In this document: one piece after another, positions 1 through 64,000 of the stretch
Layout: every line of letters begins with the position of its first letter
Position numbering within the stretch: the stretch's first letter is position 1
DNA from: an uncultured Alphaproteobacteria bacterium
GTDB taxonomy: Bacteria > Pseudomonadota > Alphaproteobacteria > Micropepsales > Micropepsaceae
Length of the DNA stretch: 64,000 nt
Direction: 5' to 3'
NCBI GenBank assembly: GCA_963741725.1
Contig: CAVUJC010000011.1
Span: forward strand, 126,524 to 190,523
Made by a program: the position numbers and the translations under genes
The notes under the pieces: model-generated
Seen by the model: the letters and a program-made list of their open reading frames with translations, nothing else
The model's database searches: none
What the model was told of the DNA's origin: nothing

Positions 1-324
1 ACGCCGAGCGAGTCCGAAAAGCGCTTTATCGGCGAAGTGACTGCTCGCATGTGGACGCTGCGCCAGATGTCGCTTGCGATCACCGGCAAAATCATCGCCG
101 GAGGCGATCCGGCCAGCGACGCGGCGATCGTCAAGGACCTCGGCGTTTCTCTGGAGCAAGACATCCCGCCGGCAATCCAGGCGCTCGCGCCGCCCGGCCT
201 CGACGATGTTTCGTTCGAAGAGACAATGACCTATCTGCTGCAATCCTCGCCGTCATTCTCGCTGCGCGGCGGCACGCGCGAAATTCTGCGCGGCATCATT
301 GCGCGCGAATTGGGGCTGAGATGA
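1..324 (+). CDS. Acyl-CoA dehydrogenase, C-terminal part (5' truncated by window)
   Basis: Open frame from base 1; ends in the ACAD C-terminal signature SLRGGTREILRGIIARELGLR; TGA overlaps next ATG (ATGA at 321-324). Confidence 0.85.
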   Translation, partial: TPSESEKRFIGEVTARMWTLRQMSLAITGKIIAGGDPASDAAIVKDLGVSLEQDIPPAIQALAPPGLDDVSFEETMTYLLQSSPSFSLRGGTREILRGIIARELGLR

Positions 325-1049
325 GCGAACTTCGCACCTTGCTCTCCGACACGACCGAGAAGGTCCTCGCCAATCTTCCCGCCGACGAAAAATCGGCATG
401 GACGCAGGTCAACGATTCCGGCCTGCCTAACGTCATGGCACAGGAGAGTGACGGCGGGTTCGGCGGAGGCTGGGAAGACGCGTTCATCGTGCTGCGCGCG
501 AGCGGATATCACGCAACGCCGATTGCGCTTGGCGAGGCGGTGGCGGAGACAAAGCTGAAGGGAGCAAACGCAGAGAGCAAATTCCGCACGATGGCACTCG
601 TACGCAGTTGCCAGATGGGCGGAGCGATGCAGGGGGCGCTCGACCTTTCGGTTCAGTATGTGCGCGAACGGCAGCAATTCGGCAGGCCGCTTGCGAGTTT
701 TCAGGCGATCCAGCAGCAGCTCGCAGTGTTCGCACAGGAAGTCGCTGCAACGAACATGGCCGCTGCCGCTGCGTGCCGTGCGGCGGAGCGCAATGCCGCA
801 ATCTTCGAAATTTCCTGCGCCAAGCTTCGCGCCAATATGGCTGTCGGCACGGCGACCTCGGTTGCGCATCAGGTCCATGGAGCGATGGGTTTCACGGCGG
901 AGTACAAGCTGCAGCGCCTGACGAGGCTCCTGTGGCAGTGGCGCAGCGAGTTCGGCAATGACCGCTTCTGGGCCGACAAGTTGGGCACGCTGGTCGCCGC
1001 CGGAGGACCGGACGGCTATTGGCCCCTGCTCTGCAATTCAGCGGCTTAG
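321..1049 (+). CDS. Acyl-CoA dehydrogenase family protein (short, beta-subunit-like)
   Basis: MSELRTLLSDT start; YVRERQQFGRPLASFQAIQQQLA and AHQVHGAMGFT ACAD motifs; translationally coupled to upstream ACAD. Confidence 0.85.
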   Translation: MSELRTLLSDTTEKVLANLPADEKSAWTQVNDSGLPNVMAQESDGGFGGGWEDAFIVLRASGYHATPIALGEAVAETKLKGANAESKFRTMALVRSCQMGGAMQGALDLSVQYVRERQQFGRPLASFQAIQQQLAVFAQEVAATNMAAAAACRAAERNAAIFEISCAKLRANMAVGTATSVAHQVHGAMGFTAEYKLQRLTRLLWQWRSEFGNDRFWADKLGTLVAAGGPDGYWPLLCNSAA

Positions 1050-1062
1050 GACCTGCGACAAT

Positions 1063-1081
1063 CGCTGCCCCCGGGGCAGCG
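1063..1081. promoter_or_regulatory. GC-rich palindrome between ACAD pair and thiolase
   Basis: CGCTGCCCC-C-GGGGCAGCG perfect inverted repeat in a short intergenic region; no U-tract. Confidence 0.3.
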
Positions 1082-1155
1082 GCCTTCCGCCGATTGATTT
1101 AGGGCGCATGCGCTTGTAGAGCCTTGGCCCTCGATATCCAGCGGACACAACAAGT

Positions 1156-2325
1156 ATGAGCATCAAGGGCAAAGCCTATCTCATGGGCGCGTTCGAACAT
1201 CCGACGCGCGAAGCACCCGACAAGTCGACGCCTCAGTTGCATTCCGAATGCATGCGCGGAGCGTTGGCGGATGCGGGTCTCAGCAAGGACGACATCGACG
1301 GCTACTTCTGCGCCGGCGACGCGCCTGGCTTCGGCGCCATGTCGATGGCCGACTATCTGGGCCTGCGCAATCTGCGCCACATGGACTCCACCGAGACCGG
1401 CGGCTCCTCCTACATCCTGCATGTCGGTCATGCCGCCGAAGCGATTGCGGCGGGCAAGTGCTCCGTCGCCCTCGTCACGCTTGCCGGCAAGCCGCGCACG
1501 GACAAAGGCGGCGGGGGACCGCGCGGCGGAGGATTCGCGGCGGCGCCTGAGGCCGCGTTCGAGATGCCGTATGGCGGCACGACACACAATCAGTATGCGA
1601 TGTGCGCGACCCGCCACATGCACGAATATGGAACGACCAGCGAGCAGCTGGCCTGGATCAAGGTCGCGGCCTCGCATCATGCGCAGTACAACGAGCACGC
1701 ATTCCTGCGCGACGTCGTCACTGTCGAGGACGTCATTAACTCGCCGATGATCGCAACGCCGCTGCATCGCCTTGATTGCTGCGTCGTTACCGACGGAGGC
1801 GGCGCGCTGATCGTCACCAGCCCCGAAGTCGCAAAGCGCCTGAACCGCCCGAAGGTGAAAATCATCGGCGCAGGCGAAGCGCCCAAGGGCACCTATGGCG
1901 GCAAGGTCAACCTCACCTATTCCGGCGCGGCGTGGAGCGGTCCAAAGGCATTCGCCGAAGCGGGCGTGAAGCCATCCGACATCAAATACGCCTCGATCTA
2001 TGACAGCTTCACGATCACCGTGCTGATGCAGATCGAGGATCTCGGCTTTTGCGAGAAGGGCCAGGGCGGAAAGTTCGTCTCCGACGGCAATCTCATCTCC
2101 GGCGTCGGAAAGCTGCCGTTCAATACCGACGGCGGCGGACTCTGCAACAATCATCCGACCAACCGTGGCGGCATCACCAAGGTGATCGAAGCCGTGCGTC
2201 AGCTACGCGGCGAAGCGCACCCCAAGGTGCAGGTCAGGAATTGCGATCTGGCGATCGCGCACGGCACGGGCGGCTCGCTCGGCACGCGGCACGGCGCCGC
2301 CACCGTGATCATGGAACGGGAGTAG
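1156..2325 (+). CDS. Thiolase family protein (SCP-x/lipid-transfer-like, non-classical thiolase)
   Basis: LDCCVVTDGGGA, YDSFTITVLMQIEDLGFCEKG, NTDGGGLC motifs; followed by OB-fold partner. Confidence 0.9.
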   Translation: MSIKGKAYLMGAFEHPTREAPDKSTPQLHSECMRGALADAGLSKDDIDGYFCAGDAPGFGAMSMADYLGLRNLRHMDSTETGGSSYILHVGHAAEAIAAGKCSVALVTLAGKPRTDKGGGGPRGGGFAAAPEAAFEMPYGGTTHNQYAMCATRHMHEYGTTSEQLAWIKVAASHHAQYNEHAFLRDVVTVEDVINSPMIATPLHRLDCCVVTDGGGALIVTSPEVAKRLNRPKVKIIGAGEAPKGTYGGKVNLTYSGAAWSGPKAFAEAGVKPSDIKYASIYDSFTITVLMQIEDLGFCEKGQGGKFVSDGNLISGVGKLPFNTDGGGLCNNHPTNRGGITKVIEAVRQLRGEAHPKVQVRNCDLAIAHGTGGSLGTRHGAATVIMERE

Positions 2326-2328
2326 ACA

Positions 2329-2745
2329 ATGTCCGAACAAGGTACCAAGCCCGCTCCTGCGGCACGCAAGATCTTCCCACCGGCCGTCAACGTCGAGACG
2401 GAAAGATTCTGGAAGGCTGCCGAGGCGGGCAAGCTGCTCTACGGCTACTGCCTCACCTGCAAGGAGCCGCACTACTATCCGCGCAGCTTCTGTCCGTTCT
2501 GCTTCAGCGAAAGCGTCGAGTGGCGCGAGGCCAGCGGCAACGCCACAGTCTATTCCTACTCGATCATGTACCGCTCGCCGACTGGTCCGTACACGATTTC
2601 GTATGTAACGCTCGCCGAGGGACCGCGCATCATGACCAATCTCGTCGACTGCGATTTCAAGAAGATCGCGATCGATGCAAAGGCCAAACTAGTGTGGAAG
2701 CCGAGCGAAGGCGGCGCACCCGTGCCGTTCTTCACGCTCGCCTAG
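2329..2745 (+). CDS. Zn-ribbon/OB-fold protein (DUF35, ChsH2-like)
   Basis: CLTC...YYPRSFCPFC zinc ribbon, LAEGPRIMTNLVDC; classic thiolase partner. Confidence 0.9.
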   Translation: MSEQGTKPAPAARKIFPPAVNVETERFWKAAEAGKLLYGYCLTCKEPHYYPRSFCPFCFSESVEWREASGNATVYSYSIMYRSPTGPYTISYVTLAEGPRIMTNLVDCDFKKIAIDAKAKLVWKPSEGGAPVPFFTLA

Positions 2746-2788
2746 GTCTCGGGACTGTGGATCCGTCAATCCGCACCAGCTCTTCGGC

Positions 2789-3331
2789 CTATATTGCACG
2801 CTCGCGTGACCCGACAGGCTCGGCGCGGGCGTTCATTTTTCGGATGATGGAGAATCCAAGGCCCGACGCGACGATTGCATCGATGATCGGCCACAGGTTC
2901 GGCACGATGCGCAACTCGATGCCCGCCTGCGCATGCAATGCCAGCAAATCGCCGATCGGTTCGACGGACACAGGCTCTATCGTCTGCGTCGTCGAATAAT
3001 ATCCGGCATCTGCGTTGTAGACCGTGAACAGCTCACTATCGAAGCGATATACAAACATCTTGCACGCGCGCATCCGCTCCAGCCACACATTCTCGATCGC
3101 GTGCATGCGCGTTCCTGCTCCCATGCCGAGCAGTGAACGGCCGATCTCCGACATCGGTCTGCCATTGCTCCAGCAGCAGGCGCGCGGCGCCTGGCGCGGG
3201 AACCAGAAACCTGGCGCGTGCTCCTCATCAACCGCCCACACCATCGGCGGATTGCCCGGCGAACTTGCAGGAACATGAGGCCGAAATTTCTTGATATCCG
3301 GGACCTCGGAGAAGTGCAGCAGGTACGGCAT
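2789..3331 (-). CDS. DUF6886-like hypothetical protein
   Basis: MPYLLHFSEVPDIKKFRPH...VWAVDEEHAPGFWFPRQAPR; start moved to ATG 3331 because the ORF-track extension reads through a palindromic repeat. Confidence 0.65.
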   Translation of the reverse strand: MPYLLHFSEVPDIKKFRPHVPASSPGNPPMVWAVDEEHAPGFWFPRQAPRACCWSNGRPMSEIGRSLLGMGAGTRMHAIENVWLERMRACKMFVYRFDSELFTVYNADAGYYSTTQTIEPVSVEPIGDLLALHAQAGIELRIVPNLWPIIDAIVASGLGFSIIRKMNARAEPVGSRERAI

Positions 3332-3350
3332 GGCCGGGTTGTAGCGAAGA

Positions 3351-3381
3351 CCCTCGCCGTTCGACAAGCTCAGGGTGAGCG
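3351..3381. repeat. REP-like palindromic repeat unit
   Basis: CCCTCGCCGTTCGACAAGCTCAGGGTGAGCG resembles the alphaproteobacterial intergenic palindrome CCCTCATCCTTCGACAAGCTCAGGATGAGGG (recalled consensus). Confidence 0.6.
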
Positions 3382-3411
3382 CCGTGGTCAATCCCTCATC
3401 GCGCGCCACGA

Positions 3412-4068
3412 TCAGAACAGATCGCCCTGTCGTTCCGGTTTTGGCGGGGGCGCGGGCTTTCCGGCCTTTTCCATATCCATGGGAAGGTCCGACGGGCTCA
3501 GCATCGCCTTGAGTTCATCGACACTCGCCTCCTCCTCGCCCAGCCACTTTGCCCAGTTCGCATCGGCAACGAGCGCGGGCATGCGGTCCGTGATCGTGGC
3601 GATCAGTGCGTTCGGTGGAACCGTGACCATCGCAAAGGTTTCGAGCGCGCCGGCGTTGTGTTGCGACCACCGCTCCCAGATCACGGCGATGGCGGTCGCG
3701 ACGCGTTCCTTTGGTGTGACGACATACTGCTCGGTCTTTCTGGGCGTGATCTCTTTTCCCTCGTTGAAGGTATTGACGATCACCAGACCGCGACGGTTGA
3801 AGAACGCGTCGCGAAATGTCGGCTTCTGCTCGATCGTCTCGGCGCGCGCGTGAATGAAGCGCGTGCCGTCGGACGGGTCGCGCGCGCCGGCAGGAACGAG
3901 ACCCCAGCGCATGCGTGCAGCCTGTCGCCTGCCTTGCGCATCGAGGCGGATAACGGTCGCGAAACGCATCGGCGTCACACTCTCGACTGCGCTTTGCGGC
4001 GCCCCGATGAGATCGGCGAGCGTGACGAGTTCGCCCCAGCTCATCATCTGAGTGAATTTTCCGCACAT
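3412..4068 (-). CDS. SOS response-associated peptidase (SRAP/HMCES/YedK family), abasic-site processing
   Basis: N-terminal MCGKF (catalytic Cys2), MRWGLVP, IHARAETIEQKPTFRDAF, ITDRMPA. Confidence 0.9.
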   Translation of the reverse strand: MCGKFTQMMSWGELVTLADLIGAPQSAVESVTPMRFATVIRLDAQGRRQAARMRWGLVPAGARDPSDGTRFIHARAETIEQKPTFRDAFFNRRGLVIVNTFNEGKEITPRKTEQYVVTPKERVATAIAVIWERWSQHNAGALETFAMVTVPPNALIATITDRMPALVADANWAKWLGEEEASVDELKAMLSPSDLPMDMEKAGKPAPPPKPERQGDLF

Positions 4069-4117
4069 GCGCCTGGTCCTTGTTTGCGCGGCGACGGGAA
4101 TCGCCTTTCATTACCAC

Positions 4118-4834
4118 ATGGTGAGTCGGAAGGAATGGGACAAGCTGGCGGACGACTTCGAACGCGAAGTCTGCGACATCACGCGTGAGACCAAGGGCAA
4201 GGAGATTGCGCGCCTGGTGCTTGCGCTGAAGCCCTCGCCGCGCAAGTCGGTTTTGGTCGACCTTGGCTGCGGCATCGGCACCTTTGTCGAGCGCTACGGC
4301 AAGCTGTTCCGCGCCACCTTCGCGGTCGAACATGCGCCGCGTATCATCGCCCGCGCCAAGAAGCGGCTGGCAAAGCGCGGCGACATTACCTGGTTCACGT
4401 CGAACATTCCGCCGGCTGCAAGGCGCATCGGCGCCTGCGCGGACCTCACCGTCTGCATGAACGTCATCACCATGCCTCAGGCCCGCATCCGCGAGCAGAT
4501 GTGGGACGGCATTGCGCGCGTCACGCGCAAGCGGGGCCATGCGATCATCGTCGTGCCGTCGATCGAGTCCGACAGGATGGTAGAACGCGTCGCCTATGGC
4601 ACGCCGCTTGCGCAGGCGAAGAGCGAAACCCCAGACGGTCTCGTCGATCGCGGCGGGAGCCGCCAAAAACACTTCGCGCGCGACGAGTTGCACGAGATCC
4701 TGGCGCAGCACGGCTTTCGCGCGAGGAGAGTGATGCGAGTCTACTATCCCTGGCAGAAGGAAGGCTTGCGCAAGCCGCGCAACGCCGGCACGCACCGTCC
4801 CTGGGACTGGCTCGTGCTGGCGCAGCGCGTCTGA
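4118..4834 (+). CDS. Class I SAM-dependent methyltransferase
   Basis: VLVDLGCGIG motif I; start at MVSRKEW chosen to avoid overlap with SRAP. Confidence 0.75.
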   Translation: MVSRKEWDKLADDFEREVCDITRETKGKEIARLVLALKPSPRKSVLVDLGCGIGTFVERYGKLFRATFAVEHAPRIIARAKKRLAKRGDITWFTSNIPPAARRIGACADLTVCMNVITMPQARIREQMWDGIARVTRKRGHAIIVVPSIESDRMVERVAYGTPLAQAKSETPDGLVDRGGSRQKHFARDELHEILAQHGFRARRVMRVYYPWQKEGLRKPRNAGTHRPWDWLVLAQRV

Positions 4835-5626
4835 CTAGCGGCCGACGCGTCCCGTCACTGGCATGGAACTGGTCAGACCGCCATCGACCGCGATGTGCTG
4901 GCCGTTGACGTAGGACGCCTCGTCGCTTGCCAGGAACAGCGCCATGTTCGCGATCTCTTCCGGCACGCCATAGCGCTTGAGCGGATTGAGCTGTCCGATG
5001 CGGTCAGCCGAACCGCGTTGCCTGGCATAGTCGAAGATCGGCTTTGTCATCCCTGTCTCGATGATGCCGGGACAGATCGCATTCACGCGCACATTGGTTC
5101 CGGCCAGATAGTTCGCCGCCGTCGTCGTCAGATTGATCACGCCGGCCTTGCTCGCGCTGTAAGGCCCGCCGCCGGCCCCGGAGCGGATGCCGGCCACCGA
5201 AGCCGTGCAGACGATCGAGCCCTTCTTGTTGGGCACCATCACGCGCGCCGCATGCTTGATCGCGAGAAACACGCCGATCAGATTCACCTCGAGCACCTGG
5301 CGCCAATGCTCCGCCGTCAATTCGAAGAAAGGAGGCTGACCGCCGCCCGATATGCCGGCGTTGGCGTAGAAGACATCGAGTTTTCCGAACTCCTTCACGG
5401 CCGTGTCTACGGCGTGGGCTACGTCTATCTCCGACGAAGCATCGGCGGTCAGGGCGATGGCGGTGCCGCCCGCGTCCTTGATCGCCTTGGCGGTCTCGCT
5501 CACCGCGTCAGCGCGGTCGACGCAGATGACCTTTGCGCCTTCGCTGGCGAACAGCTTCGACGTGGCACGGCCAATGCCGCTTGCCGCCCCGGTGACAATT
5601 GCGGCTTTTCCCTTCAGACGATCCAT
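4835..5626 (-). CDS. Short-chain dehydrogenase/reductase
   Basis: [16 protein letters not shown] catalytic motif, NAICPG. Confidence 0.92.
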
Positions 5627-5747
5627 GAGTTCCTCCCGATTGTTCTGACGCGGAGCTTGACCGCTGGCGCGCGTCCGTCAAGGCGGTGATTTGGCGTGGC
5701 GGAAAGCGTATGCGAAACTGCGCGGGGATCAGGCAGAATTCATCTTC

Positions 5748-7295
5748 ATGGCAGCGCGGCAGGCTGTTCTCGGCATCGACCGGGGCAGTTTTCAATATGG
5801 CGTCACAACGATTTTCGAGAACGTATCATTCCTTCTGGACGATGCGCGCACGGCGCTTGTCGGAGAGAATGGCGCGGGCAAGTCGACGCTTCTGAAATGT
5901 CTCGCCGGCGAACACGAGCTCGGCTCCGGCCAGATCGTGCGCTCGCGCGGCCTGCGCGTCGGTTATGTGCCTCAGGAAATTCCCGCGGCGCTGGAAAACG
6001 TCTCGGTCCGCGAGATGCTGGAGCGCGCCCTGCCCGCCGACAGTCATGGCGACGGCTGGAAAGTCGATGTCCTCATCGACGACCTGCGCATTCCGCTCGA
6101 TCTCGCGGACAGGAAGTTCGGCGAACTCTCCGGCGGCTGGCAACGCCTCCTCCTGATCGCTGCAGCAAAACTCGGCGAACCGGACATCGTTATACTCGAC
6201 GAACCCACCAATCATCTCGACATTGAAAACATCAACAAGCTCGAACGCTGGCTCGAGGAAGACATCCGCCTGCCAATGCTGATCGTCAGCCATGACCGCG
6301 AATTCCTCGACCGCACGACGACCCGCACGATTTTTCTGCGCAAGGACGGCGCGCACGCCTTCAAGGCGCCCTTCGCCTCCGCGCGTGAACAACTGCTACA
6401 GAACGATGCCACGAACGCGAAGCGCCGGGCCCTGGAAGAGCGCGAAGTGGCGCGCCTGGAAAAGGTTGCGGCGCGCTACAAGGCCTGGGGCGTGCTCAAT
6501 GACGCGTTTCACAAGAAACAAAAGGCCACCGAAAAGCGCATTGCACGCATCGAGGACAACGCGACGGATGTCTACAGGGCAAAGAATCGCAAACTCGAAC
6601 TCAATGATGACGCGATCGACGCAAAAGTGGCGCTTCGCCTGCAAAATCTGATCGTCAAGACTCCCGACAATGCGCGCACGCTCATCGTCATCGACCGGCT
6701 GGTTGTCGCGGCAGGCGAGCGCATCGCTTTGCTGGGCGCCAACGGCAGCGGAAAGTCGACCCTGCTGAGCGCGCTCGCCTCTGCCTATGATCCGCTGCAG
6801 GAACACTATGACGGCCGTGCGGCTGTGCGTTACAATCCGGCAACCAGGCTTGTCTATTTCGACCAGCGCATGGCGGACCTGCCGCTCGACATTTCGCTGC
6901 GCGAGTACATCGCGCGGATCAAGACCGTGAACAATGCGCAGGCCGTGGCGATCCTGGCCAAGGCCGGATTCCCGTTCGAACGGCTCGACGACAGGATCCG
7001 CAAGCTCTCCTATGGCGAGCAGTCGCGCCTTGTCTTTCTCTACATGAAACTCCTGCAGCCAAACTTCTATCTGCTCGACGAGCCGACGAACCATCTCGAC
7101 ATCGAGGGCCAGGAAGATCTTGAGGGACAACTCGACGAATCCGAGGTTTCCTGCATCTTCGTCAGCCATGACCGCTACTTCACACGCACTGCGGCGACAC
7201 GGTTTCTGGAAATCCGTCGTGGCCGACTGGTAGAGGTAGAAGATGCGGACGAGTTCTTCGACCGCCAGACGGACGAGAAGGATGCTCCGCGATGA
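5748..7295 (+). CDS. ABC-F family ATP-binding protein
   Basis: Two NBDs (GENGAGKST, LSGGW, DEPTNHLD; GANGSGKST, LSYGE, DEPTNHLD), no TM segments. Confidence 0.9.
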   Translation: MAARQAVLGIDRGSFQYGVTTIFENVSFLLDDARTALVGENGAGKSTLLKCLAGEHELGSGQIVRSRGLRVGYVPQEIPAALENVSVREMLERALPADSHGDGWKVDVLIDDLRIPLDLADRKFGELSGGWQRLLLIAAAKLGEPDIVILDEPTNHLDIENINKLERWLEEDIRLPMLIVSHDREFLDRTTTRTIFLRKDGAHAFKAPFASAREQLLQNDATNAKRRALEEREVARLEKVAARYKAWGVLNDAFHKKQKATEKRIARIEDNATDVYRAKNRKLELNDDAIDAKVALRLQNLIVKTPDNARTLIVIDRLVVAAGERIALLGANGSGKSTLLSALASAYDPLQEHYDGRAAVRYNPATRLVYFDQRMADLPLDISLREYIARIKTVNNAQAVAILAKAGFPFERLDDRIRKLSYGEQSRLVFLYMKLLQPNFYLLDEPTNHLDIEGQEDLEGQLDESEVSCIFVSHDRYFTRTAATRFLEIRRGRLVEVEDADEFFDRQTDEKDAPR

Positions 7296-7978
7296 AGCTG
7301 GCCAAACCCCGCGTCGATATCGGTCTCAACACCAACAATCTCGAACCGATGCTCGCCTTCTGGCAGAACGAAGCCGGCGTGACGTTCGACCACGTGCTGC
7401 CGATCCGAAAAGGCGTCAAGCAGCACCGGCATGACGCGCTGGGTTCGGTCGTGAAGGTCAACGCGCACGCCGAGCCGCTGCCCGTCACGCCTGCTACCGG
7501 TTATGTCGAACTTCTCATCGCGCGCGAGGGTCTGACGTCGCCAAAGAGCCTGCACGATCCGGACGGCAATGCCGTCACGCTAGTTCCCCCCGGAACCTCG
7601 GGCGTCACCCAGATCGGCATCCGCCTCAAGGTTCGCGATCTCGCCGCGCATCGGCGCTTTTATTCCGAAGGTCTCGGACTTACGGAAGAACCGTCGCCGA
7701 CCGGTGCGGCATTCCGCGCCGGCGAGACGCTTCTGCTTTTGGAACAGTCGCCCGATGCGCCGTCTGATGCCGTGATGGACGGCAAGGGCTGGCGCTACAT
7801 CACATTCCAGGTCTTCAAGGTCGACGACGAACACGCCCGCATTCTGGAGCGCGGCGGACGTGAGGCCATGAAACCGACGACGCTCGGCACCACGGCGCGC
7901 ATTTCCATGGTGCGCGACCCGGACGGCAACTGGATCGAGATCTCGCAGCGTGCCTCGATCACCGGCTCGCTGGAGTAG
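7292..7978 (+). CDS. VOC/glyoxalase family protein (two repeats)
   Basis: DPDGNAV and VRDPDGNWIEISQ motifs; ATGA overlap with ABC-F stop. Confidence 0.8.
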   Translation: MKLAKPRVDIGLNTNNLEPMLAFWQNEAGVTFDHVLPIRKGVKQHRHDALGSVVKVNAHAEPLPVTPATGYVELLIAREGLTSPKSLHDPDGNAVTLVPPGTSGVTQIGIRLKVRDLAAHRRFYSEGLGLTEEPSPTGAAFRAGETLLLLEQSPDAPSDAVMDGKGWRYITFQVFKVDDEHARILERGGREAMKPTTLGTTARISMVRDPDGNWIEISQRASITGSLE

Positions 7979-8006
7979 ACAGGGCAGCTTTGCTACAAGT
8001 TCCGCC

Positions 8007-8882
8007 ATGGAACCGATCGCGACATTCGATCTGACAAGCTGGTGCGGACCGTTCGATCATTCGACGCGCGCCGCGGCCCAGGATGCGCTCGAAAGCGGCA
8101 AGGTTCTGTTTTTTCCGAAACTTCCTTTCACCGTCGGCAACAGCGAGAACGGCCTGTTGACCGATGCGCTTTCGAACGGCCGAGCCAAGAATATCAGCCG
8201 CGATCCCGACGGCAGGATCCAGGGCGACACGGCCTCGCCTGAGGAGGCCGCGCGGCTCTCGGCCATGATGGGCCGCTTCGCCAAACAGGCGCGCAGCCTT
8301 GTTCTGGATCTCTTTCCCGGGTTCGCCGTCACGATCGACCAGGCGCGCACGTCCTATCGTCCGGTCGAAATCGCCGGCCGCAGCTATTCGCCGCGCAACG
8401 ACGACAAGCGGCTGCATGTCGACGCGTTTCCCTCGCGGCCGCAGCGCGGTCATCGCATCCTGCGCGTTTTTTCGAATATTCATCCGATGGGCGGACCGCG
8501 CGTCTGGCATGTCGGCGAACCGTTCGAAGCCATGGCCAGCCGATATGCTCTCAAGGCGCGCAAGCCTTTGCCGCTGGAACCCTGGCTGTTCGAACTTCTC
8601 GGCGTGACCAAGGGGCGGCGCAGCGAGTACGACTATCTGATGCTCGGCCTGCACGATGGTGCGAAGCTGGATGCGGAGTATCAGAAGAACTCACCCCAGC
8701 TGGAATTCGCGTTTCCGGCCGGCACGACCTGGATGTGCTTCACCGATCAGGCGATGCACGCGGCACTCTCCGGCCAGTTCTGCCTTGAGCAGACGTTCCA
8801 TTTGCCGATCGAAGCGCTCAGCCACCCCGAACGCTCGCCGCTCAAGGTGCTTGAGCGGATGTCGGGCCGCCCGCTGGTCTAG
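8007..8882 (+). CDS. kdoO: Kdo hydroxylase family protein (Fe2+/2-oxoglutarate dioxygenase)
   Basis: RLHVDAFPSRP, RILRVFSNI, WMCFTDQAMHAALSGQF, LEQTFHLP family motifs. Confidence 0.8.
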   Translation: MEPIATFDLTSWCGPFDHSTRAAAQDALESGKVLFFPKLPFTVGNSENGLLTDALSNGRAKNISRDPDGRIQGDTASPEEAARLSAMMGRFAKQARSLVLDLFPGFAVTIDQARTSYRPVEIAGRSYSPRNDDKRLHVDAFPSRPQRGHRILRVFSNIHPMGGPRVWHVGEPFEAMASRYALKARKPLPLEPWLFELLGVTKGRRSEYDYLMLGLHDGAKLDAEYQKNSPQLEFAFPAGTTWMCFTDQAMHAALSGQFCLEQTFHLPIEALSHPERSPLKVLERMSGRPLV

Positions 8883-9758
8883 TTCCAGAACGTCCTGATC
8901 CTCGCCGCTTCGACGCGTCCCTGGGCGACGCCGGCCAGCGCCACATCGCCGCGGCGCGACGCATCCATCAGGTTCGGACCAAAGGCGTCGCGACAGTTTG
9001 CGTCCGGCAGGATCAGCTCGACCTTCGCGCCCGATGCCGTGAGGATGTCGATCTCACGTTGTATGCCCGCCCGCATCGCTTCCGTCGCGAGGTTGCCGAC
9101 CACGGCGACGACGAGCACGCGCGCATACCCCTTGGCCAGATCGCTGTTGGTTCCCGAACGCATCCCGCCGTCGATGTAGCGCCGGCCTTGGATCGTGATG
9201 GGCGGATAGACACCCGGCACCGAACAGCTCGAAGCGATGGCGCGCCCCAGCTCGACGCCGGATGATTCTTCCCAAAGATGAAAACTGCCGTCGACCGCGT
9301 CGACTGCCGTGCAGGCAAATCCGGCCGGCCATTTTTCCTCCGAGCTCGAGATCGAGCCAAAGCTGGCCACAAACGCCTCCTCGGAAATGGTCTTGGCGCC
9401 GAGGGCGAAGGCGCCGATTTCCGCGAGCAGCGCCGCAGAGGGCGTTCCGTCAGCGGGCCGCCGCGCCATGAAGCGCAAAAGCGGGCCAAGATCGGGCGGC
9501 GCGGCGCGTTCCGTCTGGGGCGGACTTCTGGCGCGCTTCCTTTGCGCGAATACCCTGTTCTACTTGTGCGCGTACCAGCGCCTCGGCCGGCCTTCCTGAC
9601 GCCAGTGCCGCGCCCGCGAAGGAGCCCGCCGAAGTGCCGATGATTCGGTTGGCGTCGGCCAGCCTGACGCCGCCTTCGGCCAGGCCAGCGGCCAATCCGA
9701 CTTCCCATGCGATACCAACTGGTCCGCCGCCGCCCAAAACAAGTGCACGGTCTCCCAT
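8879..9758 (-). CDS. Patatin-like phospholipase, split by a +1 frameshift near 9517-9520
   Basis: LGGGG, GTSAG nucleophile and DGG motifs lie in two frames; removing one G of the forward-strand GGGG at 9517-9520 gives ...KSAQTERAAPPDLGPLLRF... Confidence 0.8.
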
Positions 9759-9834
9759 CTGCCCCTCCTGTCACCGTTCTTTTGTCTTGGACAGCATGGC
9801 GTCACGAGCGGGCCCCGGCTAGAGTTTTCCCGGG

Positions 9835-10995
9835 ATGAGCACTGTAAACGACGCCACGGCACCTGACGCGCGCGCACGCTTTCGTATGGAGCGTAAGCCG
9901 AAATCACTTCGTCTGGTGGTCGAGGGCGAGTGGACCACAAAGGACGCGGCCAAGCTGGACGTCCAGCTTCGCGCGCTTCAGCTCGGCGACGCCGCCGAAG
10001 CGCAGATCGACGGCTCGTCGCTGGAGCGGATCGACAGCGCGGGGACGTGGCTCCTGGTTCGCACCAAGCGCGAGTGGGAAAGCGCAGGCAGGAAAGTCGG
10101 ACCGATCCTGCTGCCGAACATGTACGATTCTCTGCTGCACACTGTCGAGCATGAGCACACAGCGCCGCCGGTCGTCATCCATAACCGGCACACATTGGAA
10201 GCCTTCGTCGAGCGTGTCGGCAAGGGAACGGTCCACGGCGTCTATCAGGGCGCCGGAATCCTCAGTTATGTCGGCCGCGTCACGCTTGAGTGGCTGGAGG
10301 CGATCTATCATCCGCGCGGAAACCTGCGCATCGCTGCGCTGTTTCACCAGATCGAAGAAACCGGCATCAATGCCTTGCCGATCGTCGGGCTTCTCGCCTT
10401 CCTGATCGGCATCGTTCTCGCCTACCAGGGCGCCGATCAGCTCAAGCGTTTCGGCGCCGAGATCTTCACCATCAACCTGCTCGGCGTCGGCCTTCTGCGC
10501 GAGATCGCCGGCCTGATCACCGCGATCATCATCGCCGGCCGTTCCGGCTCCGCCTTCACCGCCCAGATCGGCACGATGCGCGTGAACGAGGAACTCGACG
10601 CAATGCAGACGATCGGCATCAACACGGTCGACACGCTCGTGCTTCCGCGCATTCTCGGTCTCGCCATCGCGTTGCCGTTCCTCACCTTCTATGCCGACAT
10701 CATGGGCATGATCGGCGGCGCGGTGATGTGTTACTTCGACCTGCACATCACGCTGGCGGAGTTCCTGCGCCAGTTGCAGCAGGCGATCTCGCTCAACACG
10801 TTCCTGGTCGGCATCATCAAGGCGCCGGTGTTTGCGCTGATCATCAGTCTTGTCGGCTGCTATGAGGGTCTGCAGGTCGAGCGCAACGCCGCGAGCGTCG
10901 GCAAGCTCACGACCCGCTCCGTCGTCGAATCCGTGTTTCTTGTCATTGTTCTGGACGCCGCCTTCTCCATCATCTTCTCGATCATAGGGATCTGA
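9835..10995 (+). CDS. mlaE: MlaE-type ABC permease with N-terminal STAS domain
   Basis: STAS (LERIDSAGTWLL); LREIAGLITAIIIAGRSGSAFTAQIGTMRVNEELDAM MlaE motif. Confidence 0.9.
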   Translation: MSTVNDATAPDARARFRMERKPKSLRLVVEGEWTTKDAAKLDVQLRALQLGDAAEAQIDGSSLERIDSAGTWLLVRTKREWESAGRKVGPILLPNMYDSLLHTVEHEHTAPPVVIHNRHTLEAFVERVGKGTVHGVYQGAGILSYVGRVTLEWLEAIYHPRGNLRIAALFHQIEETGINALPIVGLLAFLIGIVLAYQGADQLKRFGAEIFTINLLGVGLLREIAGLITAIIIAGRSGSAFTAQIGTMRVNEELDAMQTIGINTVDTLVLPRILGLAIALPFLTFYADIMGMIGGAVMCYFDLHITLAEFLRQLQQAISLNTFLVGIIKAPVFALIISLVGCYEGLQVERNAASVGKLTTRSVVESVFLVIVLDAAFSIIFSIIGI

Positions 10996-10997
10996 CG

Positions 10998-11783
10998 ATG
11001 AGCGGGGGGCGGGTAAATCAGGGCGGCAGGGACAAGGAAGTCATCATCAAGGTGCGCGGTCTCGTAAACGGATTCGGCGACCAGCTCCTGCACGATCATC
11101 TCGATCTCGACGTCTATCGGGGCGAGGTCCTGGGCGTGGTCGGCGGCTCGGGCACCGGCAAGTCGGTTCTTCTGCGCTCGATCGTAGGCCTCAACAAGAT
11201 CCAGTCCGGGACAATCGAAGTCTTCGGCCAGAACACCGCAGGCCTGAACGAAGCGCAGATGCGGCAGATCGAGATGCGCTGGGGCGTGCTCTTCCAGGAA
11301 GGCGCGCTGTTCAGCTCGCAAACTATTGCCGAAAACATCCAGGTTCCGTTGCGCGAATATTTCCAGATGTCGCAGGACCTGATGAACGAGATCGCCTCGA
11401 TGAAGTTGTCGATGGTCGGCCTTCCCGAGGACGCCGCGGCGAAACATCCTTCGGAACTGTCTGGCGGCATGAAGAAGCGCGCCGGACTCGCGCGCGCGCT
11501 CGCGCTCGATCCCGACGTCGTTTTCCTCGACGAACCGACGGCGGGCCTTGATCCGATCTCGGCCAACATGTTCGACGAACTGGTCAAGGATTTGCAGAAG
11601 AGCCTGAATTTGACGGTCTTCATGGTCACGCACGATCTCGACACGCTGCGCGCGACCACCGACCGCATCGCCGTTCTGGTCGACAGGAAAATCAAGGTCG
11701 GCACGATTGATGAGCTGCGCCGCGATCCGCATCCATGGATCCAGCAGTATTTTTCCGGCCCGCGCGGACGCGCGGCAGCCTGA
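10998..11783 (+). CDS. mlaF: MlaF-type ABC ATPase
   Basis: GGSGTGKS, LSGGMKKRAGLARALALDP, DEPTAGLDPI. Confidence 0.9.
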   Translation: MSGGRVNQGGRDKEVIIKVRGLVNGFGDQLLHDHLDLDVYRGEVLGVVGGSGTGKSVLLRSIVGLNKIQSGTIEVFGQNTAGLNEAQMRQIEMRWGVLFQEGALFSSQTIAENIQVPLREYFQMSQDLMNEIASMKLSMVGLPEDAAAKHPSELSGGMKKRAGLARALALDPDVVFLDEPTAGLDPISANMFDELVKDLQKSLNLTVFMVTHDLDTLRATTDRIAVLVDRKIKVGTIDELRRDPHPWIQQYFSGPRGRAAA

Positions 11784-11798
11784 GGGGGACGAAGGACG

Positions 11799-12674
11799 AT
11801 GGAAACCAGGGCAAACTATATCGCCGTCGGCGCGTTTGTTCTCGCCTGCATGTTCGGCATGGTCGTAACGGTCCTGTGGCTGGCTGGCACGGAGAACATC
11901 ACCTACTCGTTCTACACGGTGAAGTTCCACGGCTCGGTCACCGGTCTCGGCAAGGGCACGATCGTTCGCTACAACGGCCTGGAAGCGGGCCGCGTCGAGG
12001 ATCTCATCATCGATCCCAACAATTCCAAATCGGTGCTCGCGACGATCAAGGTCGACAAGACCTTCGATATCCACAATGACGCGACCGCTGCGATCGCAAG
12101 CCAGGGCCTGACGGGCGGGTCTTATGTCGAGCTTCTCGGCGGCACGATGGCCAATCCCACCCTGGCGCACATGGGCCACCGCGACATAGAGCGAAATCCT
12201 GAGATCAAGTCGATTCCAGGCACGTTCGAGAAACTCGAACAGAAGCTGGATCAGCTGACCGACAAGCTCAATATCACCGCGGAACGCGTCAACCTTGTGC
12301 TTGACGACAAGAACCGAAAGGCGATCGCGGGCATCCTCGACCATGTTGAAGTAATCACCGGCACTCTTGCCAATCGCTCGGCCGACATCGATGCCACGCT
12401 GCGCAATGCCGCTGACGCGACCCACAACATCGCAATCGCCTCTCACGACCTGCACCCGACGCTCGTTCAGGCCGACACCACGCTCAAGAAACTCGACACG
12501 CTGGCGACCGATGCGGATCGCGTCGTGACCGGCGACGGCGTCGCCCAGCTCCAGGCGCTGGTCGCAGATTCCCGCAGGCTGGTGGGCAGCCTGACCAAAT
12601 TGTCCGACGAACTAAACCGAGAGCCGACGAGAATTATCTTCGGCGACAGGCGAAAGGGGTACACACCCAAATGA
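11799..12674 (+). CDS. mlaD: MCE/MlaD family protein
   Basis: METRANYIAVGAF TM anchor, VTGLGKGTIVRYNGLEAGRV MCE domain, SQGLTGGSYVEL. Confidence 0.9.
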   Translation: METRANYIAVGAFVLACMFGMVVTVLWLAGTENITYSFYTVKFHGSVTGLGKGTIVRYNGLEAGRVEDLIIDPNNSKSVLATIKVDKTFDIHNDATAAIASQGLTGGSYVELLGGTMANPTLAHMGHRDIERNPEIKSIPGTFEKLEQKLDQLTDKLNITAERVNLVLDDKNRKAIAGILDHVEVITGTLANRSADIDATLRNAADATHNIAIASHDLHPTLVQADTTLKKLDTLATDADRVVTGDGVAQLQALVADSRRLVGSLTKLSDELNREPTRIIFGDRRKGYTPK

Positions 12675-13312
12675 GCAAGAAATCCTTTTCGATCGGCCGC
12701 CGCGCCCTGCTGGTCAGCGGCGCCTCAGCCTTCGTGCTTTCGGCCTGCAGCAACATCATCGGACCGCCCGAGGCCGCGCCGATGTACGAGCTCGAGCCCG
12801 CCCACATGCCTGTCGGCGCCGCACCGCGGGTGACCTGGCAGATGACGGTCGTGCTGCCGGAAGCGCCCGACAGCCTCGATACGATGCGCATCGCTCTCGA
12901 ACAGCCGGGCGGTCAGTTGGACTATTACGCCAACGCCAGTTGGCAGGACCGCCTGCCATTCCTCGTCCAGAGCACGCTCGTTGAAGCTTTCGAAGCGAGC
13001 GGCCACATGCCGGCCGTCGGTCGCGATACCGAAGGGCTGAAGTCGGACTATCTTCTCGTCACCGACATCCGTGATTTCAATGCGCGCTACGAAACCGCCG
13101 ATACCGCGCCGCTCGCAGTGGTGCGCATCGTCGCCAAGGTGATCGCCGCGCACACAAGGACCATAGTGCTGTCGGTCGATGCGCATGAGGAAATCCAGGC
13201 CAGCCAGAACAGCGTTCCCAGCGTCGTCGAAGCGTTCAACCGGGCGCTCTCTTCGGTGCAAGCAAAGATCATCGAGGCTGTACTGAGTGCCCCGCCGCCG
13301 CCGACGCTGTGA
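12671..13312 (+). CDS. ABC-type transport auxiliary lipoprotein (PqiC-like)
   Basis: Lipobox LSAC, YYANASWQDRLP, position at end of MCE operon. Confidence 0.8.
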   Translation: MSKKSFSIGRRALLVSGASAFVLSACSNIIGPPEAAPMYELEPAHMPVGAAPRVTWQMTVVLPEAPDSLDTMRIALEQPGGQLDYYANASWQDRLPFLVQSTLVEAFEASGHMPAVGRDTEGLKSDYLLVTDIRDFNARYETADTAPLAVVRIVAKVIAAHTRTIVLSVDAHEEIQASQNSVPSVVEAFNRALSSVQAKIIEAVLSAPPPPTL

Positions 13313-13456
13313 CGCCGCGACATTTTGAGAAAAGTCGAATCAGGCCCAGCGCAATCGATTAACGGTGTAAGCACTCCAGGAGCGACTGATCTCCCGACTT
13401 TGCGCGTATAAACTCCAGGCGGTGTCTTGTGAGAATCGCTCATGGTCGGGGAGACA

Positions 13457-14626
13457 ATGATGCGTCTGGTATCGGCAATTTTTGCGTTGGCCGTGACGTT
13501 CGTTGCACCTGCGGCGGCTTCGGACTGCAATCTGGCTGCGCCCGATGCCGCCAGCGCAGGTCCGGACTGTGCCCGCGCCTGGATGGATCAAAACCTTCAT
13601 CTCAACGACATAGTCACCGTCGGCACGCACAACAGCTACAAGGAAGCAATTCCCGACAAGATCATGGCGCTGATCCGCATGGGCGCGCCCAAAGCGGCCA
13701 TCGGACTCGACTACTCGCATGTTCCGCTCACCGATCAGCTCAATGACGGCGCGCGGGCCATCGAAATCGACGTCGCCTATGACCCGCAGGGCGGACTTTA
13801 TGCGCATCCTGCGGGCGCGGCGATGACGGGCGTTCCGCTTCCGGATGGCTACGACACCATCATGTCGAAGCCGGGCTTCAAAGTGCTGCATGTGCAGGAC
13901 ATCGATTTCCGCTCGGTCTGCGCGACACTGGTGGCATGCCTTGGGGAATTGAAGGCCTGGTCCGCCGCGCATCCCGATCACATTCCGATCCTCGTGACGA
14001 TGAACGCCAAGGATGACGAGATTCCTTTTCCCGGATCCGTGACTCCGCTGAAATTCGACACTGCGGCGTTCGATGCGCTGGACGCCGAAATCCTTTCGGT
14101 CTTTTCGCGCGACCAGATCGTGACACCCGACCAGGTGCAGGGCACGTTTCCCACGCTGCGCGACGCGGTCCTGCAGCATGGCTGGCCGACATTGGGCGAA
14201 ACGCGCGGCAAGTTTCTCTTCGCTCTCGATGAGGACGGCGACAAGATCAAGGCCTATCAGGGCGGCCGCAAGTCGCTGGAGGGCCGCGTGATGTTCGTCA
14301 ATGCGCCCGAGGACTCTCCGGCCGCGGCCTATCTCACATTGAACGAAGCGCTGACCGATACGGCCCGCATCACCCGTGACGTTCAGTTGGGCTTTCTCGT
14401 TCGCACGCGCGCGGACGCCGACACGATGGAGGCGCGCAACAACGACACCGCGCGGCGCGACAAGGCGCTGATGTCCGGCGCCCAGTTCGTCTCGACCGAC
14501 TACATGCAGCCCGACACACGCTTTGGGCCTTACGAGGCGCGCTTGCCTCAGGGGTTCGTTGCCGCGTGCAATCCGCAGCGGCATCCGGAACGCTGCGATG
14601 GGATGGCGGTGGAACCCGCGCCCTAG
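13457..14626 (+). CDS. Secreted Ca2+-dependent phosphoinositide-specific phospholipase C family protein
   Basis: Signal peptide; GTHNSY, QLNDGARAIEIDV, FKVLHVQDID, GAQFVSTDY; RBS GGGGAG at 13448 favours ATG 13457/13460. Confidence 0.8.
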   Translation: MMRLVSAIFALAVTFVAPAAASDCNLAAPDAASAGPDCARAWMDQNLHLNDIVTVGTHNSYKEAIPDKIMALIRMGAPKAAIGLDYSHVPLTDQLNDGARAIEIDVAYDPQGGLYAHPAGAAMTGVPLPDGYDTIMSKPGFKVLHVQDIDFRSVCATLVACLGELKAWSAAHPDHIPILVTMNAKDDEIPFPGSVTPLKFDTAAFDALDAEILSVFSRDQIVTPDQVQGTFPTLRDAVLQHGWPTLGETRGKFLFALDEDGDKIKAYQGGRKSLEGRVMFVNAPEDSPAAAYLTLNEALTDTARITRDVQLGFLVRTRADADTMEARNNDTARRDKALMSGAQFVSTDYMQPDTRFGPYEARLPQGFVAACNPQRHPERCDGMAVEPAP

Positions 14627-15007
14627 CTAGCGCTTGCGCTGCTTTCGGGCGGCATAGCGCGCGTCGCGTGCCGCCTTTTGTTCGGCGGCGAGCGCGACAA
14701 GACGGTCGGCCTCTTCGCGGCGCGCCTTCAGACGCTCTTCTTCCGCAAGCTTCTCGGCCGCGATGCGGGCGGCTTCTTCGGCGGCGCGGCGTTCGGCATC
14801 GCGCAATGCTTCAGCCGCCTTCTCCGCAGCGCGGGCGGCGATGCGCGCCTCACGTTCTTCGGCCTGACGTTTGCGTTCGGCCTGGCGTCTGGCGAAGTCC
14901 GGGTCGTTCAACGGCGATTTTGCACGCGCGCGTTCGAGCTGGGCCTGCTTGGCTTTCGCTGCGGCTTCCAGTCTGTCGTTGAAGCCTTTTTCCTTAAATC
15001 CGCGCAT
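14627..15007 (-). CDS. DUF6481-like charged helical protein
   Basis: MRGFKEKGFNDRLEAAAKAK start, A/E/R-rich coiled coil, KAARDARYAARKQRK end. Confidence 0.7.
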   Translation of the reverse strand: MRGFKEKGFNDRLEAAAKAKQAQLERARAKSPLNDPDFARRQAERKRQAEEREARIAARAAEKAAEALRDAERRAAEEAARIAAEKLAEEERLKARREEADRLVALAAEQKAARDARYAARKQRKR

Positions 15008-15121
15008 GCAGTCGGGCCTGTCGCCTTTCAGAGTGAGAAGAGGGGCGGAAACTACGCTAGCGCAGCTTATTTTCAAGCCGGAATTGCCGTTCATTTCGCC
15101 TAAAATGTGAGATAAGGCCCC

Positions 15122-16927
15122 ATGGCCGCCCCGCTTCTGCTGCTTCAGAACATTCATGTGACGTTCGGGAACACCGCCCTCTTGGATGGCGCGGAGCTGT
15201 CCGTGGCGGCCGGTGAGCGCCTTTGCCTGGTCGGCCGCAATGGTTCGGGCAAATCGACCCTGTTGAAGGTCGCCGCCGGGCTGATCGAGACGGACGACGG
15301 CACGCGCTTCGCGCAACCGGGATCAACGATCCGATACCTGCCCCAGGAACCGAGCCTGTCGGGCTATGCCAGCACCCACGCCTATGTCGAAGCTGGACTG
15401 ATGCCGGGCGACGACCCTGCCCGCGCCTATTATCTGCTCGGCAAGCTCGGACTGACCGGCGCGGAAGTGCCGGACACGCTTTCGGGCGGCGAAGCGCGCC
15501 GCGCGGCGCTGGCCCGCGCGCTGGCGCCGCGACCCGACATTCTCCTGCTCGACGAGCCCACCAACCATCTGGATCTGCCGGCCATCGAGTGGCTGGAGAA
15601 CGAGTTGGGCGCCATGAAGTCGGCGCTCGTGCTGATCAGCCATGACCGGCGATTCCTGGAAAATCTGTCGCGCGCGACGGTGTGGCTCGACCGCGGCGTG
15701 ACGCGGCGGCTGGAGCGCGGGTTCGCCGGATTCGAGGCCTGGCGCGACGAGGTGCTCGCGCAGGAAGAGATCGAACGGCACAAGCTCGACCGTAAGATTG
15801 CGATGGAAGAAGACTGGGTCCGCTATGGCGTCAGCGCGCGCCGCAAGCGCAATCAGGGCCGTCTCGCCAAGTTGCGCGCCATGCGCACGGGACGCAGCGA
15901 ACAGCTCAAGGTGGCCGGCGCGGTGAAGATGACCGTGACCGAGGGAGAGGAAGGTGGCACGCGCGTCATCGACGCAAAGAGGATTTCCAAAAGCTGGGGC
16001 GAGACGGCCGTCGTGCGCGACTTTTCGATCCGCATCCATCGCGGCGACCGCGTCGGCGTGGTCGGTCCGAACGGCGCGGGCAAGACGACGCTGATCAACC
16101 TGCTGACGGGCGTGCTCGCGCCCGACACCGGCAATGTGAAGATCGGGATCAACGTCGTGATGGCAAGGCTGGACCAGAACCGCGCGCTGCTGGAACCGGA
16201 AGACACGCTGGCAAACGTCCTGACCGGCGGTTCGGGCGATCTGGTTTCCGTCGGCGGAGAGATGCGGCACGTTGTCAGCTATATGAAGGATTTTCTTTTC
16301 ACGCCGCAGCAGGCCCGCACGCCCGTGCGCGTTCTGTCGGGCGGCGAGCGCGCACGCTTGCTGCTCGCCAAAGCGCTGGCGCAGCCGTCGAACCTGCTGG
16401 TGCTGGACGAGCCGACCAACGATCTCGATCTCGAAACGCTCGACCTTCTGGAAGAGATGATCGACGACTACCCAGGTACCGTGATCGTCGTCAGCCATGA
16501 CCGCGATTTCCTTGACCGCGTCGCGACTTCGATCCTGATGGCAGAGGGCGACGGCCAGTTCATCGAATATGCCGGCGGCTACAGCGACATGGTGGCGCAA
16601 CGCGGCAGCGGCGTGGCGGCCAAAGCCGATGCGCGCGCGAAGACGGACAGACCGGCAAAAGAACGCCCGCGCGCCGAAGCGGCCAGGCGCAAGATGAACT
16701 TCTCCGACAAGCATGCGCTGGAGAAATTGCCGAAGCGGCTGGCCGAGCTGGACAAAAAAATCGCCGAGCTGCATCAGCAGCTATCCGACTCTCAGCTCTA
16801 TTCGCGCGATCCCAGGAAATATGCGGCGCTCTCCGAAGCGCTCGCCCACGCGCAGCATGAGCATATTCAAGGCGAAGAACGTTGGCTGGAGCTGGAGATG
16901 CTGCGCGAGGAACTCGAACGCGAGTGA
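15122..16927 (+). CDS. uup: ABC-F ATPase Uup
   Basis: Two NBDs plus C-terminal coiled-coil CTD (LEKLPKRLAEL...EERWLELE). Confidence 0.85.
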   Translation: MAAPLLLLQNIHVTFGNTALLDGAELSVAAGERLCLVGRNGSGKSTLLKVAAGLIETDDGTRFAQPGSTIRYLPQEPSLSGYASTHAYVEAGLMPGDDPARAYYLLGKLGLTGAEVPDTLSGGEARRAALARALAPRPDILLLDEPTNHLDLPAIEWLENELGAMKSALVLISHDRRFLENLSRATVWLDRGVTRRLERGFAGFEAWRDEVLAQEEIERHKLDRKIAMEEDWVRYGVSARRKRNQGRLAKLRAMRTGRSEQLKVAGAVKMTVTEGEEGGTRVIDAKRISKSWGETAVVRDFSIRIHRGDRVGVVGPNGAGKTTLINLLTGVLAPDTGNVKIGINVVMARLDQNRALLEPEDTLANVLTGGSGDLVSVGGEMRHVVSYMKDFLFTPQQARTPVRVLSGGERARLLLAKALAQPSNLLVLDEPTNDLDLETLDLLEEMIDDYPGTVIVVSHDRDFLDRVATSILMAEGDGQFIEYAGGYSDMVAQRGSGVAAKADARAKTDRPAKERPRAEAARRKMNFSDKHALEKLPKRLAELDKKIAELHQQLSDSQLYSRDPRKYAALSEALAHAQHEHIQGEERWLELEMLREELERE

Positions 16928-17024
16928 CGCGCCGGGCTTACGCAAATCTCCTTAAGCAACGTTCCGAATAGATCGCGCCGCCAAGTGCGGCCAGCATGGC
17001 TCCGCAACATGGCGGGCAGCGGAC

Positions 17025-17321
17025 ATGACGCCTCATCTGATTACACGCGGATTGCTGACGTTTGTATTTGTCTGGCTGATGCTACCGCATGAACCGGATG
17101 TCGGATTGGGCAGTCCGCAGCAGCCGCTCGCAGTTTCGCCAGTCGCTGCGTCGACACCTTGCCGGCCAGTGCACGTGAGGACGTGCGACGGCGTCGTCTT
17201 TCGCGCGCTGTTCGACTCCGTCGGCTCTCTTGTCAGCATGCGCGCGAATCTGCTGGACGGCGTCGAGCGCGTCCGCGCCGATGTTGCGGCCAACCGGCGC
17301 GGCGCACACAAAACACCTTAG
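17025..17321 (+). CDS. Hypothetical protein with N-terminal hydrophobic segment
   Basis: 98-aa ORF filling gap; TM/signal LLTFVFVWLML followed by PHEPDVGLG. Confidence 0.5.
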   Translation: MTPHLITRGLLTFVFVWLMLPHEPDVGLGSPQQPLAVSPVAASTPCRPVHVRTCDGVVFRALFDSVGSLVSMRANLLDGVERVRADVAANRRGAHKTP

Positions 17322-17333
17322 CGGTCCAATTTT

Positions 17334-18317
17334 CTACGCTGTCCGGCCACTTCGCACCTCGGATGGCGAAGCGCCGAAATGCCGGCGAAAACTGCGATTG
17401 AAGTAGGACAGCTCGCCGAACCCGCTTTCAAAGGCGATCGAACTGATGCTGCGGTCTGCAAAACGGTTGTCCGATAGTATGCGGTAGGCGCGCTGGAGAC
17501 GCCGCTCGAGCACGAACGCCGACAGTGTGGTGCCCTCGCTTTCGAACAGGCGCTGCACGGCGCGCGGGCTGAGATGATGCGCGGACGCGAGCTTGGCGAT
17601 GTTGAGATCGCTGCGTTCGAGATTGCGCATGATGTCGGCCTTGATGATGCGCAGGCGCGCCGCGTGACGTCCGCGGCCGACTGTGCGCGCCGCCGAATCG
17701 CGCGACGCGCCCAGACTAAGCGCGACCAGATCGCAGACATGGCTGGCCACGATGCGATCGGCACCCGGCGTCATGGCAAAATCGCCGCTCGAGAACAAGG
17801 TCGCCACATAGCGGATCAGGAGGCGCAGCATATCAGTCTGGCTCGAGACCAGCCGCCCCGTGACGTCCTGAAGATTAGACGCGAGCGGTTCCAGCGCGGC
17901 GCGCGGGATGCGCAGCAGAATGATGTCAGCAGGATTGCGCCAGCCATAGTCGCCGGCTTCGCTGCAACTGAAGAGAATTGCGTCGCTCGCGTGGAGGACC
18001 TGCTCGCGTCCGCCATAGGATGCCACCACTTCTCCGGTCACGCAGATCAGGAGCGCGACATCGGCCGCATCTTCATCGGCCTGGCTGGCGAAAAGCCGAT
18101 TGTGCGACGCTGAGATCGTGCCGCCGGCAATGCGAAAATTGGCTTGGGCCCGCAACTGGACGTCGGCGTGAAACGCCGCGCCGGTCGCCGTCACCCTGGC
18201 GTTGATCAGTTTGCGTGTGAGCACGTCCTGCCACGCTGCAAGTCTGGCGGAGGACGGGTAGTCATCGCTTGAAAACTGCAGCATTCGAAAGTCGGGCGGA
18301 GCTGGATCAAGAGGCAT
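17334..18317 (-). CDS. AraC family transcriptional regulator
   Basis: C-terminal ISSIAFESGFGELSYFNRSFRRHFGASP HTH; start uncertain (18317 chosen; ORF open to 18443). Confidence 0.88.
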   Translation of the reverse strand: MPLDPAPPDFRMLQFSSDDYPSSARLAAWQDVLTRKLINARVTATGAAFHADVQLRAQANFRIAGGTISASHNRLFASQADEDAADVALLICVTGEVVASYGGREQVLHASDAILFSCSEAGDYGWRNPADIILLRIPRAALEPLASNLQDVTGRLVSSQTDMLRLLIRYVATLFSSGDFAMTPGADRIVASHVCDLVALSLGASRDSAARTVGRGRHAARLRIIKADIMRNLERSDLNIAKLASAHHLSPRAVQRLFESEGTTLSAFVLERRLQRAYRILSDNRFADRSISSIAFESGFGELSYFNRSFRRHFGASPSEVRSGRTA

Positions 18318-18469
18318 GATGGCGAGCCGATGACAGGTTCCCGGAGTGGCGTGTGTCAGCATTGCGACTTCTGTCGTCCCGGTCCAATGAATTGTCGTCC
18401 CCGTGCAAGAATTGCCCGGGTTGGGATGACTAGATTGCGTCACGTAGCCATCGGCGATTTGATGAAATC

Positions 18470-18697
18470 ATGCAGGAAAACAGCATATTAACTCAAAAAA
18501 CTGCGACCAATGCTGGCTTTCGGACGTGGCCGGACGAAAACGGCATTTCTGTCGCTCAGAGCGCATGGTCTGGCGCGATTCGCGCCATTTGCCTTGTTTT
18601 CGGACTAACGCTTGGCTGGATTCTCATCTTTGACCCGGGCGTGGTGCGCGAGTTGTCCGCTGTCCGCGCCGCGCCGCACATCAGCCCGCACATGTGA
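18470..18697 (+). CDS. Small hypothetical membrane protein
   Basis: 75-aa ORF divergent from AraC with one TM (AICLVFGLTLGWILIF). Confidence 0.4.
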   Translation: MQENSILTQKTATNAGFRTWPDENGISVAQSAWSGAIRAICLVFGLTLGWILIFDPGVVRELSAVRAAPHISPHM

Positions 18698-18777
18698 CAC
18701 CGACGGGCCAACGCGCACGCAACTCTGAAATGTTGCGTGTGAATCGCCGGTTTTCGTTACTCGCAAGCCAGAAATGT

Positions 18778-20145
18778 TCAGGGGACGCGTGGGTCTGCGC
18801 CGCTGGATTTCGACGTCAGCATCGCATAGTGCCCTCGCGCACGTTGGTCGCCGGGGTGACTTTGCAGCCAGTCGTGAAGCGCGCGCAGTGCCACGTCCTT
18901 GCCGAGCGGCAGGAGTTCTTCGCCGGCTCCCAGCGCAATCGCCCGACTGATGGCATTGTTCGCGAGATCGTGGCGGCCGCTCAGTGAATAGGCTCGCGCG
19001 AACATCACCGCGACGCGGGGATCTTTTGAGTCCGACGCCGGCGCAAGAATGCTCAGCGCGCTTTGCGGACCGTTCTGGCGGAGGCGGATATCGGCGAGCA
19101 ACAACCGCGCATCGAGAAGGCTCTGGTTTCGTGCGAGCGCCGCCGACAAGATGCCCGCGCCGGACTCGAGAAATCCGGCCTGCGCCGCCATGTTCGCGAC
19201 GTTCACTGCAATTTCGGCGCGCGATTCGAGAAATTCGGACGGCAGCGACTGTGCGATCGCCCACGCCGCCGTCGCGTCGTTGGTGCGGGCAAGGACGAGC
19301 GCACGAAAGTAATTGGCGACGTTGCTGGACGCCACATAGGGCAACCGGTCGACCTCCGGCTTTGCCTTGTCGATCTGGTTGAGCGCCAGGTACACCGTCA
19401 GTCGCTCAAGCCTAGCCCCCAGGTCGTTCGGCATCTCGGCAACCTGTCGCTCGGCGAGGGCAAGGGCCTTGGGCCCGTCCCCGGACTTCAGAGCGATATG
19501 GATCCTGCACAGGACGGCATCGCGGCTCTTGGGCGCAAGTCGCAACGCTTCGTCGGACAGAGCCTTGGCGAGAGCCGGATTGCCCTGAACCAGCGCGATC
19601 TGCGCGGCGGCCACAAGACTGTCCACGTCCCGGCGGATCGCGAGAGAACGATTTATGGCCGCGAGTGCGTCCGCATCGTTCCCAAGGTTCTGCAGCGCCA
19701 AAGCGCGCGCCCGAAGCACCGTCGCGGCGTGCGGGCTGGAGTCCTGATCGGCCGGATCGGCGTAGAGGGCGAGCAGCGACTGATTCCCGCCAAGCGCGAG
19801 CGTCGCCTTGAAGAGCGGGTTGAGCGTAACGTCTTCGCTGGCTCCCAGCCGGCGCGCGAGTTCCAGCTCTGCCTTGGCGTAGGCATAGTCCTCGACAGCA
19901 TCCAGAGCGATGCCGAGTTGCGCGTGCGCATAGGCATTGCCGGGTTCCATTCCCACCGCCAGCTTCGCATCGATCAGCGCGCTCTGCAGTTGACCCGCCC
20001 AAAGCTCCTGGCGGCTGCGGCGAAGTGTTTGCTCGAAGGCGGGGTTCGTCGGCGGTGAGTTGGCGGCGGCCAGCGCCTGCTGCGACGACAGGATCAGCCC
20101 GACCGTCCAAGCGAGGCGCGTAAAAACTAGTCGCGTCGGGAACAT
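18778..20145 (-). CDS. Exported tetratricopeptide-repeat protein (PrsT-like, about half length)
   Basis: Signal peptide ending QALAA; multiple Ala/Leu-rich TPR helices; start at MFPTRL uncertain. Confidence 0.65.
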   Translation of the reverse strand: MFPTRLVFTRLAWTVGLILSSQQALAAANSPPTNPAFEQTLRRSRQELWAGQLQSALIDAKLAVGMEPGNAYAHAQLGIALDAVEDYAYAKAELELARRLGASEDVTLNPLFKATLALGGNQSLLALYADPADQDSSPHAATVLRARALALQNLGNDADALAAINRSLAIRRDVDSLVAAAQIALVQGNPALAKALSDEALRLAPKSRDAVLCRIHIALKSGDGPKALALAERQVAEMPNDLGARLERLTVYLALNQIDKAKPEVDRLPYVASSNVANYFRALVLARTNDATAAWAIAQSLPSEFLESRAEIAVNVANMAAQAGFLESGAGILSAALARNQSLLDARLLLADIRLRQNGPQSALSILAPASDSKDPRVAVMFARAYSLSGRHDLANNAISRAIALGAGEELLPLGKDVALRALHDWLQSHPGDQRARGHYAMLTSKSSGADPRVP

Positions 20146-20416
20146 GCTGACCCTTGAAATGTGGGATGTCGTCGAAGCAATCCTATCATCGCGCAGAAAC
20201 GTCAAAGAACCATTCAGCGCCATTGGTAAAGACCGAGGCGCCTCGTACGAGATTTGGCGTTTTCCTATCCGAGGAAGGCGGTTCGCCCGCTGTGACTGTC
20301 CGACCAGTCTCCGCTCATGCCGATTCAATCGGCCAGCCGCGCGCGGTCCGACAAAGAATCCGATGCGCGGATCTGCAAATAATATTTTAGATTTCAACGT
20401 GTTAGCGCAGAATGAA

Positions 20417-20506
20417 TGGCGGACAGGGTGGGATTCGAACCCACGATACCCGTAAAGGTACTCCGCATTTCGAGTGCGGTGCCATCAACCGCTCGACCAC
20501 CTGTCC
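20417..20506 (-). tRNA. tRNA-Ser(CGA)
   Basis: GGACAGGTGGTCGAGCGG...CCGCA-CTCGAAA-TGCGG, long variable arm, GGTTCGAATCC, encoded CCA; 90 nt. Confidence 0.97.
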
Positions 20507-20588
20507 GTTGCGGATCAATTACGGAACCTTCGAGCGGATAGCAAGAACCCGAAGATGCGCCGCCGCGAGTGGATGCGCGCGGCCATAC

Positions 20589-21446
20589 TCAGCTCTCTTC
20601 GCCGGCCAGCCAGCGCACGTCGGCGCGCGATTTTGCAGACAGCAGAGGCGCCACCACGCGCAGCGCGTCCCGCATCTCATCGCCAAAGCCGAAGGGCGGA
20701 TTGACGACGATCAGGCCTGCGCTGGAGAGCCGGACCTTTTCGTCTTTCGCGCCGTCGGCGGTCCCGACATCGATGTCGATTCGCAGCGCGCGCTTGACGC
20801 CTGCGGCCATCACCTCGCCGCTGAAGGCGTGCGCCTCGCCCGCGGACTTGATCGGAAACCAAAGAATGAAGATGCCCGTCGCAAAGCGCTTCAGCGCCTC
20901 GCCGAGCGCGCGGGCCTGACGCTCGAATTCGTCGGCCGTCTCAAAAGGCGGATCGATCAGCACGACACCGCGCCGCTCAGGAGGCGGCAGCAGTGCATTG
21001 ATCCGCGCATAGCCGTCGGCGCACTCGCTGCGCAGCGCCCTGTTGTGGAAAGTCGCAAGCGCGGTTTTCAACGCTTGCGCGTCTTGCGGATGTTTCTCGA
21101 TGGCGATGAGCCTGTCCTGTGGCCGCAGCAGCGGCGCGGCGATCAGCGGTGATCCGGGATAGCGGCCCTCTCCCGCCGACGTCACGATTTCCAGATAGTG
21201 CTTGAGAGCGGGCGGCAAAGCATCGGGCGTGTCAAGCAGACCGAGGATGCGTTCAATCCCCCTCGCCGCTTCACCCGTGCGCAGGGCAGCGTCGCTGCGC
21301 AGGTCGTACAGTCCCGGCCCGGCGTGCGTGTCGATAACGGCAAATGCGGTGTCCTTGCGGCGCAGATGCAGCAGTATCGAGACCAGCGCCAGATGCTTGA
21401 CGACATCGGCGAAATTTCCGGCATGGAAGGCGTGGCGATAATTCAT
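20589..21446 (-). CDS. rlmJ: 23S rRNA (adenine2030-N6)-methyltransferase
   Basis: MNYRHAFHAGNFADVVKH, DTHAGPGLY, YPGSP, LIDPPFE. Confidence 0.95.
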   Translation of the reverse strand: MNYRHAFHAGNFADVVKHLALVSILLHLRRKDTAFAVIDTHAGPGLYDLRSDAALRTGEAARGIERILGLLDTPDALPPALKHYLEIVTSAGEGRYPGSPLIAAPLLRPQDRLIAIEKHPQDAQALKTALATFHNRALRSECADGYARINALLPPPERRGVVLIDPPFETADEFERQARALGEALKRFATGIFILWFPIKSAGEAHAFSGEVMAAGVKRALRIDIDVGTADGAKDEKVRLSSAGLIVVNPPFGFGDEMRDALRVVAPLLSAKSRADVRWLAGEES

Positions 21447-21872
21447 CTACTCGCAGAAAATCCGCACTTTCGCGTGCTCATGATCGACATCCACCTGCAG
21501 GTCGCGCAGTTGCTCGACGATGTCCTCCAGGCTCTCGGGCGTCAACTTGCCGATGTCGACGTCAATGCCTTCCTTGCGCAGGGCCTCGTTGACCTCGGTG
21601 CGTGCGCGCGGCGGAATGATGCTGGTCAGCTTCACGCCGGCGCGAAGCAGCTGCATCGGAACGCGGATATTGACCTTGGTTGGTCCATCCTGATCGTCAT
21701 GGGCATCGACGACCACCCGCAGATACTTCACCTGGTCGTTGCGACGCGCTTCGGAGGAAGCGGTCGCCTGTCCGGGCTCGCGCTCGAGAGCCTTCAGCAG
21801 GCGTTCGGCCTCGTCGGCGTTGATCTTGCCCTGGGCCAGCATGTCCAGGATCTGGCGGCGGTTCTCGCTCAT
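21447..21872 (-). CDS. SHOCT-like/YvlB-N-like domain protein
   Basis: MSENRRQILDMLAQGKINADEAERLLKAL; KVNIRVPMQLL. Confidence 0.7.
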   Translation of the reverse strand: MSENRRQILDMLAQGKINADEAERLLKALEREPGQATASSEARRNDQVKYLRVVVDAHDDQDGPTKVNIRVPMQLLRAGVKLTSIIPPRARTEVNEALRKEGIDVDIGKLTPESLEDIVEQLRDLQVDVDHEHAKVRIFCE

Positions 21873-21884
21873 CGCGATGTCCTC

Positions 21885-22151
21885 TCAGTAAACGTGAATG
21901 AAGACGGAGGCCGACGGCGAGTCGACTTCCACATGGGTGCCGTTAAGGCTGCCGAGCACGGCAATGAAGGCGCCGAGCGTCTTGAATGGATGAATGTCGA
22001 TCGCGGCGCAGACCACAAAGAAGACCGGCAGCAGCACCAACACGAAGGGAAGCAGCAGCAGCCACACCAGGAAGAGCGGCACCCACAGGCGTATGCCGCG
22101 ATGCATCGCGTTGGGCAGGATGTGCACGACGGCGAGAAGTGGCGGCCTCAT
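21885..22151 (-). CDS. Small membrane protein of DUF2089 operon
   Basis: Long hydrophobic stretch LWVPLFLVWLLLLPFVLVLLP; ATGA overlap with upstream gene. Confidence 0.6.
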   Translation of the reverse strand: MRPPLLAVVHILPNAMHRGIRLWVPLFLVWLLLLPFVLVLLPVFFVVCAAIDIHPFKTLGAFIAVLGSLNGTHVEVDSPSASVFIHVY

Positions 22152-22522
22152 GATTTTCCCTCCAGTTCGGCAATGGCCTCGCCAGCCGTGATCTCGCCGC
22201 GGTTGAGGCGGTCGAGCACTTCGCTGCGCGAGGGCGTTGGGTCGGTGTCGACGAATTCGAGCGACGCGGCGATGCGGTTGAGCCGCGCCTTGATCGTCGG
22301 GTAGCTGACGCCGAATACCTGCTCCATCTCCTTGATGGAGCCATGGCTCTTCACGAAGGCGGCGATGAACACCTGATCCTCAAGCGCGAGCCGCGCGAGC
22401 TGGGGCAATTCGAACGCGCCTTCAAGGACGATGTCCCGGTCCGCCAGCCTTACCCGCTCGACGATCAGGGGTGCCCCCTGCGTCAGTTCGGTCAGTTCAT
22501 GCCAATCCTTGGCCTTGGACAT
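22148..22522 (-). CDS. DUF2089 family HTH protein
   Basis: FIAAFVKSHGSIKEMEQVFGVSYPTIKARLNRI HTH; C-terminal RSEVLDRLNRGEITAGEA. Confidence 0.85.
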   Translation of the reverse strand: MSKAKDWHELTELTQGAPLIVERVRLADRDIVLEGAFELPQLARLALEDQVFIAAFVKSHGSIKEMEQVFGVSYPTIKARLNRIAASLEFVDTDPTPSRSEVLDRLNRGEITAGEAIAELEGKS

Positions 22523-22562
22523 CGGAAGAACCGTATCTGCTGCGTAAGAGATATGGATTAAG

Positions 22563-22596
22563 AAAATTGATTTTACAAGCGAGAAAAATTGATTTT
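22563..22596. promoter_or_regulatory. Tandem palindromic operator candidates upstream of DUF2089 operon
   Basis: AAAATTGATTTT at 22563-22574 and 22585-22596 (22-bp period). Confidence 0.55.
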
Positions 22597-22676
22597 CTTG
22601 AATATTCTGTCAAGTATTTGAATTTATATCGGTTTTCCTATGCGAGATGCCGAGTGCGCGCTTGGGTAGGCAGTTA

Positions 22677-22774
22677 GAACCCCGGTAAGGATCACATGTT
22701 TACATAGTCCACCTGGTCTTCATCAGCCGGGTTCCCTTTGGAATTCCCTCAGGCCAACACACCCGGCCTGAGGG
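22677..22774. ncRNA. Candidate structured RNA / leader (two hairpins)
   Basis: GAACCCCGG (22677-85) pairs with CCGGGTTC (22726-33); perfect CCCTCAGGCC-9nt-GGCCTGAGGG (22746-74); no family recognised. Confidence 0.3.
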
Positions 22775-22789
22775 GATCTCCACCCCACG

Positions 22790-23002
22790 ATGGTTGTGTT
22801 GCTTATGACGAACGTCGATGTCGGCCAGCTTGCGGTCCGCCTGCTGCAGAAATACGGAAACGACGCGCTCGCACTCGCCACGCGACAGGCCGATTCCTAT
22901 TTCAAAGCCGGAGACGCCATCCGCTACGCCGACTGGTGCCTGGTGATCGGCGAAATCGAGCTGCTCAGGGTCAAGTCCGCGCGCAGCATGAAGGCCGTAT
23001 AA
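22790..23002 (+). CDS. Small hypothetical protein
   Basis: 70-aa helical ORF (AVRLLQKYGNDALALA...YADWCLVIGEI); alternative start 22805. Confidence 0.55.
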   Translation: MVVLLMTNVDVGQLAVRLLQKYGNDALALATRQADSYFKAGDAIRYADWCLVIGEIELLRVKSARSMKAV

Positions 23003-23021
23003 CGCCGGCGCCGACGACGAT

Positions 23022-24398
23022 TCACTGCGAGATTTCCTCGAGCGAAAGATTGCGGGTCTTCGGCCCGAATATGCCGATGGCGAGACTCACAACGCCCATG
23101 CTGGCAGCGATCAGGGTGAAGACGCCCGCAACGCCGAAACGTCCCAGAAAGAACGCGATGACGAAGGCGCTGAACACCGTCGACAGCCGGCTGAAGGAAT
23201 AGACGAAGCCGACCGCCAGCGCGCGGATCCGAGTCGGATATAGCTCGGCCTGGTAAGCGTGGAACGAGAACGACATGATGTTGTTGGAAAGCGTGACGAG
23301 CACGCCGAACAGGATGAGCGGCGCCGCCTCGCGCATCTGCGCAAAGACAAGGCCGGACACCGCGACGCACAAAGCGGACGCGGTGATCATCCATTTGCGC
23401 TCGATCCTGTCGGTGTAGAACGCAGCCAGCAGCGGCCCGAACGGCGCCGCGATGGCGATGATGAATGTGTAGCCAAGGCTCGCGGTCACCGCGATTCCCT
23501 GCTTGATCAGGAAACTCGGCACCCAGTTCGCAAAGCCGTAAAAGCCGACCGTCTGGAACAGATTGAAGACGATGAGCATGAGCGTGCGCGTCAGGTAAGG
23601 TCCCTTCCAGATCTCGGCGAAATTTCCGCCCGCGGATCCATCCGCGATTTCGGCGGCGGGTTCGGCGAGCGGACCGCTCTCACGCATCGCTTCGGACTCG
23701 AACTGCTCGACAATCCTCGTGGCTTCCTCGATGCGCCCATGTTGCGCGAGCCAGCGCGGACTTTCGGGCACGGCGAGCCGGATGAGCCACACGATGACGG
23801 CGCCGGCCGAGCCTGCCAGCACCACCCAGCGCCAGCCGTCAAAGCCGAACGGCGCGATGGGCACCAGCAGCCAGGCCAGGAACGCGACGGCCGGAATCGC
23901 GCTGAACTGCACCACCTGGTTGAGCGCGAAGGCGCGGCCGCGGACCTGCCGCGGCACGAGTTCGGCGATGTAGGTGTCGATCGTCACGAGCTCGACGCCG
24001 ATTCCGATGCCGGCGATGAAGCGCCACAGATCGACGCCGAACGCCGTCGTCTGAAACGCCATCGTGCTGGCTGCAACGGTGTACCAGAGGAGCGACACGG
24101 TGAAGATCAGGCGCCGTCCGAACCGGTCCGCGACAAAGCCGAACAGGCCGGTGCCGAGGAAAAGCCCAGCGAAAAAAGCCGCCACGAAACCCGCAAGACC
24201 GGTCGTACCGAACAGGCCGGGCGTCGTCGACGTCAGGATCCCGCTCTTGACGAGGCCCGGCCCGACATAGGCGGACATGAACATGTCGTAGAACTCGAAG
24301 AATCCGCCGAGGGACAACAGGAAAACACGCGTCCACAGCGCCCTTCCGGCCGGCAGGCGTTCCAGCCGCGCGGCGATCGTCGCGGTGTGCGCGCTCAT
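23022..24398 (-). CDS. MFS transporter (sugar/aromatic acid:H+ symporter-like)
   Basis: GFVADRFGRR motif A, YIAELVPRQVRG, ELYPTRIRA; 12 TM. Confidence 0.9.
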   Translation of the reverse strand: MSAHTATIAARLERLPAGRALWTRVFLLSLGGFFEFYDMFMSAYVGPGLVKSGILTSTTPGLFGTTGLAGFVAAFFAGLFLGTGLFGFVADRFGRRLIFTVSLLWYTVAASTMAFQTTAFGVDLWRFIAGIGIGVELVTIDTYIAELVPRQVRGRAFALNQVVQFSAIPAVAFLAWLLVPIAPFGFDGWRWVVLAGSAGAVIVWLIRLAVPESPRWLAQHGRIEEATRIVEQFESEAMRESGPLAEPAAEIADGSAGGNFAEIWKGPYLTRTLMLIVFNLFQTVGFYGFANWVPSFLIKQGIAVTASLGYTFIIAIAAPFGPLLAAFYTDRIERKWMITASALCVAVSGLVFAQMREAAPLILFGVLVTLSNNIMSFSFHAYQAELYPTRIRALAVGFVYSFSRLSTVFSAFVIAFFLGRFGVAGVFTLIAASMGVVSLAIGIFGPKTRNLSLEEISQ

Positions 24399-24484
24399 CC
24401 TGCCCCCGATGCGAGGCAGAATCGCCTCAACGCCTTTCTCTGTGCAATATTCACCGTTGCCGAGCCCGCGGGAAAGACCTTTCC

Positions 24485-25219
24485 ATGCCGTTCGAGATGG
24501 ATTTTCCGCTGAGCGACTGGCTGCGCGCCCGTTCCGCCGCGAGCCGTACGGACGGCGTTCCCTACATCATCGGCGTGGCGGGAAGCGTTGCCTCGGGCAA
24601 GAGCACATTCGCGGGCACGCTGCGCCGCGCGCTCGAAGCCTGGCACGAACATCCGCGCGTCGAAGCGGTCGCGACGGACGGTTTTCTTTTTCCCAACCGC
24701 ATCCTCGCCGAGCGCGAGATCACGATGCGCAAAGGCTTTCCGGAGTCGTTCGACTTCGACGCCTTGCGCGGCGCCGTGGGCGCGATCAAGCGCGGCCGGC
24801 GCGTCGCGATACCGCTCTACTCGCACGCGACCTATGACGTCGACGCGGAAAACAGCCTCGTCGTGCACAAGCCGGACATCGTCATACTCGACGGTTTGCA
24901 TCTCGCACGGATCGAGCGCGCAGGCGAGCCGCGCCTGATTGACATGCTCATCTATCTCGACGCCGACGAAGCGGTGATCGAGCGCTGGTTCACCGACAGG
25001 CTGGTGCCGCTGATGGAAGCGGGCGTCAACGATTCCAACTCCTTCTACTACGCTTTTCGCACGATGGGCCCCGATGAGCGTCGCGCCTTTGCCGCGCGCG
25101 TCTGGCAAGGCATCAATCTTCCCAACTTGCGCGATCATATTGTGAAAGACCGTGACGCTGCCGACCTCATCCTTCACAAATCTGAAAATCATCGCGTGTC
25201 GCGCGTTGTCCAACGCTAA
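24485..25219 (+). CDS. coaA: Type I pantothenate kinase-like protein (short)
   Basis: IIGVAGSVASGKST P-loop, TDGFLFPN, RKGFPESFD, YSHATYD; only 244 aa. Confidence 0.75.
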   Translation: MPFEMDFPLSDWLRARSAASRTDGVPYIIGVAGSVASGKSTFAGTLRRALEAWHEHPRVEAVATDGFLFPNRILAEREITMRKGFPESFDFDALRGAVGAIKRGRRVAIPLYSHATYDVDAENSLVVHKPDIVILDGLHLARIERAGEPRLIDMLIYLDADEAVIERWFTDRLVPLMEAGVNDSNSFYYAFRTMGPDERRAFAARVWQGINLPNLRDHIVKDRDAADLILHKSENHRVSRVVQR

Positions 25220-25259
25220 GGTCGCGCAGCCCAGAGAATTTGATCCGGGAGGTATCCTG

Positions 25260-25485
25260 ATGGCCCAGAAGAAGACACAGCCCGCTGCAGACGCGTTGCT
25301 GGACGGCCTTGCCAAACCGGCGCAGCGCGCGCTGGCAAATGCAGGTATCAAGACTTCTCGCGCAACTGGCCAGGAAGAGCGAGGCCGAGGTCGCGGCGTT
25401 GCACGGCATGGGGCCGAACGCGCTCGCCACCTTGAGAAAATCGCTCAAGGCGCGGGGGCTCAGCTTTGCACGGAACTCAAGCTAG
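25260..25485 (+). CDS. Small helix-hairpin-helix (RNAP alpha-CTD-like) DNA-binding protein, +1 frameshift at 25355-25356
   Basis: LAKPAQRALANAGIKT in one frame; LAQLARKSEAEVAALHGMGPNALATLRKSL after removing one T. Confidence 0.7.
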
Positions 25486-25491
25486 AGCGGC

Positions 25492-26379
25492 CTAGAGGAG
25501 TTTGATCTTGGCGCGCTCTTCCGCGAACCACTGCCTCATCGCACCGTCCCAGGATGCCGCCGCGGATTCGGCCGCCGCGAGGTCGCGCTTGTGGCCGGCC
25601 AAGTCTCCCAGCATGGCAAACGCATTGGCGCGGGCAAGGCGCAGAAAGGTTTCGTCGACCGGCTCGCTGCCGTTTGCATCGATGATCCTGAACGCCGCAT
25701 CGACCGCCTCACGCGCCGCCATGGGTTCACCGAGCGCATTGGCGACGAGCGCGCTCAGATAGAGCGCTCGCTCCTCATTCTGCCATGTGCCGCAGCGTAG
25801 CCAGAATTCGAGTCCGGCTGCGGCCGCGGCGCGCATCAACTCGTCTTGCTCCGCCGAACGTGGGCAGACTTCCAACAGCTGGGACGCGAGGTTGTTGCTG
25901 GCGATCGCCACCATGCGGTCCGCGTTCGACTTGGGCGTGTTTCGGGCCAGCGCCAGCGCGGACTCATACAGAGCCGAGCCTTCGGCCAGGCGCCCGGAAC
26001 CGGCCAGCGCATTGGCGAGCGTCATCTTGCTGTCGATGGCAGCGACACGCGGGTCAATTCCGTCGGTTGCGGCATAAACCTGCTGCGCCTGCTCTGCGCC
26101 CTCCAGGTCTCCCGCCATCGCACGTGCCGCGTACAACTTCGCCCATGCGGCGGCGGTCCGCGCATCGGGCGTCCGGCCCTCGAGCACGCGTTCGGCCAGC
26201 GCGCGTGCGCGTGGCCAATCACTCAGATGCTCACCGATCGTGTGATTGGACCAGTAGAGAAGCGGGACCAGGCTGCCGGGATCAACCGATCCGCAGACCG
26301 CCGCTTCCAGCTCGCCCGCAAACCGCGCGCTCGCTGTGTTGTGATAGGATGATCCGTCGCGCAGAAGGTCTTCGATCAT
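25492..26379 (-). CDS. Hypothetical TPR-like helical protein
   Basis: Ala-rich helical repeats, GC3-biased codons, fills gap downstream of tRNA-Leu. Confidence 0.6.
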   Translation of the reverse strand: MIEDLLRDGSSYHNTASARFAGELEAAVCGSVDPGSLVPLLYWSNHTIGEHLSDWPRARALAERVLEGRTPDARTAAAWAKLYAARAMAGDLEGAEQAQQVYAATDGIDPRVAAIDSKMTLANALAGSGRLAEGSALYESALALARNTPKSNADRMVAIASNNLASQLLEVCPRSAEQDELMRAAAAAGLEFWLRCGTWQNEERALYLSALVANALGEPMAAREAVDAAFRIIDANGSEPVDETFLRLARANAFAMLGDLAGHKRDLAAAESAAASWDGAMRQWFAEERAKIKLL

Positions 26380-26412
26380 GCGGTCCCCGGCAAATACGAA
26401 GCGGGCGAACGA

Positions 26413-26497
26413 TGGTGCGGGCGGTCGGAATCGAACCGACACTCCTTGCGGAACCAGATTTTGAGTTTGGCGCGTCTACCAGTTCCACCACGCCCGC
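26413..26497 (-). tRNA. tRNA-Leu(CAA)
   Basis: GCGGGCGTGGTGGAACTGGTAGAC...CTCAAAA loop, variable arm, GGTTCGATTCC, encoded CCA; 85 nt; one anticodon-stem mismatch. Confidence 0.95.
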
Positions 26498-26569
26498 GCA
26501 CGCCCGTCTGTTAGCCTTTTGGCCCGTCCGCGTCTAGCATTCCGGCATTCGAAAAACAGGGGCAACGCC

Positions 26570-27190
26570 GTGAAGCTTTATACAGAGAACTATCCCGCGC
26601 CCAACCCGCGCAAGGTCCATATTTACCTTGCCGAAAAAGGCCTGACCGTCGAGCGCGTCCACACCAAGATGCAGGAGCGTCAGCACAAGGCGCCCGACTT
26701 CATGAAAAAGAACTCGCTCGGCCAGGTGCCGGTGCTGGAAACAGACGATGGCAGGTTCATCTCGGAATCCGTGGCCATTTGCCGTTACTTCGAGGCGCTG
26801 CATCCTACGCCGCCCATGTTCGGCCGCGATCCGTTCGATGCGGCGATGGTCGAGATGTGGATTCGCCGCGCCGAGTTCCGCCTGTGGAACCCGATGGGCC
26901 AGGTGTGGATCAACGCCGATCCGCGAACGGCAGTCGTCAATCCAAACCAGTTCAAGGACTATGGCGAGCACAGCAAGAAGGTTCTTGCCAACGCCATGAA
27001 GTGGATAGACCGCGAACTCTCAGACGGGCGCGAGTTCCTGGCCGGACAAAACTACACGATGGCGGACATTGTCTTGTTGTGCGGCATCGACTTCGGCAAG
27101 TTCATCCACCAGGACATGCCGGAGGATGCCCAACATCTGCGCGCCTGGCACGCGCGCGTCTCGGCGAGGCCGAGTGCAAGGGCGACCTAA
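26570..27190 (+). CDS. Glutathione S-transferase family protein
   Basis: GTG start; PAPNPRKVHIYLAEKG, NSLGQVPVLE, ISESVAICRY. Confidence 0.9.
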   Translation: MKLYTENYPAPNPRKVHIYLAEKGLTVERVHTKMQERQHKAPDFMKKNSLGQVPVLETDDGRFISESVAICRYFEALHPTPPMFGRDPFDAAMVEMWIRRAEFRLWNPMGQVWINADPRTAVVNPNQFKDYGEHSKKVLANAMKWIDRELSDGREFLAGQNYTMADIVLLCGIDFGKFIHQDMPEDAQHLRAWHARVSARPSARAT

Positions 27191-27864
27191 AGCAGCTTGG
27201 CCAGCTTGGCAAAATCCTCGCGGGCACCGGCCGGTGCCTTCACGCGCGGGATCGTCGCGATGGGGATGCCGGGCGCAAAGCGCGCCAGCGTCGCGACGGT
27301 CTCAGCCAGCGGCACGGCGCCGTCGCCGGTTTCGTTGACGACGAGCGCCTTCACGGCGAGCGCTGCACCGGCGATGACTTTCAACGCCGTCAGCGTGTGG
27401 CTGATCGTTCCGAGGTACGAGCCCGTGACCACAATGAGCGGCAGGCCAAGCGCACGCGCCCAGTCGAGGACCGTGTGTTCGCGATCCAGCGGCACCATGA
27501 TCCCGCCGACCCCCTCGATGAACAATGTGCCCCGCGCATTCGCGATCGCGTTGCGGCAGAGCGCGACCAGATCGTCGAACCCGATGCTGCGGCCCTCGCG
27601 CGCGGCCGCCATGTCGGGCGAGAGCGGCGCGCTGAACTGCCAGGGCGACAGGCGGGCCAGGGAGTCTACCGTGATCGGCTCGTTCAAGGCCTCCAGCAGC
27701 ACGCCAGGATCGCTGATCGCCGCCGTCGCGATGTCGAAACCACTGACGATCGGCTTGAGCGCGTCGACCTTTTTCCCATGGTGCCGCAGGTGCCGGATCA
27801 GTCCGGCGGTGACGAATGTCTTGCCGATGTCGGTTCCGGTCGAGGTGACGAAATAGGCGCCCAT
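27187..27864 (-). CDS. bioD: Dethiobiotin synthase
   Basis: FVTSTGTDIGKT, LKPIVSG, IEGVGG, GTISHT. Confidence 0.93.
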   Translation of the reverse strand: MGAYFVTSTGTDIGKTFVTAGLIRHLRHHGKKVDALKPIVSGFDIATAAISDPGVLLEALNEPITVDSLARLSPWQFSAPLSPDMAAAREGRSIGFDDLVALCRNAIANARGTLFIEGVGGIMVPLDREHTVLDWARALGLPLIVVTGSYLGTISHTLTALKVIAGAALAVKALVVNETGDGAVPLAETVATLARFAPGIPIATIPRVKAPAGAREDFAKLAKLL

Positions 27865-28001
27865 GCGATTGTCCGTTTCGATTTACCAGCCCTCGCGCGA
27901 ACTTGTCCAAGGCGGGACCGGGAGAATGTTTGTAACTGCTTGCACGTTCCCGAAGGCCCCTATAATGGCTGGGCCGGTCCTCGACAAATGACAGGTGCCC
28001 G

Positions 28002-28979
28002 ATGAACGCTCCCGCCCCCGAACTGCGCGACGGAATCGTGCGCCACGACTGGACGCGCGGGGAGATCGGACACCTGTTCGCCCTGCCCTTCGCCGACTTG
28101 ATTTTCCGCGCCCAAAGCGTGCATCGCCAGAATTTCTCTGCCAACGAAGTGCAGATGTCGACGCTCCTGTCGATCAAGACCGGCGGCTGCCCGGAGGATT
28201 GCGGCTATTGCTCGCAAAGCGCGTCGCACGAAACCGGCCTGAAGGCCTCCAAGCTGATGGAGATCGAAGCGGTTCTCGCCGACGCGAAGGCTGCAAAGGA
28301 TTCCGGGGCGACGCGCTTCTGCATGGGCGCAGCCTGGCGCTCGCCAAAGGACAAGGACCTGGACGCCGTTTGCGCGATGGTCGAGGGCGTGAAGGCGCTC
28401 GGTATGGAAACATGCGTGACGCTGGGAATGCTTACGGGTCCGCAGGCGGAACGCCTGAAGCGATCGGGCCTCGACTATTACAACCACAACATCGACACCT
28501 CGCCGGAATACTACAAGGAGATCATCACGACGCGGACCTATGAGGATCGTCTCGACACGCTGGCGCATGTCCGCGATGCGGGGATCAATGTCTGCTGCGG
28601 CGGCATTGTCGGCATGGGCGAAGCCGAAGACGACCGCATCGGAATGATCCACGCGCTCGCCACGCTGCCCGAGCATCCGCAGAGCGTGCCGATCAATGCG
28701 CTGATGAAGGTCAAGGGCACGCGTCTCGGCGACAGCGAGCCGATCGATCCGATCGACTTCGTGCGCACCATCGCGGTGGCGCGGATCACCATGCCGAAAT
28801 CCTTCGTCCGTCTCTCCGCCGGACGCAGCAATATGAGCGACGAGACGCAGGCGCTGTGCTTCCTGGCCGGCGCGAACTCGATCTTCGTCGGCACCAAGCT
28901 GCTGACGACGCCCAACCCGCAGGCCGATCACGACACCAAGCTGTTCGAAAAGCTCGGCGTCACCGCGATGGCGATATAA
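28002..28979 (+). CDS. bioB: Biotin synthase
   Basis: [17 protein letters not shown] radical-SAM motif, [19 protein letters not shown]. Confidence 0.97.
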
Positions 28980-28986
28980 AGCACCG

Positions 28987-30255
28987 ATGACAGACAAGCC
29001 CGGCTGGTACGATGCGGGCCTGCCGCATATCTGGCTGCCTTACACGCAGATGAAGACGACGCGGCCGCCGCTGGCGGTCGAGCTGACACGCGGCACGCGC
29101 ATCGTGCTGGCCGACGGGCGCGAGCTCGTCGACGGCATCGCGAGCTGGTGGACCGCCTGCCACGGCTACAACCATCCGCATATTGTCGGCGCCATCCGCG
29201 CGCAGGCGGCCAAGATGCCTCACGTCATGCTGGGCGGGCTGGTCCACGAACAGGCGCTGACGCTGGCCCAACGGCTGTGCGCCATCGCGCCGGGCGGGAT
29301 GGAGCGCGTGTTCTTCTCCAACTCCGGTTCCGTAGCAGTCGAGGTCGCCATGAAGATGGCGACGCAATACTGGCTGAACCAGAACATCCGTGGACGGACG
29401 AAGTTCCTCGCCTTCCGCGGCGGCTATCACGGCGACACGATCGCGACGATGGCGGTCTGCGATCCCGACGAAGGCATGCACAGCCTGTTCGCGGGGCTCC
29501 TGCCGCAGCATCACATCGTCGATCTGCCGCGCGACGAAGAGAGCATCGCCGCGTTCGATGCGTTTCTTGAGCGTCACGCTTCCGAGATCGCCGGCATCCT
29601 GGTCGAACCGCTCGTGCAGGGCGCTGGCGGCATGCTGTTCCATGACGAGAATGTACTGCGCCGGTTGCGCGCCGCGGCGGACAAATACGAACTGCTTCTC
29701 ATCTTCGACGAGATCTTCACCGGATTCGGCCGCACCGGCGCAATGTTCGCCGCAGAGGCGGCAGGCATCGCGCCCGACATCATGACGGTCGGCAAAGGGC
29801 TGACCGGCGGAACGCTGCCACTCGCCGCGACGCTCGCGACGCGTAGGGTGTTCGACGCGTTCTGGTCGGATGACCCGTCGCATGCGCTGATGCACGGCCC
29901 CACCTACATGGGCAATGCGCTGGCCTGCGCGGCAGCCAACGCCTCCCTGGATCTGTTTGAACGCGAAAACCGTCTGAAGGCTGCCTGCGACATGGCGGCC
30001 AGGTTGAGCCTGGCCCTTGGACCCTGTCTCGGCATGAAAGGTGTGCGCGACGTCCGTGTGCGCGGCGCCATCGGCGTCGTCGAACTGGACCAAATCGCCG
30101 ATATGAACGATCTTAAGCGCCGGTTCGTCGAAGAAGGCGTCTGGGTGCGTCCGTTCCGCAATATTGTCTATCTCACCCCCGCGCTGACCATCGACGAAGC
30201 CGATCTGACGATGCTGACGGACGCCATCCAGCGCGTCGTCGGCCAGGGGGTCTGA
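28987..30255 (+). CDS. bioA: Adenosylmethionine-8-amino-7-oxononanoate aminotransferase
   Basis: DGIASWWTACHGY, SGSVAVEVAMKMA, DEIFTGFGRTG, GKGLTGG. Confidence 0.95.
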   Translation: MTDKPGWYDAGLPHIWLPYTQMKTTRPPLAVELTRGTRIVLADGRELVDGIASWWTACHGYNHPHIVGAIRAQAAKMPHVMLGGLVHEQALTLAQRLCAIAPGGMERVFFSNSGSVAVEVAMKMATQYWLNQNIRGRTKFLAFRGGYHGDTIATMAVCDPDEGMHSLFAGLLPQHHIVDLPRDEESIAAFDAFLERHASEIAGILVEPLVQGAGGMLFHDENVLRRLRAAADKYELLLIFDEIFTGFGRTGAMFAAEAAGIAPDIMTVGKGLTGGTLPLAATLATRRVFDAFWSDDPSHALMHGPTYMGNALACAAANASLDLFERENRLKAACDMAARLSLALGPCLGMKGVRDVRVRGAIGVVELDQIADMNDLKRRFVEEGVWVRPFRNIVYLTPALTIDEADLTMLTDAIQRVVGQGV

Positions 30256-30257
30256 CG

Positions 30258-30464
30258 ATGCGTATCCCGTCCTTCGTGATCTATCTGGCCATCATCGTCC
30301 TAGGGGCTCTGGTCCTGAACGTGGCCCTGTCGTTCCTGGATCTGGACGTCATGCCCGGCGACATCGTGATCAGCCGTCCGGGCCTGAATATCCACATATC
30401 CGTGCTGTATTCGCTGGGGGCCAGCGTCAGTCTGGCACTTCTCTTTTGGTGGTGGCGGAAGTAA
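30258..30464 (+). CDS. Small membrane protein (DUF2905-like)
   Basis: Two TM segments flanking PGDIVISRPG. Confidence 0.6.
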   Translation: MRIPSFVIYLAIIVLGALVLNVALSFLDLDVMPGDIVISRPGLNIHISVLYSLGASVSLALLFWWWRK

Positions 30465-30499
30465 TACCGACCGTAACCCCGTAAGCCCCGAGTCGCATC

Positions 30500-32098
30500 A
30501 TGACGCTCCGCCCCATCCGCCGCGCGTTGCTTTCCGTTTCCGACAAGTCCGGCCTCGTCGATTTCGCCAAGGGCCTTGTCCGACACGGCGTTTTCCTGAT
30601 CTCGACCGGCGGCACGGCAAAGGCGCTGCGCGATGCCGGCCTTCAGGTCGCCGACATTTCGGAGATCACGCACTTTCCCGAAATGATGGACGGCCGCGTG
30701 AAGACACTGCATCCGATGGTGCATGGCGGCCTGCTCTCGCTGCGTGACAAGAAAGATCACGCCGAGGCGATGAAGACCCACGGAATCGAGGCCATCGATC
30801 TCCTCGTCTCCAATCTCTACCCCTTCGAGGCGACGGTCGAAAAAGGCGCGAGCTTTGAGGAGACGATCGAGCAGATCGATATCGGCGGCCCGGCGATGAC
30901 GCGCTCGGCAGCCAAGAACCACGAATGGGTCACGGTGGTGGTCGACACCGATGACTACGCCGCCGTGCTGGCGGAGATGGATGCGAACAAGGGCGCGACA
31001 TCCGCCGCGCTGCGCCGCAAGCTGGCGCAGGTCGCGTTCGCGCGTACCGCTGCCTATGACAGCGCCGTCTCCAACTGGTTCGCCGGACAACTCGCGAAGG
31101 ACGGGGACAAGGAGCCGCCACGCCGCCGCGCTTTTGCCGGCACGCTGCGCCAGTCGCTGCGCTACGGCGAGAACCCGCATCAGGAAGCCGCGTTCTACGC
31201 CACAGGCGAAAAGCGCTTCGGCGTCGCGACGGCACAGCAGCTCCAGGGCAAGGAGCTGTCCTACAACAACATCAACGACACCGATGCCGCCTACGAGCTG
31301 GTAGCAGAGTTTGCGCCGTCCGCCTCGGCCGCCTGCGCCATCATCAAGCATGCCAATCCCTGCGGAGTGGCGATGGGCACATCTCTGGTGGAGGCCTACA
31401 AGAAGGCGCTCGCCTGCGATCCCGTCAGCGCATTCGGCGGCGTGCTGGCGTTCAACAGGACGCTCGACGGCGCGACGGCAGAAGAAATCACCAAGATCTT
31501 CACGGAGGTGATCATCGCGCCCGACGCCGATGCCGATGCCCGCAAGGTTCTCGCGGCGCGCAGGAACGTCCGCGTGCTGATCGCAGGCGGCCTGCCCGAT
31601 CCGAATTCGGCCGGCCTGACATTCCGCAGCGTGTCCGGCGGCTTCCTCGTCCAGACGCGCGACAACGGCAAGGTCACGCGCGACATGCTCAAGATCGTTA
31701 CCAAGCGCCAGCCGACAGAGCAGGAAATCACCGACATGCTGCTCGCCTTCACCATCGGCAAGCACGTGAAGTCCAACGCCATCGTCTATGTGAAGGACGG
31801 CGCCACCGCCGCCGTCGGCGCCGGCCAGATGAGCCGGGTGGATTCCGCACGCATCGCCGCCATCAAGGCGCGCGACGCCGCCAAGGCCGCCGGATGGCCC
31901 GAGCCGAAGACAGTCGGTTCCTCAGCCGCGTCCGAGGCCTTTTTCCCCTTCCCGGACGGATTGCTCGCCGTCGCAGAAGCGGGCGCCACGGCTGTCATCC
32001 AGCCTGGCGGCTCGATCGGCGACAAGGATGTGATTGCAGCGGCCGACGAGGCCGGCCTTGCCATGGCCTTTACGGGGATGCGCCACTTCCGGCACTGA
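30500..32098 (+). CDS. purH: Bifunctional AICAR transformylase/IMP cyclohydrolase
   Basis: [44 protein letters not shown]. Confidence 0.98.
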
Positions 32099-32285
32099 GC
32101 CTGCGGCCATAGGCGCTGAGCGCGAGCTGCGCGAGGTCCGCCTCGCTCTGTGGTTGCGTGCCTGCGCTGTCTTCCAGCCGTTCGGCCAGAATGATCATGC
32201 GCGCCCGCTTGGACAGCGGGCCAGGATTCTTTGCGCTGTCACGAAGGATTTGCGCTACCTGCAGACATTTTTCGACGTCACTCAT
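32070..32285 (-). CDS. Small hypothetical protein
   Basis: 71-aa ORF convergent with purH (29-bp overlap); helical N-terminus. Confidence 0.35.
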
Positions 32286-32577
32286 TTACGAAATAAGGCA
32301 CGGCGCGCACCCAAAATTCGTGACGCAGATCAAAAACGCCGACAATTTTTGCCGCGGAGTTATCCAATGCGCCGCGCGAACGCCGCGACAAAACGTCAGC
32401 ATTTGAAGGACCAATTGCGGCGCTCGGGCGGCGCCGCTGTTGGATAAGTCGGAGACGGAAGAATTCCGTCAGAAGTTTCTTTTGTAAGAACCCAGCGCGC
32501 TCTTGAACCGAGTCGGTCAAATCACCAATTGCGCTATATCCCGACCCGTGCGTGTGAACCGCTGCAACGCAGTCGCG

Positions 32578-34110
32578 CTAGAGCGCCACGGCGCGTTCTT
32601 CCTTGACGAACGCCATCCAGATCAGGCCGGCGATCAGAAAGACGATGATCGCCAGCATTCCGCCGCGCTGGCTGGCAGTCCAAGCGGTCATGAACGTGAC
32701 CGAGACATTGGCGAGAAACGTCGTCGACGTGCCGGAGAGCGACATCAGGCCGAAGAACTCGGTCATCTTCTCCGGCGGCGCGAGCCTTGCCATCATCGTG
32801 CGGGCGTTCGCATAGCCGGCGGTGATGAACACGGCGACGCCGTTGACGATCATGAGGAAAAGCACCTGCGGCCAGGTGTTGAAGAACGGCAGACCGTTGA
32901 TCGGCGGCAGGTGCGTGTCGTAGCGGATGAACCAGAGGATGCGATCCGGCCCCATCGTCAGGCTGAGCGAGAAGAACAGCAGGGTGCCGCCGATGCTGAC
33001 GAACAATGCGCGCTTGGAGCCGAGATTGTTGTCGAGCCAGCCGCCGAAGAATCCGCCGACCACGGCGAAGACGCTGAGCTCGAGGCCGTACATGATCATC
33101 GGCAGCGCGCCCCAATGGAACGTGCCGGCGGCGAAGATGCCGCCGAAGGTCAGGACCGCCGTCATGCCGTCGTTGAACAGCATGCGTGCGCCGAGATAGT
33201 GCGCGATGTTGCGATAGTGCCGAAGGCTCTTGATCGTGCGCCACACCGAGCGTGCGCCGCTGGTGATCGCGTGTCCGATGCCGAGGCCGACGCTCGGCCG
33301 GTCAGGCGTGAAGAGGAACAGAGGAATCGCAAAAAGCAGCAGCCAGACGCCGGAGATCGGTCCGGAGAGCCGTTCCGGATCGTGCGCCGCCTGGCTGACG
33401 CCGAACCAGGGATGCAGCGGGATGAAGCTCCAGTTGACCTGCCCTGGCAGCGAGAAGAACACCATCATGAACGCCAGCATGAGAATGCCGGCAAGATTGC
33501 CCAGCGAGAGGCCGAGGCCCGATAGGGGACCGACGCGATTGTGCGGAGCGATCGTCGGCAGCATCGCACTGTGGAACACCGACGAGAATTCGTAGGAGAA
33601 GTTCGTCACCGCGACGAGGACGCCGATCACGACGATGCCGGCCCAGGACGAGTGCGGCTGCGCCTGCCACATCAGGACCATGCACACCGCCATGATCAGC
33701 GTGTAGACCGCGATCCAGGGCTTGCGCCTGCCGCCGACATCGGCGACCGCGCCGAGGAAGGGCGCCGCGACAGCAGTCGCGAATCCGCCATAGCTCGAGA
33801 ACGCGGCCCACAATTGCTGGCCCTTTACGGGATCGCCGACGACAGTCGTCGTGAAATATGGGGCAAAGAGATAGATCGTGACGAGAAGGACATAGGGAAT
33901 GCGCGCCCATTCGAACATCGCCCAGGAAATCTGGCCGAGCCTGCTTGCTATGGGACCGCCCGTGGCTGACGTGCCGGCCGGCTTGTGCAGCCAGGCGGCA
34001 AGGCCCGTCGCTTCGACGCCGGCCATCGATGCAGGATTTCCGCTGGGTTCCAGGACTGCGGCGTCGATCGTGTCTAAAGCAGTCGATTCCGCATCATTGG
34101 AAGACTTCAC
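32578..34110 (-). CDS. MFS transporter (UMF1/ATG22-like)
   Basis: SWAMFEWARIPY, LGAVADVGGRRK, ARTMMARLAPPEKMTEFFGL. Confidence 0.85.
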   Translation of the reverse strand: MKSSNDAESTALDTIDAAVLEPSGNPASMAGVEATGLAAWLHKPAGTSATGGPIASRLGQISWAMFEWARIPYVLLVTIYLFAPYFTTTVVGDPVKGQQLWAAFSSYGGFATAVAAPFLGAVADVGGRRKPWIAVYTLIMAVCMVLMWQAQPHSSWAGIVVIGVLVAVTNFSYEFSSVFHSAMLPTIAPHNRVGPLSGLGLSLGNLAGILMLAFMMVFFSLPGQVNWSFIPLHPWFGVSQAAHDPERLSGPISGVWLLLFAIPLFLFTPDRPSVGLGIGHAITSGARSVWRTIKSLRHYRNIAHYLGARMLFNDGMTAVLTFGGIFAAGTFHWGALPMIMYGLELSVFAVVGGFFGGWLDNNLGSKRALFVSIGGTLLFFSLSLTMGPDRILWFIRYDTHLPPINGLPFFNTWPQVLFLMIVNGVAVFITAGYANARTMMARLAPPEKMTEFFGLMSLSGTSTTFLANVSVTFMTAWTASQRGGMLAIIVFLIAGLIWMAFVKEERAVAL

Positions 34111-34579
34111 CAGCGTCCACTCCCCAAATCACTTTTCTGTCGACCCAACCATCGACGCCCGAGGTTTCGACCTCGCAGACTTCAGGCTTGCATGCCTTCA
34201 GCTTGGCCACAACGCCGGGTTCGGCGTAGGCGATGATCTTGGAGGACGGAGAGGAATCGCCATGAATGGCCGATGGCGAAAATCCGACGAAGAGGGCCGT
34301 GCGCATGTCGGACAGTTGCGTGTGATGCATCCAGCCGACGGTGCCGTCGGCATCTTTGACCCGCCGCCAGGCGTCGTAGCTTTCGATGACTCTGAGCGGA
34401 TAATCCTTGCGCTGATAAATCCAGAGTATCTTGTGCGCGTAGGACGGGCCTTCGCGCAGGAACGCCTGCTCCTTTCGGATGCTTGCATAGTGCGGCGGCG
34501 GATCGGCGGCGTTGGCCGGACTTGCAAACACTGTCAACACCGACAGAGCGACGAGGCGGCAAAGTGATGTGGTTTTCAT
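34094..34579 (-). CDS. Bacterial SH3 domain protein (SH3_4 repeats)
   Basis: Signal peptide; LREGPSYAHKILWIY, WRRVKDADGTVGWMH, GVDGWV. Confidence 0.85.
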   Translation of the reverse strand: MKTTSLCRLVALSVLTVFASPANAADPPPHYASIRKEQAFLREGPSYAHKILWIYQRKDYPLRVIESYDAWRRVKDADGTVGWMHHTQLSDMRTALFVGFSPSAIHGDSSPSSKIIAYAEPGVVAKLKACKPEVCEVETSGVDGWVDRKVIWGVDAGEVFQ

Positions 34580-34640
34580 CTGCGGGGAATCATACTCACA
34601 ACTGCGACTTTTACGAGATACTGCTGTAGTTCATTTGACG

Positions 34641-34820
34641 CGGCGCAGCGAACCGACTTAGGTTCCCGCCACGCGCTTGGTCTAGGGAACGCGGTGCAAC
34701 ACCGCGGCTGCCCCCGCAACTGTAACCGGAGAGCGAACCATTCAGTTGCCACTGAGGTGAAAGCCTTGGGAAGGCGGATGGGGAGCGATGAACCGGGAGC
34801 CAGGAAACCTGCCTCGCGCC
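34641..34820 (+). ncRNA. Cobalamin (AdoCbl) riboswitch
   Basis: AGGT..AGGGAA, GCGGTGCAACACCGCG, GCCCCCGCAACTGT (34710-23), GCCACTG (34748-54), GGGAAGGC (34768-75), GAGCCAGGAAACCTGCC (34797-813); upstream of TonB receptor. Confidence 0.95.
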
Positions 34821-34980
34821 GTCGTCCTGTTTCCGTCCGGGGTGTGACGGGGGCTGCGGGGGAAACCGTCGCGACGACAATTGGAGTCGTCGCCGCGGGG
34901 CCCGGATGCGTTTGAAGCGTTTGCTCAAAGTCGTAAGGCGTTGCCGCGTGCCGGCTTCTGGAACCAACCAGGAGAAGGTC

Positions 34981-36912
34981 ATGCAGAAATTGTTGCCATC
35001 AACCGCAGCGCTCAGCGTGCTGCTTGTGTCGAGTGCCGCCGCATCGGCGGATGAAGTCGAGACGGTGGTCATCACCGCCACGCGAACCGAACAGCCCGTG
35101 GAAAAAACCGGAGCGTCGCTCAGCCTGATCACCGCAGAAGATCTGAAGACACAGCAGACGTTGGTGCTGAGCGATATCCTGAAGGAAGTGCCCTCGCTCA
35201 TCATCAACCGCACCGGCGGCGTCGGACAGGTGACGACGGTCAGCATCCGCGGTGCCGAACAGGGACAGACCGTGACGCTGATCGACGGTATTCGGATCAA
35301 CGATCCCAGCGACGGATCGGAAGGCGCGATTTACGGCGACGTGCTGGCGAACAACATCTCCCGCGTGGAGATCCTGCGCGGCCCGCAGTCGACGCTCTAC
35401 GGCAGCGACGCGATCGGCGGCGTCGTCAACATCATCAGCAAGCGCGGCGGCGGGGCGCCGTTCGCGCTGGACGCGAGCGCAGAAGGCGGATCCTTCGGAA
35501 CCTTCCATGCCAACGTCGCGGCCAACGGCACGACGGACGCAGTCGAGTATGGAGCAGCCTTGAATTACTACACGACGACCGGCGTCTCTGCGGCGGACTC
35601 GCGCAACGGCAATACCGAACCCGACGGCTACAGAAACTACGGCGCAACCTTCAATATCCGGGCCCATCTGGACGACACGGTCAGCGTCGACGCCCGCGGC
35701 TATTACACCAATGGGCACGACCGCTTCGACGACAATTTTCCGCCGCCGAAATTCATCGTCGCGGATTCGAACGCGAACAACACCAATGAACTGGACGCCG
35801 GATATCTCGGGTTGAATGCGGACTTTTTCGATGGGACGTTCCGCAACCGCATCGCCATCATCGCGACATCGAGCGCGCGGCAGTTCTTCGATTCCGCGTT
35901 TGACACGATTCACCTGAACTTCGACGATTTCGGCAATGTCGTGAGGCTCGAGTATCAGGGCATTGTCGACGTTGATCGCGACACGCAGCTCACATTTGGG
36001 GCGGAAACGCAGGAGAGTTCGTTTCGTGGCGACAGCTTCAGCTCGTTCACGGCCGTTGTGAGAACGGTTGGGCGCGACAGGCTGACGGGATACTACGCGC
36101 AGGCACAACACACATTGTTCGACCAGGTCACGCTGACCGGCGGCGTGAGGCTCGATGACGACCAGGAATTCGGCACGCACACCTCGTTCAAGCTCAACGG
36201 TGCGTGGCAGGTTCCCGGCTGGGACGCGACTGTGCACGCCAATGTCGGCAATGGCTTCAAGGCGCCGACGCTGTTTCAGCTTTTCTCGGCCAACTCCAAT
36301 CCGCTCACGGCGCTGAAGCCCGAGACGGCGACGGGCTGGGAAGTAGGCTTCGACAAGTCTTTCTGGGACGGCGGCCTGCGCGGCTCGCTCACCTGGTTCG
36401 AACGCAACACCACGAACCAGATCGACTTCCAGAACTGCTTCAGTGCAGCGGATGCGCCGGGCTGCGACCAACGTCTGGCTGCGTTCGGGTTCTTCATCAA
36501 TATCGACAAGACGCGTGCACAGGGCCTGGAGGCGTCGCTTGATGCAAAGCTGGCGGACACGCTGACCGCGTCGCTGAATTGGACCAACATGTCGGCGATC
36601 AATGTGGTGAACCGGCTGGACCTGGCGCGTCGCCCGCAGAACCTCGGCAGCGCGGTCATTACCTGGGTGCCCCTGCCCGGCGCGAGTTTCGGCGGCAGCG
36701 TCACCTATCAGGGCAAGCGGTTCAACGACGCAGGCAATCTCGAACCGCTGACCAGCAACACGACCGTCAATCTCTTCGGATCCTATGATCTGAGCGAGAA
36801 GTGGCAGCTGTTCGGGCGCATCGACAATGTGTTCAACGACCGCACCGAACAGGTCCTGAACGACGGCGTGCCCGGAATAGGCGCCTTTGCCGGGGTCAGG
36901 GCCGCCTTCTAG
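34981..36912 (+). CDS. btuB: TonB-dependent vitamin B12 receptor
   Basis: TonB box ETVVITA, plug RVEILRGPQSTLYGSDAIGGVVNII, terminal Phe; B12 riboswitch upstream. Confidence 0.85.
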   Translation: MQKLLPSTAALSVLLVSSAAASADEVETVVITATRTEQPVEKTGASLSLITAEDLKTQQTLVLSDILKEVPSLIINRTGGVGQVTTVSIRGAEQGQTVTLIDGIRINDPSDGSEGAIYGDVLANNISRVEILRGPQSTLYGSDAIGGVVNIISKRGGGAPFALDASAEGGSFGTFHANVAANGTTDAVEYGAALNYYTTTGVSAADSRNGNTEPDGYRNYGATFNIRAHLDDTVSVDARGYYTNGHDRFDDNFPPPKFIVADSNANNTNELDAGYLGLNADFFDGTFRNRIAIIATSSARQFFDSAFDTIHLNFDDFGNVVRLEYQGIVDVDRDTQLTFGAETQESSFRGDSFSSFTAVVRTVGRDRLTGYYAQAQHTLFDQVTLTGGVRLDDDQEFGTHTSFKLNGAWQVPGWDATVHANVGNGFKAPTLFQLFSANSNPLTALKPETATGWEVGFDKSFWDGGLRGSLTWFERNTTNQIDFQNCFSAADAPGCDQRLAAFGFFINIDKTRAQGLEASLDAKLADTLTASLNWTNMSAINVVNRLDLARRPQNLGSAVITWVPLPGASFGGSVTYQGKRFNDAGNLEPLTSNTTVNLFGSYDLSEKWQLFGRIDNVFNDRTEQVLNDGVPGIGAFAGVRAAF

Positions 36913-36962
36913 GTTGGGCCGGGACATGGCAGAGTCCGGGATCGCTATTCCCGGACCCTGTC

Positions 36963-39900
36963 ATGACCTTCAAAAACATCCTGATCGCCAATCGCGGCGA
37001 GATCGCCATCCGCATTGCCCGTGCGGCATCCGATCTCGGTATCCATACGGTCGCCATCTATTCCGGCGACGACGCCCATTCGCTGCACGTGACCGCTGCG
37101 GACTCCGCTCAGGCGCTCGGCGCGGACGGCGTCGCGGCATATCTGGACATTGCGCGCGTGATCGCATGCGCCAAGGCGGCGGGCTGCGATGCCATTCACC
37201 CGGGCTACGGCTTTCTGAGCGAGAACGCAGAATTCGCGACGGCGTGTGAAAAGGCCGGCCTGACTTTCATCGGGCCGAGCCCGCATGTCCTGTCGATCTT
37301 CGGCGACAAGGCGCGGGCGCGCGCGCTGGCGGAACGCTTCGGCGTGCCGGTTCTTGCGGGTACCAAGGGACCTGCGACGCTGGAGGAGATGCGCACATTT
37401 TTCAGGGCGCAGAAGCGGCCGATCATCATCAAGGCGATCGCCGGCGGCGGTGGGCGCGGCATGCGCATCGTGAGCACGGCCGAGGAACTCGAAAGCGCCT
37501 ACAACCGCTGCAAGTCCGAAGCGCTGGCGTCGTTCGGCAACGATGCCGTCTACGGCGAAGTCTTCATGCCCAAGGCGCGGCACATCGAGATCCAGGTAGC
37601 CGGCGACGGAAAATCGGCGAGCCACATCTGGGAGCGCGACTGCACCCTGCAGCGCCGCCACCAGAAGATCGTCGAATATGCGCCCGCGCCGGATCTGGAT
37701 CCGGACCTGCGCAAGCAGTTGTGCGACGCAGCCGTGTGGCTCGCAGACGACGTTGCGCTGCGCGGACTTGCGACATTCGAGTTTCTGGTCGACCCAAATC
37801 CGCCACGCCATGCAGCGGCGTTCGCGTTCATCGAGGCGAACCCGCGGCTGCAGGTCGAGCATACGGTGACGGAGGAAGTGACCGGCATCGATCTTGTCGC
37901 AGTGCAGATCGACCTTGTGCGCGGCAAGACGCTGAAGGAAATCGGACTGAAGCAGGAAGACATACCCGAGCCGCGCGGCTTTGCCGTGCAGTTGCGCGTG
38001 AGCATGGAGAAGATGGAAACCGACGGAACGATCAAGCCCTCGGGCGGAACGCTACGTCGTTTCGTGCCGCCGTCGGGCCCGGGCGTGCGCGTCGATACGT
38101 TCGGCTACGAAGGCTATACGACGAACCCCGGCTACGATCCGCTGCTCGCCAAGGTGATCGTGCATGGACCCGACTTCACCGCGACGATGGCGCGGGCGCG
38201 ACGTGCATTGTCGGAATTCGTGATCGACGGCGTGCAGACCAATATTCCATTCCTCCACGCGCTGATCAGCGACGAGCGCGTTTTGAACGGCGACACCAGC
38301 ACGCGCTTCGTGCAGGAAAACACCGCGGACCTTGTCGCAAAAGCGCTGAACTGGAAGCCGGCCGCCGGCATGACAACCGCGCCGGCGGCGGCACGTGTCG
38401 CGACGAGCTTCGCACCCGCGCCTGCCGGTACAACGGCGGTTCTGGCACCGATGCAGGGCAAGATCATCAGCATCGACGTGAAAGTCGGCGACGTGGTGCC
38501 TGTGGGTGCCAATGTTGCAGTTCTCGAAGCGATGAAGATGGAGCACCTTGTGGGCGCCGCGGTGTCGGGACGCGTCCACTCGATCGCCGGCGCACCGGGA
38601 ACCGTTCTCGCCGAGGGCGAGCCGTTCCTCTTCCTCGTTCCGGAGGACGTTTCGGCGGCCGGCGAAGCCGCCCGGGAAACGTACGATCCTGATTTCATCC
38701 GCGCCGACCTCGCCGAGTCCAATGCGCGACACGCCTTCAGTCTGGACGAGAACCGGCCTGACGCCGTCGCGCGCCGGCGCAAAACGAACCAGCGCACCGC
38801 GCGCGAAAACCTGGATCAACTCTGCGATCCGGGCAGCTTCATCGAATATGGCGCGATGGCGTTCGCCGCGCAGCGCCGCCGCCGCACGCTGGAGGATCTG
38901 ATCAAGAACACGCCGGGCGACGGCATCATCACGGGCATCGGCACGGTGAATGCCGCCGACTTCGGCGAACACAAGGCGCGCTGCGCCGTGATGGCCTATG
39001 ACTACACCGTCCTTGCCGGAACGCAGGGTGCGATGAACCATCAGAAGAAGGATCGCCTTCTGAAGGTCGCGGAGGAATGGAAGCTTCCGATCGTCTGCTT
39101 TGCCGAGGGCGGCGGCGGACGGCCCGGCGACACCGATATTCCGGGAGTCGCCGGTCTCGATGTGCCGACGTTCCGGCAGTATGCAAAGCTGTCGGGGCTC
39201 ATTCCGCGCGTCGGCATCAATTCAGGCCGCTGTTTTGCCGGCAATGCCGCCCTGCTCGGCTGCAGCGATGTCATCATCGCGGCGGCCAATTCGAACATCG
39301 GCATGGGCGGTCCGGCGATGATCGAAGGCGGTGGCCTGGGCGTCTACACGCCGGACGAAGTCGGACCGATGTCGGTGCAGGTGCCTAACGGCGTCGTCGA
39401 TATCGCGGTTGCCGACGAGATCGAAGCCATCGAAGCCGCCAAGAAATATCTCGGCTACTTCCAGGGCACGCTCGGCAAGTGGGACGCTGCGAACCAAAAG
39501 GAACTGCGCCATCTCATTCCGGAGAACCGCCTGCGCGTCTATGAAAGTCGCAAGGTGATCGAAACGCTGGCGGATACGGGTTCGGTGCTCGAACTGCGTC
39601 CGGAATTCGGTCCTGGAATGCTGACGGCGCTGATCCGGATAGAGGGCGTGCCGTTCGGGCTGATCGCAAACAACCCGATGCACCTGGCCGGCGCAATCGA
39701 CGGGCCCTGCGCCGACAAGGCAGCGCGCTTCCTGCAGTTATGCGATGCGTTCGGCCTGCCGATCATCTCGCTCTGCGATACGCCGGGCTTCATGGTGGGT
39801 CCGGAAGCCGAAAAGAGCTCCCTCGTGCGCCGCGTCAGCCGCATGTTCGTGGTCGGCGGCGCGCTCAGCGTACCGATCTTCACTGTCGTTTTGCGCAAGG

Positions 39901-40250
39901 GCTATGGCCTCGGCGCGCAGGCAATGGCCGGCGGCAGCTTTCATGCGCCGTTCTTCATCGTCTCTTGGCCGACGGGCGAGTTTGGTGGCATGGGGCTCGA
40001 AGGCGCAGTGCGTCTGGGATATCGCAAGGAGCTGGAAGCGCAACCGACGCCCGAAGCCAAGGAAGAAATGTTCAAGCAGATGGTGGCGCAGTCCTACGCC
40101 CGCGGCAAAGCGATCAACATGGCCGCGCATCTGGAAATCGATGACGTGATCGACCCGGCCGACACGCGGCGCTGGATCATGCGGGGCTACCGCTCGATCC
40201 CGCCGCGCGATCCGAATGCAGGCCGAAGGACGTTCATCGATACGTGGTGA
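36963..40250 (+). CDS. Single-chain biotin-dependent acyl-CoA carboxylase (BC-BCCP-CT)
   Basis: ILIANRGEIA, IHPGYGFLSEN, NPRLQVEH (BC); EAMKM (BCCP); GTQGAMNH, GGPAMIEGGG, DTPGFMVG (CT). Confidence 0.9.
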   Translation: MTFKNILIANRGEIAIRIARAASDLGIHTVAIYSGDDAHSLHVTAADSAQALGADGVAAYLDIARVIACAKAAGCDAIHPGYGFLSENAEFATACEKAGLTFIGPSPHVLSIFGDKARARALAERFGVPVLAGTKGPATLEEMRTFFRAQKRPIIIKAIAGGGGRGMRIVSTAEELESAYNRCKSEALASFGNDAVYGEVFMPKARHIEIQVAGDGKSASHIWERDCTLQRRHQKIVEYAPAPDLDPDLRKQLCDAAVWLADDVALRGLATFEFLVDPNPPRHAAAFAFIEANPRLQVEHTVTEEVTGIDLVAVQIDLVRGKTLKEIGLKQEDIPEPRGFAVQLRVSMEKMETDGTIKPSGGTLRRFVPPSGPGVRVDTFGYEGYTTNPGYDPLLAKVIVHGPDFTATMARARRALSEFVIDGVQTNIPFLHALISDERVLNGDTSTRFVQENTADLVAKALNWKPAAGMTTAPAAARVATSFAPAPAGTTAVLAPMQGKIISIDVKVGDVVPVGANVAVLEAMKMEHLVGAAVSGRVHSIAGAPGTVLAEGEPFLFLVPEDVSAAGEAARETYDPDFIRADLAESNARHAFSLDENRPDAVARRRKTNQRTARENLDQLCDPGSFIEYGAMAFAAQRRRRTLEDLIKNTPGDGIITGIGTVNAADFGEHKARCAVMAYDYTVLAGTQGAMNHQKKDRLLKVAEEWKLPIVCFAEGGGGRPGDTDIPGVAGLDVPTFRQYAKLSGLIPRVGINSGRCFAGNAALLGCSDVIIAAANSNIGMGGPAMIEGGGLGVYTPDEVGPMSVQVPNGVVDIAVADEIEAIEAAKKYLGYFQGTLGKWDAANQKELRHLIPENRLRVYESRKVIETLADTGSVLELRPEFGPGMLTALIRIEGVPFGLIANNPMHLAGAIDGPCADKAARFLQLCDAFGLPIISLCDTPGFMVGPEAEKSSLVRRVSRMFVVGGALSVPIFTVVLRKGYGLGAQAMAGGSFHAPFFIVSWPTGEFGGMGLEGAVRLGYRKELEAQPTPEAKEEMFKQMVAQSYARGKAINMAAHLEIDDVIDPADTRRWIMRGYRSIPPRDPNAGRRTFIDTW

Positions 40251-41087
40251 TCAGCCGGCCGCGAGCCTTTGCTGCGTGTTGCCTGCATGCGTGTAGAGAT
40301 TCGGCGCATGCGATACCGGCGAGAACGTGTTCACGGCGGCATCGGGCGTCTCGGTATGTCCGAGCATCAGTATGCCGTCGGGCTGAAGCGTCTCGGCGAT
40401 CTTCTCCAGCACCTGCGATTTCGTTTTCTGGTCGAAGTAGAGCAACACATTGCGGCAAAGGATGACGTCGAGATCATCGAGCCAGCCGAAGGAGTCCAGC
40501 AAATTGAACTGACGGAACGAAACCATGCGGCGAAGGTTTTCGTGAATGCGCCAGTTGCCGCCTTCCTGCGTGAAGTTTGCGACGAGCCGGCGGATCGCGA
40601 GGCCGCGCTGAACTTCGTAGTGCGAGTATAGACCCTCTTCCGCGCGCGCGATCATTTCCGAGCTGAGATCGGTTGCAATGAGATCGATCGACCAGCCCTT
40701 TGCCTGCAACTTGAGATCATCCAGGATCATCGCGATCGAATACGGCTCCTGGCCGGCGGCGCAGGCGGCGCTCCAGATTCGCAGGCGCTTGCTGCGCGCG
40801 CGCTCCTGAAGAAGCTGCGGCAGGAGCACTTCACGGAACTTGTCGAACGAGGGGCGGTCGCGAAAGAAGGACGATTCGTTCGTCGTCATCGCCTCGGTCA
40901 CGGCGCGCGCCAGCGTGTCGCGGCCATGGCGCAATTCGTGGATGAGCGCATTGACCGAACGAAATCCGAACCGCCGCATGACGGTGGTAAGACGCCCTTC
41001 AATCAATGGCGCCTTGTGGATCGGCAGCACGAGCCCCGAACGGCGGCGCACCATCTGCGCCAGGAAGGAGAAGTCTTCCGGTTTCAT
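40251..41087 (-). CDS. cheR: Protein-glutamate O-methyltransferase
   Basis: TTNESSFFRD, RIWSAACAAGQEPYS, ILCRNVLLYFD. Confidence 0.93.
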   Translation of the reverse strand: MKPEDFSFLAQMVRRRSGLVLPIHKAPLIEGRLTTVMRRFGFRSVNALIHELRHGRDTLARAVTEAMTTNESSFFRDRPSFDKFREVLLPQLLQERARSKRLRIWSAACAAGQEPYSIAMILDDLKLQAKGWSIDLIATDLSSEMIARAEEGLYSHYEVQRGLAIRRLVANFTQEGGNWRIHENLRRMVSFRQFNLLDSFGWLDDLDVILCRNVLLYFDQKTKSQVLEKIAETLQPDGILMLGHTETPDAAVNTFSPVSHAPNLYTHAGNTQQRLAAG

Positions 41088-41096
41088 CGGCGCGTC

Positions 41097-41462
41097 TTAG
41101 GACAGACCAACTTCGGCCAGCTTGGCCTCGATGATGCTGCGGTCGAACGGCTTCATGATGTACTCGTTTGCACCGGCATCGAGCGCTTCGGAGATGTGCG
41201 CCACGTCGTTTTCGGTCGTGCAGAAGACGACGACGGGCCGGTCCCCGCCGCGTTCCTTGCGCAACGTCTTGAGAAACTCGATGCCGTTCATGTTCGGCAT
41301 GTTCCAGTCGAGCAGAATGAGTTCGGGCATTTTCGCGCGGCAGGCGGCGAGCGCGGACACGCCGTCTTCGGCCTCGCCGGTCTTGAAATGAAGGTCTTCG
41401 AGGATCCGGCAGGCAACCTTGCGGATCACACGGCTGTCGTCGACGACGAGACAATGTTTCAT
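41097..41462 (-). CDS. cheY: Single-domain response regulator (CheY-like)
   Basis: CLVVDDS, LLDWNMPNMNG, FCTTE, YIMKPF. Confidence 0.85.
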   Translation of the reverse strand: MKHCLVVDDSRVIRKVACRILEDLHFKTGEAEDGVSALAACRAKMPELILLDWNMPNMNGIEFLKTLRKERGGDRPVVVFCTTENDVAHISEALDAGANEYIMKPFDRSIIEAKLAEVGLS

Positions 41463-41559
41463 GGCGCGCTGACCCTGATGCGGCCACAGCTCAGCCATGG
41501 CCCAAAGTTAAAATCGTGGCCAAGACTAGGGCTGGGAGGGTAAACGCGACGTTTAGAAA

Positions 41560-42180
41560 CTACCCTGCGGCGAGTTCGACAACACCCTCGCGCGCAGTGA
41601 GTGTCAGCCCGGCGTTGAGGCTGCGCGACAGCTTGTGCGTCAGGTAGGGTTGGATCCCGCGCGCGTCAAAGTGGCCATCCGCCGCCTCGCCGCGCACGGC
41701 CTTTTGCACCTCGTCCAATGCGCGAGCGTGCGGGCTGGTGGCGACGATCTTGAAGGAAGGCGTGGCAGGATCGGCGCTCGTCACAACCGTGAGCTGGCCG
41801 CCGCGAGGCAGGCAATCGGCGCCCAGCAAGGCGGCGTTCATCAGCAGTTTGGCCCAGTTCTTGGGCCAGTTCACATGCGGCGACTGCCAGTCGAGCTGGA
41901 TCTTTCCGCCCTCGAGCAGTCCGCCGACGAGACGGCCGACTTCGCCAATATCAAGTTCTGCACCGGCCGAACCGGCGGCGCCGAAGGCAATGCGCATGAA
42001 CTGAAGCCGGGCCAGAGCCTGGAGAGCACTGGAGGAAACGATCTTGAGCGCATCGGCGCGCATGGCGGCGTCGCGCTCGTCTTCCATGACTTCCAGACCG
42101 TTGACCACGGCACCCAGAGGCCCCACAAGGTCGTGACACACGCGGCTGACGAGATATGCGGAAAATTCGATGTCATCCAT
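41560..42180 (-). CDS. chpT: Histidine phosphotransferase ChpT
   Basis: SRVCHDLVGPLGAVVNGLE, RLQFMRIAFG, QPYLT. Confidence 0.92.
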   Translation of the reverse strand: MDDIEFSAYLVSRVCHDLVGPLGAVVNGLEVMEDERDAAMRADALKIVSSSALQALARLQFMRIAFGAAGSAGAELDIGEVGRLVGGLLEGGKIQLDWQSPHVNWPKNWAKLLMNAALLGADCLPRGGQLTVVTSADPATPSFKIVATSPHARALDEVQKAVRGEAADGHFDARGIQPYLTHKLSRSLNAGLTLTAREGVVELAAG

Positions 42181-42241
42181 GGTCGTGGCGATCTCCGGAC
42201 CGAAGGTATGGTTTTCAAACGCTAACTGTCTCCATCGCCTA

Positions 42242-42256
42242 TTAAGGAATGCTTAA
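42242..42256. promoter_or_regulatory. CtrA-binding site
   Basis: Exact TTAA-N7-TTAA (TTAAGGAATGCTTAA) 62 bp upstream of chpT. Confidence 0.7.
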
Positions 42257-42257
42257 G

Positions 42258-43049
42258 ATGCTTGCAACGCCTTCGCACCAGTTGCGCACCCTGGCGCGCA
42301 TCGCCCATGAGGCCGGCGTCATCATCATGCGCCACTATGAAGACGGGACTCAAACTCGCAAGAAATCGGACCATTCGCCGGTCACCGACGCCGATGAAGA
42401 AGCCGAGCGCTTTATCCTCGCGGCTCTCGAAAAGGAGTTTCCCGACATCGCGATCGTCGCGGAAGAGGAAGTTGCCGCCGGGCGCCTGCCACGGATCGGC
42501 AGCCGCTTCTTTCTCGTCGATCCGCTCGACGGAACCAAGGAATTCATCAATCACAACGGCGAGTTCACGGTCAACATCGCCGAAATCGAGAACGGCGTCG
42601 CCGTGCGCGGCGTTGTCTACGCGCCGGCAAAGCATCGCTTGTTTGCCGGCGAGACGCCAGGCGGAGCATTCGAGATCGAGACGAGCATACATAGCATGCC
42701 CGATCTGGCTCAGCTCAAACCCATCGCCGTCCGCAAGGCGCCGCAGGACGGCCTGATCGCCGTCGCCAGCCGTTCGCATCGCGACAAGAAGACGGAAGAG
42801 TATCTCGCGCACTATCCGGTGAAGGATTTCATAACCGCCGGATCGTCGCTGAAATTCTGTCTGGTGGCGGCCGGCGAGGCGGACATCTATCCGCGTCACG
42901 GACGGACCATGGAGTGGGACACGGCCGCCGGACATGCGGTGCTGCTCGCGGCGGGCGGAAGCGTGAAGCAGCTCGACGGCAGCGCCTTCGTCTACGGCAA
43001 GTCGGCGGAGGAATTCGCCAATCCGTTCTTCGTTGCGCGCGGCGGCTAG
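42258..43049 (+). CDS. cysQ: 3'(2'),5'-bisphosphate nucleotidase
   Basis: SPVTDAD, AEEE, LVDPLDGTKEFI, GSSLKFCLVAAG, MEWDTAAGHA. Confidence 0.93.
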   Translation: MLATPSHQLRTLARIAHEAGVIIMRHYEDGTQTRKKSDHSPVTDADEEAERFILAALEKEFPDIAIVAEEEVAAGRLPRIGSRFFLVDPLDGTKEFINHNGEFTVNIAEIENGVAVRGVVYAPAKHRLFAGETPGGAFEIETSIHSMPDLAQLKPIAVRKAPQDGLIAVASRSHRDKKTEEYLAHYPVKDFITAGSSLKFCLVAAGEADIYPRHGRTMEWDTAAGHAVLLAAGGSVKQLDGSAFVYGKSAEEFANPFFVARGG

Positions 43050-43288
43050 CGGTCCATATCGTGGCGGCTGGAGTAGAACACCAGCGCCATCAGGCCGGCT
43101 CCGACAGCGACCGTGATGAACGAACCGGCGATCAGCGCGATCCAGCCGAACGTACTCATCTCCACGTCGCCCAGCGCGCGCCATCCCGCTACGCCATACC
43201 AGATCGACACGGCAAGGAACGCGACAAGAACCACGACCGCAATCCAGCCTGCGCCGGAAAGCCTTGCGCCCTGTTTGTCTTCAGCCAT
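43046..43288 (-). CDS. Small two-TM membrane protein
   Basis: Two hydrophobic helices; GAGLMALVFYSSRHDMD C-terminus. Confidence 0.65.
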   Translation of the reverse strand: MAEDKQGARLSGAGWIAVVVLVAFLAVSIWYGVAGWRALGDVEMSTFGWIALIAGSFITVAVGAGLMALVFYSSRHDMDR

Positions 43289-43302
43289 GAGTCCAGCGTC
43301 CT

Positions 43303-43770
43303 TCAGGCAGCCATCTGAACCTTGAAGTCCGTGCCGTCAGCCGCCGATATCCTCAGCATATCGCCTTTCACGGGAGAGGAGCCATCCGTGACCGTCGCGT
43401 TCCAGCGTGTATCATCTATCCGTACGGCGCCGCGACCGTTGACGAAATTCTCTTCGGCCTTCACCACCCGTCCGACATATTGAGCGCTGCGATCGTTCAG
43501 GGTGGCATGGGTGTCGCGATCCGCACGGCCCCATGCAGAACGCTTCCAGGCAGCCGTCGCGACAACGGATATGACCGCGAACAGGAATACCGCCAGCCGG
43601 CCGTCCAACGAGGGATCGACGAATTTCAGGATACCGACGACAAGTGCCGCAAGACCCGGCCAGAGCAGATACTGCGTCGTGCTGGTGATCTCGACCGCCA
43701 AAAGAATCGCGCCGAGCGCCCACCAGTGCCACGCCGGTTGCTCGTTCAGAAAGGTTGTAATGGCATGCAT
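43303..43770 (-). CDS. NfeD family protein
   Basis: WWALGAILLAVEI, LNDRSAQYVGR, GRGAVRIDDTRW; downstream of SPFH gene. Confidence 0.88.
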   Translation of the reverse strand: MHAITTFLNEQPAWHWWALGAILLAVEITSTTQYLLWPGLAALVVGILKFVDPSLDGRLAVFLFAVISVVATAAWKRSAWGRADRDTHATLNDRSAQYVGRVVKAEENFVNGRGAVRIDDTRWNATVTDGSSPVKGDMLRISAADGTDFKVQMAA

Positions 43771-43780
43771 GGCTGCCTCC

Positions 43781-44779
43781 TTAGGTTCCCGCCGGACGGC
43801 CGGGCGCAGGCGCATTCGGCACCGTTCCGGCAGCCGGACGCGCCGTCCGCGGAACGGCTGTGACCTGGGTCGTGATCGCTTCGCGCGTCATCTCGGCGAT
43901 GCCGGCGATGGAACCGAGCAGACCCGCCGACTCCATCGGAATGATGACGAACTTCTGGTTCGGCGCATTGGCAAGCTGGGCGAATGCGTCGACATATTTC
44001 TGACCGAGGAAGTAGTTGAGCGCATTCACATTGCCCGCTTCTATCGAGTCCGACACCATCTGCGTCGCCTTCGCTTCTGCCTGCGCCAGTCGTTCACGCG
44101 CTTCGGCGTCGCGGAAGGCGGCTTCCTTACGACCTTCGGCCTGGAGGATGGCGGACTGCTTGGCGCCTTCCGCGCGCAGGATAGCGCCCTGCTTTTCGCC
44201 GTCGGCCTGGGTGACTTCAGCGCGGCGGAAACGCTCGGCTTTCATCTGGCGCGCCATGGCTTCGGTAATGTCGTTCGGCGGCGAGAGGTCCTTGATCTCG
44301 ATGCGCGTGACCTTGACGCCCCAGGGACTCGTCGCCTGATCCACAACGGCCAGAAGACGCTGGTTGATCTCGTCGCGCTTCGACAGGACTTCATCGAGAT
44401 CCATCGCGCCGATCACGGTACGCGCGTTGGTGAGGCAAAGATTGGTGATGCCCGCCTGCAAATTGGCGACTTCATAAGCGGCCTTTGCAGCGTCGACGAC
44501 CTGATAGAAGGCGATGGCGTCGGCCGTGACCGTTGCGTTGTCTCGCGTGATGACGACCTGGCTCGGGATGGCAAGCACTTCTTCCATCATCGACAGCTTG
44601 CGGCCCACGCGATCGACGTAGGGAATGATGAGATTGAGGCCCGGCTTGAGCACACGGGTGAAGCGGCCAAAACGTTCGATGGTCCATTCACGGCCCTGCG
44701 GCACGCTTTTGACGCCCGAAAAAATCGTGACAAGGGCCAGTACCAACACCGCCAGAACAAAGATTGTGGCGCCATCCAT
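43781..44779 (-). CDS. SPFH/band 7 stomatin-like protein (QmcA-like)
   Basis: ERFGRFTRVLKPGLNLIIPYVDRV, VITRDNATV, QMKAER. Confidence 0.92.
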   Translation of the reverse strand: MDGATIFVLAVLVLALVTIFSGVKSVPQGREWTIERFGRFTRVLKPGLNLIIPYVDRVGRKLSMMEEVLAIPSQVVITRDNATVTADAIAFYQVVDAAKAAYEVANLQAGITNLCLTNARTVIGAMDLDEVLSKRDEINQRLLAVVDQATSPWGVKVTRIEIKDLSPPNDITEAMARQMKAERFRRAEVTQADGEKQGAILRAEGAKQSAILQAEGRKEAAFRDAEARERLAQAEAKATQMVSDSIEAGNVNALNYFLGQKYVDAFAQLANAPNQKFVIIPMESAGLLGSIAGIAEMTREAITTQVTAVPRTARPAAGTVPNAPAPGRPAGT

Positions 44780-44961
44780 TGAACGTACCTCTCTTGATTG
44801 AGCTTTGAGCCGAGACTAGCGCCCAAATATGTAAACACGCCACGAGCCTTCAAAAGGCCTTGAACCGCTGCCAATTCTCCCTACTGCCGTTTGTCGTAAA
44901 GCCGACTTTTAGGCAAGTATCCCCTTGCGGGAACGGACTGATTCGACAGGAGACCCTTCCG

Positions 44962-45540
44962 ATGAGACCTTTGCGGATTGCAGGCGCCATATTTGCCGCC
45001 GTTGCAGCCATGGTGCTGAGCATTGCGCCAACGGCGGCAGACGACAGCACAAGCGATGACACGTTTTCGCCCAACGAAATCGTCCAAGCCGGATCGGATT
45101 TCTTCGGAATCTCGACCGAGGTCATGGCGAAGGCTGTGCAGCGCATCTTTGAAGACCTCGGACAGCCGGACGCCTACATCAAGGGTGACGAAGGCTCCGG
45201 CGCGGTCATCGTCGGGCTGAGATACGGTTCCGGCTGGCTGATCCGCAAAGGATTTGATCCGGAGAAAGTTTACTGGCGCGGCCCCTCCATCGGCTTCGAC
45301 GTCGGTGGCAACGGCTCAAAAGTCTTTACGCTGATCTATAATCTCAAGGAGAAGCAGCGCCTGTTCCAGCGCTTTCCGGGAGTCGAAGGCAGCTTCTACT
45401 TCATCGCGGGTGTTGGCGTGAATTATCTGCGCTCCGGCGGCGTGACCCTGGCCCCGATGCGCACGGGCCTTGGCTGGCGAGCGGGCGTGAACGCGCACTA
45501 TCAGGTCTATTCAGACCGCCGCGACTGGTTCCCGCTGTAA
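44962..45540 (+). CDS. eipA: Envelope integrity protein EipA (DUF1134)
   Basis: Signal peptide; YIKGDEGSGAVIVGLRYGSG, WRGPSIGFDVG, RTGLGWRAG. Confidence 0.8.
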   Translation: MRPLRIAGAIFAAVAAMVLSIAPTAADDSTSDDTFSPNEIVQAGSDFFGISTEVMAKAVQRIFEDLGQPDAYIKGDEGSGAVIVGLRYGSGWLIRKGFDPEKVYWRGPSIGFDVGGNGSKVFTLIYNLKEKQRLFQRFPGVEGSFYFIAGVGVNYLRSGGVTLAPMRTGLGWRAGVNAHYQVYSDRRDWFPL

Positions 45541-45544
45541 GGAC

Positions 45545-46486
45545 CTAGGCGTTCGACTCGGCCGTGGTGGATTCGATGCTGCCGGCCGGCGCAGGCAGAT
45601 AGAGCAGCAGTGCGGCCGCGACATAAGTCGACGAGAAGGTTCCGACCAGAATGCCGAAGAGAATGGCGGCGCTGAATCCAAACAATTCGGGGCCGCCATA
45701 GAGCAACAGCGGCACCATGGTCAGTGCGGTCGCCGCTGAAACAAGGGTCGTCCGCGTCGCGATCTGGTTGGTCGAGAGGTTGATCAATTCGGTTAGCGGC
45801 ATGCGCTTGAACTTGCGGCGGTTCTCGCGGATGCGGTCAAAAACGACGACGGTATCGTTGATCGAGTAGCCTGCGAGAAGCAACAGTGCGGCAACCGAGT
45901 TGAGCGTGAAATCCATGTGCAGCACGCTGAACATGCCTGCGGTGACGAACACGTCATGCCCCGTGGCGATCAGCGCTCCCACGCCGTACTGCCACTCAAA
46001 GCGAAACGCGACATACAAAGAGATAAAAACAATCGCCAGCACCGTTGCCAGCACGCCATCATTGAACAGCTCGTGGCTGACCTGCGGGCCGACCACTTCA
46101 TTGCGCCGGAACGTGTAGGCCGAACCAAGCTTGTCCTTGATCCGATTGGCGACCGTTTCGCCGACCTGGGTGGCGTTCGGTTGCACGCGAATCAGGACGC
46201 ACGAATTGGCGGGCGCGTCGCACTCGCCGCCGCCGAAATATTGCAGCCGGACTTCCTTGAAGCCGAGGCCGTCGACGTCCGTGCGCATCTTGCCGATGTC
46301 GATCACCTGGGCGGATTTGACCTCCATGAGGACGCCGCCCGTGAAGTCGATGCCGAGGTTGAATCCCTGAACGACGATCGACACGAGAGCAACAAGCGTT
46401 AAAAGCCCGTCCATGGCGAAGGCGTAGTAGCGCCAACCGACAAAATCGACGTTCGTGGTTTCTGGGATAAAGCGCAGGAAGGGCAT
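45545..46486 (-). CDS. secF: Protein translocase subunit SecF
   Basis: FNLGIDFTGG, EVVGPQVSHEL, GYSINDTVVVFDRIREN, GTFSSTYVA. Confidence 0.93.
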   Translation of the reverse strand: MPFLRFIPETTNVDFVGWRYYAFAMDGLLTLVALVSIVVQGFNLGIDFTGGVLMEVKSAQVIDIGKMRTDVDGLGFKEVRLQYFGGGECDAPANSCVLIRVQPNATQVGETVANRIKDKLGSAYTFRRNEVVGPQVSHELFNDGVLATVLAIVFISLYVAFRFEWQYGVGALIATGHDVFVTAGMFSVLHMDFTLNSVAALLLLAGYSINDTVVVFDRIRENRRKFKRMPLTELINLSTNQIATRTTLVSAATALTMVPLLLYGGPELFGFSAAILFGILVGTFSSTYVAAALLLYLPAPAGSIESTTAESNA

Positions 46487-46608
46487 GGGGATGTCCGCAA
46501 AAGCCCGGCAGACATATCCGCTAGGCGGGCGAAGGACAAGAATAAGTCAGGGATTTGCATAATTCGCTGTTTTGGCGACACTTTGGCCGAAGGCCCAAGG
46601 ACCCCCGA

Positions 46609-48528
46609 ATGCCCTCCACGGTTCACGGCTCACCAGAAGCTTCCAAGACTGCACCGACCGCCAACGGCCTGCAGGAGGCTGCAAGCGCGGCCATCGTCGC
46701 TGCCGTACTTGTCGCAGCGGTATACTTTGGCCGCACGCTGCTGGTGCCGCTGGCGCTGTCGATTCTCCTCGCCTTTGCGCTGGCGCCGGTCGCGGAGTTT
46801 CTGCGCCGTCTGAAGCTGGGGCGCATCGTGGCCGTGATTCTGACAGTCACGCTCGCCGTTCTGCTCATCTCCGGCATCGCCACCTTCATCGGCACGCAAC
46901 TGGCCTGGCTGGCGCAGAGCTTGCCGCAGTACCAGCAGAACATGGTGGCCAAGATTCAGTCCGTCGAAGGCAGCACCGCGAGCAACGGCATGCTCCAGGG
47001 CGCGCTCAACATGTTCGACAATCTGAGCAACCAGATTGCGAACGTCCCGCATTCGACAAATGACAAGCGACTTGAGTCCAAAACGACATCTCAGCAGACG
47101 GACCCTGCGATCCCGGTCGTTATCCGCACACCGCCCGCCAGCCCTCTCGTTGTAATCGAAAACGTCGGTGGGCCGCTCGTCGAACCGCTCGCCAATCTGA
47201 CGATCATCATCATCTTCGTGATTTTCATCCTGCTGCAGAAAGAAGATCTGCGCGATCGCTTCATCATGCTCGCCGGTGCGCGCGATCTGCAGCGCACGAC
47301 GACAGCACTCGACGACGGCGCCGAACGGTTGAGCCGCTATCTGCTCCTGCAGACCGCGGTCAACACCATTTTCGGTGCGTCGGTCGGTGTCGGACTGTGG
47401 GCGATCGGGGTGCCCAATCCCGCCCTTTGGGGGCTGATCGCGGCCATGTTCCGCTTTGTGCCCTATGTCGGCGTGCCCATCGCCGCCCTGCTGCCCTTGT
47501 CGCTCGCTTTCGCGGTCGATCCGGGCTGGTCGAAGCTTCTGTGGACACTCGGTCTGTTCTCGGTACTGGAGGCCATCACGGGCCAGGCAATCGAGCCATG
47601 GCTGTACGGCCGTAATATGGGTCTTTCGGCAATCGCGGTTGTGGTAGCAGCCGGCTTCTGGACCTTTGTTTGGGGGCCAGTCGGCCTGCTCCTGTCGACA
47701 CCGCTGACGATGTGCCTTGTCGTCATTGGCCGTCACGTCGACCAATTGCGCTTCCTGGATGTGATGCTGGGCGATCGTCCACCGATGGCGCCCGAGGAAA
47801 GCTTTTATCTGCGCATGATGGCCGGAAACCCCGACGAAGCGGCCGAGCAAGCGGAACTATTCCTTCAGGACCATACGCTGCCCGCCTACTTCGACCAGGT
47901 AGCGATAAAGGGACTGGCGCTGGCCCAACTCGACGTCAATCGCGGGGCACTTAATGAATCGGGGCGTGTCCGTATCGGCACAACCGTGGAAGGCTTTATC
48001 GACAATCTGACGATGCATGAAGATGTGCAGGACCGGGACGGCACAGTGACGCCGGACATGCTGCCACTCGATTGGCGGGACCGTCCCGTGCTGTGTGTCG
48101 GCGGTCGCGGCGTTCTCGATCATGCCGCCGCGTCATTGCTGGCGCATCTGCTCGAGCGTCAGGGCATCGGCACGAGGCTCGCTTCGTCGGAAGATGTATC
48201 GCCCACGAACATAACCGATATCGACTGCGACGGGGTGCAGGTGATCTGCGTATCGTATCTCGAGCCAGGAAGCCCGAAGAATGCGCGGTACATGGCGCGC
48301 CGTTTGCGCAAACGAATGTCCAATGTTCCTTTGATCGCCGGATTCTGGAGCATCGTGCAGGACGATACGCATTTTCTGGACAGCTTTGAATCGACGGAGT
48401 GCGATTTCCTCGCCACCAACCTGCAGCAGGCTGTCAGTCAGGTCATCGCGCTGATGAAGCGGTCCGGCTCTGGTGATACGTTTCGAAGCAGCGTGCAACA
48501 AGGCGAAGAGGAGGCTGTGTCGGACTGA
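46609..48528 (+). CDS. AI-2E family transporter with C-terminal Rossmann (B12-binding-like) domain
   Basis: PerM-like TM core (FRFVPYVG, IEPWLYG, GPVGLLLSTPLTMC) plus about 230-aa cytoplasmic tail. Confidence 0.85.
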   Translation: MPSTVHGSPEASKTAPTANGLQEAASAAIVAAVLVAAVYFGRTLLVPLALSILLAFALAPVAEFLRRLKLGRIVAVILTVTLAVLLISGIATFIGTQLAWLAQSLPQYQQNMVAKIQSVEGSTASNGMLQGALNMFDNLSNQIANVPHSTNDKRLESKTTSQQTDPAIPVVIRTPPASPLVVIENVGGPLVEPLANLTIIIIFVIFILLQKEDLRDRFIMLAGARDLQRTTTALDDGAERLSRYLLLQTAVNTIFGASVGVGLWAIGVPNPALWGLIAAMFRFVPYVGVPIAALLPLSLAFAVDPGWSKLLWTLGLFSVLEAITGQAIEPWLYGRNMGLSAIAVVVAAGFWTFVWGPVGLLLSTPLTMCLVVIGRHVDQLRFLDVMLGDRPPMAPEESFYLRMMAGNPDEAAEQAELFLQDHTLPAYFDQVAIKGLALAQLDVNRGALNESGRVRIGTTVEGFIDNLTMHEDVQDRDGTVTPDMLPLDWRDRPVLCVGGRGVLDHAAASLLAHLLERQGIGTRLASSEDVSPTNITDIDCDGVQVICVSYLEPGSPKNARYMARRLRKRMSNVPLIAGFWSIVQDDTHFLDSFESTECDFLATNLQQAVSQVIALMKRSGSGDTFRSSVQQGEEEAVSD

Positions 48529-49334
48529 TGGTGATCGAGACAAAAGACTTTCAGTGCGTCCTATATTCCGTTCGCGACCACGTGCTGATGATTACGCTCA
48601 ATCGCCCGGAGCGGCGTAACGCCTTGAACCACCGCGCCTATGCCGAAATCGAAGCTGCGTTTCGCGCGGCAAACGAGGACCAGGACGTTCGAGTGGTGAT
48701 CGTCACCGGTTCGGACCCCGCCTTCTGCTCCGGCGAAGACGTCAAAGAGATGATGACGGGTGAGGCACGGCCGGCTACGCCTGCAGCCGCGACGACGGGA
48801 CGGCCGCCAACGCCGGCCGCGATGGCTGCGCTGGAGTGTGAGAAGCCGGTTATCGCTGCAGTAAATGGCTCGGCGGTCGGATGGGGTATGGAACTGGCGC
48901 TCTATGCCGATATTCGTCTCGCTTCCGAGAATGCGAAATTCGCAGAGCTTTTCGTCAAACGTGGCTTGGTCGCCGATGTTGGCGGCTTCTACCGCCTGCC
49001 GGCTCTGGTTGGCCCCTCGAAGGCCGCTGAACTCCTGCTCACGGGCGATCAAATCGATGCGCGAGAAGCATTACGTATCGGCCTCGTCTCGGAAGTTCTT
49101 CCTCATGGAGAATTGATGACGCGCGCTCATGCGCTTGCTGCAAAAATTGCAGCGAACCCGCCGCTGGCCGTCCGTGCGATCAAAGACGGTCTGCGGCGTG
49201 TAGCGCCTGGCGACCCGCGCCAAATCGGCAGTTGGGCAATCGATACCATTTACCGTCTATTCCAGACGGAAGACCATCGCGAAGGCGTCAAAAGCTTTCT
49301 GGAAAAGCGCGAGCCTGTTTTCAAGGGCCGCTAG
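48528..49334 (+). CDS. Enoyl-CoA hydratase/isomerase
   Basis: TLNRPERRNAL, AFCSGED, IAAVNGSAVGWG, GVKSFLEKR. Confidence 0.92.
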   Translation: MVIETKDFQCVLYSVRDHVLMITLNRPERRNALNHRAYAEIEAAFRAANEDQDVRVVIVTGSDPAFCSGEDVKEMMTGEARPATPAAATTGRPPTPAAMAALECEKPVIAAVNGSAVGWGMELALYADIRLASENAKFAELFVKRGLVADVGGFYRLPALVGPSKAAELLLTGDQIDAREALRIGLVSEVLPHGELMTRAHALAAKIAANPPLAVRAIKDGLRRVAPGDPRQIGSWAIDTIYRLFQTEDHREGVKSFLEKREPVFKGR

Positions 49335-49399
49335 ACGACTGTCGCAGAACTGTCGAATGTGACGCTTATTCAAACCATGCAATCCTGGAAGTAACCGGC

Positions 49400-52186
49400 A
49401 TGAAACTGATTACAGCGCTCGCCGTTTCGGTCGCGATGCTCGGCAGCGCGGCGGCCGCGGCCGACAGCCAGCTTTGGCTCCCGACCGGCCAGACCGTGAC
49501 GCCACAGGCGGCGCCCGGATCAGTCTTTCAACCCCTGACGGCGGATCTTCCCGTAGTTGGCAAGCAGTTGGTGGGCGGCGGAGCAACGACCGCACTCTCG
49601 TCAGACGGTAAACTGTTGTTCCTTCTGACGGCAGGCTTCAATACTTGGCGCGGACCGGACGGAAAGCGCGTGGCTGATGCGTCGACTGAACATCTTTTCG
49701 TTTATTCGCTGAGCGACGGATTGAAGCTCCAACAGGACATTCACGTTCCCAACAGCTATGGCGGGCTGACGGTCGCTCCCGACGGCAAGACGCTCTACAT
49801 CGCAGGCGGAATGGACGACAACATCCATACCTATCGTGTTGATCCTTCAGGCGCGTGGGCAGAAGCCGGATCACCAATTTCCCTAGGTCACGCTTCAGGA
49901 AATGGACTTGTTCGCGGCAATGCCGAGCTGATGAAGCCGATGGCCGCGGGCATAGCACTTGCGCCGGACGGGAGTCGCCTTCTTGTCGCCAATTACGAGA
50001 ACGATTCCGTCTCACTCGTCGATCTCGCAAAAGGCAAAGTTGCTGCAGAGCTGGACCTTCGTCCCGGCAAGATCGATCGCAAGCAGTCCGGCACACCGGG
50101 GGGCGAGTTCCCGTACTGGATCGTCATCGGCCCGAATGACACCGCCTATGTATCCAGCCTGCGTGACCGCGAGATCGACGTCATATCTCTTGCGGGCTCA
50201 TTGCGGATTACGGGCCGGATCAAGGTCGAAGGCAACCCGAACCGCATGACGCTAAATCGCGATGGTTCCCGGCTTTTCGCATCGGCCGACAATTCGGATC
50301 GCGTTTTTGTGATCGATACCAAGGCCAGCCGGGTTGTCGCGACGATTTCCATGCGCGCACCTGCTGGGTGGGGTCCGAACGCTCAACTGCCGGGCGCGGC
50401 GCCAAACAGTCTCGCGCTGTCACCGGACGAAAATGCGCTCTACGTCACGGAGGGCGGCATAAATGCGGTCGGCATTGTACGGCTGACCGGCATGCCCGCC
50501 CTGGCCGGTCTGATACCCGTTGCCTGGCAACCGAACTCCGTGACCGTGAGCAGCGATGGACGAACGCTTTTCGTGACGAACGGAAAAAGTCCGGCCGGAC
50601 CAAACCCGCTGAACTGTATGAAAGTCAAACATGACTCGCCGTCCTGCGACGCGGCCCACCAGCTGCACGCCGGCAATCAGTATGTCTGGCAGCAGATGAC
50701 TGGCGGAATCACGGCCATTCCGGTTCCCGATGCCGACACTCTGAAACGCCTCACCGCGATCACCGCCGACAATAACGGTTTCCGTGAAGTTCCCTCGCCC
50801 GATGAGACGAAGCTCATGGCGGCGGTGAGTACGCGCATCAAGCATGTGATCTACATCGTTCGCGAGAACCGGACTTACGACCAGATCCTTGGAGACTTGC
50901 CACACACGGACGGTGATCCCGGCCTTGTGCAGTTTGGTCCGACCGTCACGCCGAACCAGCATGCATTGGCGTCAGAGTTTGTCGCGCTCGACTCGTTCTT
51001 TGACAGCGGCGAAGCGAGCGGGAATGGCTGGCAATGGTCGACTGCGGCCCGAACGACGGATGTCACCGAAAAGGAGATGCCGGTCAACTATGCCGATCGC
51101 GGCCTGTCCTACGATTTTGAAGGCACGACACGCGACATCAACGTCGCCCTCGAACACAAGGCGCGCATCGCGGCCAATCCGCTTGGCGACCCGGACCCGG
51201 ACCTTCTTCCCGGGCGCGCAAACCAGGCTGCTCCTGACGGTCCCGATGGCGAGCGCGAACAGGGCTATCTGTGGAACGCCGTCCTGCGCGCGCGCGAAAC
51301 AATTCGCAACTACGGCTTCTTCCTGGATCTCGCACGTTACGAACCCGGCATTCCGGCCAAGACCGCCGTATCGCTCGACCACGATCCCGCAGCCAAAAAA
51401 CTCCGCGTGGCGTTTGTCACGAACAAGGATCTGGCTCCCGTTACAGACCCTTATTTCCGCGGCTTTGATAATCAGTATGCAGACTATTGGCGCTATCAGG
51501 AGTGGAACCGCGAATTCTCGAACTACGAAAAAAGAAATTCGCTCCCGCGGCTCGAGACCGTTCGTTTCATGCATGACCATACCGGCAACTTCGCGACCGC
51601 GGCGGACGGTGTGAATACGCCGGAGACACAGGTTGCCGACAACGACTACGCCGTGGGCCTTCTGATAGACCGCGTTGCGCACAGCCGTTTCGCCAAGGAT
51701 ACGTTGATCTTCGTGATCGAGGACGATGCGCAGGACGGTCCCGACCATGTCGACGCCCACCGCTCCGTCGCCTTCATCGCCGGACCTTATGTGAAGCACG
51801 GGGTAGTGATTTCGGATCGCTACACGACCGTGAACTTCCTCAAAACGATGGAAGTCGTGCTGGGGCTAAAGCCCCTGAACTTCCACGATGCGAACGCCAA
51901 GCCGATGGCGAACGTGTTTGACCTGGCGCAGACCGATTGGACCTACAATGCGCGGGTCCCGGACATGTTGCGCTCGACGAGTTTGCCTTTGCCGCCGCAG
52001 AAGGGCGCGACTGTTGTGCGGCCGAGGCATGATGCAGCCTATTGGGCGGCGAAGACCGCCTCGTTCGATTTCTCTTCGGAGGACCGGCTTGATGTCGGCG
52101 CGTATAACCACCTGCTGTGGGCCGGCATCAACGGCGATGCGCCCTATCCCGCGACGCGCGACGGACGCAATCTCAGGCTCAAATAG
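49400..52186 (+). CDS. Secreted YncE-like beta-propeller / alkaline phosphatase-like phosphoesterase fusion
   Basis: Signal peptide, propeller repeats, IKHVIYIVRENRTYDQILGD, IEDDAQDGPDHVDAHR. Confidence 0.85.
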   Translation: MKLITALAVSVAMLGSAAAAADSQLWLPTGQTVTPQAAPGSVFQPLTADLPVVGKQLVGGGATTALSSDGKLLFLLTAGFNTWRGPDGKRVADASTEHLFVYSLSDGLKLQQDIHVPNSYGGLTVAPDGKTLYIAGGMDDNIHTYRVDPSGAWAEAGSPISLGHASGNGLVRGNAELMKPMAAGIALAPDGSRLLVANYENDSVSLVDLAKGKVAAELDLRPGKIDRKQSGTPGGEFPYWIVIGPNDTAYVSSLRDREIDVISLAGSLRITGRIKVEGNPNRMTLNRDGSRLFASADNSDRVFVIDTKASRVVATISMRAPAGWGPNAQLPGAAPNSLALSPDENALYVTEGGINAVGIVRLTGMPALAGLIPVAWQPNSVTVSSDGRTLFVTNGKSPAGPNPLNCMKVKHDSPSCDAAHQLHAGNQYVWQQMTGGITAIPVPDADTLKRLTAITADNNGFREVPSPDETKLMAAVSTRIKHVIYIVRENRTYDQILGDLPHTDGDPGLVQFGPTVTPNQHALASEFVALDSFFDSGEASGNGWQWSTAARTTDVTEKEMPVNYADRGLSYDFEGTTRDINVALEHKARIAANPLGDPDPDLLPGRANQAAPDGPDGEREQGYLWNAVLRARETIRNYGFFLDLARYEPGIPAKTAVSLDHDPAAKKLRVAFVTNKDLAPVTDPYFRGFDNQYADYWRYQEWNREFSNYEKRNSLPRLETVRFMHDHTGNFATAADGVNTPETQVADNDYAVGLLIDRVAHSRFAKDTLIFVIEDDAQDGPDHVDAHRSVAFIAGPYVKHGVVISDRYTTVNFLKTMEVVLGLKPLNFHDANAKPMANVFDLAQTDWTYNARVPDMLRSTSLPLPPQKGATVVRPRHDAAYWAAKTASFDFSSEDRLDVGAYNHLLWAGINGDAPYPATRDGRNLRLK

Positions 52187-52192
52187 CGCCCG

Positions 52193-53062
52193 TCATGGCG
52201 CTGTGCGTTTGACGGGAACCGGGACGCTGCAGATGTCGAGCACAGGCGGTGGCTTGCGAAAGTAGAATGGCGACGTCGGATGACGTCGCAATTCGACGGC
52301 ATCGGCAAAAGTCTTGGATTCCGTGCGGATAACTGAAAACGCAGGTCTTTCAGACACTGGCATGTCTGCGGCGATGCGAACGCGCAGGATTTTGTCAGCC
52401 CTGGAGAAGTCTGCGATCACACCGTTGTCGACGTCGGGATCTCCCCGTTCGAGTTTCTGAAGAAACTGCATGCCCGACAAGACACGGCCGAACGCAGTGA
52501 GATCGCGATCAAGACGCCGTGGCGCTTCGCCAATGACGACGTAGAACTCGGTCGTGGCGGTGTCGGGATCGTTGTCGCGTGCGAACGCGAACGTGCCGGG
52601 GCAATGGACCAGCCATTCACGGCCCGAACTGGAATCGCGCGCGACTGCGAACCCATCCTCGAAGCCCACTTCGGGAGCAAAAAGGTCCGCATTGCCGAGC
52701 GGCGTGAAGATCGGCTCAGGTTTTGAAGCCCGATCGAATTCTGCTTTCAGCGCTGGCCATTGATTGAGCGTTTTGGCTTCAACCGGATGATCCTTGGTGG
52801 AGGCAGTGCCCTCCCCGATGCCGCCCTGTGCCACAAAACCATCAATGACGCGATAGAACGCCAGGCCATCATAGAAGCGAGCACGGATCAGCGCCCGCAC
52901 CCGCTCTGCATGATTCGGAGCAAATTCTGGTGCAAGTTCCACGGCCACCTGACCGTACTTTGTGTCGATGAGAACAAGATTTTCAGGGTCGACGCTTCGC
53001 CAGTCCGCGGGCAAGTCAGCCGCCGAAGCGGACACAAGCGTCAGAAGCGCGAACGAAGCCAT
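52193..53062 (-). CDS. Cyclophilin-type peptidyl-prolyl isomerase (exported)
   Basis: FAPNHAER, FYRVIDGFVAQGG, LDRDLTAFGRV; start uncertain (53062 or 53098). Confidence 0.85.
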   Translation of the reverse strand: MASFALLTLVSASAADLPADWRSVDPENLVLIDTKYGQVAVELAPEFAPNHAERVRALIRARFYDGLAFYRVIDGFVAQGGIGEGTASTKDHPVEAKTLNQWPALKAEFDRASKPEPIFTPLGNADLFAPEVGFEDGFAVARDSSSGREWLVHCPGTFAFARDNDPDTATTEFYVVIGEAPRRLDRDLTAFGRVLSGMQFLQKLERGDPDVDNGVIADFSRADKILRVRIAADMPVSERPAFSVIRTESKTFADAVELRRHPTSPFYFRKPPPVLDICSVPVPVKRTAP

Positions 53063-53139
53063 CAGATGAAAACGTGTCAATTGCCCTCCTTGCAACATGC
53101 GACCGGAAGCGCCTTGCCCTTGTGGCCGAAGCGCAGCAT

Positions 53140-54366
53140 ATGAACTGTACCGCCATGACCGCCGATAGCCAAAACCCCCGCGCCGAACACGTCTCGGCCG
53201 CTGCGCTTCCCACGCTGCTGTCGGTGATGTTCATCAACCTGCTCGGCTTCGGTATCATCGTTCCGTTGCTGCCCTTCTACGCCAAGTCGTTTCAGGCTCC
53301 GGCCTGGCAGATTGCCTTGATCTTCTCTGCATACGCGATGGGCGCATTTTTTGGGGAGCCGTTCTGGGGCCGCTTGTCTGACGCGGTCGGGCGCAAACCA
53401 ATTCTGATCAGCACGGTAATGGGCAACTGTCTTTGCTATCTGGCACTTGCCTTTGCGCCGAACATCTTCATCGCTTTCGTGGTGCGCTTTCTTGGCGGTA
53501 TGGCGAGCGGCAACGGGGCGGTGATCCAAGGATATATCGCGGACGTCACGCCGCCCGATCAACGCACCGCCAAGATGTCGTTGCTGGGCGCGGCCTACAA
53601 TATCGGCTTCATCGTCGGACCGGCGCTTGGCGGATTGCTCGCGCATCCTTCCGCGGGACATGCCGGATTCAGAATTCCCCTGCTCATCGCGTCAGGGCTT
53701 TCGGGCGCCTGCGTTGTCGGTTTGACGCTCTTTCTGAAAGAGAGTCGTGTTCACCAGCGCATCGGAACCCGACCCAGTCGTTGGGCGGTGCTCAACACGG
53801 CACTCACAAATCCCGTCGTCAGCCGTCTGATGCTCGTCACGTTTCTCGCAGGCTGCGCGTTCAACGGGATCGAGTCCGTCTTCGGACTCTGGACACAGGC
53901 GCGCTTCGAGTGGGGACCGCAGGAGGTCGGCACCGCCTTTGCGGTGACGGGAGTCGTGGCGGCGATCTGCCAGATCGCCATAACCGGACCACTCTCGCAC
54001 CGGTTCGGCGAAGCGCGCGTGCTGACGGCCGGCATGGCGCTGACGACGCTATGCGCATCGCTTCAGCCCTTTTCACAGGGCGCATGGATGATTGTTGGCC
54101 TGCTCGCCATTTCGGCGTTTGGCCAGTCCGTTGCCTGGCCGAACGTTTCGGCGCTTTTGTCACGCAATGTCGACTGGGAGCATCAGGGTCAATATCTGGG
54201 GCTCAACAACGCGGTTGGCGCAGCCGCTCGCCTCGTCGGGCCGTCGATCGCGGCCGTTACCTTTTCAAACATTGGCGTCGACGCACCGTTTTTCTCCGCT
54301 GGACTCATGGTTTTGCCAGCGATTTTTTTCGCATGGTACGCCGCCACGCACAAAAGTCGCATCTAG
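53140..54366 (+). CDS. MFS efflux transporter (TetA/DHA1-like)
   Basis: GFGIIVPLLP, GRLSDAVGRKP, GFIVGPALGG. Confidence 0.88.
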   Translation: MNCTAMTADSQNPRAEHVSAAALPTLLSVMFINLLGFGIIVPLLPFYAKSFQAPAWQIALIFSAYAMGAFFGEPFWGRLSDAVGRKPILISTVMGNCLCYLALAFAPNIFIAFVVRFLGGMASGNGAVIQGYIADVTPPDQRTAKMSLLGAAYNIGFIVGPALGGLLAHPSAGHAGFRIPLLIASGLSGACVVGLTLFLKESRVHQRIGTRPSRWAVLNTALTNPVVSRLMLVTFLAGCAFNGIESVFGLWTQARFEWGPQEVGTAFAVTGVVAAICQIAITGPLSHRFGEARVLTAGMALTTLCASLQPFSQGAWMIVGLLAISAFGQSVAWPNVSALLSRNVDWEHQGQYLGLNNAVGAAARLVGPSIAAVTFSNIGVDAPFFSAGLMVLPAIFFAWYAATHKSRI

Positions 54367-54418
54367 TTTACGCATCCGGCAGACCGGCCTAGGCTTTCTC
54401 AAAATATGGGAGGCGTAT

Positions 54419-55223
54419 TTGGCTGGAACTCTGAAAGGGAAAGTGGCGCTCGTTACGGGCGCCAGCCGCGGCATCGGCGAAGCAATCGCGGTCCGTCTGG
54501 GAATGGAAGGCGCAAACATCATTGTCTCCGCCCGCACTGCGGAAAGCGGCGAGAGCAAGCTTCCCGGCACACTGCATGACACAGTCGAACGCGTGCGCAA
54601 GACTGGCGTCGAAGTGATGTTCATCAAGGCCGATCTGGCTCAGGCGCGTGAGCGCGAAATGCTGATTGAGAAAGGCGGAACGTGCGTTCGGTCCTATCGA
54701 TATCCTCATCAACAATGCCGCCATCACTTACTTTGCTCCGGTCGCAGAGTTCACCGAAAAGCGCTTCAAGCTGATGATGGAGGTGCAAGTCTATGCCCCC
54801 TTCCATCTCTCGCAGCTCGTTCTGCCAGCGATGAAGGCACGAAAGTCCGGCTGGATCGTGAACATATCGTCGCCGGCCGGACTGCACCCAAAGCAACCCT
54901 ACATGGCGGGCGTGCGCGGCGGCACTGTGTACGGCATGTGCAAGGCAGCGCTGGAGCGGTTCACGACTGGGTTGGCGTCGGAAGTGTACGACGACGGGAT
55001 CTCCGTCAATGTTGTCTCGCCAGGATTGGTCGATACGCCGGGCGTCGCCGTGCATGGCCTCATAAACGAACGCACGAAGGACCGCGTGCAGCCGATCGAA
55101 TATATCGCCGAGGCAGTCTATCGGCTCGCGTCAGGCGACCCGAAGACCATGACCGGCCGCATCGACTATGCCGAACCTCTGCTGAAGGAACTGGGTCTCA
55201 AACCCTCTCCACTCATCGCTTAG
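54419..55223 (+). CDS. SDR family oxidoreductase, +1 frameshift at 54674-54675
   Basis: RBS GGGAGG plus TTG start; TGASRGIG in one frame, LINNAA/YGMCK in next; removing one G gives EKAERAFGPID. Confidence 0.82.
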
Positions 55224-55804
55224 AGCGGAACGCCGGCGCCGAGGTCGATGTACCGATAGGCGATTGCCGTATCGGTGGTGGTGAACTTGGAAGATGAGGG
55301 CCGCAAGAGCATCACGCCACCGATGAACTGTGTCAGTACGAGCAGTGTGTACTTGTCGGCCCGCCCGGTGAGAAGCGGAAATGCTGTGATTTCGACACTG
55401 CGCGCGAAATCGCCGTCATAGCGAAGCGGCGTGATCTGCCACAATCCGCAAGGCCTCTCGACAATTTCCCGGAGGGACTCCATCGCACTTGCATGATAGG
55501 CCCTGGGTAGAAACTGGAGATAGTCTTGACCCGTGACGCTTCGCTGGATTTGCTGTTCGAATTCGCTGCCGACGAGACGCATCGAAATGGACGGAGCCCC
55601 TTCCATCGTGACGTCGCATAGAATCAGGTGGCGCAGGAATCTTGCCGCACGCTCCGGCCTGAACGCTGCGCGGTGCGGGACAATTCCTTCTTTCGGAAGG
55701 CTGCGCCAAAGCGCTTCGAATTCGAAGCTCATGGTCGAGCGCGAAAACGCTGCATCGGGTCTGCTCACAACGGCAGCGTGGGATTGATACATCGTCATGT
55801 TCAT
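55220..55804 (-). CDS. PAS-domain (PAS_5-like) protein
   Basis: FEALWRSLPKEGIVPHRAAF, RLVGSE, TGQDYL pattern. Confidence 0.65.
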   Translation of the reverse strand: MNMTMYQSHAAVVSRPDAAFSRSTMSFEFEALWRSLPKEGIVPHRAAFRPERAARFLRHLILCDVTMEGAPSISMRLVGSEFEQQIQRSVTGQDYLQFLPRAYHASAMESLREIVERPCGLWQITPLRYDGDFARSVEITAFPLLTGRADKYTLLVLTQFIGGVMLLRPSSSKFTTTDTAIAYRYIDLGAGVPL

Positions 55805-55940
55805 CGCGGGTTTCAGCTTCCAGGACGATGCTGGTCTGCGAACATGAATGAGATGTTGATTATCGCATCCGTATAACTACGGATGACGTTGGCGAAGATG
55901 GAGCGAAGTCATAGTTCACCGCGGATTGCCGCATGATCGA

Positions 55941-56712
55941 TCACTTCTTGTCTGAATAACTCACCGCCATGCCGGCGCGCACGTCTTGCTGCACGCCATA
56001 TTGCGGGAATGGATAGCGAAACCCGTTTTTCGCCAAAGCTTTCATTCCGTCTATCGCCTTCACCAGAAACTCGGGCGGACATGCCATGAGCATCTCATCG
56101 TCAAGCACGCCACCGTACCGGCGCTCGGCGAAGCACGGAATTGAAAGACTTGGCAATTTCGTTGTCAGTGCGCGTCCCCAGGAATCCGCGCAGGCCGATT
56201 CACCAACGACACTCCAGTCGAAGCGCTTGTAACCGGACCATTGCAGGCCGTTGACGAAATAGATCATCGCGCCGGGCGTGGCGTAGAAGAGAGCAATATC
56301 GGGTTCAGTCAGCTTTCCCGCGCCAAGCGGACCGACCGCCAGCGCCTGATACCGCCCGTCGGGTACACAGTGCATCGCGCTCTGGTGAGCACTTGCGTCT
56401 TCCAGGGTGCTGTACCAGACGCCCTTCATGTGGGCGCCCGACTTCCACTCATCTGTCTTGGCTCCGCCCAGTCCGACGACGGCCCGGCATTGCGCACCGA
56501 CGAGATCGTCGCTGGTGACGCCGACTGTCCACCCCAACCGCGAGGCTTGTCCCGACGATCTGGTCAAGCGTGTGAACGGCGGACGGCCGCCGAATTCGGG
56601 GAATCGCTTCCATGTCTTCACGGCGCTCGAACATCTGCATCGCAAAAACGATGCTGCGTAGACGCAAGAGCCGCTCAAGCTCGCCAGAGACTGCTGTCAG
56701 ATCGATGTCCAT
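55941..56712 (-). CDS. DUF169 family protein, +1 frameshift at 56551-56553
   Basis: N-terminus (ELERLLRLR) and rest (GESACAD, PCFAERRYGG) in adjacent frames; removing one C gives DQIVGQASRLGWTVG. Confidence 0.75.
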
Positions 56713-56847
56713 CGCGGTGCACTCCTCATGGCCCGGTCGGCCGAATTGCAGAGAATTTCAGCATAGAACAAGCGCTGGCTTGTGCGACAGGGTCGAATGC
56801 GAACTCAGTTTGAGCGCGCTGTACCGTCATCGGGCTTGGTCAGCCTC

Positions 56848-57282
56848 TCAAGCGATTTTTCCAAGCAAAGCAATCAGCGACGCCGTCTCGGCCGGCTCCA
56901 ACCTCTCGCCGATCGAACCTTGAATCACAGAGGAATAGACGACCCACATCCGGCGCAGCATGCGCCGCCCGTCCGTTGTGATGGTTACAACCTGACCCCT
57001 GCCGTCCTCATGGCACAGTCGCCGAACGACATATCCGCCAGCTTCTATGCGGTCGAGCAACCGAGATAGGTTGTACTGGGCGAGCATCAGCTCCTTCTGC
57101 AACTGGGCTGGCCGAAGGCCTTCGCCGCCGCAACGTTCAAGTTCGAACAGCACATCGTACCAGGCGAGCGGCGGTAGATTGGCCACCTTCAGGCCATCCT
57201 CGGCTCGATCCAGCAGAGTGCGCTGGGTACGCAAGAGGCGGGCCCATGCACGGACGGTACCTTCGCTCGGCCTGGCTCTCAT
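56848..57282 (-). CDS. MarR family transcriptional regulator
   Basis: WYDVLFEL, YNLSRLLDRIEAGGYVVR, DGRGQVVTIT. Confidence 0.9.
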   Translation of the reverse strand: MRARPSEGTVRAWARLLRTQRTLLDRAEDGLKVANLPPLAWYDVLFELERCGGEGLRPAQLQKELMLAQYNLSRLLDRIEAGGYVVRRLCHEDGRGQVVTITTDGRRMLRRMWVVYSSVIQGSIGERLEPAETASLIALLGKIA

Positions 57283-57323
57283 CGCTGCCTTAGCTCATCA
57301 CAATTTCGCGACCCGATTGTCGC

Positions 57324-57343
57324 ATACATGCAATTGCATGTAT
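57324..57343. promoter_or_regulatory. Perfect 20-bp palindrome, probable MarR operator
   Basis: ATACATGCAATTGCATGTAT between divergent marR and GST genes. Confidence 0.7.
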
Positions 57344-57375
57344 CACAAAGCAACAAAAAAATTGGTTCGCAGAAT

Positions 57376-58071
57376 ATGCCGTCCACACAACTCACGCTCG
57401 TCAGTCATAAGCTCTGCCCGTACGTGCAACGTGCGATAATCGCCCTCACCGAAAAAAGCGTTCCGTTCGAGCGTGTCTACGTCGACCTCTCGAGAAAACC
57501 CGACTGGTTTCTCTTGCTCTCGCCGCTCGGAAAGACGCCTGTGCTCAAAGTTGGAGAACGGGCGGTGTTTGAGTCCGCCGTGATCCTCGAATTTTTGGAA
57601 GATACGCAGTCGCATCCGCTACACCCGGCCGACGCATTGGAGCGGGCAGAACATCGCGGATGGATCGAGTTCAGTTCCTCGGTGCTCGCGGACATCGCCG
57701 GACTGTATTCTGCGCCTGACCAGAAAGTCTTTGAGGCCAAGCGTGCCGCGCTGGAAGGAAAGTTCAAGCGCCTCGAGCAAGAGCTTCGCTCCGGACCTTA
57801 CTTCTCCGGCGATCGCTTCTCATTGGTAGACGCGGCATTCGGGCCAGTGTTCCGTTACTTCGATGTCTTTGACAGGATTTCGGACTTTCGCATCCTGTCA
57901 GGCAAACCGAGGCTGGCTGCGTGGCGCTTACAGCTTGGCGAGCGTCAGTCAATCCGCGAAGCGGTCGACAGAAACTACGAAATGCTTCTCTGGGAATTTT
58001 TGCTGGCGCGCCGTTCCCATATGTCGGAAATCATGACGAAAAGCGGGCACGTGGGCGTTGGCGCGACTTGA
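57376..58071 (+). CDS. Glutathione S-transferase family protein
   Basis: SHKLCPYVQR, SPLGKTPVL, FESAVILEFLED, FSLVDAAFGP. Confidence 0.92.
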   Translation: MPSTQLTLVSHKLCPYVQRAIIALTEKSVPFERVYVDLSRKPDWFLLLSPLGKTPVLKVGERAVFESAVILEFLEDTQSHPLHPADALERAEHRGWIEFSSSVLADIAGLYSAPDQKVFEAKRAALEGKFKRLEQELRSGPYFSGDRFSLVDAAFGPVFRYFDVFDRISDFRILSGKPRLAAWRLQLGERQSIREAVDRNYEMLLWEFLLARRSHMSEIMTKSGHVGVGAT

Positions 58072-58079
58072 ACGAAAAA

Positions 58080-58097
58080 TGGCGCCCCCAAGGGGAC
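58080..58097 (-). mobile_element. tRNA-Glu 3'-end fragment, candidate att site
   Basis: Minus strand GTCCCCTTGGGGGCGCCA = tRNA positions 59-76 (T-stem CCCCT, acceptor TGGGGGC, G73, CCA) with no upstream tRNA body. Confidence 0.7.
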
Positions 58098-58157
58098 GAT
58101 ACTAGGAACTGGCGCTTGGTTGTACAGAGGTTTGAGTCGTTGAGCAGTGCAGGCTGA

Positions 58158-58243
58158 ATGCCCGCCATTGGTCGAAAGCAGACGTTCGTCCCGGGCGTTC
58201 GGTCGTTCACTTCGAGCGTCTGATTTCGACCGGAAGCGGACAT
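58158..58243. repeat. Imperfect 31-bp inverted repeat (ATGTCCGC-type palindromic element)
   Basis: ATGCCCGCCATTGGTCGAAAGCAGACGTTCG (58158-88) versus reverse complement of 58213-43, 24/31 identical. Confidence 0.6.
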
Positions 58244-58408
58244 GGCCGGACAAGCTGTTACAACCCGGTCATGGACTCGTTGACTGGGTCTCTATCCGAG
58301 GTGAGAGTGGCGGCCCCAATTCGGGGCGGCCACCTGTATGCGCTTTTGTCGCACCGCCGAGGCACAAAAGGTCATTCGTGCGAAGACAGGCACTTGGGAG
58401 ATACGAAT

Positions 58409-58726
58409 ATGCCAAAGCGATTGCTTTTTGCAGCACTCCTTTGCCCCATGCTTGTCGGTTGCGGAAGGACGAGTGACGTTCTAGCGATGGAAGACGGGAG
58501 CTACTTGGTCGCCGCGAGCAGCACTCCTCTTTGGGAAGAGCCCTCGGACGCAATCGACGCGGTCCATCGCAAAGCACAAACCTTTTGCGATAGTAAAGGC
58601 TTACGCACTGTGGACATCAACAGTCGGGACAGTCGTAGCGAAGCAGTATCTGGTTACTCGGGCAGTAGCGGAGGTACCGGCATGTTTGCAGCCGGGAGCA
58701 CGAGCCTGAATTTTAAATGCATCTGA
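58409..58726 (+). CDS. Small lipoprotein
   Basis: MPKRLLFAALLCPMLVGC lipobox; FCDSKG...LNFKC disulfide pattern. Confidence 0.65.
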   Translation: MPKRLLFAALLCPMLVGCGRTSDVLAMEDGSYLVAASSTPLWEEPSDAIDAVHRKAQTFCDSKGLRTVDINSRDSRSEAVSGYSGSSGGTGMFAAGSTSLNFKCI

Positions 58727-58835
58727 GCGGCCCACATGTCTCGACCTTAGGCGCAGAGTGGACGATTGGTTCGCGAAATCGAACGACCTCAGTTCAACTT
58801 CCGAACGAAATTCGATGGAGGCGGAGTACCATTAA

Positions 58836-59870
58836 TTAGCGATCGGTTATTCTCAAATCCTGCACGCTCGCCGAACCGACGCTCCTTTGAAAAACGGAAT
58901 TGGCGATCAGCCAAAGACGCACGACCTTTACGGGTGGCGAACCGTACAGCTCTAGCGTGTCATCCCAAAGGTTTCGGCGTTCGTCGTACCAGGCACCCAG
59001 TTTGTCGCCGCGGGTGCGAATGACCCAGTGCGTCTCGCGATCACACCAAAAGCTCAAAGGGCAGGAAAATACGTAGTTATTAGGTAGACCTGCCGACCAC
59101 ATATACGTCAGATCCCTTCCATCGTCGAATTCAACTGCGACGGCCAGATAGTCATGGGTCAAGGAGAGGTCTTCAGCTAGTTGCGAAGGCAAACGATTGA
59201 CGAGCCAACTCCATTCCACTTGGGTGCCAGGCGAAATGGGATGATCGACCTCAGTTTGCAATATCCCAACATCGCCATGAGTTTGAATATTTATACGGCC
59301 CCCAGCGCCACGCGAGTAGATTGTTCCGTCACCAAGACGCCAAAGGTAGCTCCAATTTGGAGGGTTACTGATATTGGTAGCTGGCCTTTCCGTTGATTCG
59401 ACGCGCACACGAATTTGGCCCGACGCCGAGGCTCGATGCTGCGAAGGGATTTCGCCGGAGCGAGACGACCACTCAGTCCCGCCCTTTAGGAAGACTTCGA
59501 CTTCTCCACTGGCCCAAGCCGAAAATATCTGATCGTTGTCAACCAGCTTGGCAATGCGCTGCGTACCTGAAATCCGTACCCAAAGCGAGGCGCGAGGTTC
59601 CAGAACAATGCTGAGTGGTCGCGAGAGCCAAATCGCACCGCGTGCCGAAACGGCAAAGTTAGCTCCCGCGGTGACGAATACGCCCGTTGGTTTCCAATCG
59701 CTCTCCCCCGCATTCAAACCGATTGTTGGAGCGTCTACCGTGAATGGCAATGACTCAACTTCTTCGATCTCAAGTGCGATCCGTTCTCGTGACTTCACCT
59801 GTTGTGCAACAAAGCGAAGGAACGTCAGCGCTCGAGAAAGCTCACCGCGCGGTGTCACCATTGTCATCAC
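58836..59870 (-). CDS. DUF3047 domain protein with N-terminal lectin-like domain
   Basis: C-terminal VEWSWLVNRLP, HDYLAVAVEFDDGRDLTYMWS, IANSVFQR; N-terminal WKPTGVFVTAGANFAVSARG. Confidence 0.7.
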   Translation of the reverse strand: MMTMVTPRGELSRALTFLRFVAQQVKSRERIALEIEEVESLPFTVDAPTIGLNAGESDWKPTGVFVTAGANFAVSARGAIWLSRPLSIVLEPRASLWVRISGTQRIAKLVDNDQIFSAWASGEVEVFLKGGTEWSSRSGEIPSQHRASASGQIRVRVESTERPATNISNPPNWSYLWRLGDGTIYSRGAGGRINIQTHGDVGILQTEVDHPISPGTQVEWSWLVNRLPSQLAEDLSLTHDYLAVAVEFDDGRDLTYMWSAGLPNNYVFSCPLSFWCDRETHWVIRTRGDKLGAWYDERRNLWDDTLELYGSPPVKVVRLWLIANSVFQRSVGSASVQDLRITDR

Positions 59871-60985
59871 CGAGTATTGCCGAGTGCACCAACCATGTGT
59901 GACGAACCTCGAAGACCGAGTGCTAGGGGCTCTCCAGTGTCGACGGTCGCGAGATCGCGACCAAGTACGGCGTCGGGACCGTCTCTTGTTGGAGCAGTCA
60001 TAACCCGGAATAGCCGCACACCGACATACGGACTGAAATGTACCAAATCGACATAGTTTGCGTTTTGCCCCCCAATGAACGGTGACGTCGTAATGACATT
60101 GCGCTGCATGAAGTCGAACAGCGAGACATTTCTCTTGCAGACGGAGTTGTGCCTGCGCACTTCGTTCAACGCGGTTGCTTTAAACGCAAAAAAACCAGCG
60201 CTGTCGTTTGCCTCGTAGCGGGCGATGACGGCTGCGTTATCAGGAGGAAAGAACGCAATCAGCCGAACTGGTTTGTTGCATACGCTTCTCAAGGTGGTGA
60301 GCAGCTCTTGATGGCCGAGCGGAGACAAACGCATAAACCGTGTATTGCGATATTTCAAATCCTTCTGAAAATCATCCAGCGTCATCACGCTATATGCGCC
60401 AAATAGGTCTGGTCGATCCGAGGCCGCTTCGCCTTGTCTCATCTGAGCCAGCACTGTCAGGCCCAGTATGTGCATGCCGGTCGCCCCACCGCTCAAATAC
60501 CGTGTTGCGTTTAGCCAGATTGAGCGGTGAAGTGTTGGCGCGCCGTCTGCCGATACTGCGAGGCGCAATTCATCAAAGCCGGGTCCAGGCCTGCGTGCGG
60601 GGTTTTCATCTGAAAATGGATCAAGCGCGAGCACTATGAGCTTGACTGAGGGCTGTGCCGCGGCGTCTTGGACAAAGCGACGCGTTTCATACGCGCTAAC
60701 GCTCGAGAAGCCGTAATTGAAGCTGTGCACGGCAAAGGAGCGGTCGATCAAAGATGGATCAAATCCGTAGCGAACGCGGCTCGAACCTACAAAGACAACA
60801 TTTGGAGCAATTGAATTGAGCCAAGCAGGCTTTATGACGCGTTCAAATCCTGAAATCGTCTGAAGGCTGTGACCTTCGGGGTGGCGAAGTATGAATCGAT
60901 CGGCGAGAGCATTGAATGTGACAATGCCAAAAAGCGCGAATGCTACAGTCGCGAGAAACCAAAGGTGATAAGTTGATCGTGTCAC
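59867..60985 (-). CDS. Membrane-anchored SGNH-hydrolase-like protein (MBOAT partner)
   Basis: N-terminal TM, VFVGSSRVRYGFDP block I, YNFG-like SFNYG, YVDLVHF D-x-x-H; directly downstream of MBOAT. Confidence 0.6.
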   Translation of the reverse strand: MTRSTYHLWFLATVAFALFGIVTFNALADRFILRHPEGHSLQTISGFERVIKPAWLNSIAPNVVFVGSSRVRYGFDPSLIDRSFAVHSFNYGFSSVSAYETRRFVQDAAAQPSVKLIVLALDPFSDENPARRPGPGFDELRLAVSADGAPTLHRSIWLNATRYLSGGATGMHILGLTVLAQMRQGEAASDRPDLFGAYSVMTLDDFQKDLKYRNTRFMRLSPLGHQELLTTLRSVCNKPVRLIAFFPPDNAAVIARYEANDSAGFFAFKATALNEVRRHNSVCKRNVSLFDFMQRNVITTSPFIGGQNANYVDLVHFSPYVGVRLFRVMTAPTRDGPDAVLGRDLATVDTGEPLALGLRGSSHMVGALGNTR

Positions 60986-60988
60986 GGA

Positions 60989-62470
60989 CTAGAACTGGAA
61001 GTAGATAAAAGGACTGAGATTTGAGAGCGCCAGCACCCCGACGATGCAGAGTACCGCGTATAGCAGGGCATTGCGAATGTTTGGCTGCCAAGCAAGCCAA
61101 CCCGCTGACTTCGGCATATAATTTCTCTCGGGCGACAGTGCAGGTCGAAAGGCCCATGTAATTTCCATACTATTGGGGGCCAACCAGACAATCCCGAACA
61201 TTGCGGCCAGCGCCACCACTGCAAGCGGCGAGAACGTCACTAAGTGCGAATGTCCGAAGCCAACAAGTCCTTGCAAAACTCGGATCGCACCTCCCACGGT
61301 CTGAGCGCGGAATACAACCCAGGCCACACTCACGGCAAGAAACGTAAATAAAACTGAGAATGGGTGCAAAATCGACTGAAACACCGGCCGGGGTGTAAGT
61401 GATCCTTTCCCTATGGCCTCGCGGAACAAATGATTAACAGTCAGATAGACACCATGCAGACCGCCCCAAAGCACGAACGTCCAATTGGCTCCGTGCCAAA
61501 GCCCTCCAAGGAGCATGGTTAGCAAAAGATTCAAGTAACGGCGCAGATGACCGCGGCGATTTCCGCCAAGTGGAATGTAGAGATAATCTTTCAGGAACAG
61601 TGACAATGACATGTGCCAGCGGCGCCAAAATTCTATCGCGCTGGAAGCTTTGTAAGGCGAGTTGAAATTGAACGGTAGACGGATGCCGAAAAGACAGGAA
61701 GAGCCAAGGGCCATGTCGGTGTAGCCCGAAAAGTCAAAGTAAATCTGAAAACCAAAAAACAAAGTTCCGAGCCAAGCGTCTGAGATACCCAGATGCGAGC
61801 CTTGTTGGGCTGCGCTGAAAATCGTGTCGGTATAGGGCGCAAGGTTGTCGGCTATCAGAGTCTTCTTGGCTAGGCCAATCGTGAAGAGAGTGGTTCCGAC
61901 CGAAATGTCGTCACTTCGCTGATTGGGAGTGCGGGTTTCCCGAAATTGAGGAATGAGGTCGTTGTGCCGAACAATGGGACCCGCGATGAGGTGGGGAAAG
62001 TAGCTCACGAAGAGTGCGTAGTCGACGACCGAATAACGTGGTGCATGGCCGCGGCTGGCATCAATCAGATAGCTGATCTGTTCGAACGTGAAGAATGAGA
62101 TCGCCAGCGGCAGAAAGAGGTGCGGAATAGGGTAATTCAGTCCGAATAGATCGTCTGCCGTGCCTACGAAGAGGTCTTGATACTTGAAAATCGCGATCAG
62201 GCCTAGATTGAATACAAGTCCAACTTGCAAGAGCCCGTGCAACTTCCGTCCGCTTGCGACGCGTTTCGTGATCCAATCTCCGAGGCAATAATTGACGATT
62301 GTCGAGCCTAAAAGAAGAACCAGAAAGTCAAGCCGCCACCAAGCGTAAAAGGCGTAAGACACCACCACGAGAAACGGACGCTTTGCGGATGGAGTGGACT
62401 TTTCGATTAGACTGTAACCGATGGCCACAACGACCAAAAAAGCGAGATAGGGGTGCGAGTTAAAAAGCAT
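60989..62470 (-). CDS. MBOAT family O-acyltransferase (AlgI/DltB/PatA-like)
   Basis: MLFNS start, PLAISFFTFEQISY, FPHLIAGPIVR, YFDFSGYTDMA, FWRRWHMSLS, GGLWHGANWTF. Confidence 0.92.
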   Translation of the reverse strand: MLFNSHPYLAFLVVVAIGYSLIEKSTPSAKRPFLVVVSYAFYAWWRLDFLVLLLGSTIVNYCLGDWITKRVASGRKLHGLLQVGLVFNLGLIAIFKYQDLFVGTADDLFGLNYPIPHLFLPLAISFFTFEQISYLIDASRGHAPRYSVVDYALFVSYFPHLIAGPIVRHNDLIPQFRETRTPNQRSDDISVGTTLFTIGLAKKTLIADNLAPYTDTIFSAAQQGSHLGISDAWLGTLFFGFQIYFDFSGYTDMALGSSCLFGIRLPFNFNSPYKASSAIEFWRRWHMSLSLFLKDYLYIPLGGNRRGHLRRYLNLLLTMLLGGLWHGANWTFVLWGGLHGVYLTVNHLFREAIGKGSLTPRPVFQSILHPFSVLFTFLAVSVAWVVFRAQTVGGAIRVLQGLVGFGHSHLVTFSPLAVVALAAMFGIVWLAPNSMEITWAFRPALSPERNYMPKSAGWLAWQPNIRNALLYAVLCIVGVLALSNLSPFIYFQF

Positions 62471-63156
62471 TTGCAGCGGGCTTTTTTTGGGGCGCCTGGG
62501 CGCCAAAATTGAGAAGATAAAGCCAAACGCGAACGGTGCTCGAAGCGGATTCGTTCAAGAATATTTCCCCCGCTCATTTGACGAACCCGCCCACGCCCAT
62601 AGTTTTATGAAATTCAAATCGAGCTGGCGGGCACACAACTCAGAATGACCCGCGCTGTATACAACGTGCTTCGCAAGACGCTGAAATCCAACGCTCGCGC
62701 GAGTCAATACCAAATCACGCCATAGTGCGCCAAAATATTAGTTAGTTCTAGGTAGTGCCTGCGCGTTTGGTATTTATTCCGCTTAAAGTGAGCACTTTTG
62801 GACAATTGCCGACATGCCGGAGCTGATCGGTGTTGAGCTCAGGCTGGAAAATGACGGCGAAAATCGCTCAGGCTTTGTTCCGCGTCAATTTAAGGAATAG
62901 AGAATTGGTTCGCCTGTTTCAAAACGATTAGGCTCGCTTGGGACTTACGGGGATCGACATACTCAGCCATGCAGGGGACGCAGCGAAGTTTCCTCTACAA
63001 CTATTTCTCCACGCGTGACATGTACAGACAAATACGCAGAAACAAGATTCGTAAGGCTCGGCTGGACGTGCAAAGCTTTCTTGAGTTCTGACGATGTCTC
63101 CGCTAATCCGCGCCGCCGAGTACTGTGCCAGTTTCGGCATTGCGCTGTCGCCTGAT

Positions 63157-63413
63157 TTGCGTGCTTTGTTTGTTTTTGCCGCCGTGACTTTTTTTGGCCG
63201 CCGATAGCCTCAGCCGCCGAGTGCGATTTGGCGGCCGCCGATGCTGCTCAAGCCGGCACAGGCTGCGCTCGCGCCTGGATCGACAAAAATCTTCACGCGA
63301 ATGACATTGTCACCGTTGGCACGCAGAACAGCTACAAAGAAGCAATCCCCGAAAAGATCATCACTCTCATACGAATGGGAGATCGAAAAGCAGCCAAGAG
63401 CCTCGACTACTCT
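63157..63413 (+). pseudogene. 5' remnant of a PI-PLC gene homologous to 13457-14626
   Basis: 44/58 aa identical to resident PI-PLC N-terminus; frame offset at T7 run 63189-95; GTHNSY changed to GTQNSY; homology stops at about 63413. Confidence 0.8.
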
Positions 63414-63594
63414 CGAGCTGTGCGTCTATCTGGGCTCTGGCTAAATTCATGGCGTCGTTGAGCGACCCCTCAATGATACCAGTTGCCACCCGCAATCCTT
63501 GGACCGAAAGCGGCGGCCGAACGACCCACTTCCAACGGCCTTTGTCGATTCCTTCGACCGAGTAGGAAATGCCTTTGTGCGTCCGTGAGCTCAT
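63367..63594 (-). CDS. Small hypothetical protein
   Basis: MSSRTHKGISYSVEGIDKGRWKWVV...ARAQIDAQL; 3' end reads into PLC remnant. Confidence 0.5.
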   Translation of the reverse strand: MSSRTHKGISYSVEGIDKGRWKWVVRPPLSVQGLRVATGIIEGSLNDAMNLARAQIDAQLESSRGSWLLFDLPFV

Positions 63595-63686
63595 CCTGAA
63601 ATATAAGATTGGTCCGACAGGGCGCGCAACAAAAACTTCACACAATTGTCACAGCAAGTGGTGCCCCAGACCGGTGTGTCCTGGGC

Positions 63687-64000
63687 CTAAGTCGCCTCAG
63701 GTACAAGCAGCCAGTTGAAAAGCGCATATGCAGCAATCGCTCCCACGAACTGAGCTGCAATGAAGGCGGGTGCTGAGGTTGGCGCTATCCCCGCAAATGT
63801 ATTCGATAAGCTTCGGGCAACAGTGACAGCTGGATTTGCGAAGGACGTTGAGGCGGTGAACCAATAGGCGGCGGTGATATAGAGGCCAACAGCGATTGGG
63901 GTCGTTTCCGCTCGGAAACGCTGAGTGCCCAAGATCGTAGCAATCAGCCCAGATGTGGCAATGAACTCGGAAAACGCCTGCGCCGGTCCGTCACGCAGTT
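63687..64000 (-). CDS. MIP/aquaporin family channel (AqpS-like), 5' part outside window
   Basis: GPAQAFSEFIATSGL, AYWFTASTSFANPAVTVARSLSNTFAGI (second NPA). Confidence 0.85.
   Translation of the reverse strand, partial: LRDGPAQAFSEFIATSGLIATILGTQRFRAETTPIAVGLYITAAYWFTASTSFANPAVTVARSLSNTFAGIAPTSAPAFIAAQFVGAIAAYALFNWLLVPEAT

Follow-up and report, generated by a model that had tools for sequence, protein, structure and literature searches.

A displaced 3' end of tRNA-Glu(CUC) as the probable distal boundary of a genomic island in an uncultured alphaproteobacterium

What is the 3' end of a tRNA doing at a place where there is no tRNA? The question is raised by a stretch of 64,000 nucleotides from an uncultured alphaproteobacterium, hereafter the window. 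On its minus strand, positions 58097..58080 read GTCCCCTTGGGGGCGCCA, and TTTTT follows at 58079..58075. The site lies 8 bases past the stop codon (58069-58071, plus strand) of a GST-family gene. The 18-mer occurs once in the window, even with three mismatches allowed. ARAGORN and Rfam find no tRNA body at the site; the only tRNAs in the window are tRNA-Ser at 20417-20506 and tRNA-Leu at 26413-26497. An initial annotation had described the site as a tRNA-Glu 3' end followed by TTTTT without a tRNA body, and the minus-strand read-out, ARAGORN and Rfam all agree with this. It had also taken the whole 18-mer as an exact tRNA 3' end of E. coli-like tRNA-Glu. The tRNA is indeed tRNA-Glu, but the isoacceptor is CUC, not the E. 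coli-like UUC, and exact identity holds for 17 bases (58096..58080). The G at 58097 lies outside the repeat, so that the shared length is 17 bases and not 18. These 17 bases comprise the last base of the T-loop, the 3' strand of the T-stem, the 3' strand of the acceptor stem, G73 and CCA. The features of the site and its left-hand neighbors are:

58080..58096, minus strand: putative attR core, a 17-base direct repeat TCCCCTTGGGGGCGCCA equal to the 3' end of tRNA-Glu(CUC) in a sister contig (L104), in a more distant organism (L090) and in a metagenome contig (X7)
58075..58079, minus strand: TTTTT, probably the native sequence downstream of the tRNA-Glu gene, kept beside the displaced 3' end
56848..57282, minus strand: MarR-family regulator, divergent partner of the GST gene
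57328..58071, plus strand: GST-family gene (Pfam GST_N/GST_C), on the chromosomal side and convergent with the presumed former tRNA site

Left of the site the window has ordinary chromosomal genes, for example purH, bioB, an rlmJ homologue, a secF-like gene and ABC transporters. The divergent MarR-GST pair (56848-58071) is kept in about half of 80 alphaproteobacterial loci (L001-L080, 60-70% amino acid identity), and no other neighbor is common to these loci. No tRNA-Glu was found near GST in genome-contig relatives, which with an identity of ≤70% and only MarR-GST shared are too distant for a test of synteny. In sister strains the GST gene is called with 247 and 231 amino acids. Two further features were observed on this side. 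A cobalamin riboswitch (Rfam RF00174, 112 bits) lies at 34643-34830 on the plus strand, upstream of a long ORF at 34906-36912. A short-chain dehydrogenase gene at ~54440-55223 (plus strand) appears in the window as two overlapping ORFs. The X1, X2 and X13 metagenome contigs have one base fewer at 54670, and the sister contig L102 has a single dehydrogenase gene of 267 amino acids; the split near 54670 is taken to be a frameshift or an assembly error in the window.

How far does the motif take us by itself? By our estimate, a 15/17 match to one of the ~40 tRNA 3' ends of E. coli is expected ~0.3 times per 128 kb of two-strand sequence. Read alone, the motif would be ambiguous and not beyond chance, and it is the sister strains that decide. 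What lifts it above the chance level is the exact 17-base identity of TCCCCTTGGGGGCGCCA with the 3' end of an intact tRNA-Glu(CUC) in those strains.

The same letters do occur in other settings. The 16-mer CCCCTTGGGGGCGCCA is found nine times in viral contigs, and one of the nine lies in a tRNA, a phage tRNA-Asp. The 21-mer formed by the motif plus its T-run occurs twice in JGI metagenome contigs. In L091 it is evidently a plain terminator in unrelated AT-rich DNA; in L090 it belongs to the 3' end of an intact tRNA-Glu(CUC) that has TTTTTT behind it. The L090 tRNA shows that tRNA-Glu genes do end this way, yet look-alikes exist, as the L091 terminator and the cassette of L081 demonstrate. The latter is an IMG/VR contig in which (1209-3955) the identical 18-mer stands between a reverse transcriptase gene and an Avd-like gene, and two adjoining FGE-sulfatase/C-type-lectin-like ORFs resemble the target proteins of diversity-generating retroelements (DGR). 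Judged by its genes, this locus is a predicted DGR cassette and its 18-mer match would be coincidental. Three other IMG/VR contigs (L082, L087 and L088) have in common ...GACGGGGTGTCAATCCCCTTGGGGGCGCCA..., which comprises a T-arm-like hairpin and an acceptor 3' strand without a tRNA body. A phage might use this shared sequence as an attP directed at a tRNA that has such a 3' end.

The hits in viral contigs (the DGR cassette, the phage tRNA-Asp and the non-tRNA contexts) at first favored a reading as coincidence or terminator. On this account the motif is merely an intrinsic terminator of minus-strand transcription, a G+C-rich hairpin plus T-run, and its likeness to a tRNA is fortuitous. The motif is indeed the top terminator-like hairpin between 55 and 64 kb in a consensus scan (CGTCCC-CTTG-GGGGCG, then CCATTTTT), with a 6-bp stem, a 4-base loop and a T-run. 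The identical 21-mer acts as an evident terminator in L091, the 16- and 18-mers are found in non-tRNA contexts, and a related GST locus (L099, below) retains a hairpin-like sequence and an A/T-run at the same place after GST. Yet the motif folds no better than shuffled sequence (z = 0.46). No convergent gene ends at the motif and no minus-strand gene ends upstream of it; the next gene rightward is on the plus strand, and the end of the minus-strand operon is 740 bases away. Furthermore, coincidence fails to explain the exact 17-base identity with a tRNA-Glu in the same orientation 5.8 kb away in L104, the integrase beside that tRNA, and the low-GC DNA bracketed by the repeats. L104 and X7 already contradict it, and we consider a terminator pure and simple to be very improbable. 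The site resembles rho-independent terminators in having a G+C-rich hairpin followed by a T-run. It differs from them in that its hairpin would come from chance complementarity of tRNA stem strands, and in that there is no gene to terminate. The hairpin is probably a by-product of the tRNA, since the T-stem 3' strand CCCC(T) and the acceptor 3' strand (T)GGGG are complementary. The two roles are compatible, and a stranded tRNA end may still stop transcription.

The most informative comparison is provided by L104, a 14-kb ENA contig that was reached via the GST cluster and is 98.4% identical to window positions 56570-62813. Its order is MarR, GST, the orphan motif with TTTTT, a lipoprotein gene, DUF3047, the MBOAT partner, MBOAT, and the first 127 codons of a PEP-CTERM gene. 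About 750 bases after the PEP-CTERM fragment there is an intact minus-strand tRNA-Glu(CUC), GCCCCCATCGTCTAGCGGTCAGGACGCGGCCCTCTCAAGGCTGAACCAGGGGTTCGATTCCCCTTGGGGGCGCCA, which ARAGORN places at 7351-7425 (minus strand, anticodon CTC). This tRNA begins GCCCCCATCG and ends ...TTCGATTCCCCTTGGGGGCGCCA, and the sequence after its CCA is GCCACTCTCGGACAGCTTTGATTTAT.... Orphan and tRNA share exactly the 17 bases TCCCCTTGGGGGCGCCA in direct orientation, 5839 bp apart. A low-GC stretch lies between the two repeats, the GC content per kb being 0.58 and 0.58, then 0.53, 0.55, 0.53, 0.50 and 0.51, then 0.58, 0.62 and 0.61. A JAB/MPN gene flanks the tRNA on its 5' side, as it does in L090 (40% amino acid identity). 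The TTTTT of the window is read as native sequence downstream of the tRNA gene because in L090 the intact tRNA is followed by TTTTTT, and in L104 the intact tRNA is followed by element DNA.

A tyrosine recombinase gene lies between the PEP-CTERM fragment and the tRNA of L104 at ~6598-7290 (plus strand), abutting the tRNA. Separate fragments of this gene were almost blank in Pfam, and only a stitched read-through scored. The read-through matched PF00589 with E = 8.6e-15 and 55.4 bits (cut-off 27.1) over 163/172 profile positions, and has the motifs LYTGSRRSD, HGLRK and LYTKAA, from the RHRY region. A sequence search of the PDB gave no match. The gene is truncated at its 5' end, with the N-terminal 100-150 residues gone, and has several frame switches. 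The loss of the N-terminus is due to a fusion with the middle of the PEP-CTERM gene. Most of the frame switches are probably read errors, since the MBOAT and partner genes are also split in this long-read contig and are intact elsewhere.

Could the orphan be the remnant of a tRNA-Glu gene beside GST that was destroyed by deletion or rearrangement, with no recombination by an integrase? Deletions and replacements between these strains are many (57505 joined to 58129, integrase to PEP-CTERM in L104, and 62814-63407 in the window), and an intact integrase was not seen. However, the tRNA is intact and single in L104 and in X7, and the orphan is an extra direct copy of its last 17 bases. Such a duplication cannot arise by deletion. 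Nor does a remnant account for the integrase gene at the tRNA end, or for an element-side arm common to three different junctions. We find such a loss hard to believe.

The DNA to the right of the site has the following genes, which we regard as probable island cargo:

58409..58726, plus strand: small putative lipoprotein, with a signal peptide and LVGC lipobox and no family match
58836..59867, minus strand: DUF3047 protein (PF11249, E = 6.9e-21)
59867..60985, minus strand: 372-amino acid MBOAT partner, no family match
60989..62470, minus strand: MBOAT (AlgI/DltB-like) membrane O-acyltransferase
62814..63407, no strand: 594 window-specific bases, in place of 1638 bases in L102
63687..64000, minus strand: MIP/aquaporin gene, of which the window end leaves the 3' part, in a probable second island segment and next to a split arsC-like gene in L102

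Right of the MBOAT gene there are ~1.2 kb with small ORFs before the aquaporin gene. The lipoprotein counterpart in L104 is called as a 105-amino acid gene. Overall GC content is 0.53 for 58100-64000 compared with 0.63 for 1-44000, and GC3 is 0.54-0.59 in every gene rightward compared with 0.84 in purH and 0.61-0.72 in the majority of genes at 49-58 kb. Between 44 and 58 kb the left flank, too, is somewhat mosaic in composition. The closest relatives of the MBOAT protein (63-76% identity) are in Rhizomicrobium MAGs (L092-L098). There the context is prs ... lgt ... proC - MBOAT - partner - two-component system with a GC content of 0.61-0.66, compared with 0.52 for the window gene, and none of these core context genes is present in the window. 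A gene of 347-348 amino acids always directly follows MBOAT in the relatives, and the MBOAT gene and its 347-372-amino acid partner always travel together (L092-L098). From its composition and position the MBOAT pair of the window would be a displaced, lower-GC copy, either extra or transferred. It is the lower GC and GC3, together with the position of the MBOAT pair away from its core context, that make the right-hand DNA look acquired. No close match was found in the plasmid collection, there was no exact match to the MBOAT and GST proteins of the window, and no match to the aquaporin fragment exceeded 84% identity. The placing of an island to the right of the motif by the initial annotation was correct on three counts: GC and GC3 fall rightward, L104 is low in GC between orphan and tRNA, and X7 has only 351 bases there.

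Sequence nearly identical to that of the window is present in many metagenome runs from soil, rhizosphere and freshwater, and these show how the site varies. An X1 contig of 2786 bases, with 22 differences, spans it unchanged. X2 and X6 contigs join 57505 to 58129, a 623-bp deletion in which the whole repeat and two-thirds of GST, at its 3' end, are lost; the two sides are still adjacent, and the right edge of the deletion is the inner edge of a 50-base unit described below. In variant A (X5 and X7) the GST flank runs to 58088, inside the motif, and then into DNA unlike 57-59.6 kb even at 80% similarity. The X7 record of 551 bases (depth 7.09) explains where this leads. Its bases 1-47 equal tRNA-Glu positions 29-75 without a mismatch, and bases 399-551 of a contig of 551 bases and depth 7.09 match window 58088..57936; the tRNA record and the GST-flank contig are taken as one contig because length and depth are the same. 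After the tRNA it continues ACCACTCTCGGATAGC..., the same proximal end as in L104; the bases that follow CCA are ACCACTCTCGGATAGCTTTGATTTAT..., nearly identical to those of L104. After 351 bases comes GGGGCGCCA-TTTTT-GST. The X7 strain therefore reads tRNA-Glu, a 351-base element scar, a degenerate repeat, TTTTT and GST, and the MBOAT and aquaporin DNA is absent. With only 351 bases between tRNA-Glu and the GST flank, this strain is without the island cargo.

In variant B (one X5 contig), the right-hand side starts from exactly 58080 behind a foreign flank ...GGTCCCGGTACTGTACGTGAG. The foreign 30-mers at the variant A and B junctions, the variant B flank among them, had no match in plasmids, viral contigs or the loci examined. 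Variant B may stem from a further element in tandem, from a second locus or from a joint of the attP type. The contigs display only standing variation, with no circular form or clean empty site among them; a site in the same species in which the tRNA runs directly into TTTTT-GST was not found, the nearest being the 351-base scar. Two other possibilities were tried and rejected, namely that variants A and B mark either end of an IS-like insertion flanked by a 9-bp target duplication, and that the 50-base unit is a transposon end. In both cases there are no inverted partners and variant A runs into tRNA-Glu.

The window's own lineage arrangement is found in a 160-kb ENA contig (ERZ25039548 contig_53404; L102/L103). 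Its identity to the window is 98.6% over 47375-62813 and 99.5% over 63408-64000, the motif again follows GST, and the contig extends 12.7 kb past the window end. Its right-hand genes are aquaporin, a split arsC-like gene, DUF2721, TetR, SDR, an acetoacetate decarboxylase homologue, split patatin ORFs, DoxX, MFS, an outer-membrane efflux protein, TetR and patatin. At ~69.7-74.7 kb in window-equivalent coordinates the GC content is again 0.60-0.64. The 12.7 kb beyond 64000 contain neither a tRNA nor an integrase homologue, nor any further repeat. The initial annotation had expected an intact minus-strand tRNA-Glu starting GCCCCCA and an integrase near it beyond base 64000. L104 has both, the tRNA 5.8 kb to the right of the orphan and the integrase as a 5'-truncated gene, but L102/L103 has neither in those 12.7 kb. 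A full tRNA-Glu ending in the motif, the search for which it had proposed, turned up in L104, X7 and L090, with the shared end being 17 bases instead of 18. As a separate observation, the arsC-like (LMWPc) gene of L102 (18035-18542, minus strand), next to the MIP channel, is split into ORFs of 59 and 64 amino acids; the gene may be a pseudogene, or the split may come from an error in the long reads.

After window position 62813 the three strains differ. The window has 594 unique bases; L102 has a segment at 15440-17077 with a PEP-CTERM gene and a second copy of the repeat (m2); L104 has a truncated PEP-CTERM gene fused to the truncated integrase. By its arrangement L104 looks like a deletion derivative of an L102-like form. 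The copy m2 is ~6.2 kb to the right of the first (m1) in the same orientation, and 16/18 identical to the 18-mer. It lies within a segment of 1638 bases, which includes the PEP-CTERM gene and is replaced in the window by 62814-63407; this replacement is why the window has no internal repeat. The likeness of m1 and m2 extends to 37/50 bases, both ending exactly at GCGCCA. This defines the 50-base unit, which consists of the core and an adjoining arm:

58097..58129, minus strand: element-side arm, CTCTGTACAACCAAGCGCCAGTTCCTAGTATCG, not tRNA-like; with the core it makes up the 50-base unit

The variant A junction (m3) has the same architecture and shares the 50-base unit in part. The 33 bases at 58097-58129 would be element-derived, being common to three types of junction, and this points to related elements that use the same site. 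In the window's lineage the island is probably made of two tandem segments, divided in L102 by the degenerate m2.

The recurrence of this unit invites another explanation, in which the 50-base unit is the recombination site of a cassette-like system and modules without an integrase are captured serially at tRNA-Glu by a single resident integrase. The likeness to the tRNA would then be only the shared core. Three related units (m1, m2 and m3) have different cargo on one side, the breakpoints 58080, 58088 and 58129 are unit edges, m2 lies between two cargo blocks in L102, and there is no second integrase in ~20 kb. However, only three copies are known, ordinary tandem islands that subsequently decay give the same picture (PMC11476347), the modules have no other cassette hallmarks, and a circular form was not seen. 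Such a system has very little probability in our estimation. The broader idea that tRNA-Glu(CUC) is an anchor for the serial capture of integrase-less cargo modules, each ending in a 50-base att-like unit and served by one resident integrase, we rate slightly higher, though still as improbable. If true, it would be an integron-like accumulation platform on a tRNA gene and not a set of ordinary independent islands.

Two more distant loci are of interest. L090 has tRNA-Glu(CUC) with one base different and the JAB/MPN gene on its 5' side. With TTTTTT directly after the tRNA, it appears to be the homologous locus, like an unoccupied site. L099 has a GST locus 81% identical at the protein level, with a degenerate motif right after the stop codon (967-995, TGGAGCCCGCAAGG vs TGGCGCCCCCAAGG); homology to the window stops near 58093, there are different genes rightward, and no tRNA was found in L099. 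Its motif fits an old, decayed attR, but would fit a conserved hairpin too. It suggests that the site was occupied and decayed independently in another lineage.

We can now return to the question of what the orphan is. We put the probability at roughly 0.88 that it is an attR: an element would have recombined into the 3' end of tRNA-Glu(CUC) by means of a tyrosine integrase, and the orphan would be the direct repeat at its distal end. Before integration the minus strand would have read JAB/MPN gene, tRNA-Glu(CUC), TTTTT, with the GST and MarR genes lying beyond on the opposite strand, so that the empty attB would be tRNA-Glu running directly into TTTTTCGTTCAAG. Recombination of attP with the last ~17 bases of the tRNA gene would insert the element ahead of the original 3' end, separating that end from the tRNA body. 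A replacement 3' end supplied by the element would keep the tRNA whole at the proximal junction, where the integrase gene lies; in the window's lineage the 3' side of tRNA-Glu should run into CCACTCTCGGA.... The original 3' end and the native T-run would be stranded at the distal junction, as window 58080-58096. All window DNA to the right of 58080 (the lipoprotein, DUF3047, the MBOAT pair and aquaporin) would then belong to the island, which in this lineage measures at least 18.6 kb (58.1 kb to ≥76.7 kb window-equivalent). What was observed directly is the repeat, the atypical composition and the polymorphism between strains, together with the intact tRNA and the remnant of an integrase, both of these in sister strains. 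From these we infer in what order the integrations took place, and that tRNA and integrase are still present farther right in the genome that the window comes from. Among the genes from 58.1 to ~76.7 kb window-equivalent there are none for conjugation (relaxase, T4SS) or phage structure; the element was not seen whole, and the only integrase seen is the 5'-truncated gene in the error-prone long-read contig L104.

One boundary of a region acquired by horizontal transfer is thereby fixed. The bacterium that carries it, an uncultured alphaproteobacterium of soil and freshwater, is probably near Rhizomicrobium, judged from the MBOAT relatives only. A surface-polysaccharide O-acyltransferase module and an aquaporin/arsC-type module would be strain-variable DNA attached to tRNA-Glu(CUC). 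This is of use in annotation and in interpreting differences between strains in metagenomes. It also shows that a bare tRNA-like motif of 17-18 bases can be read correctly from sequence alone, though telling it from a look-alike terminator requires sister strains for comparison.

The site is an ordinary and well-known kind of genomic island boundary, and challenges no current view. In Sinorhizobium meliloti, islands and prophages inserted in tRNA genes by tyrosine (lambda/P4-type) integrases have flanking repeats 12-98 bp long, and an extra internal repeat is interpreted as the trace of successive integrations at one tRNA gene (PMC11476347). The present locus is similar in that the direct repeat equals the tRNA 3' end (17 bp), an intact tRNA and an integrase lie at one end, the composition is atypical, presence varies between strains, and there is an internal repeat (PMC11476347). 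It differs in its target, tRNA-Glu(CUC) of an uncultured alphaproteobacterium, in that the only integrase seen is truncated and that there are no phage or conjugation genes in ~20 kb, and in that strains vary by large internal deletions, with 351 bp, 5.8 kb or ≥18.6 kb between the repeats.

A second comparison is with ICEMlSymR7A of Mesorhizobium loti, a conjugative symbiosis island of ~500 kb in a tRNA-Phe gene that has been shown to excise. Its integrase, which lies at the tRNA end, is of the P4 type. Both are alphaproteobacterial islands in the 3' end of a tRNA gene, with a direct repeat of 17 bp and the integrase at the tRNA end. In the island described here, however, genes for transfer were not seen.
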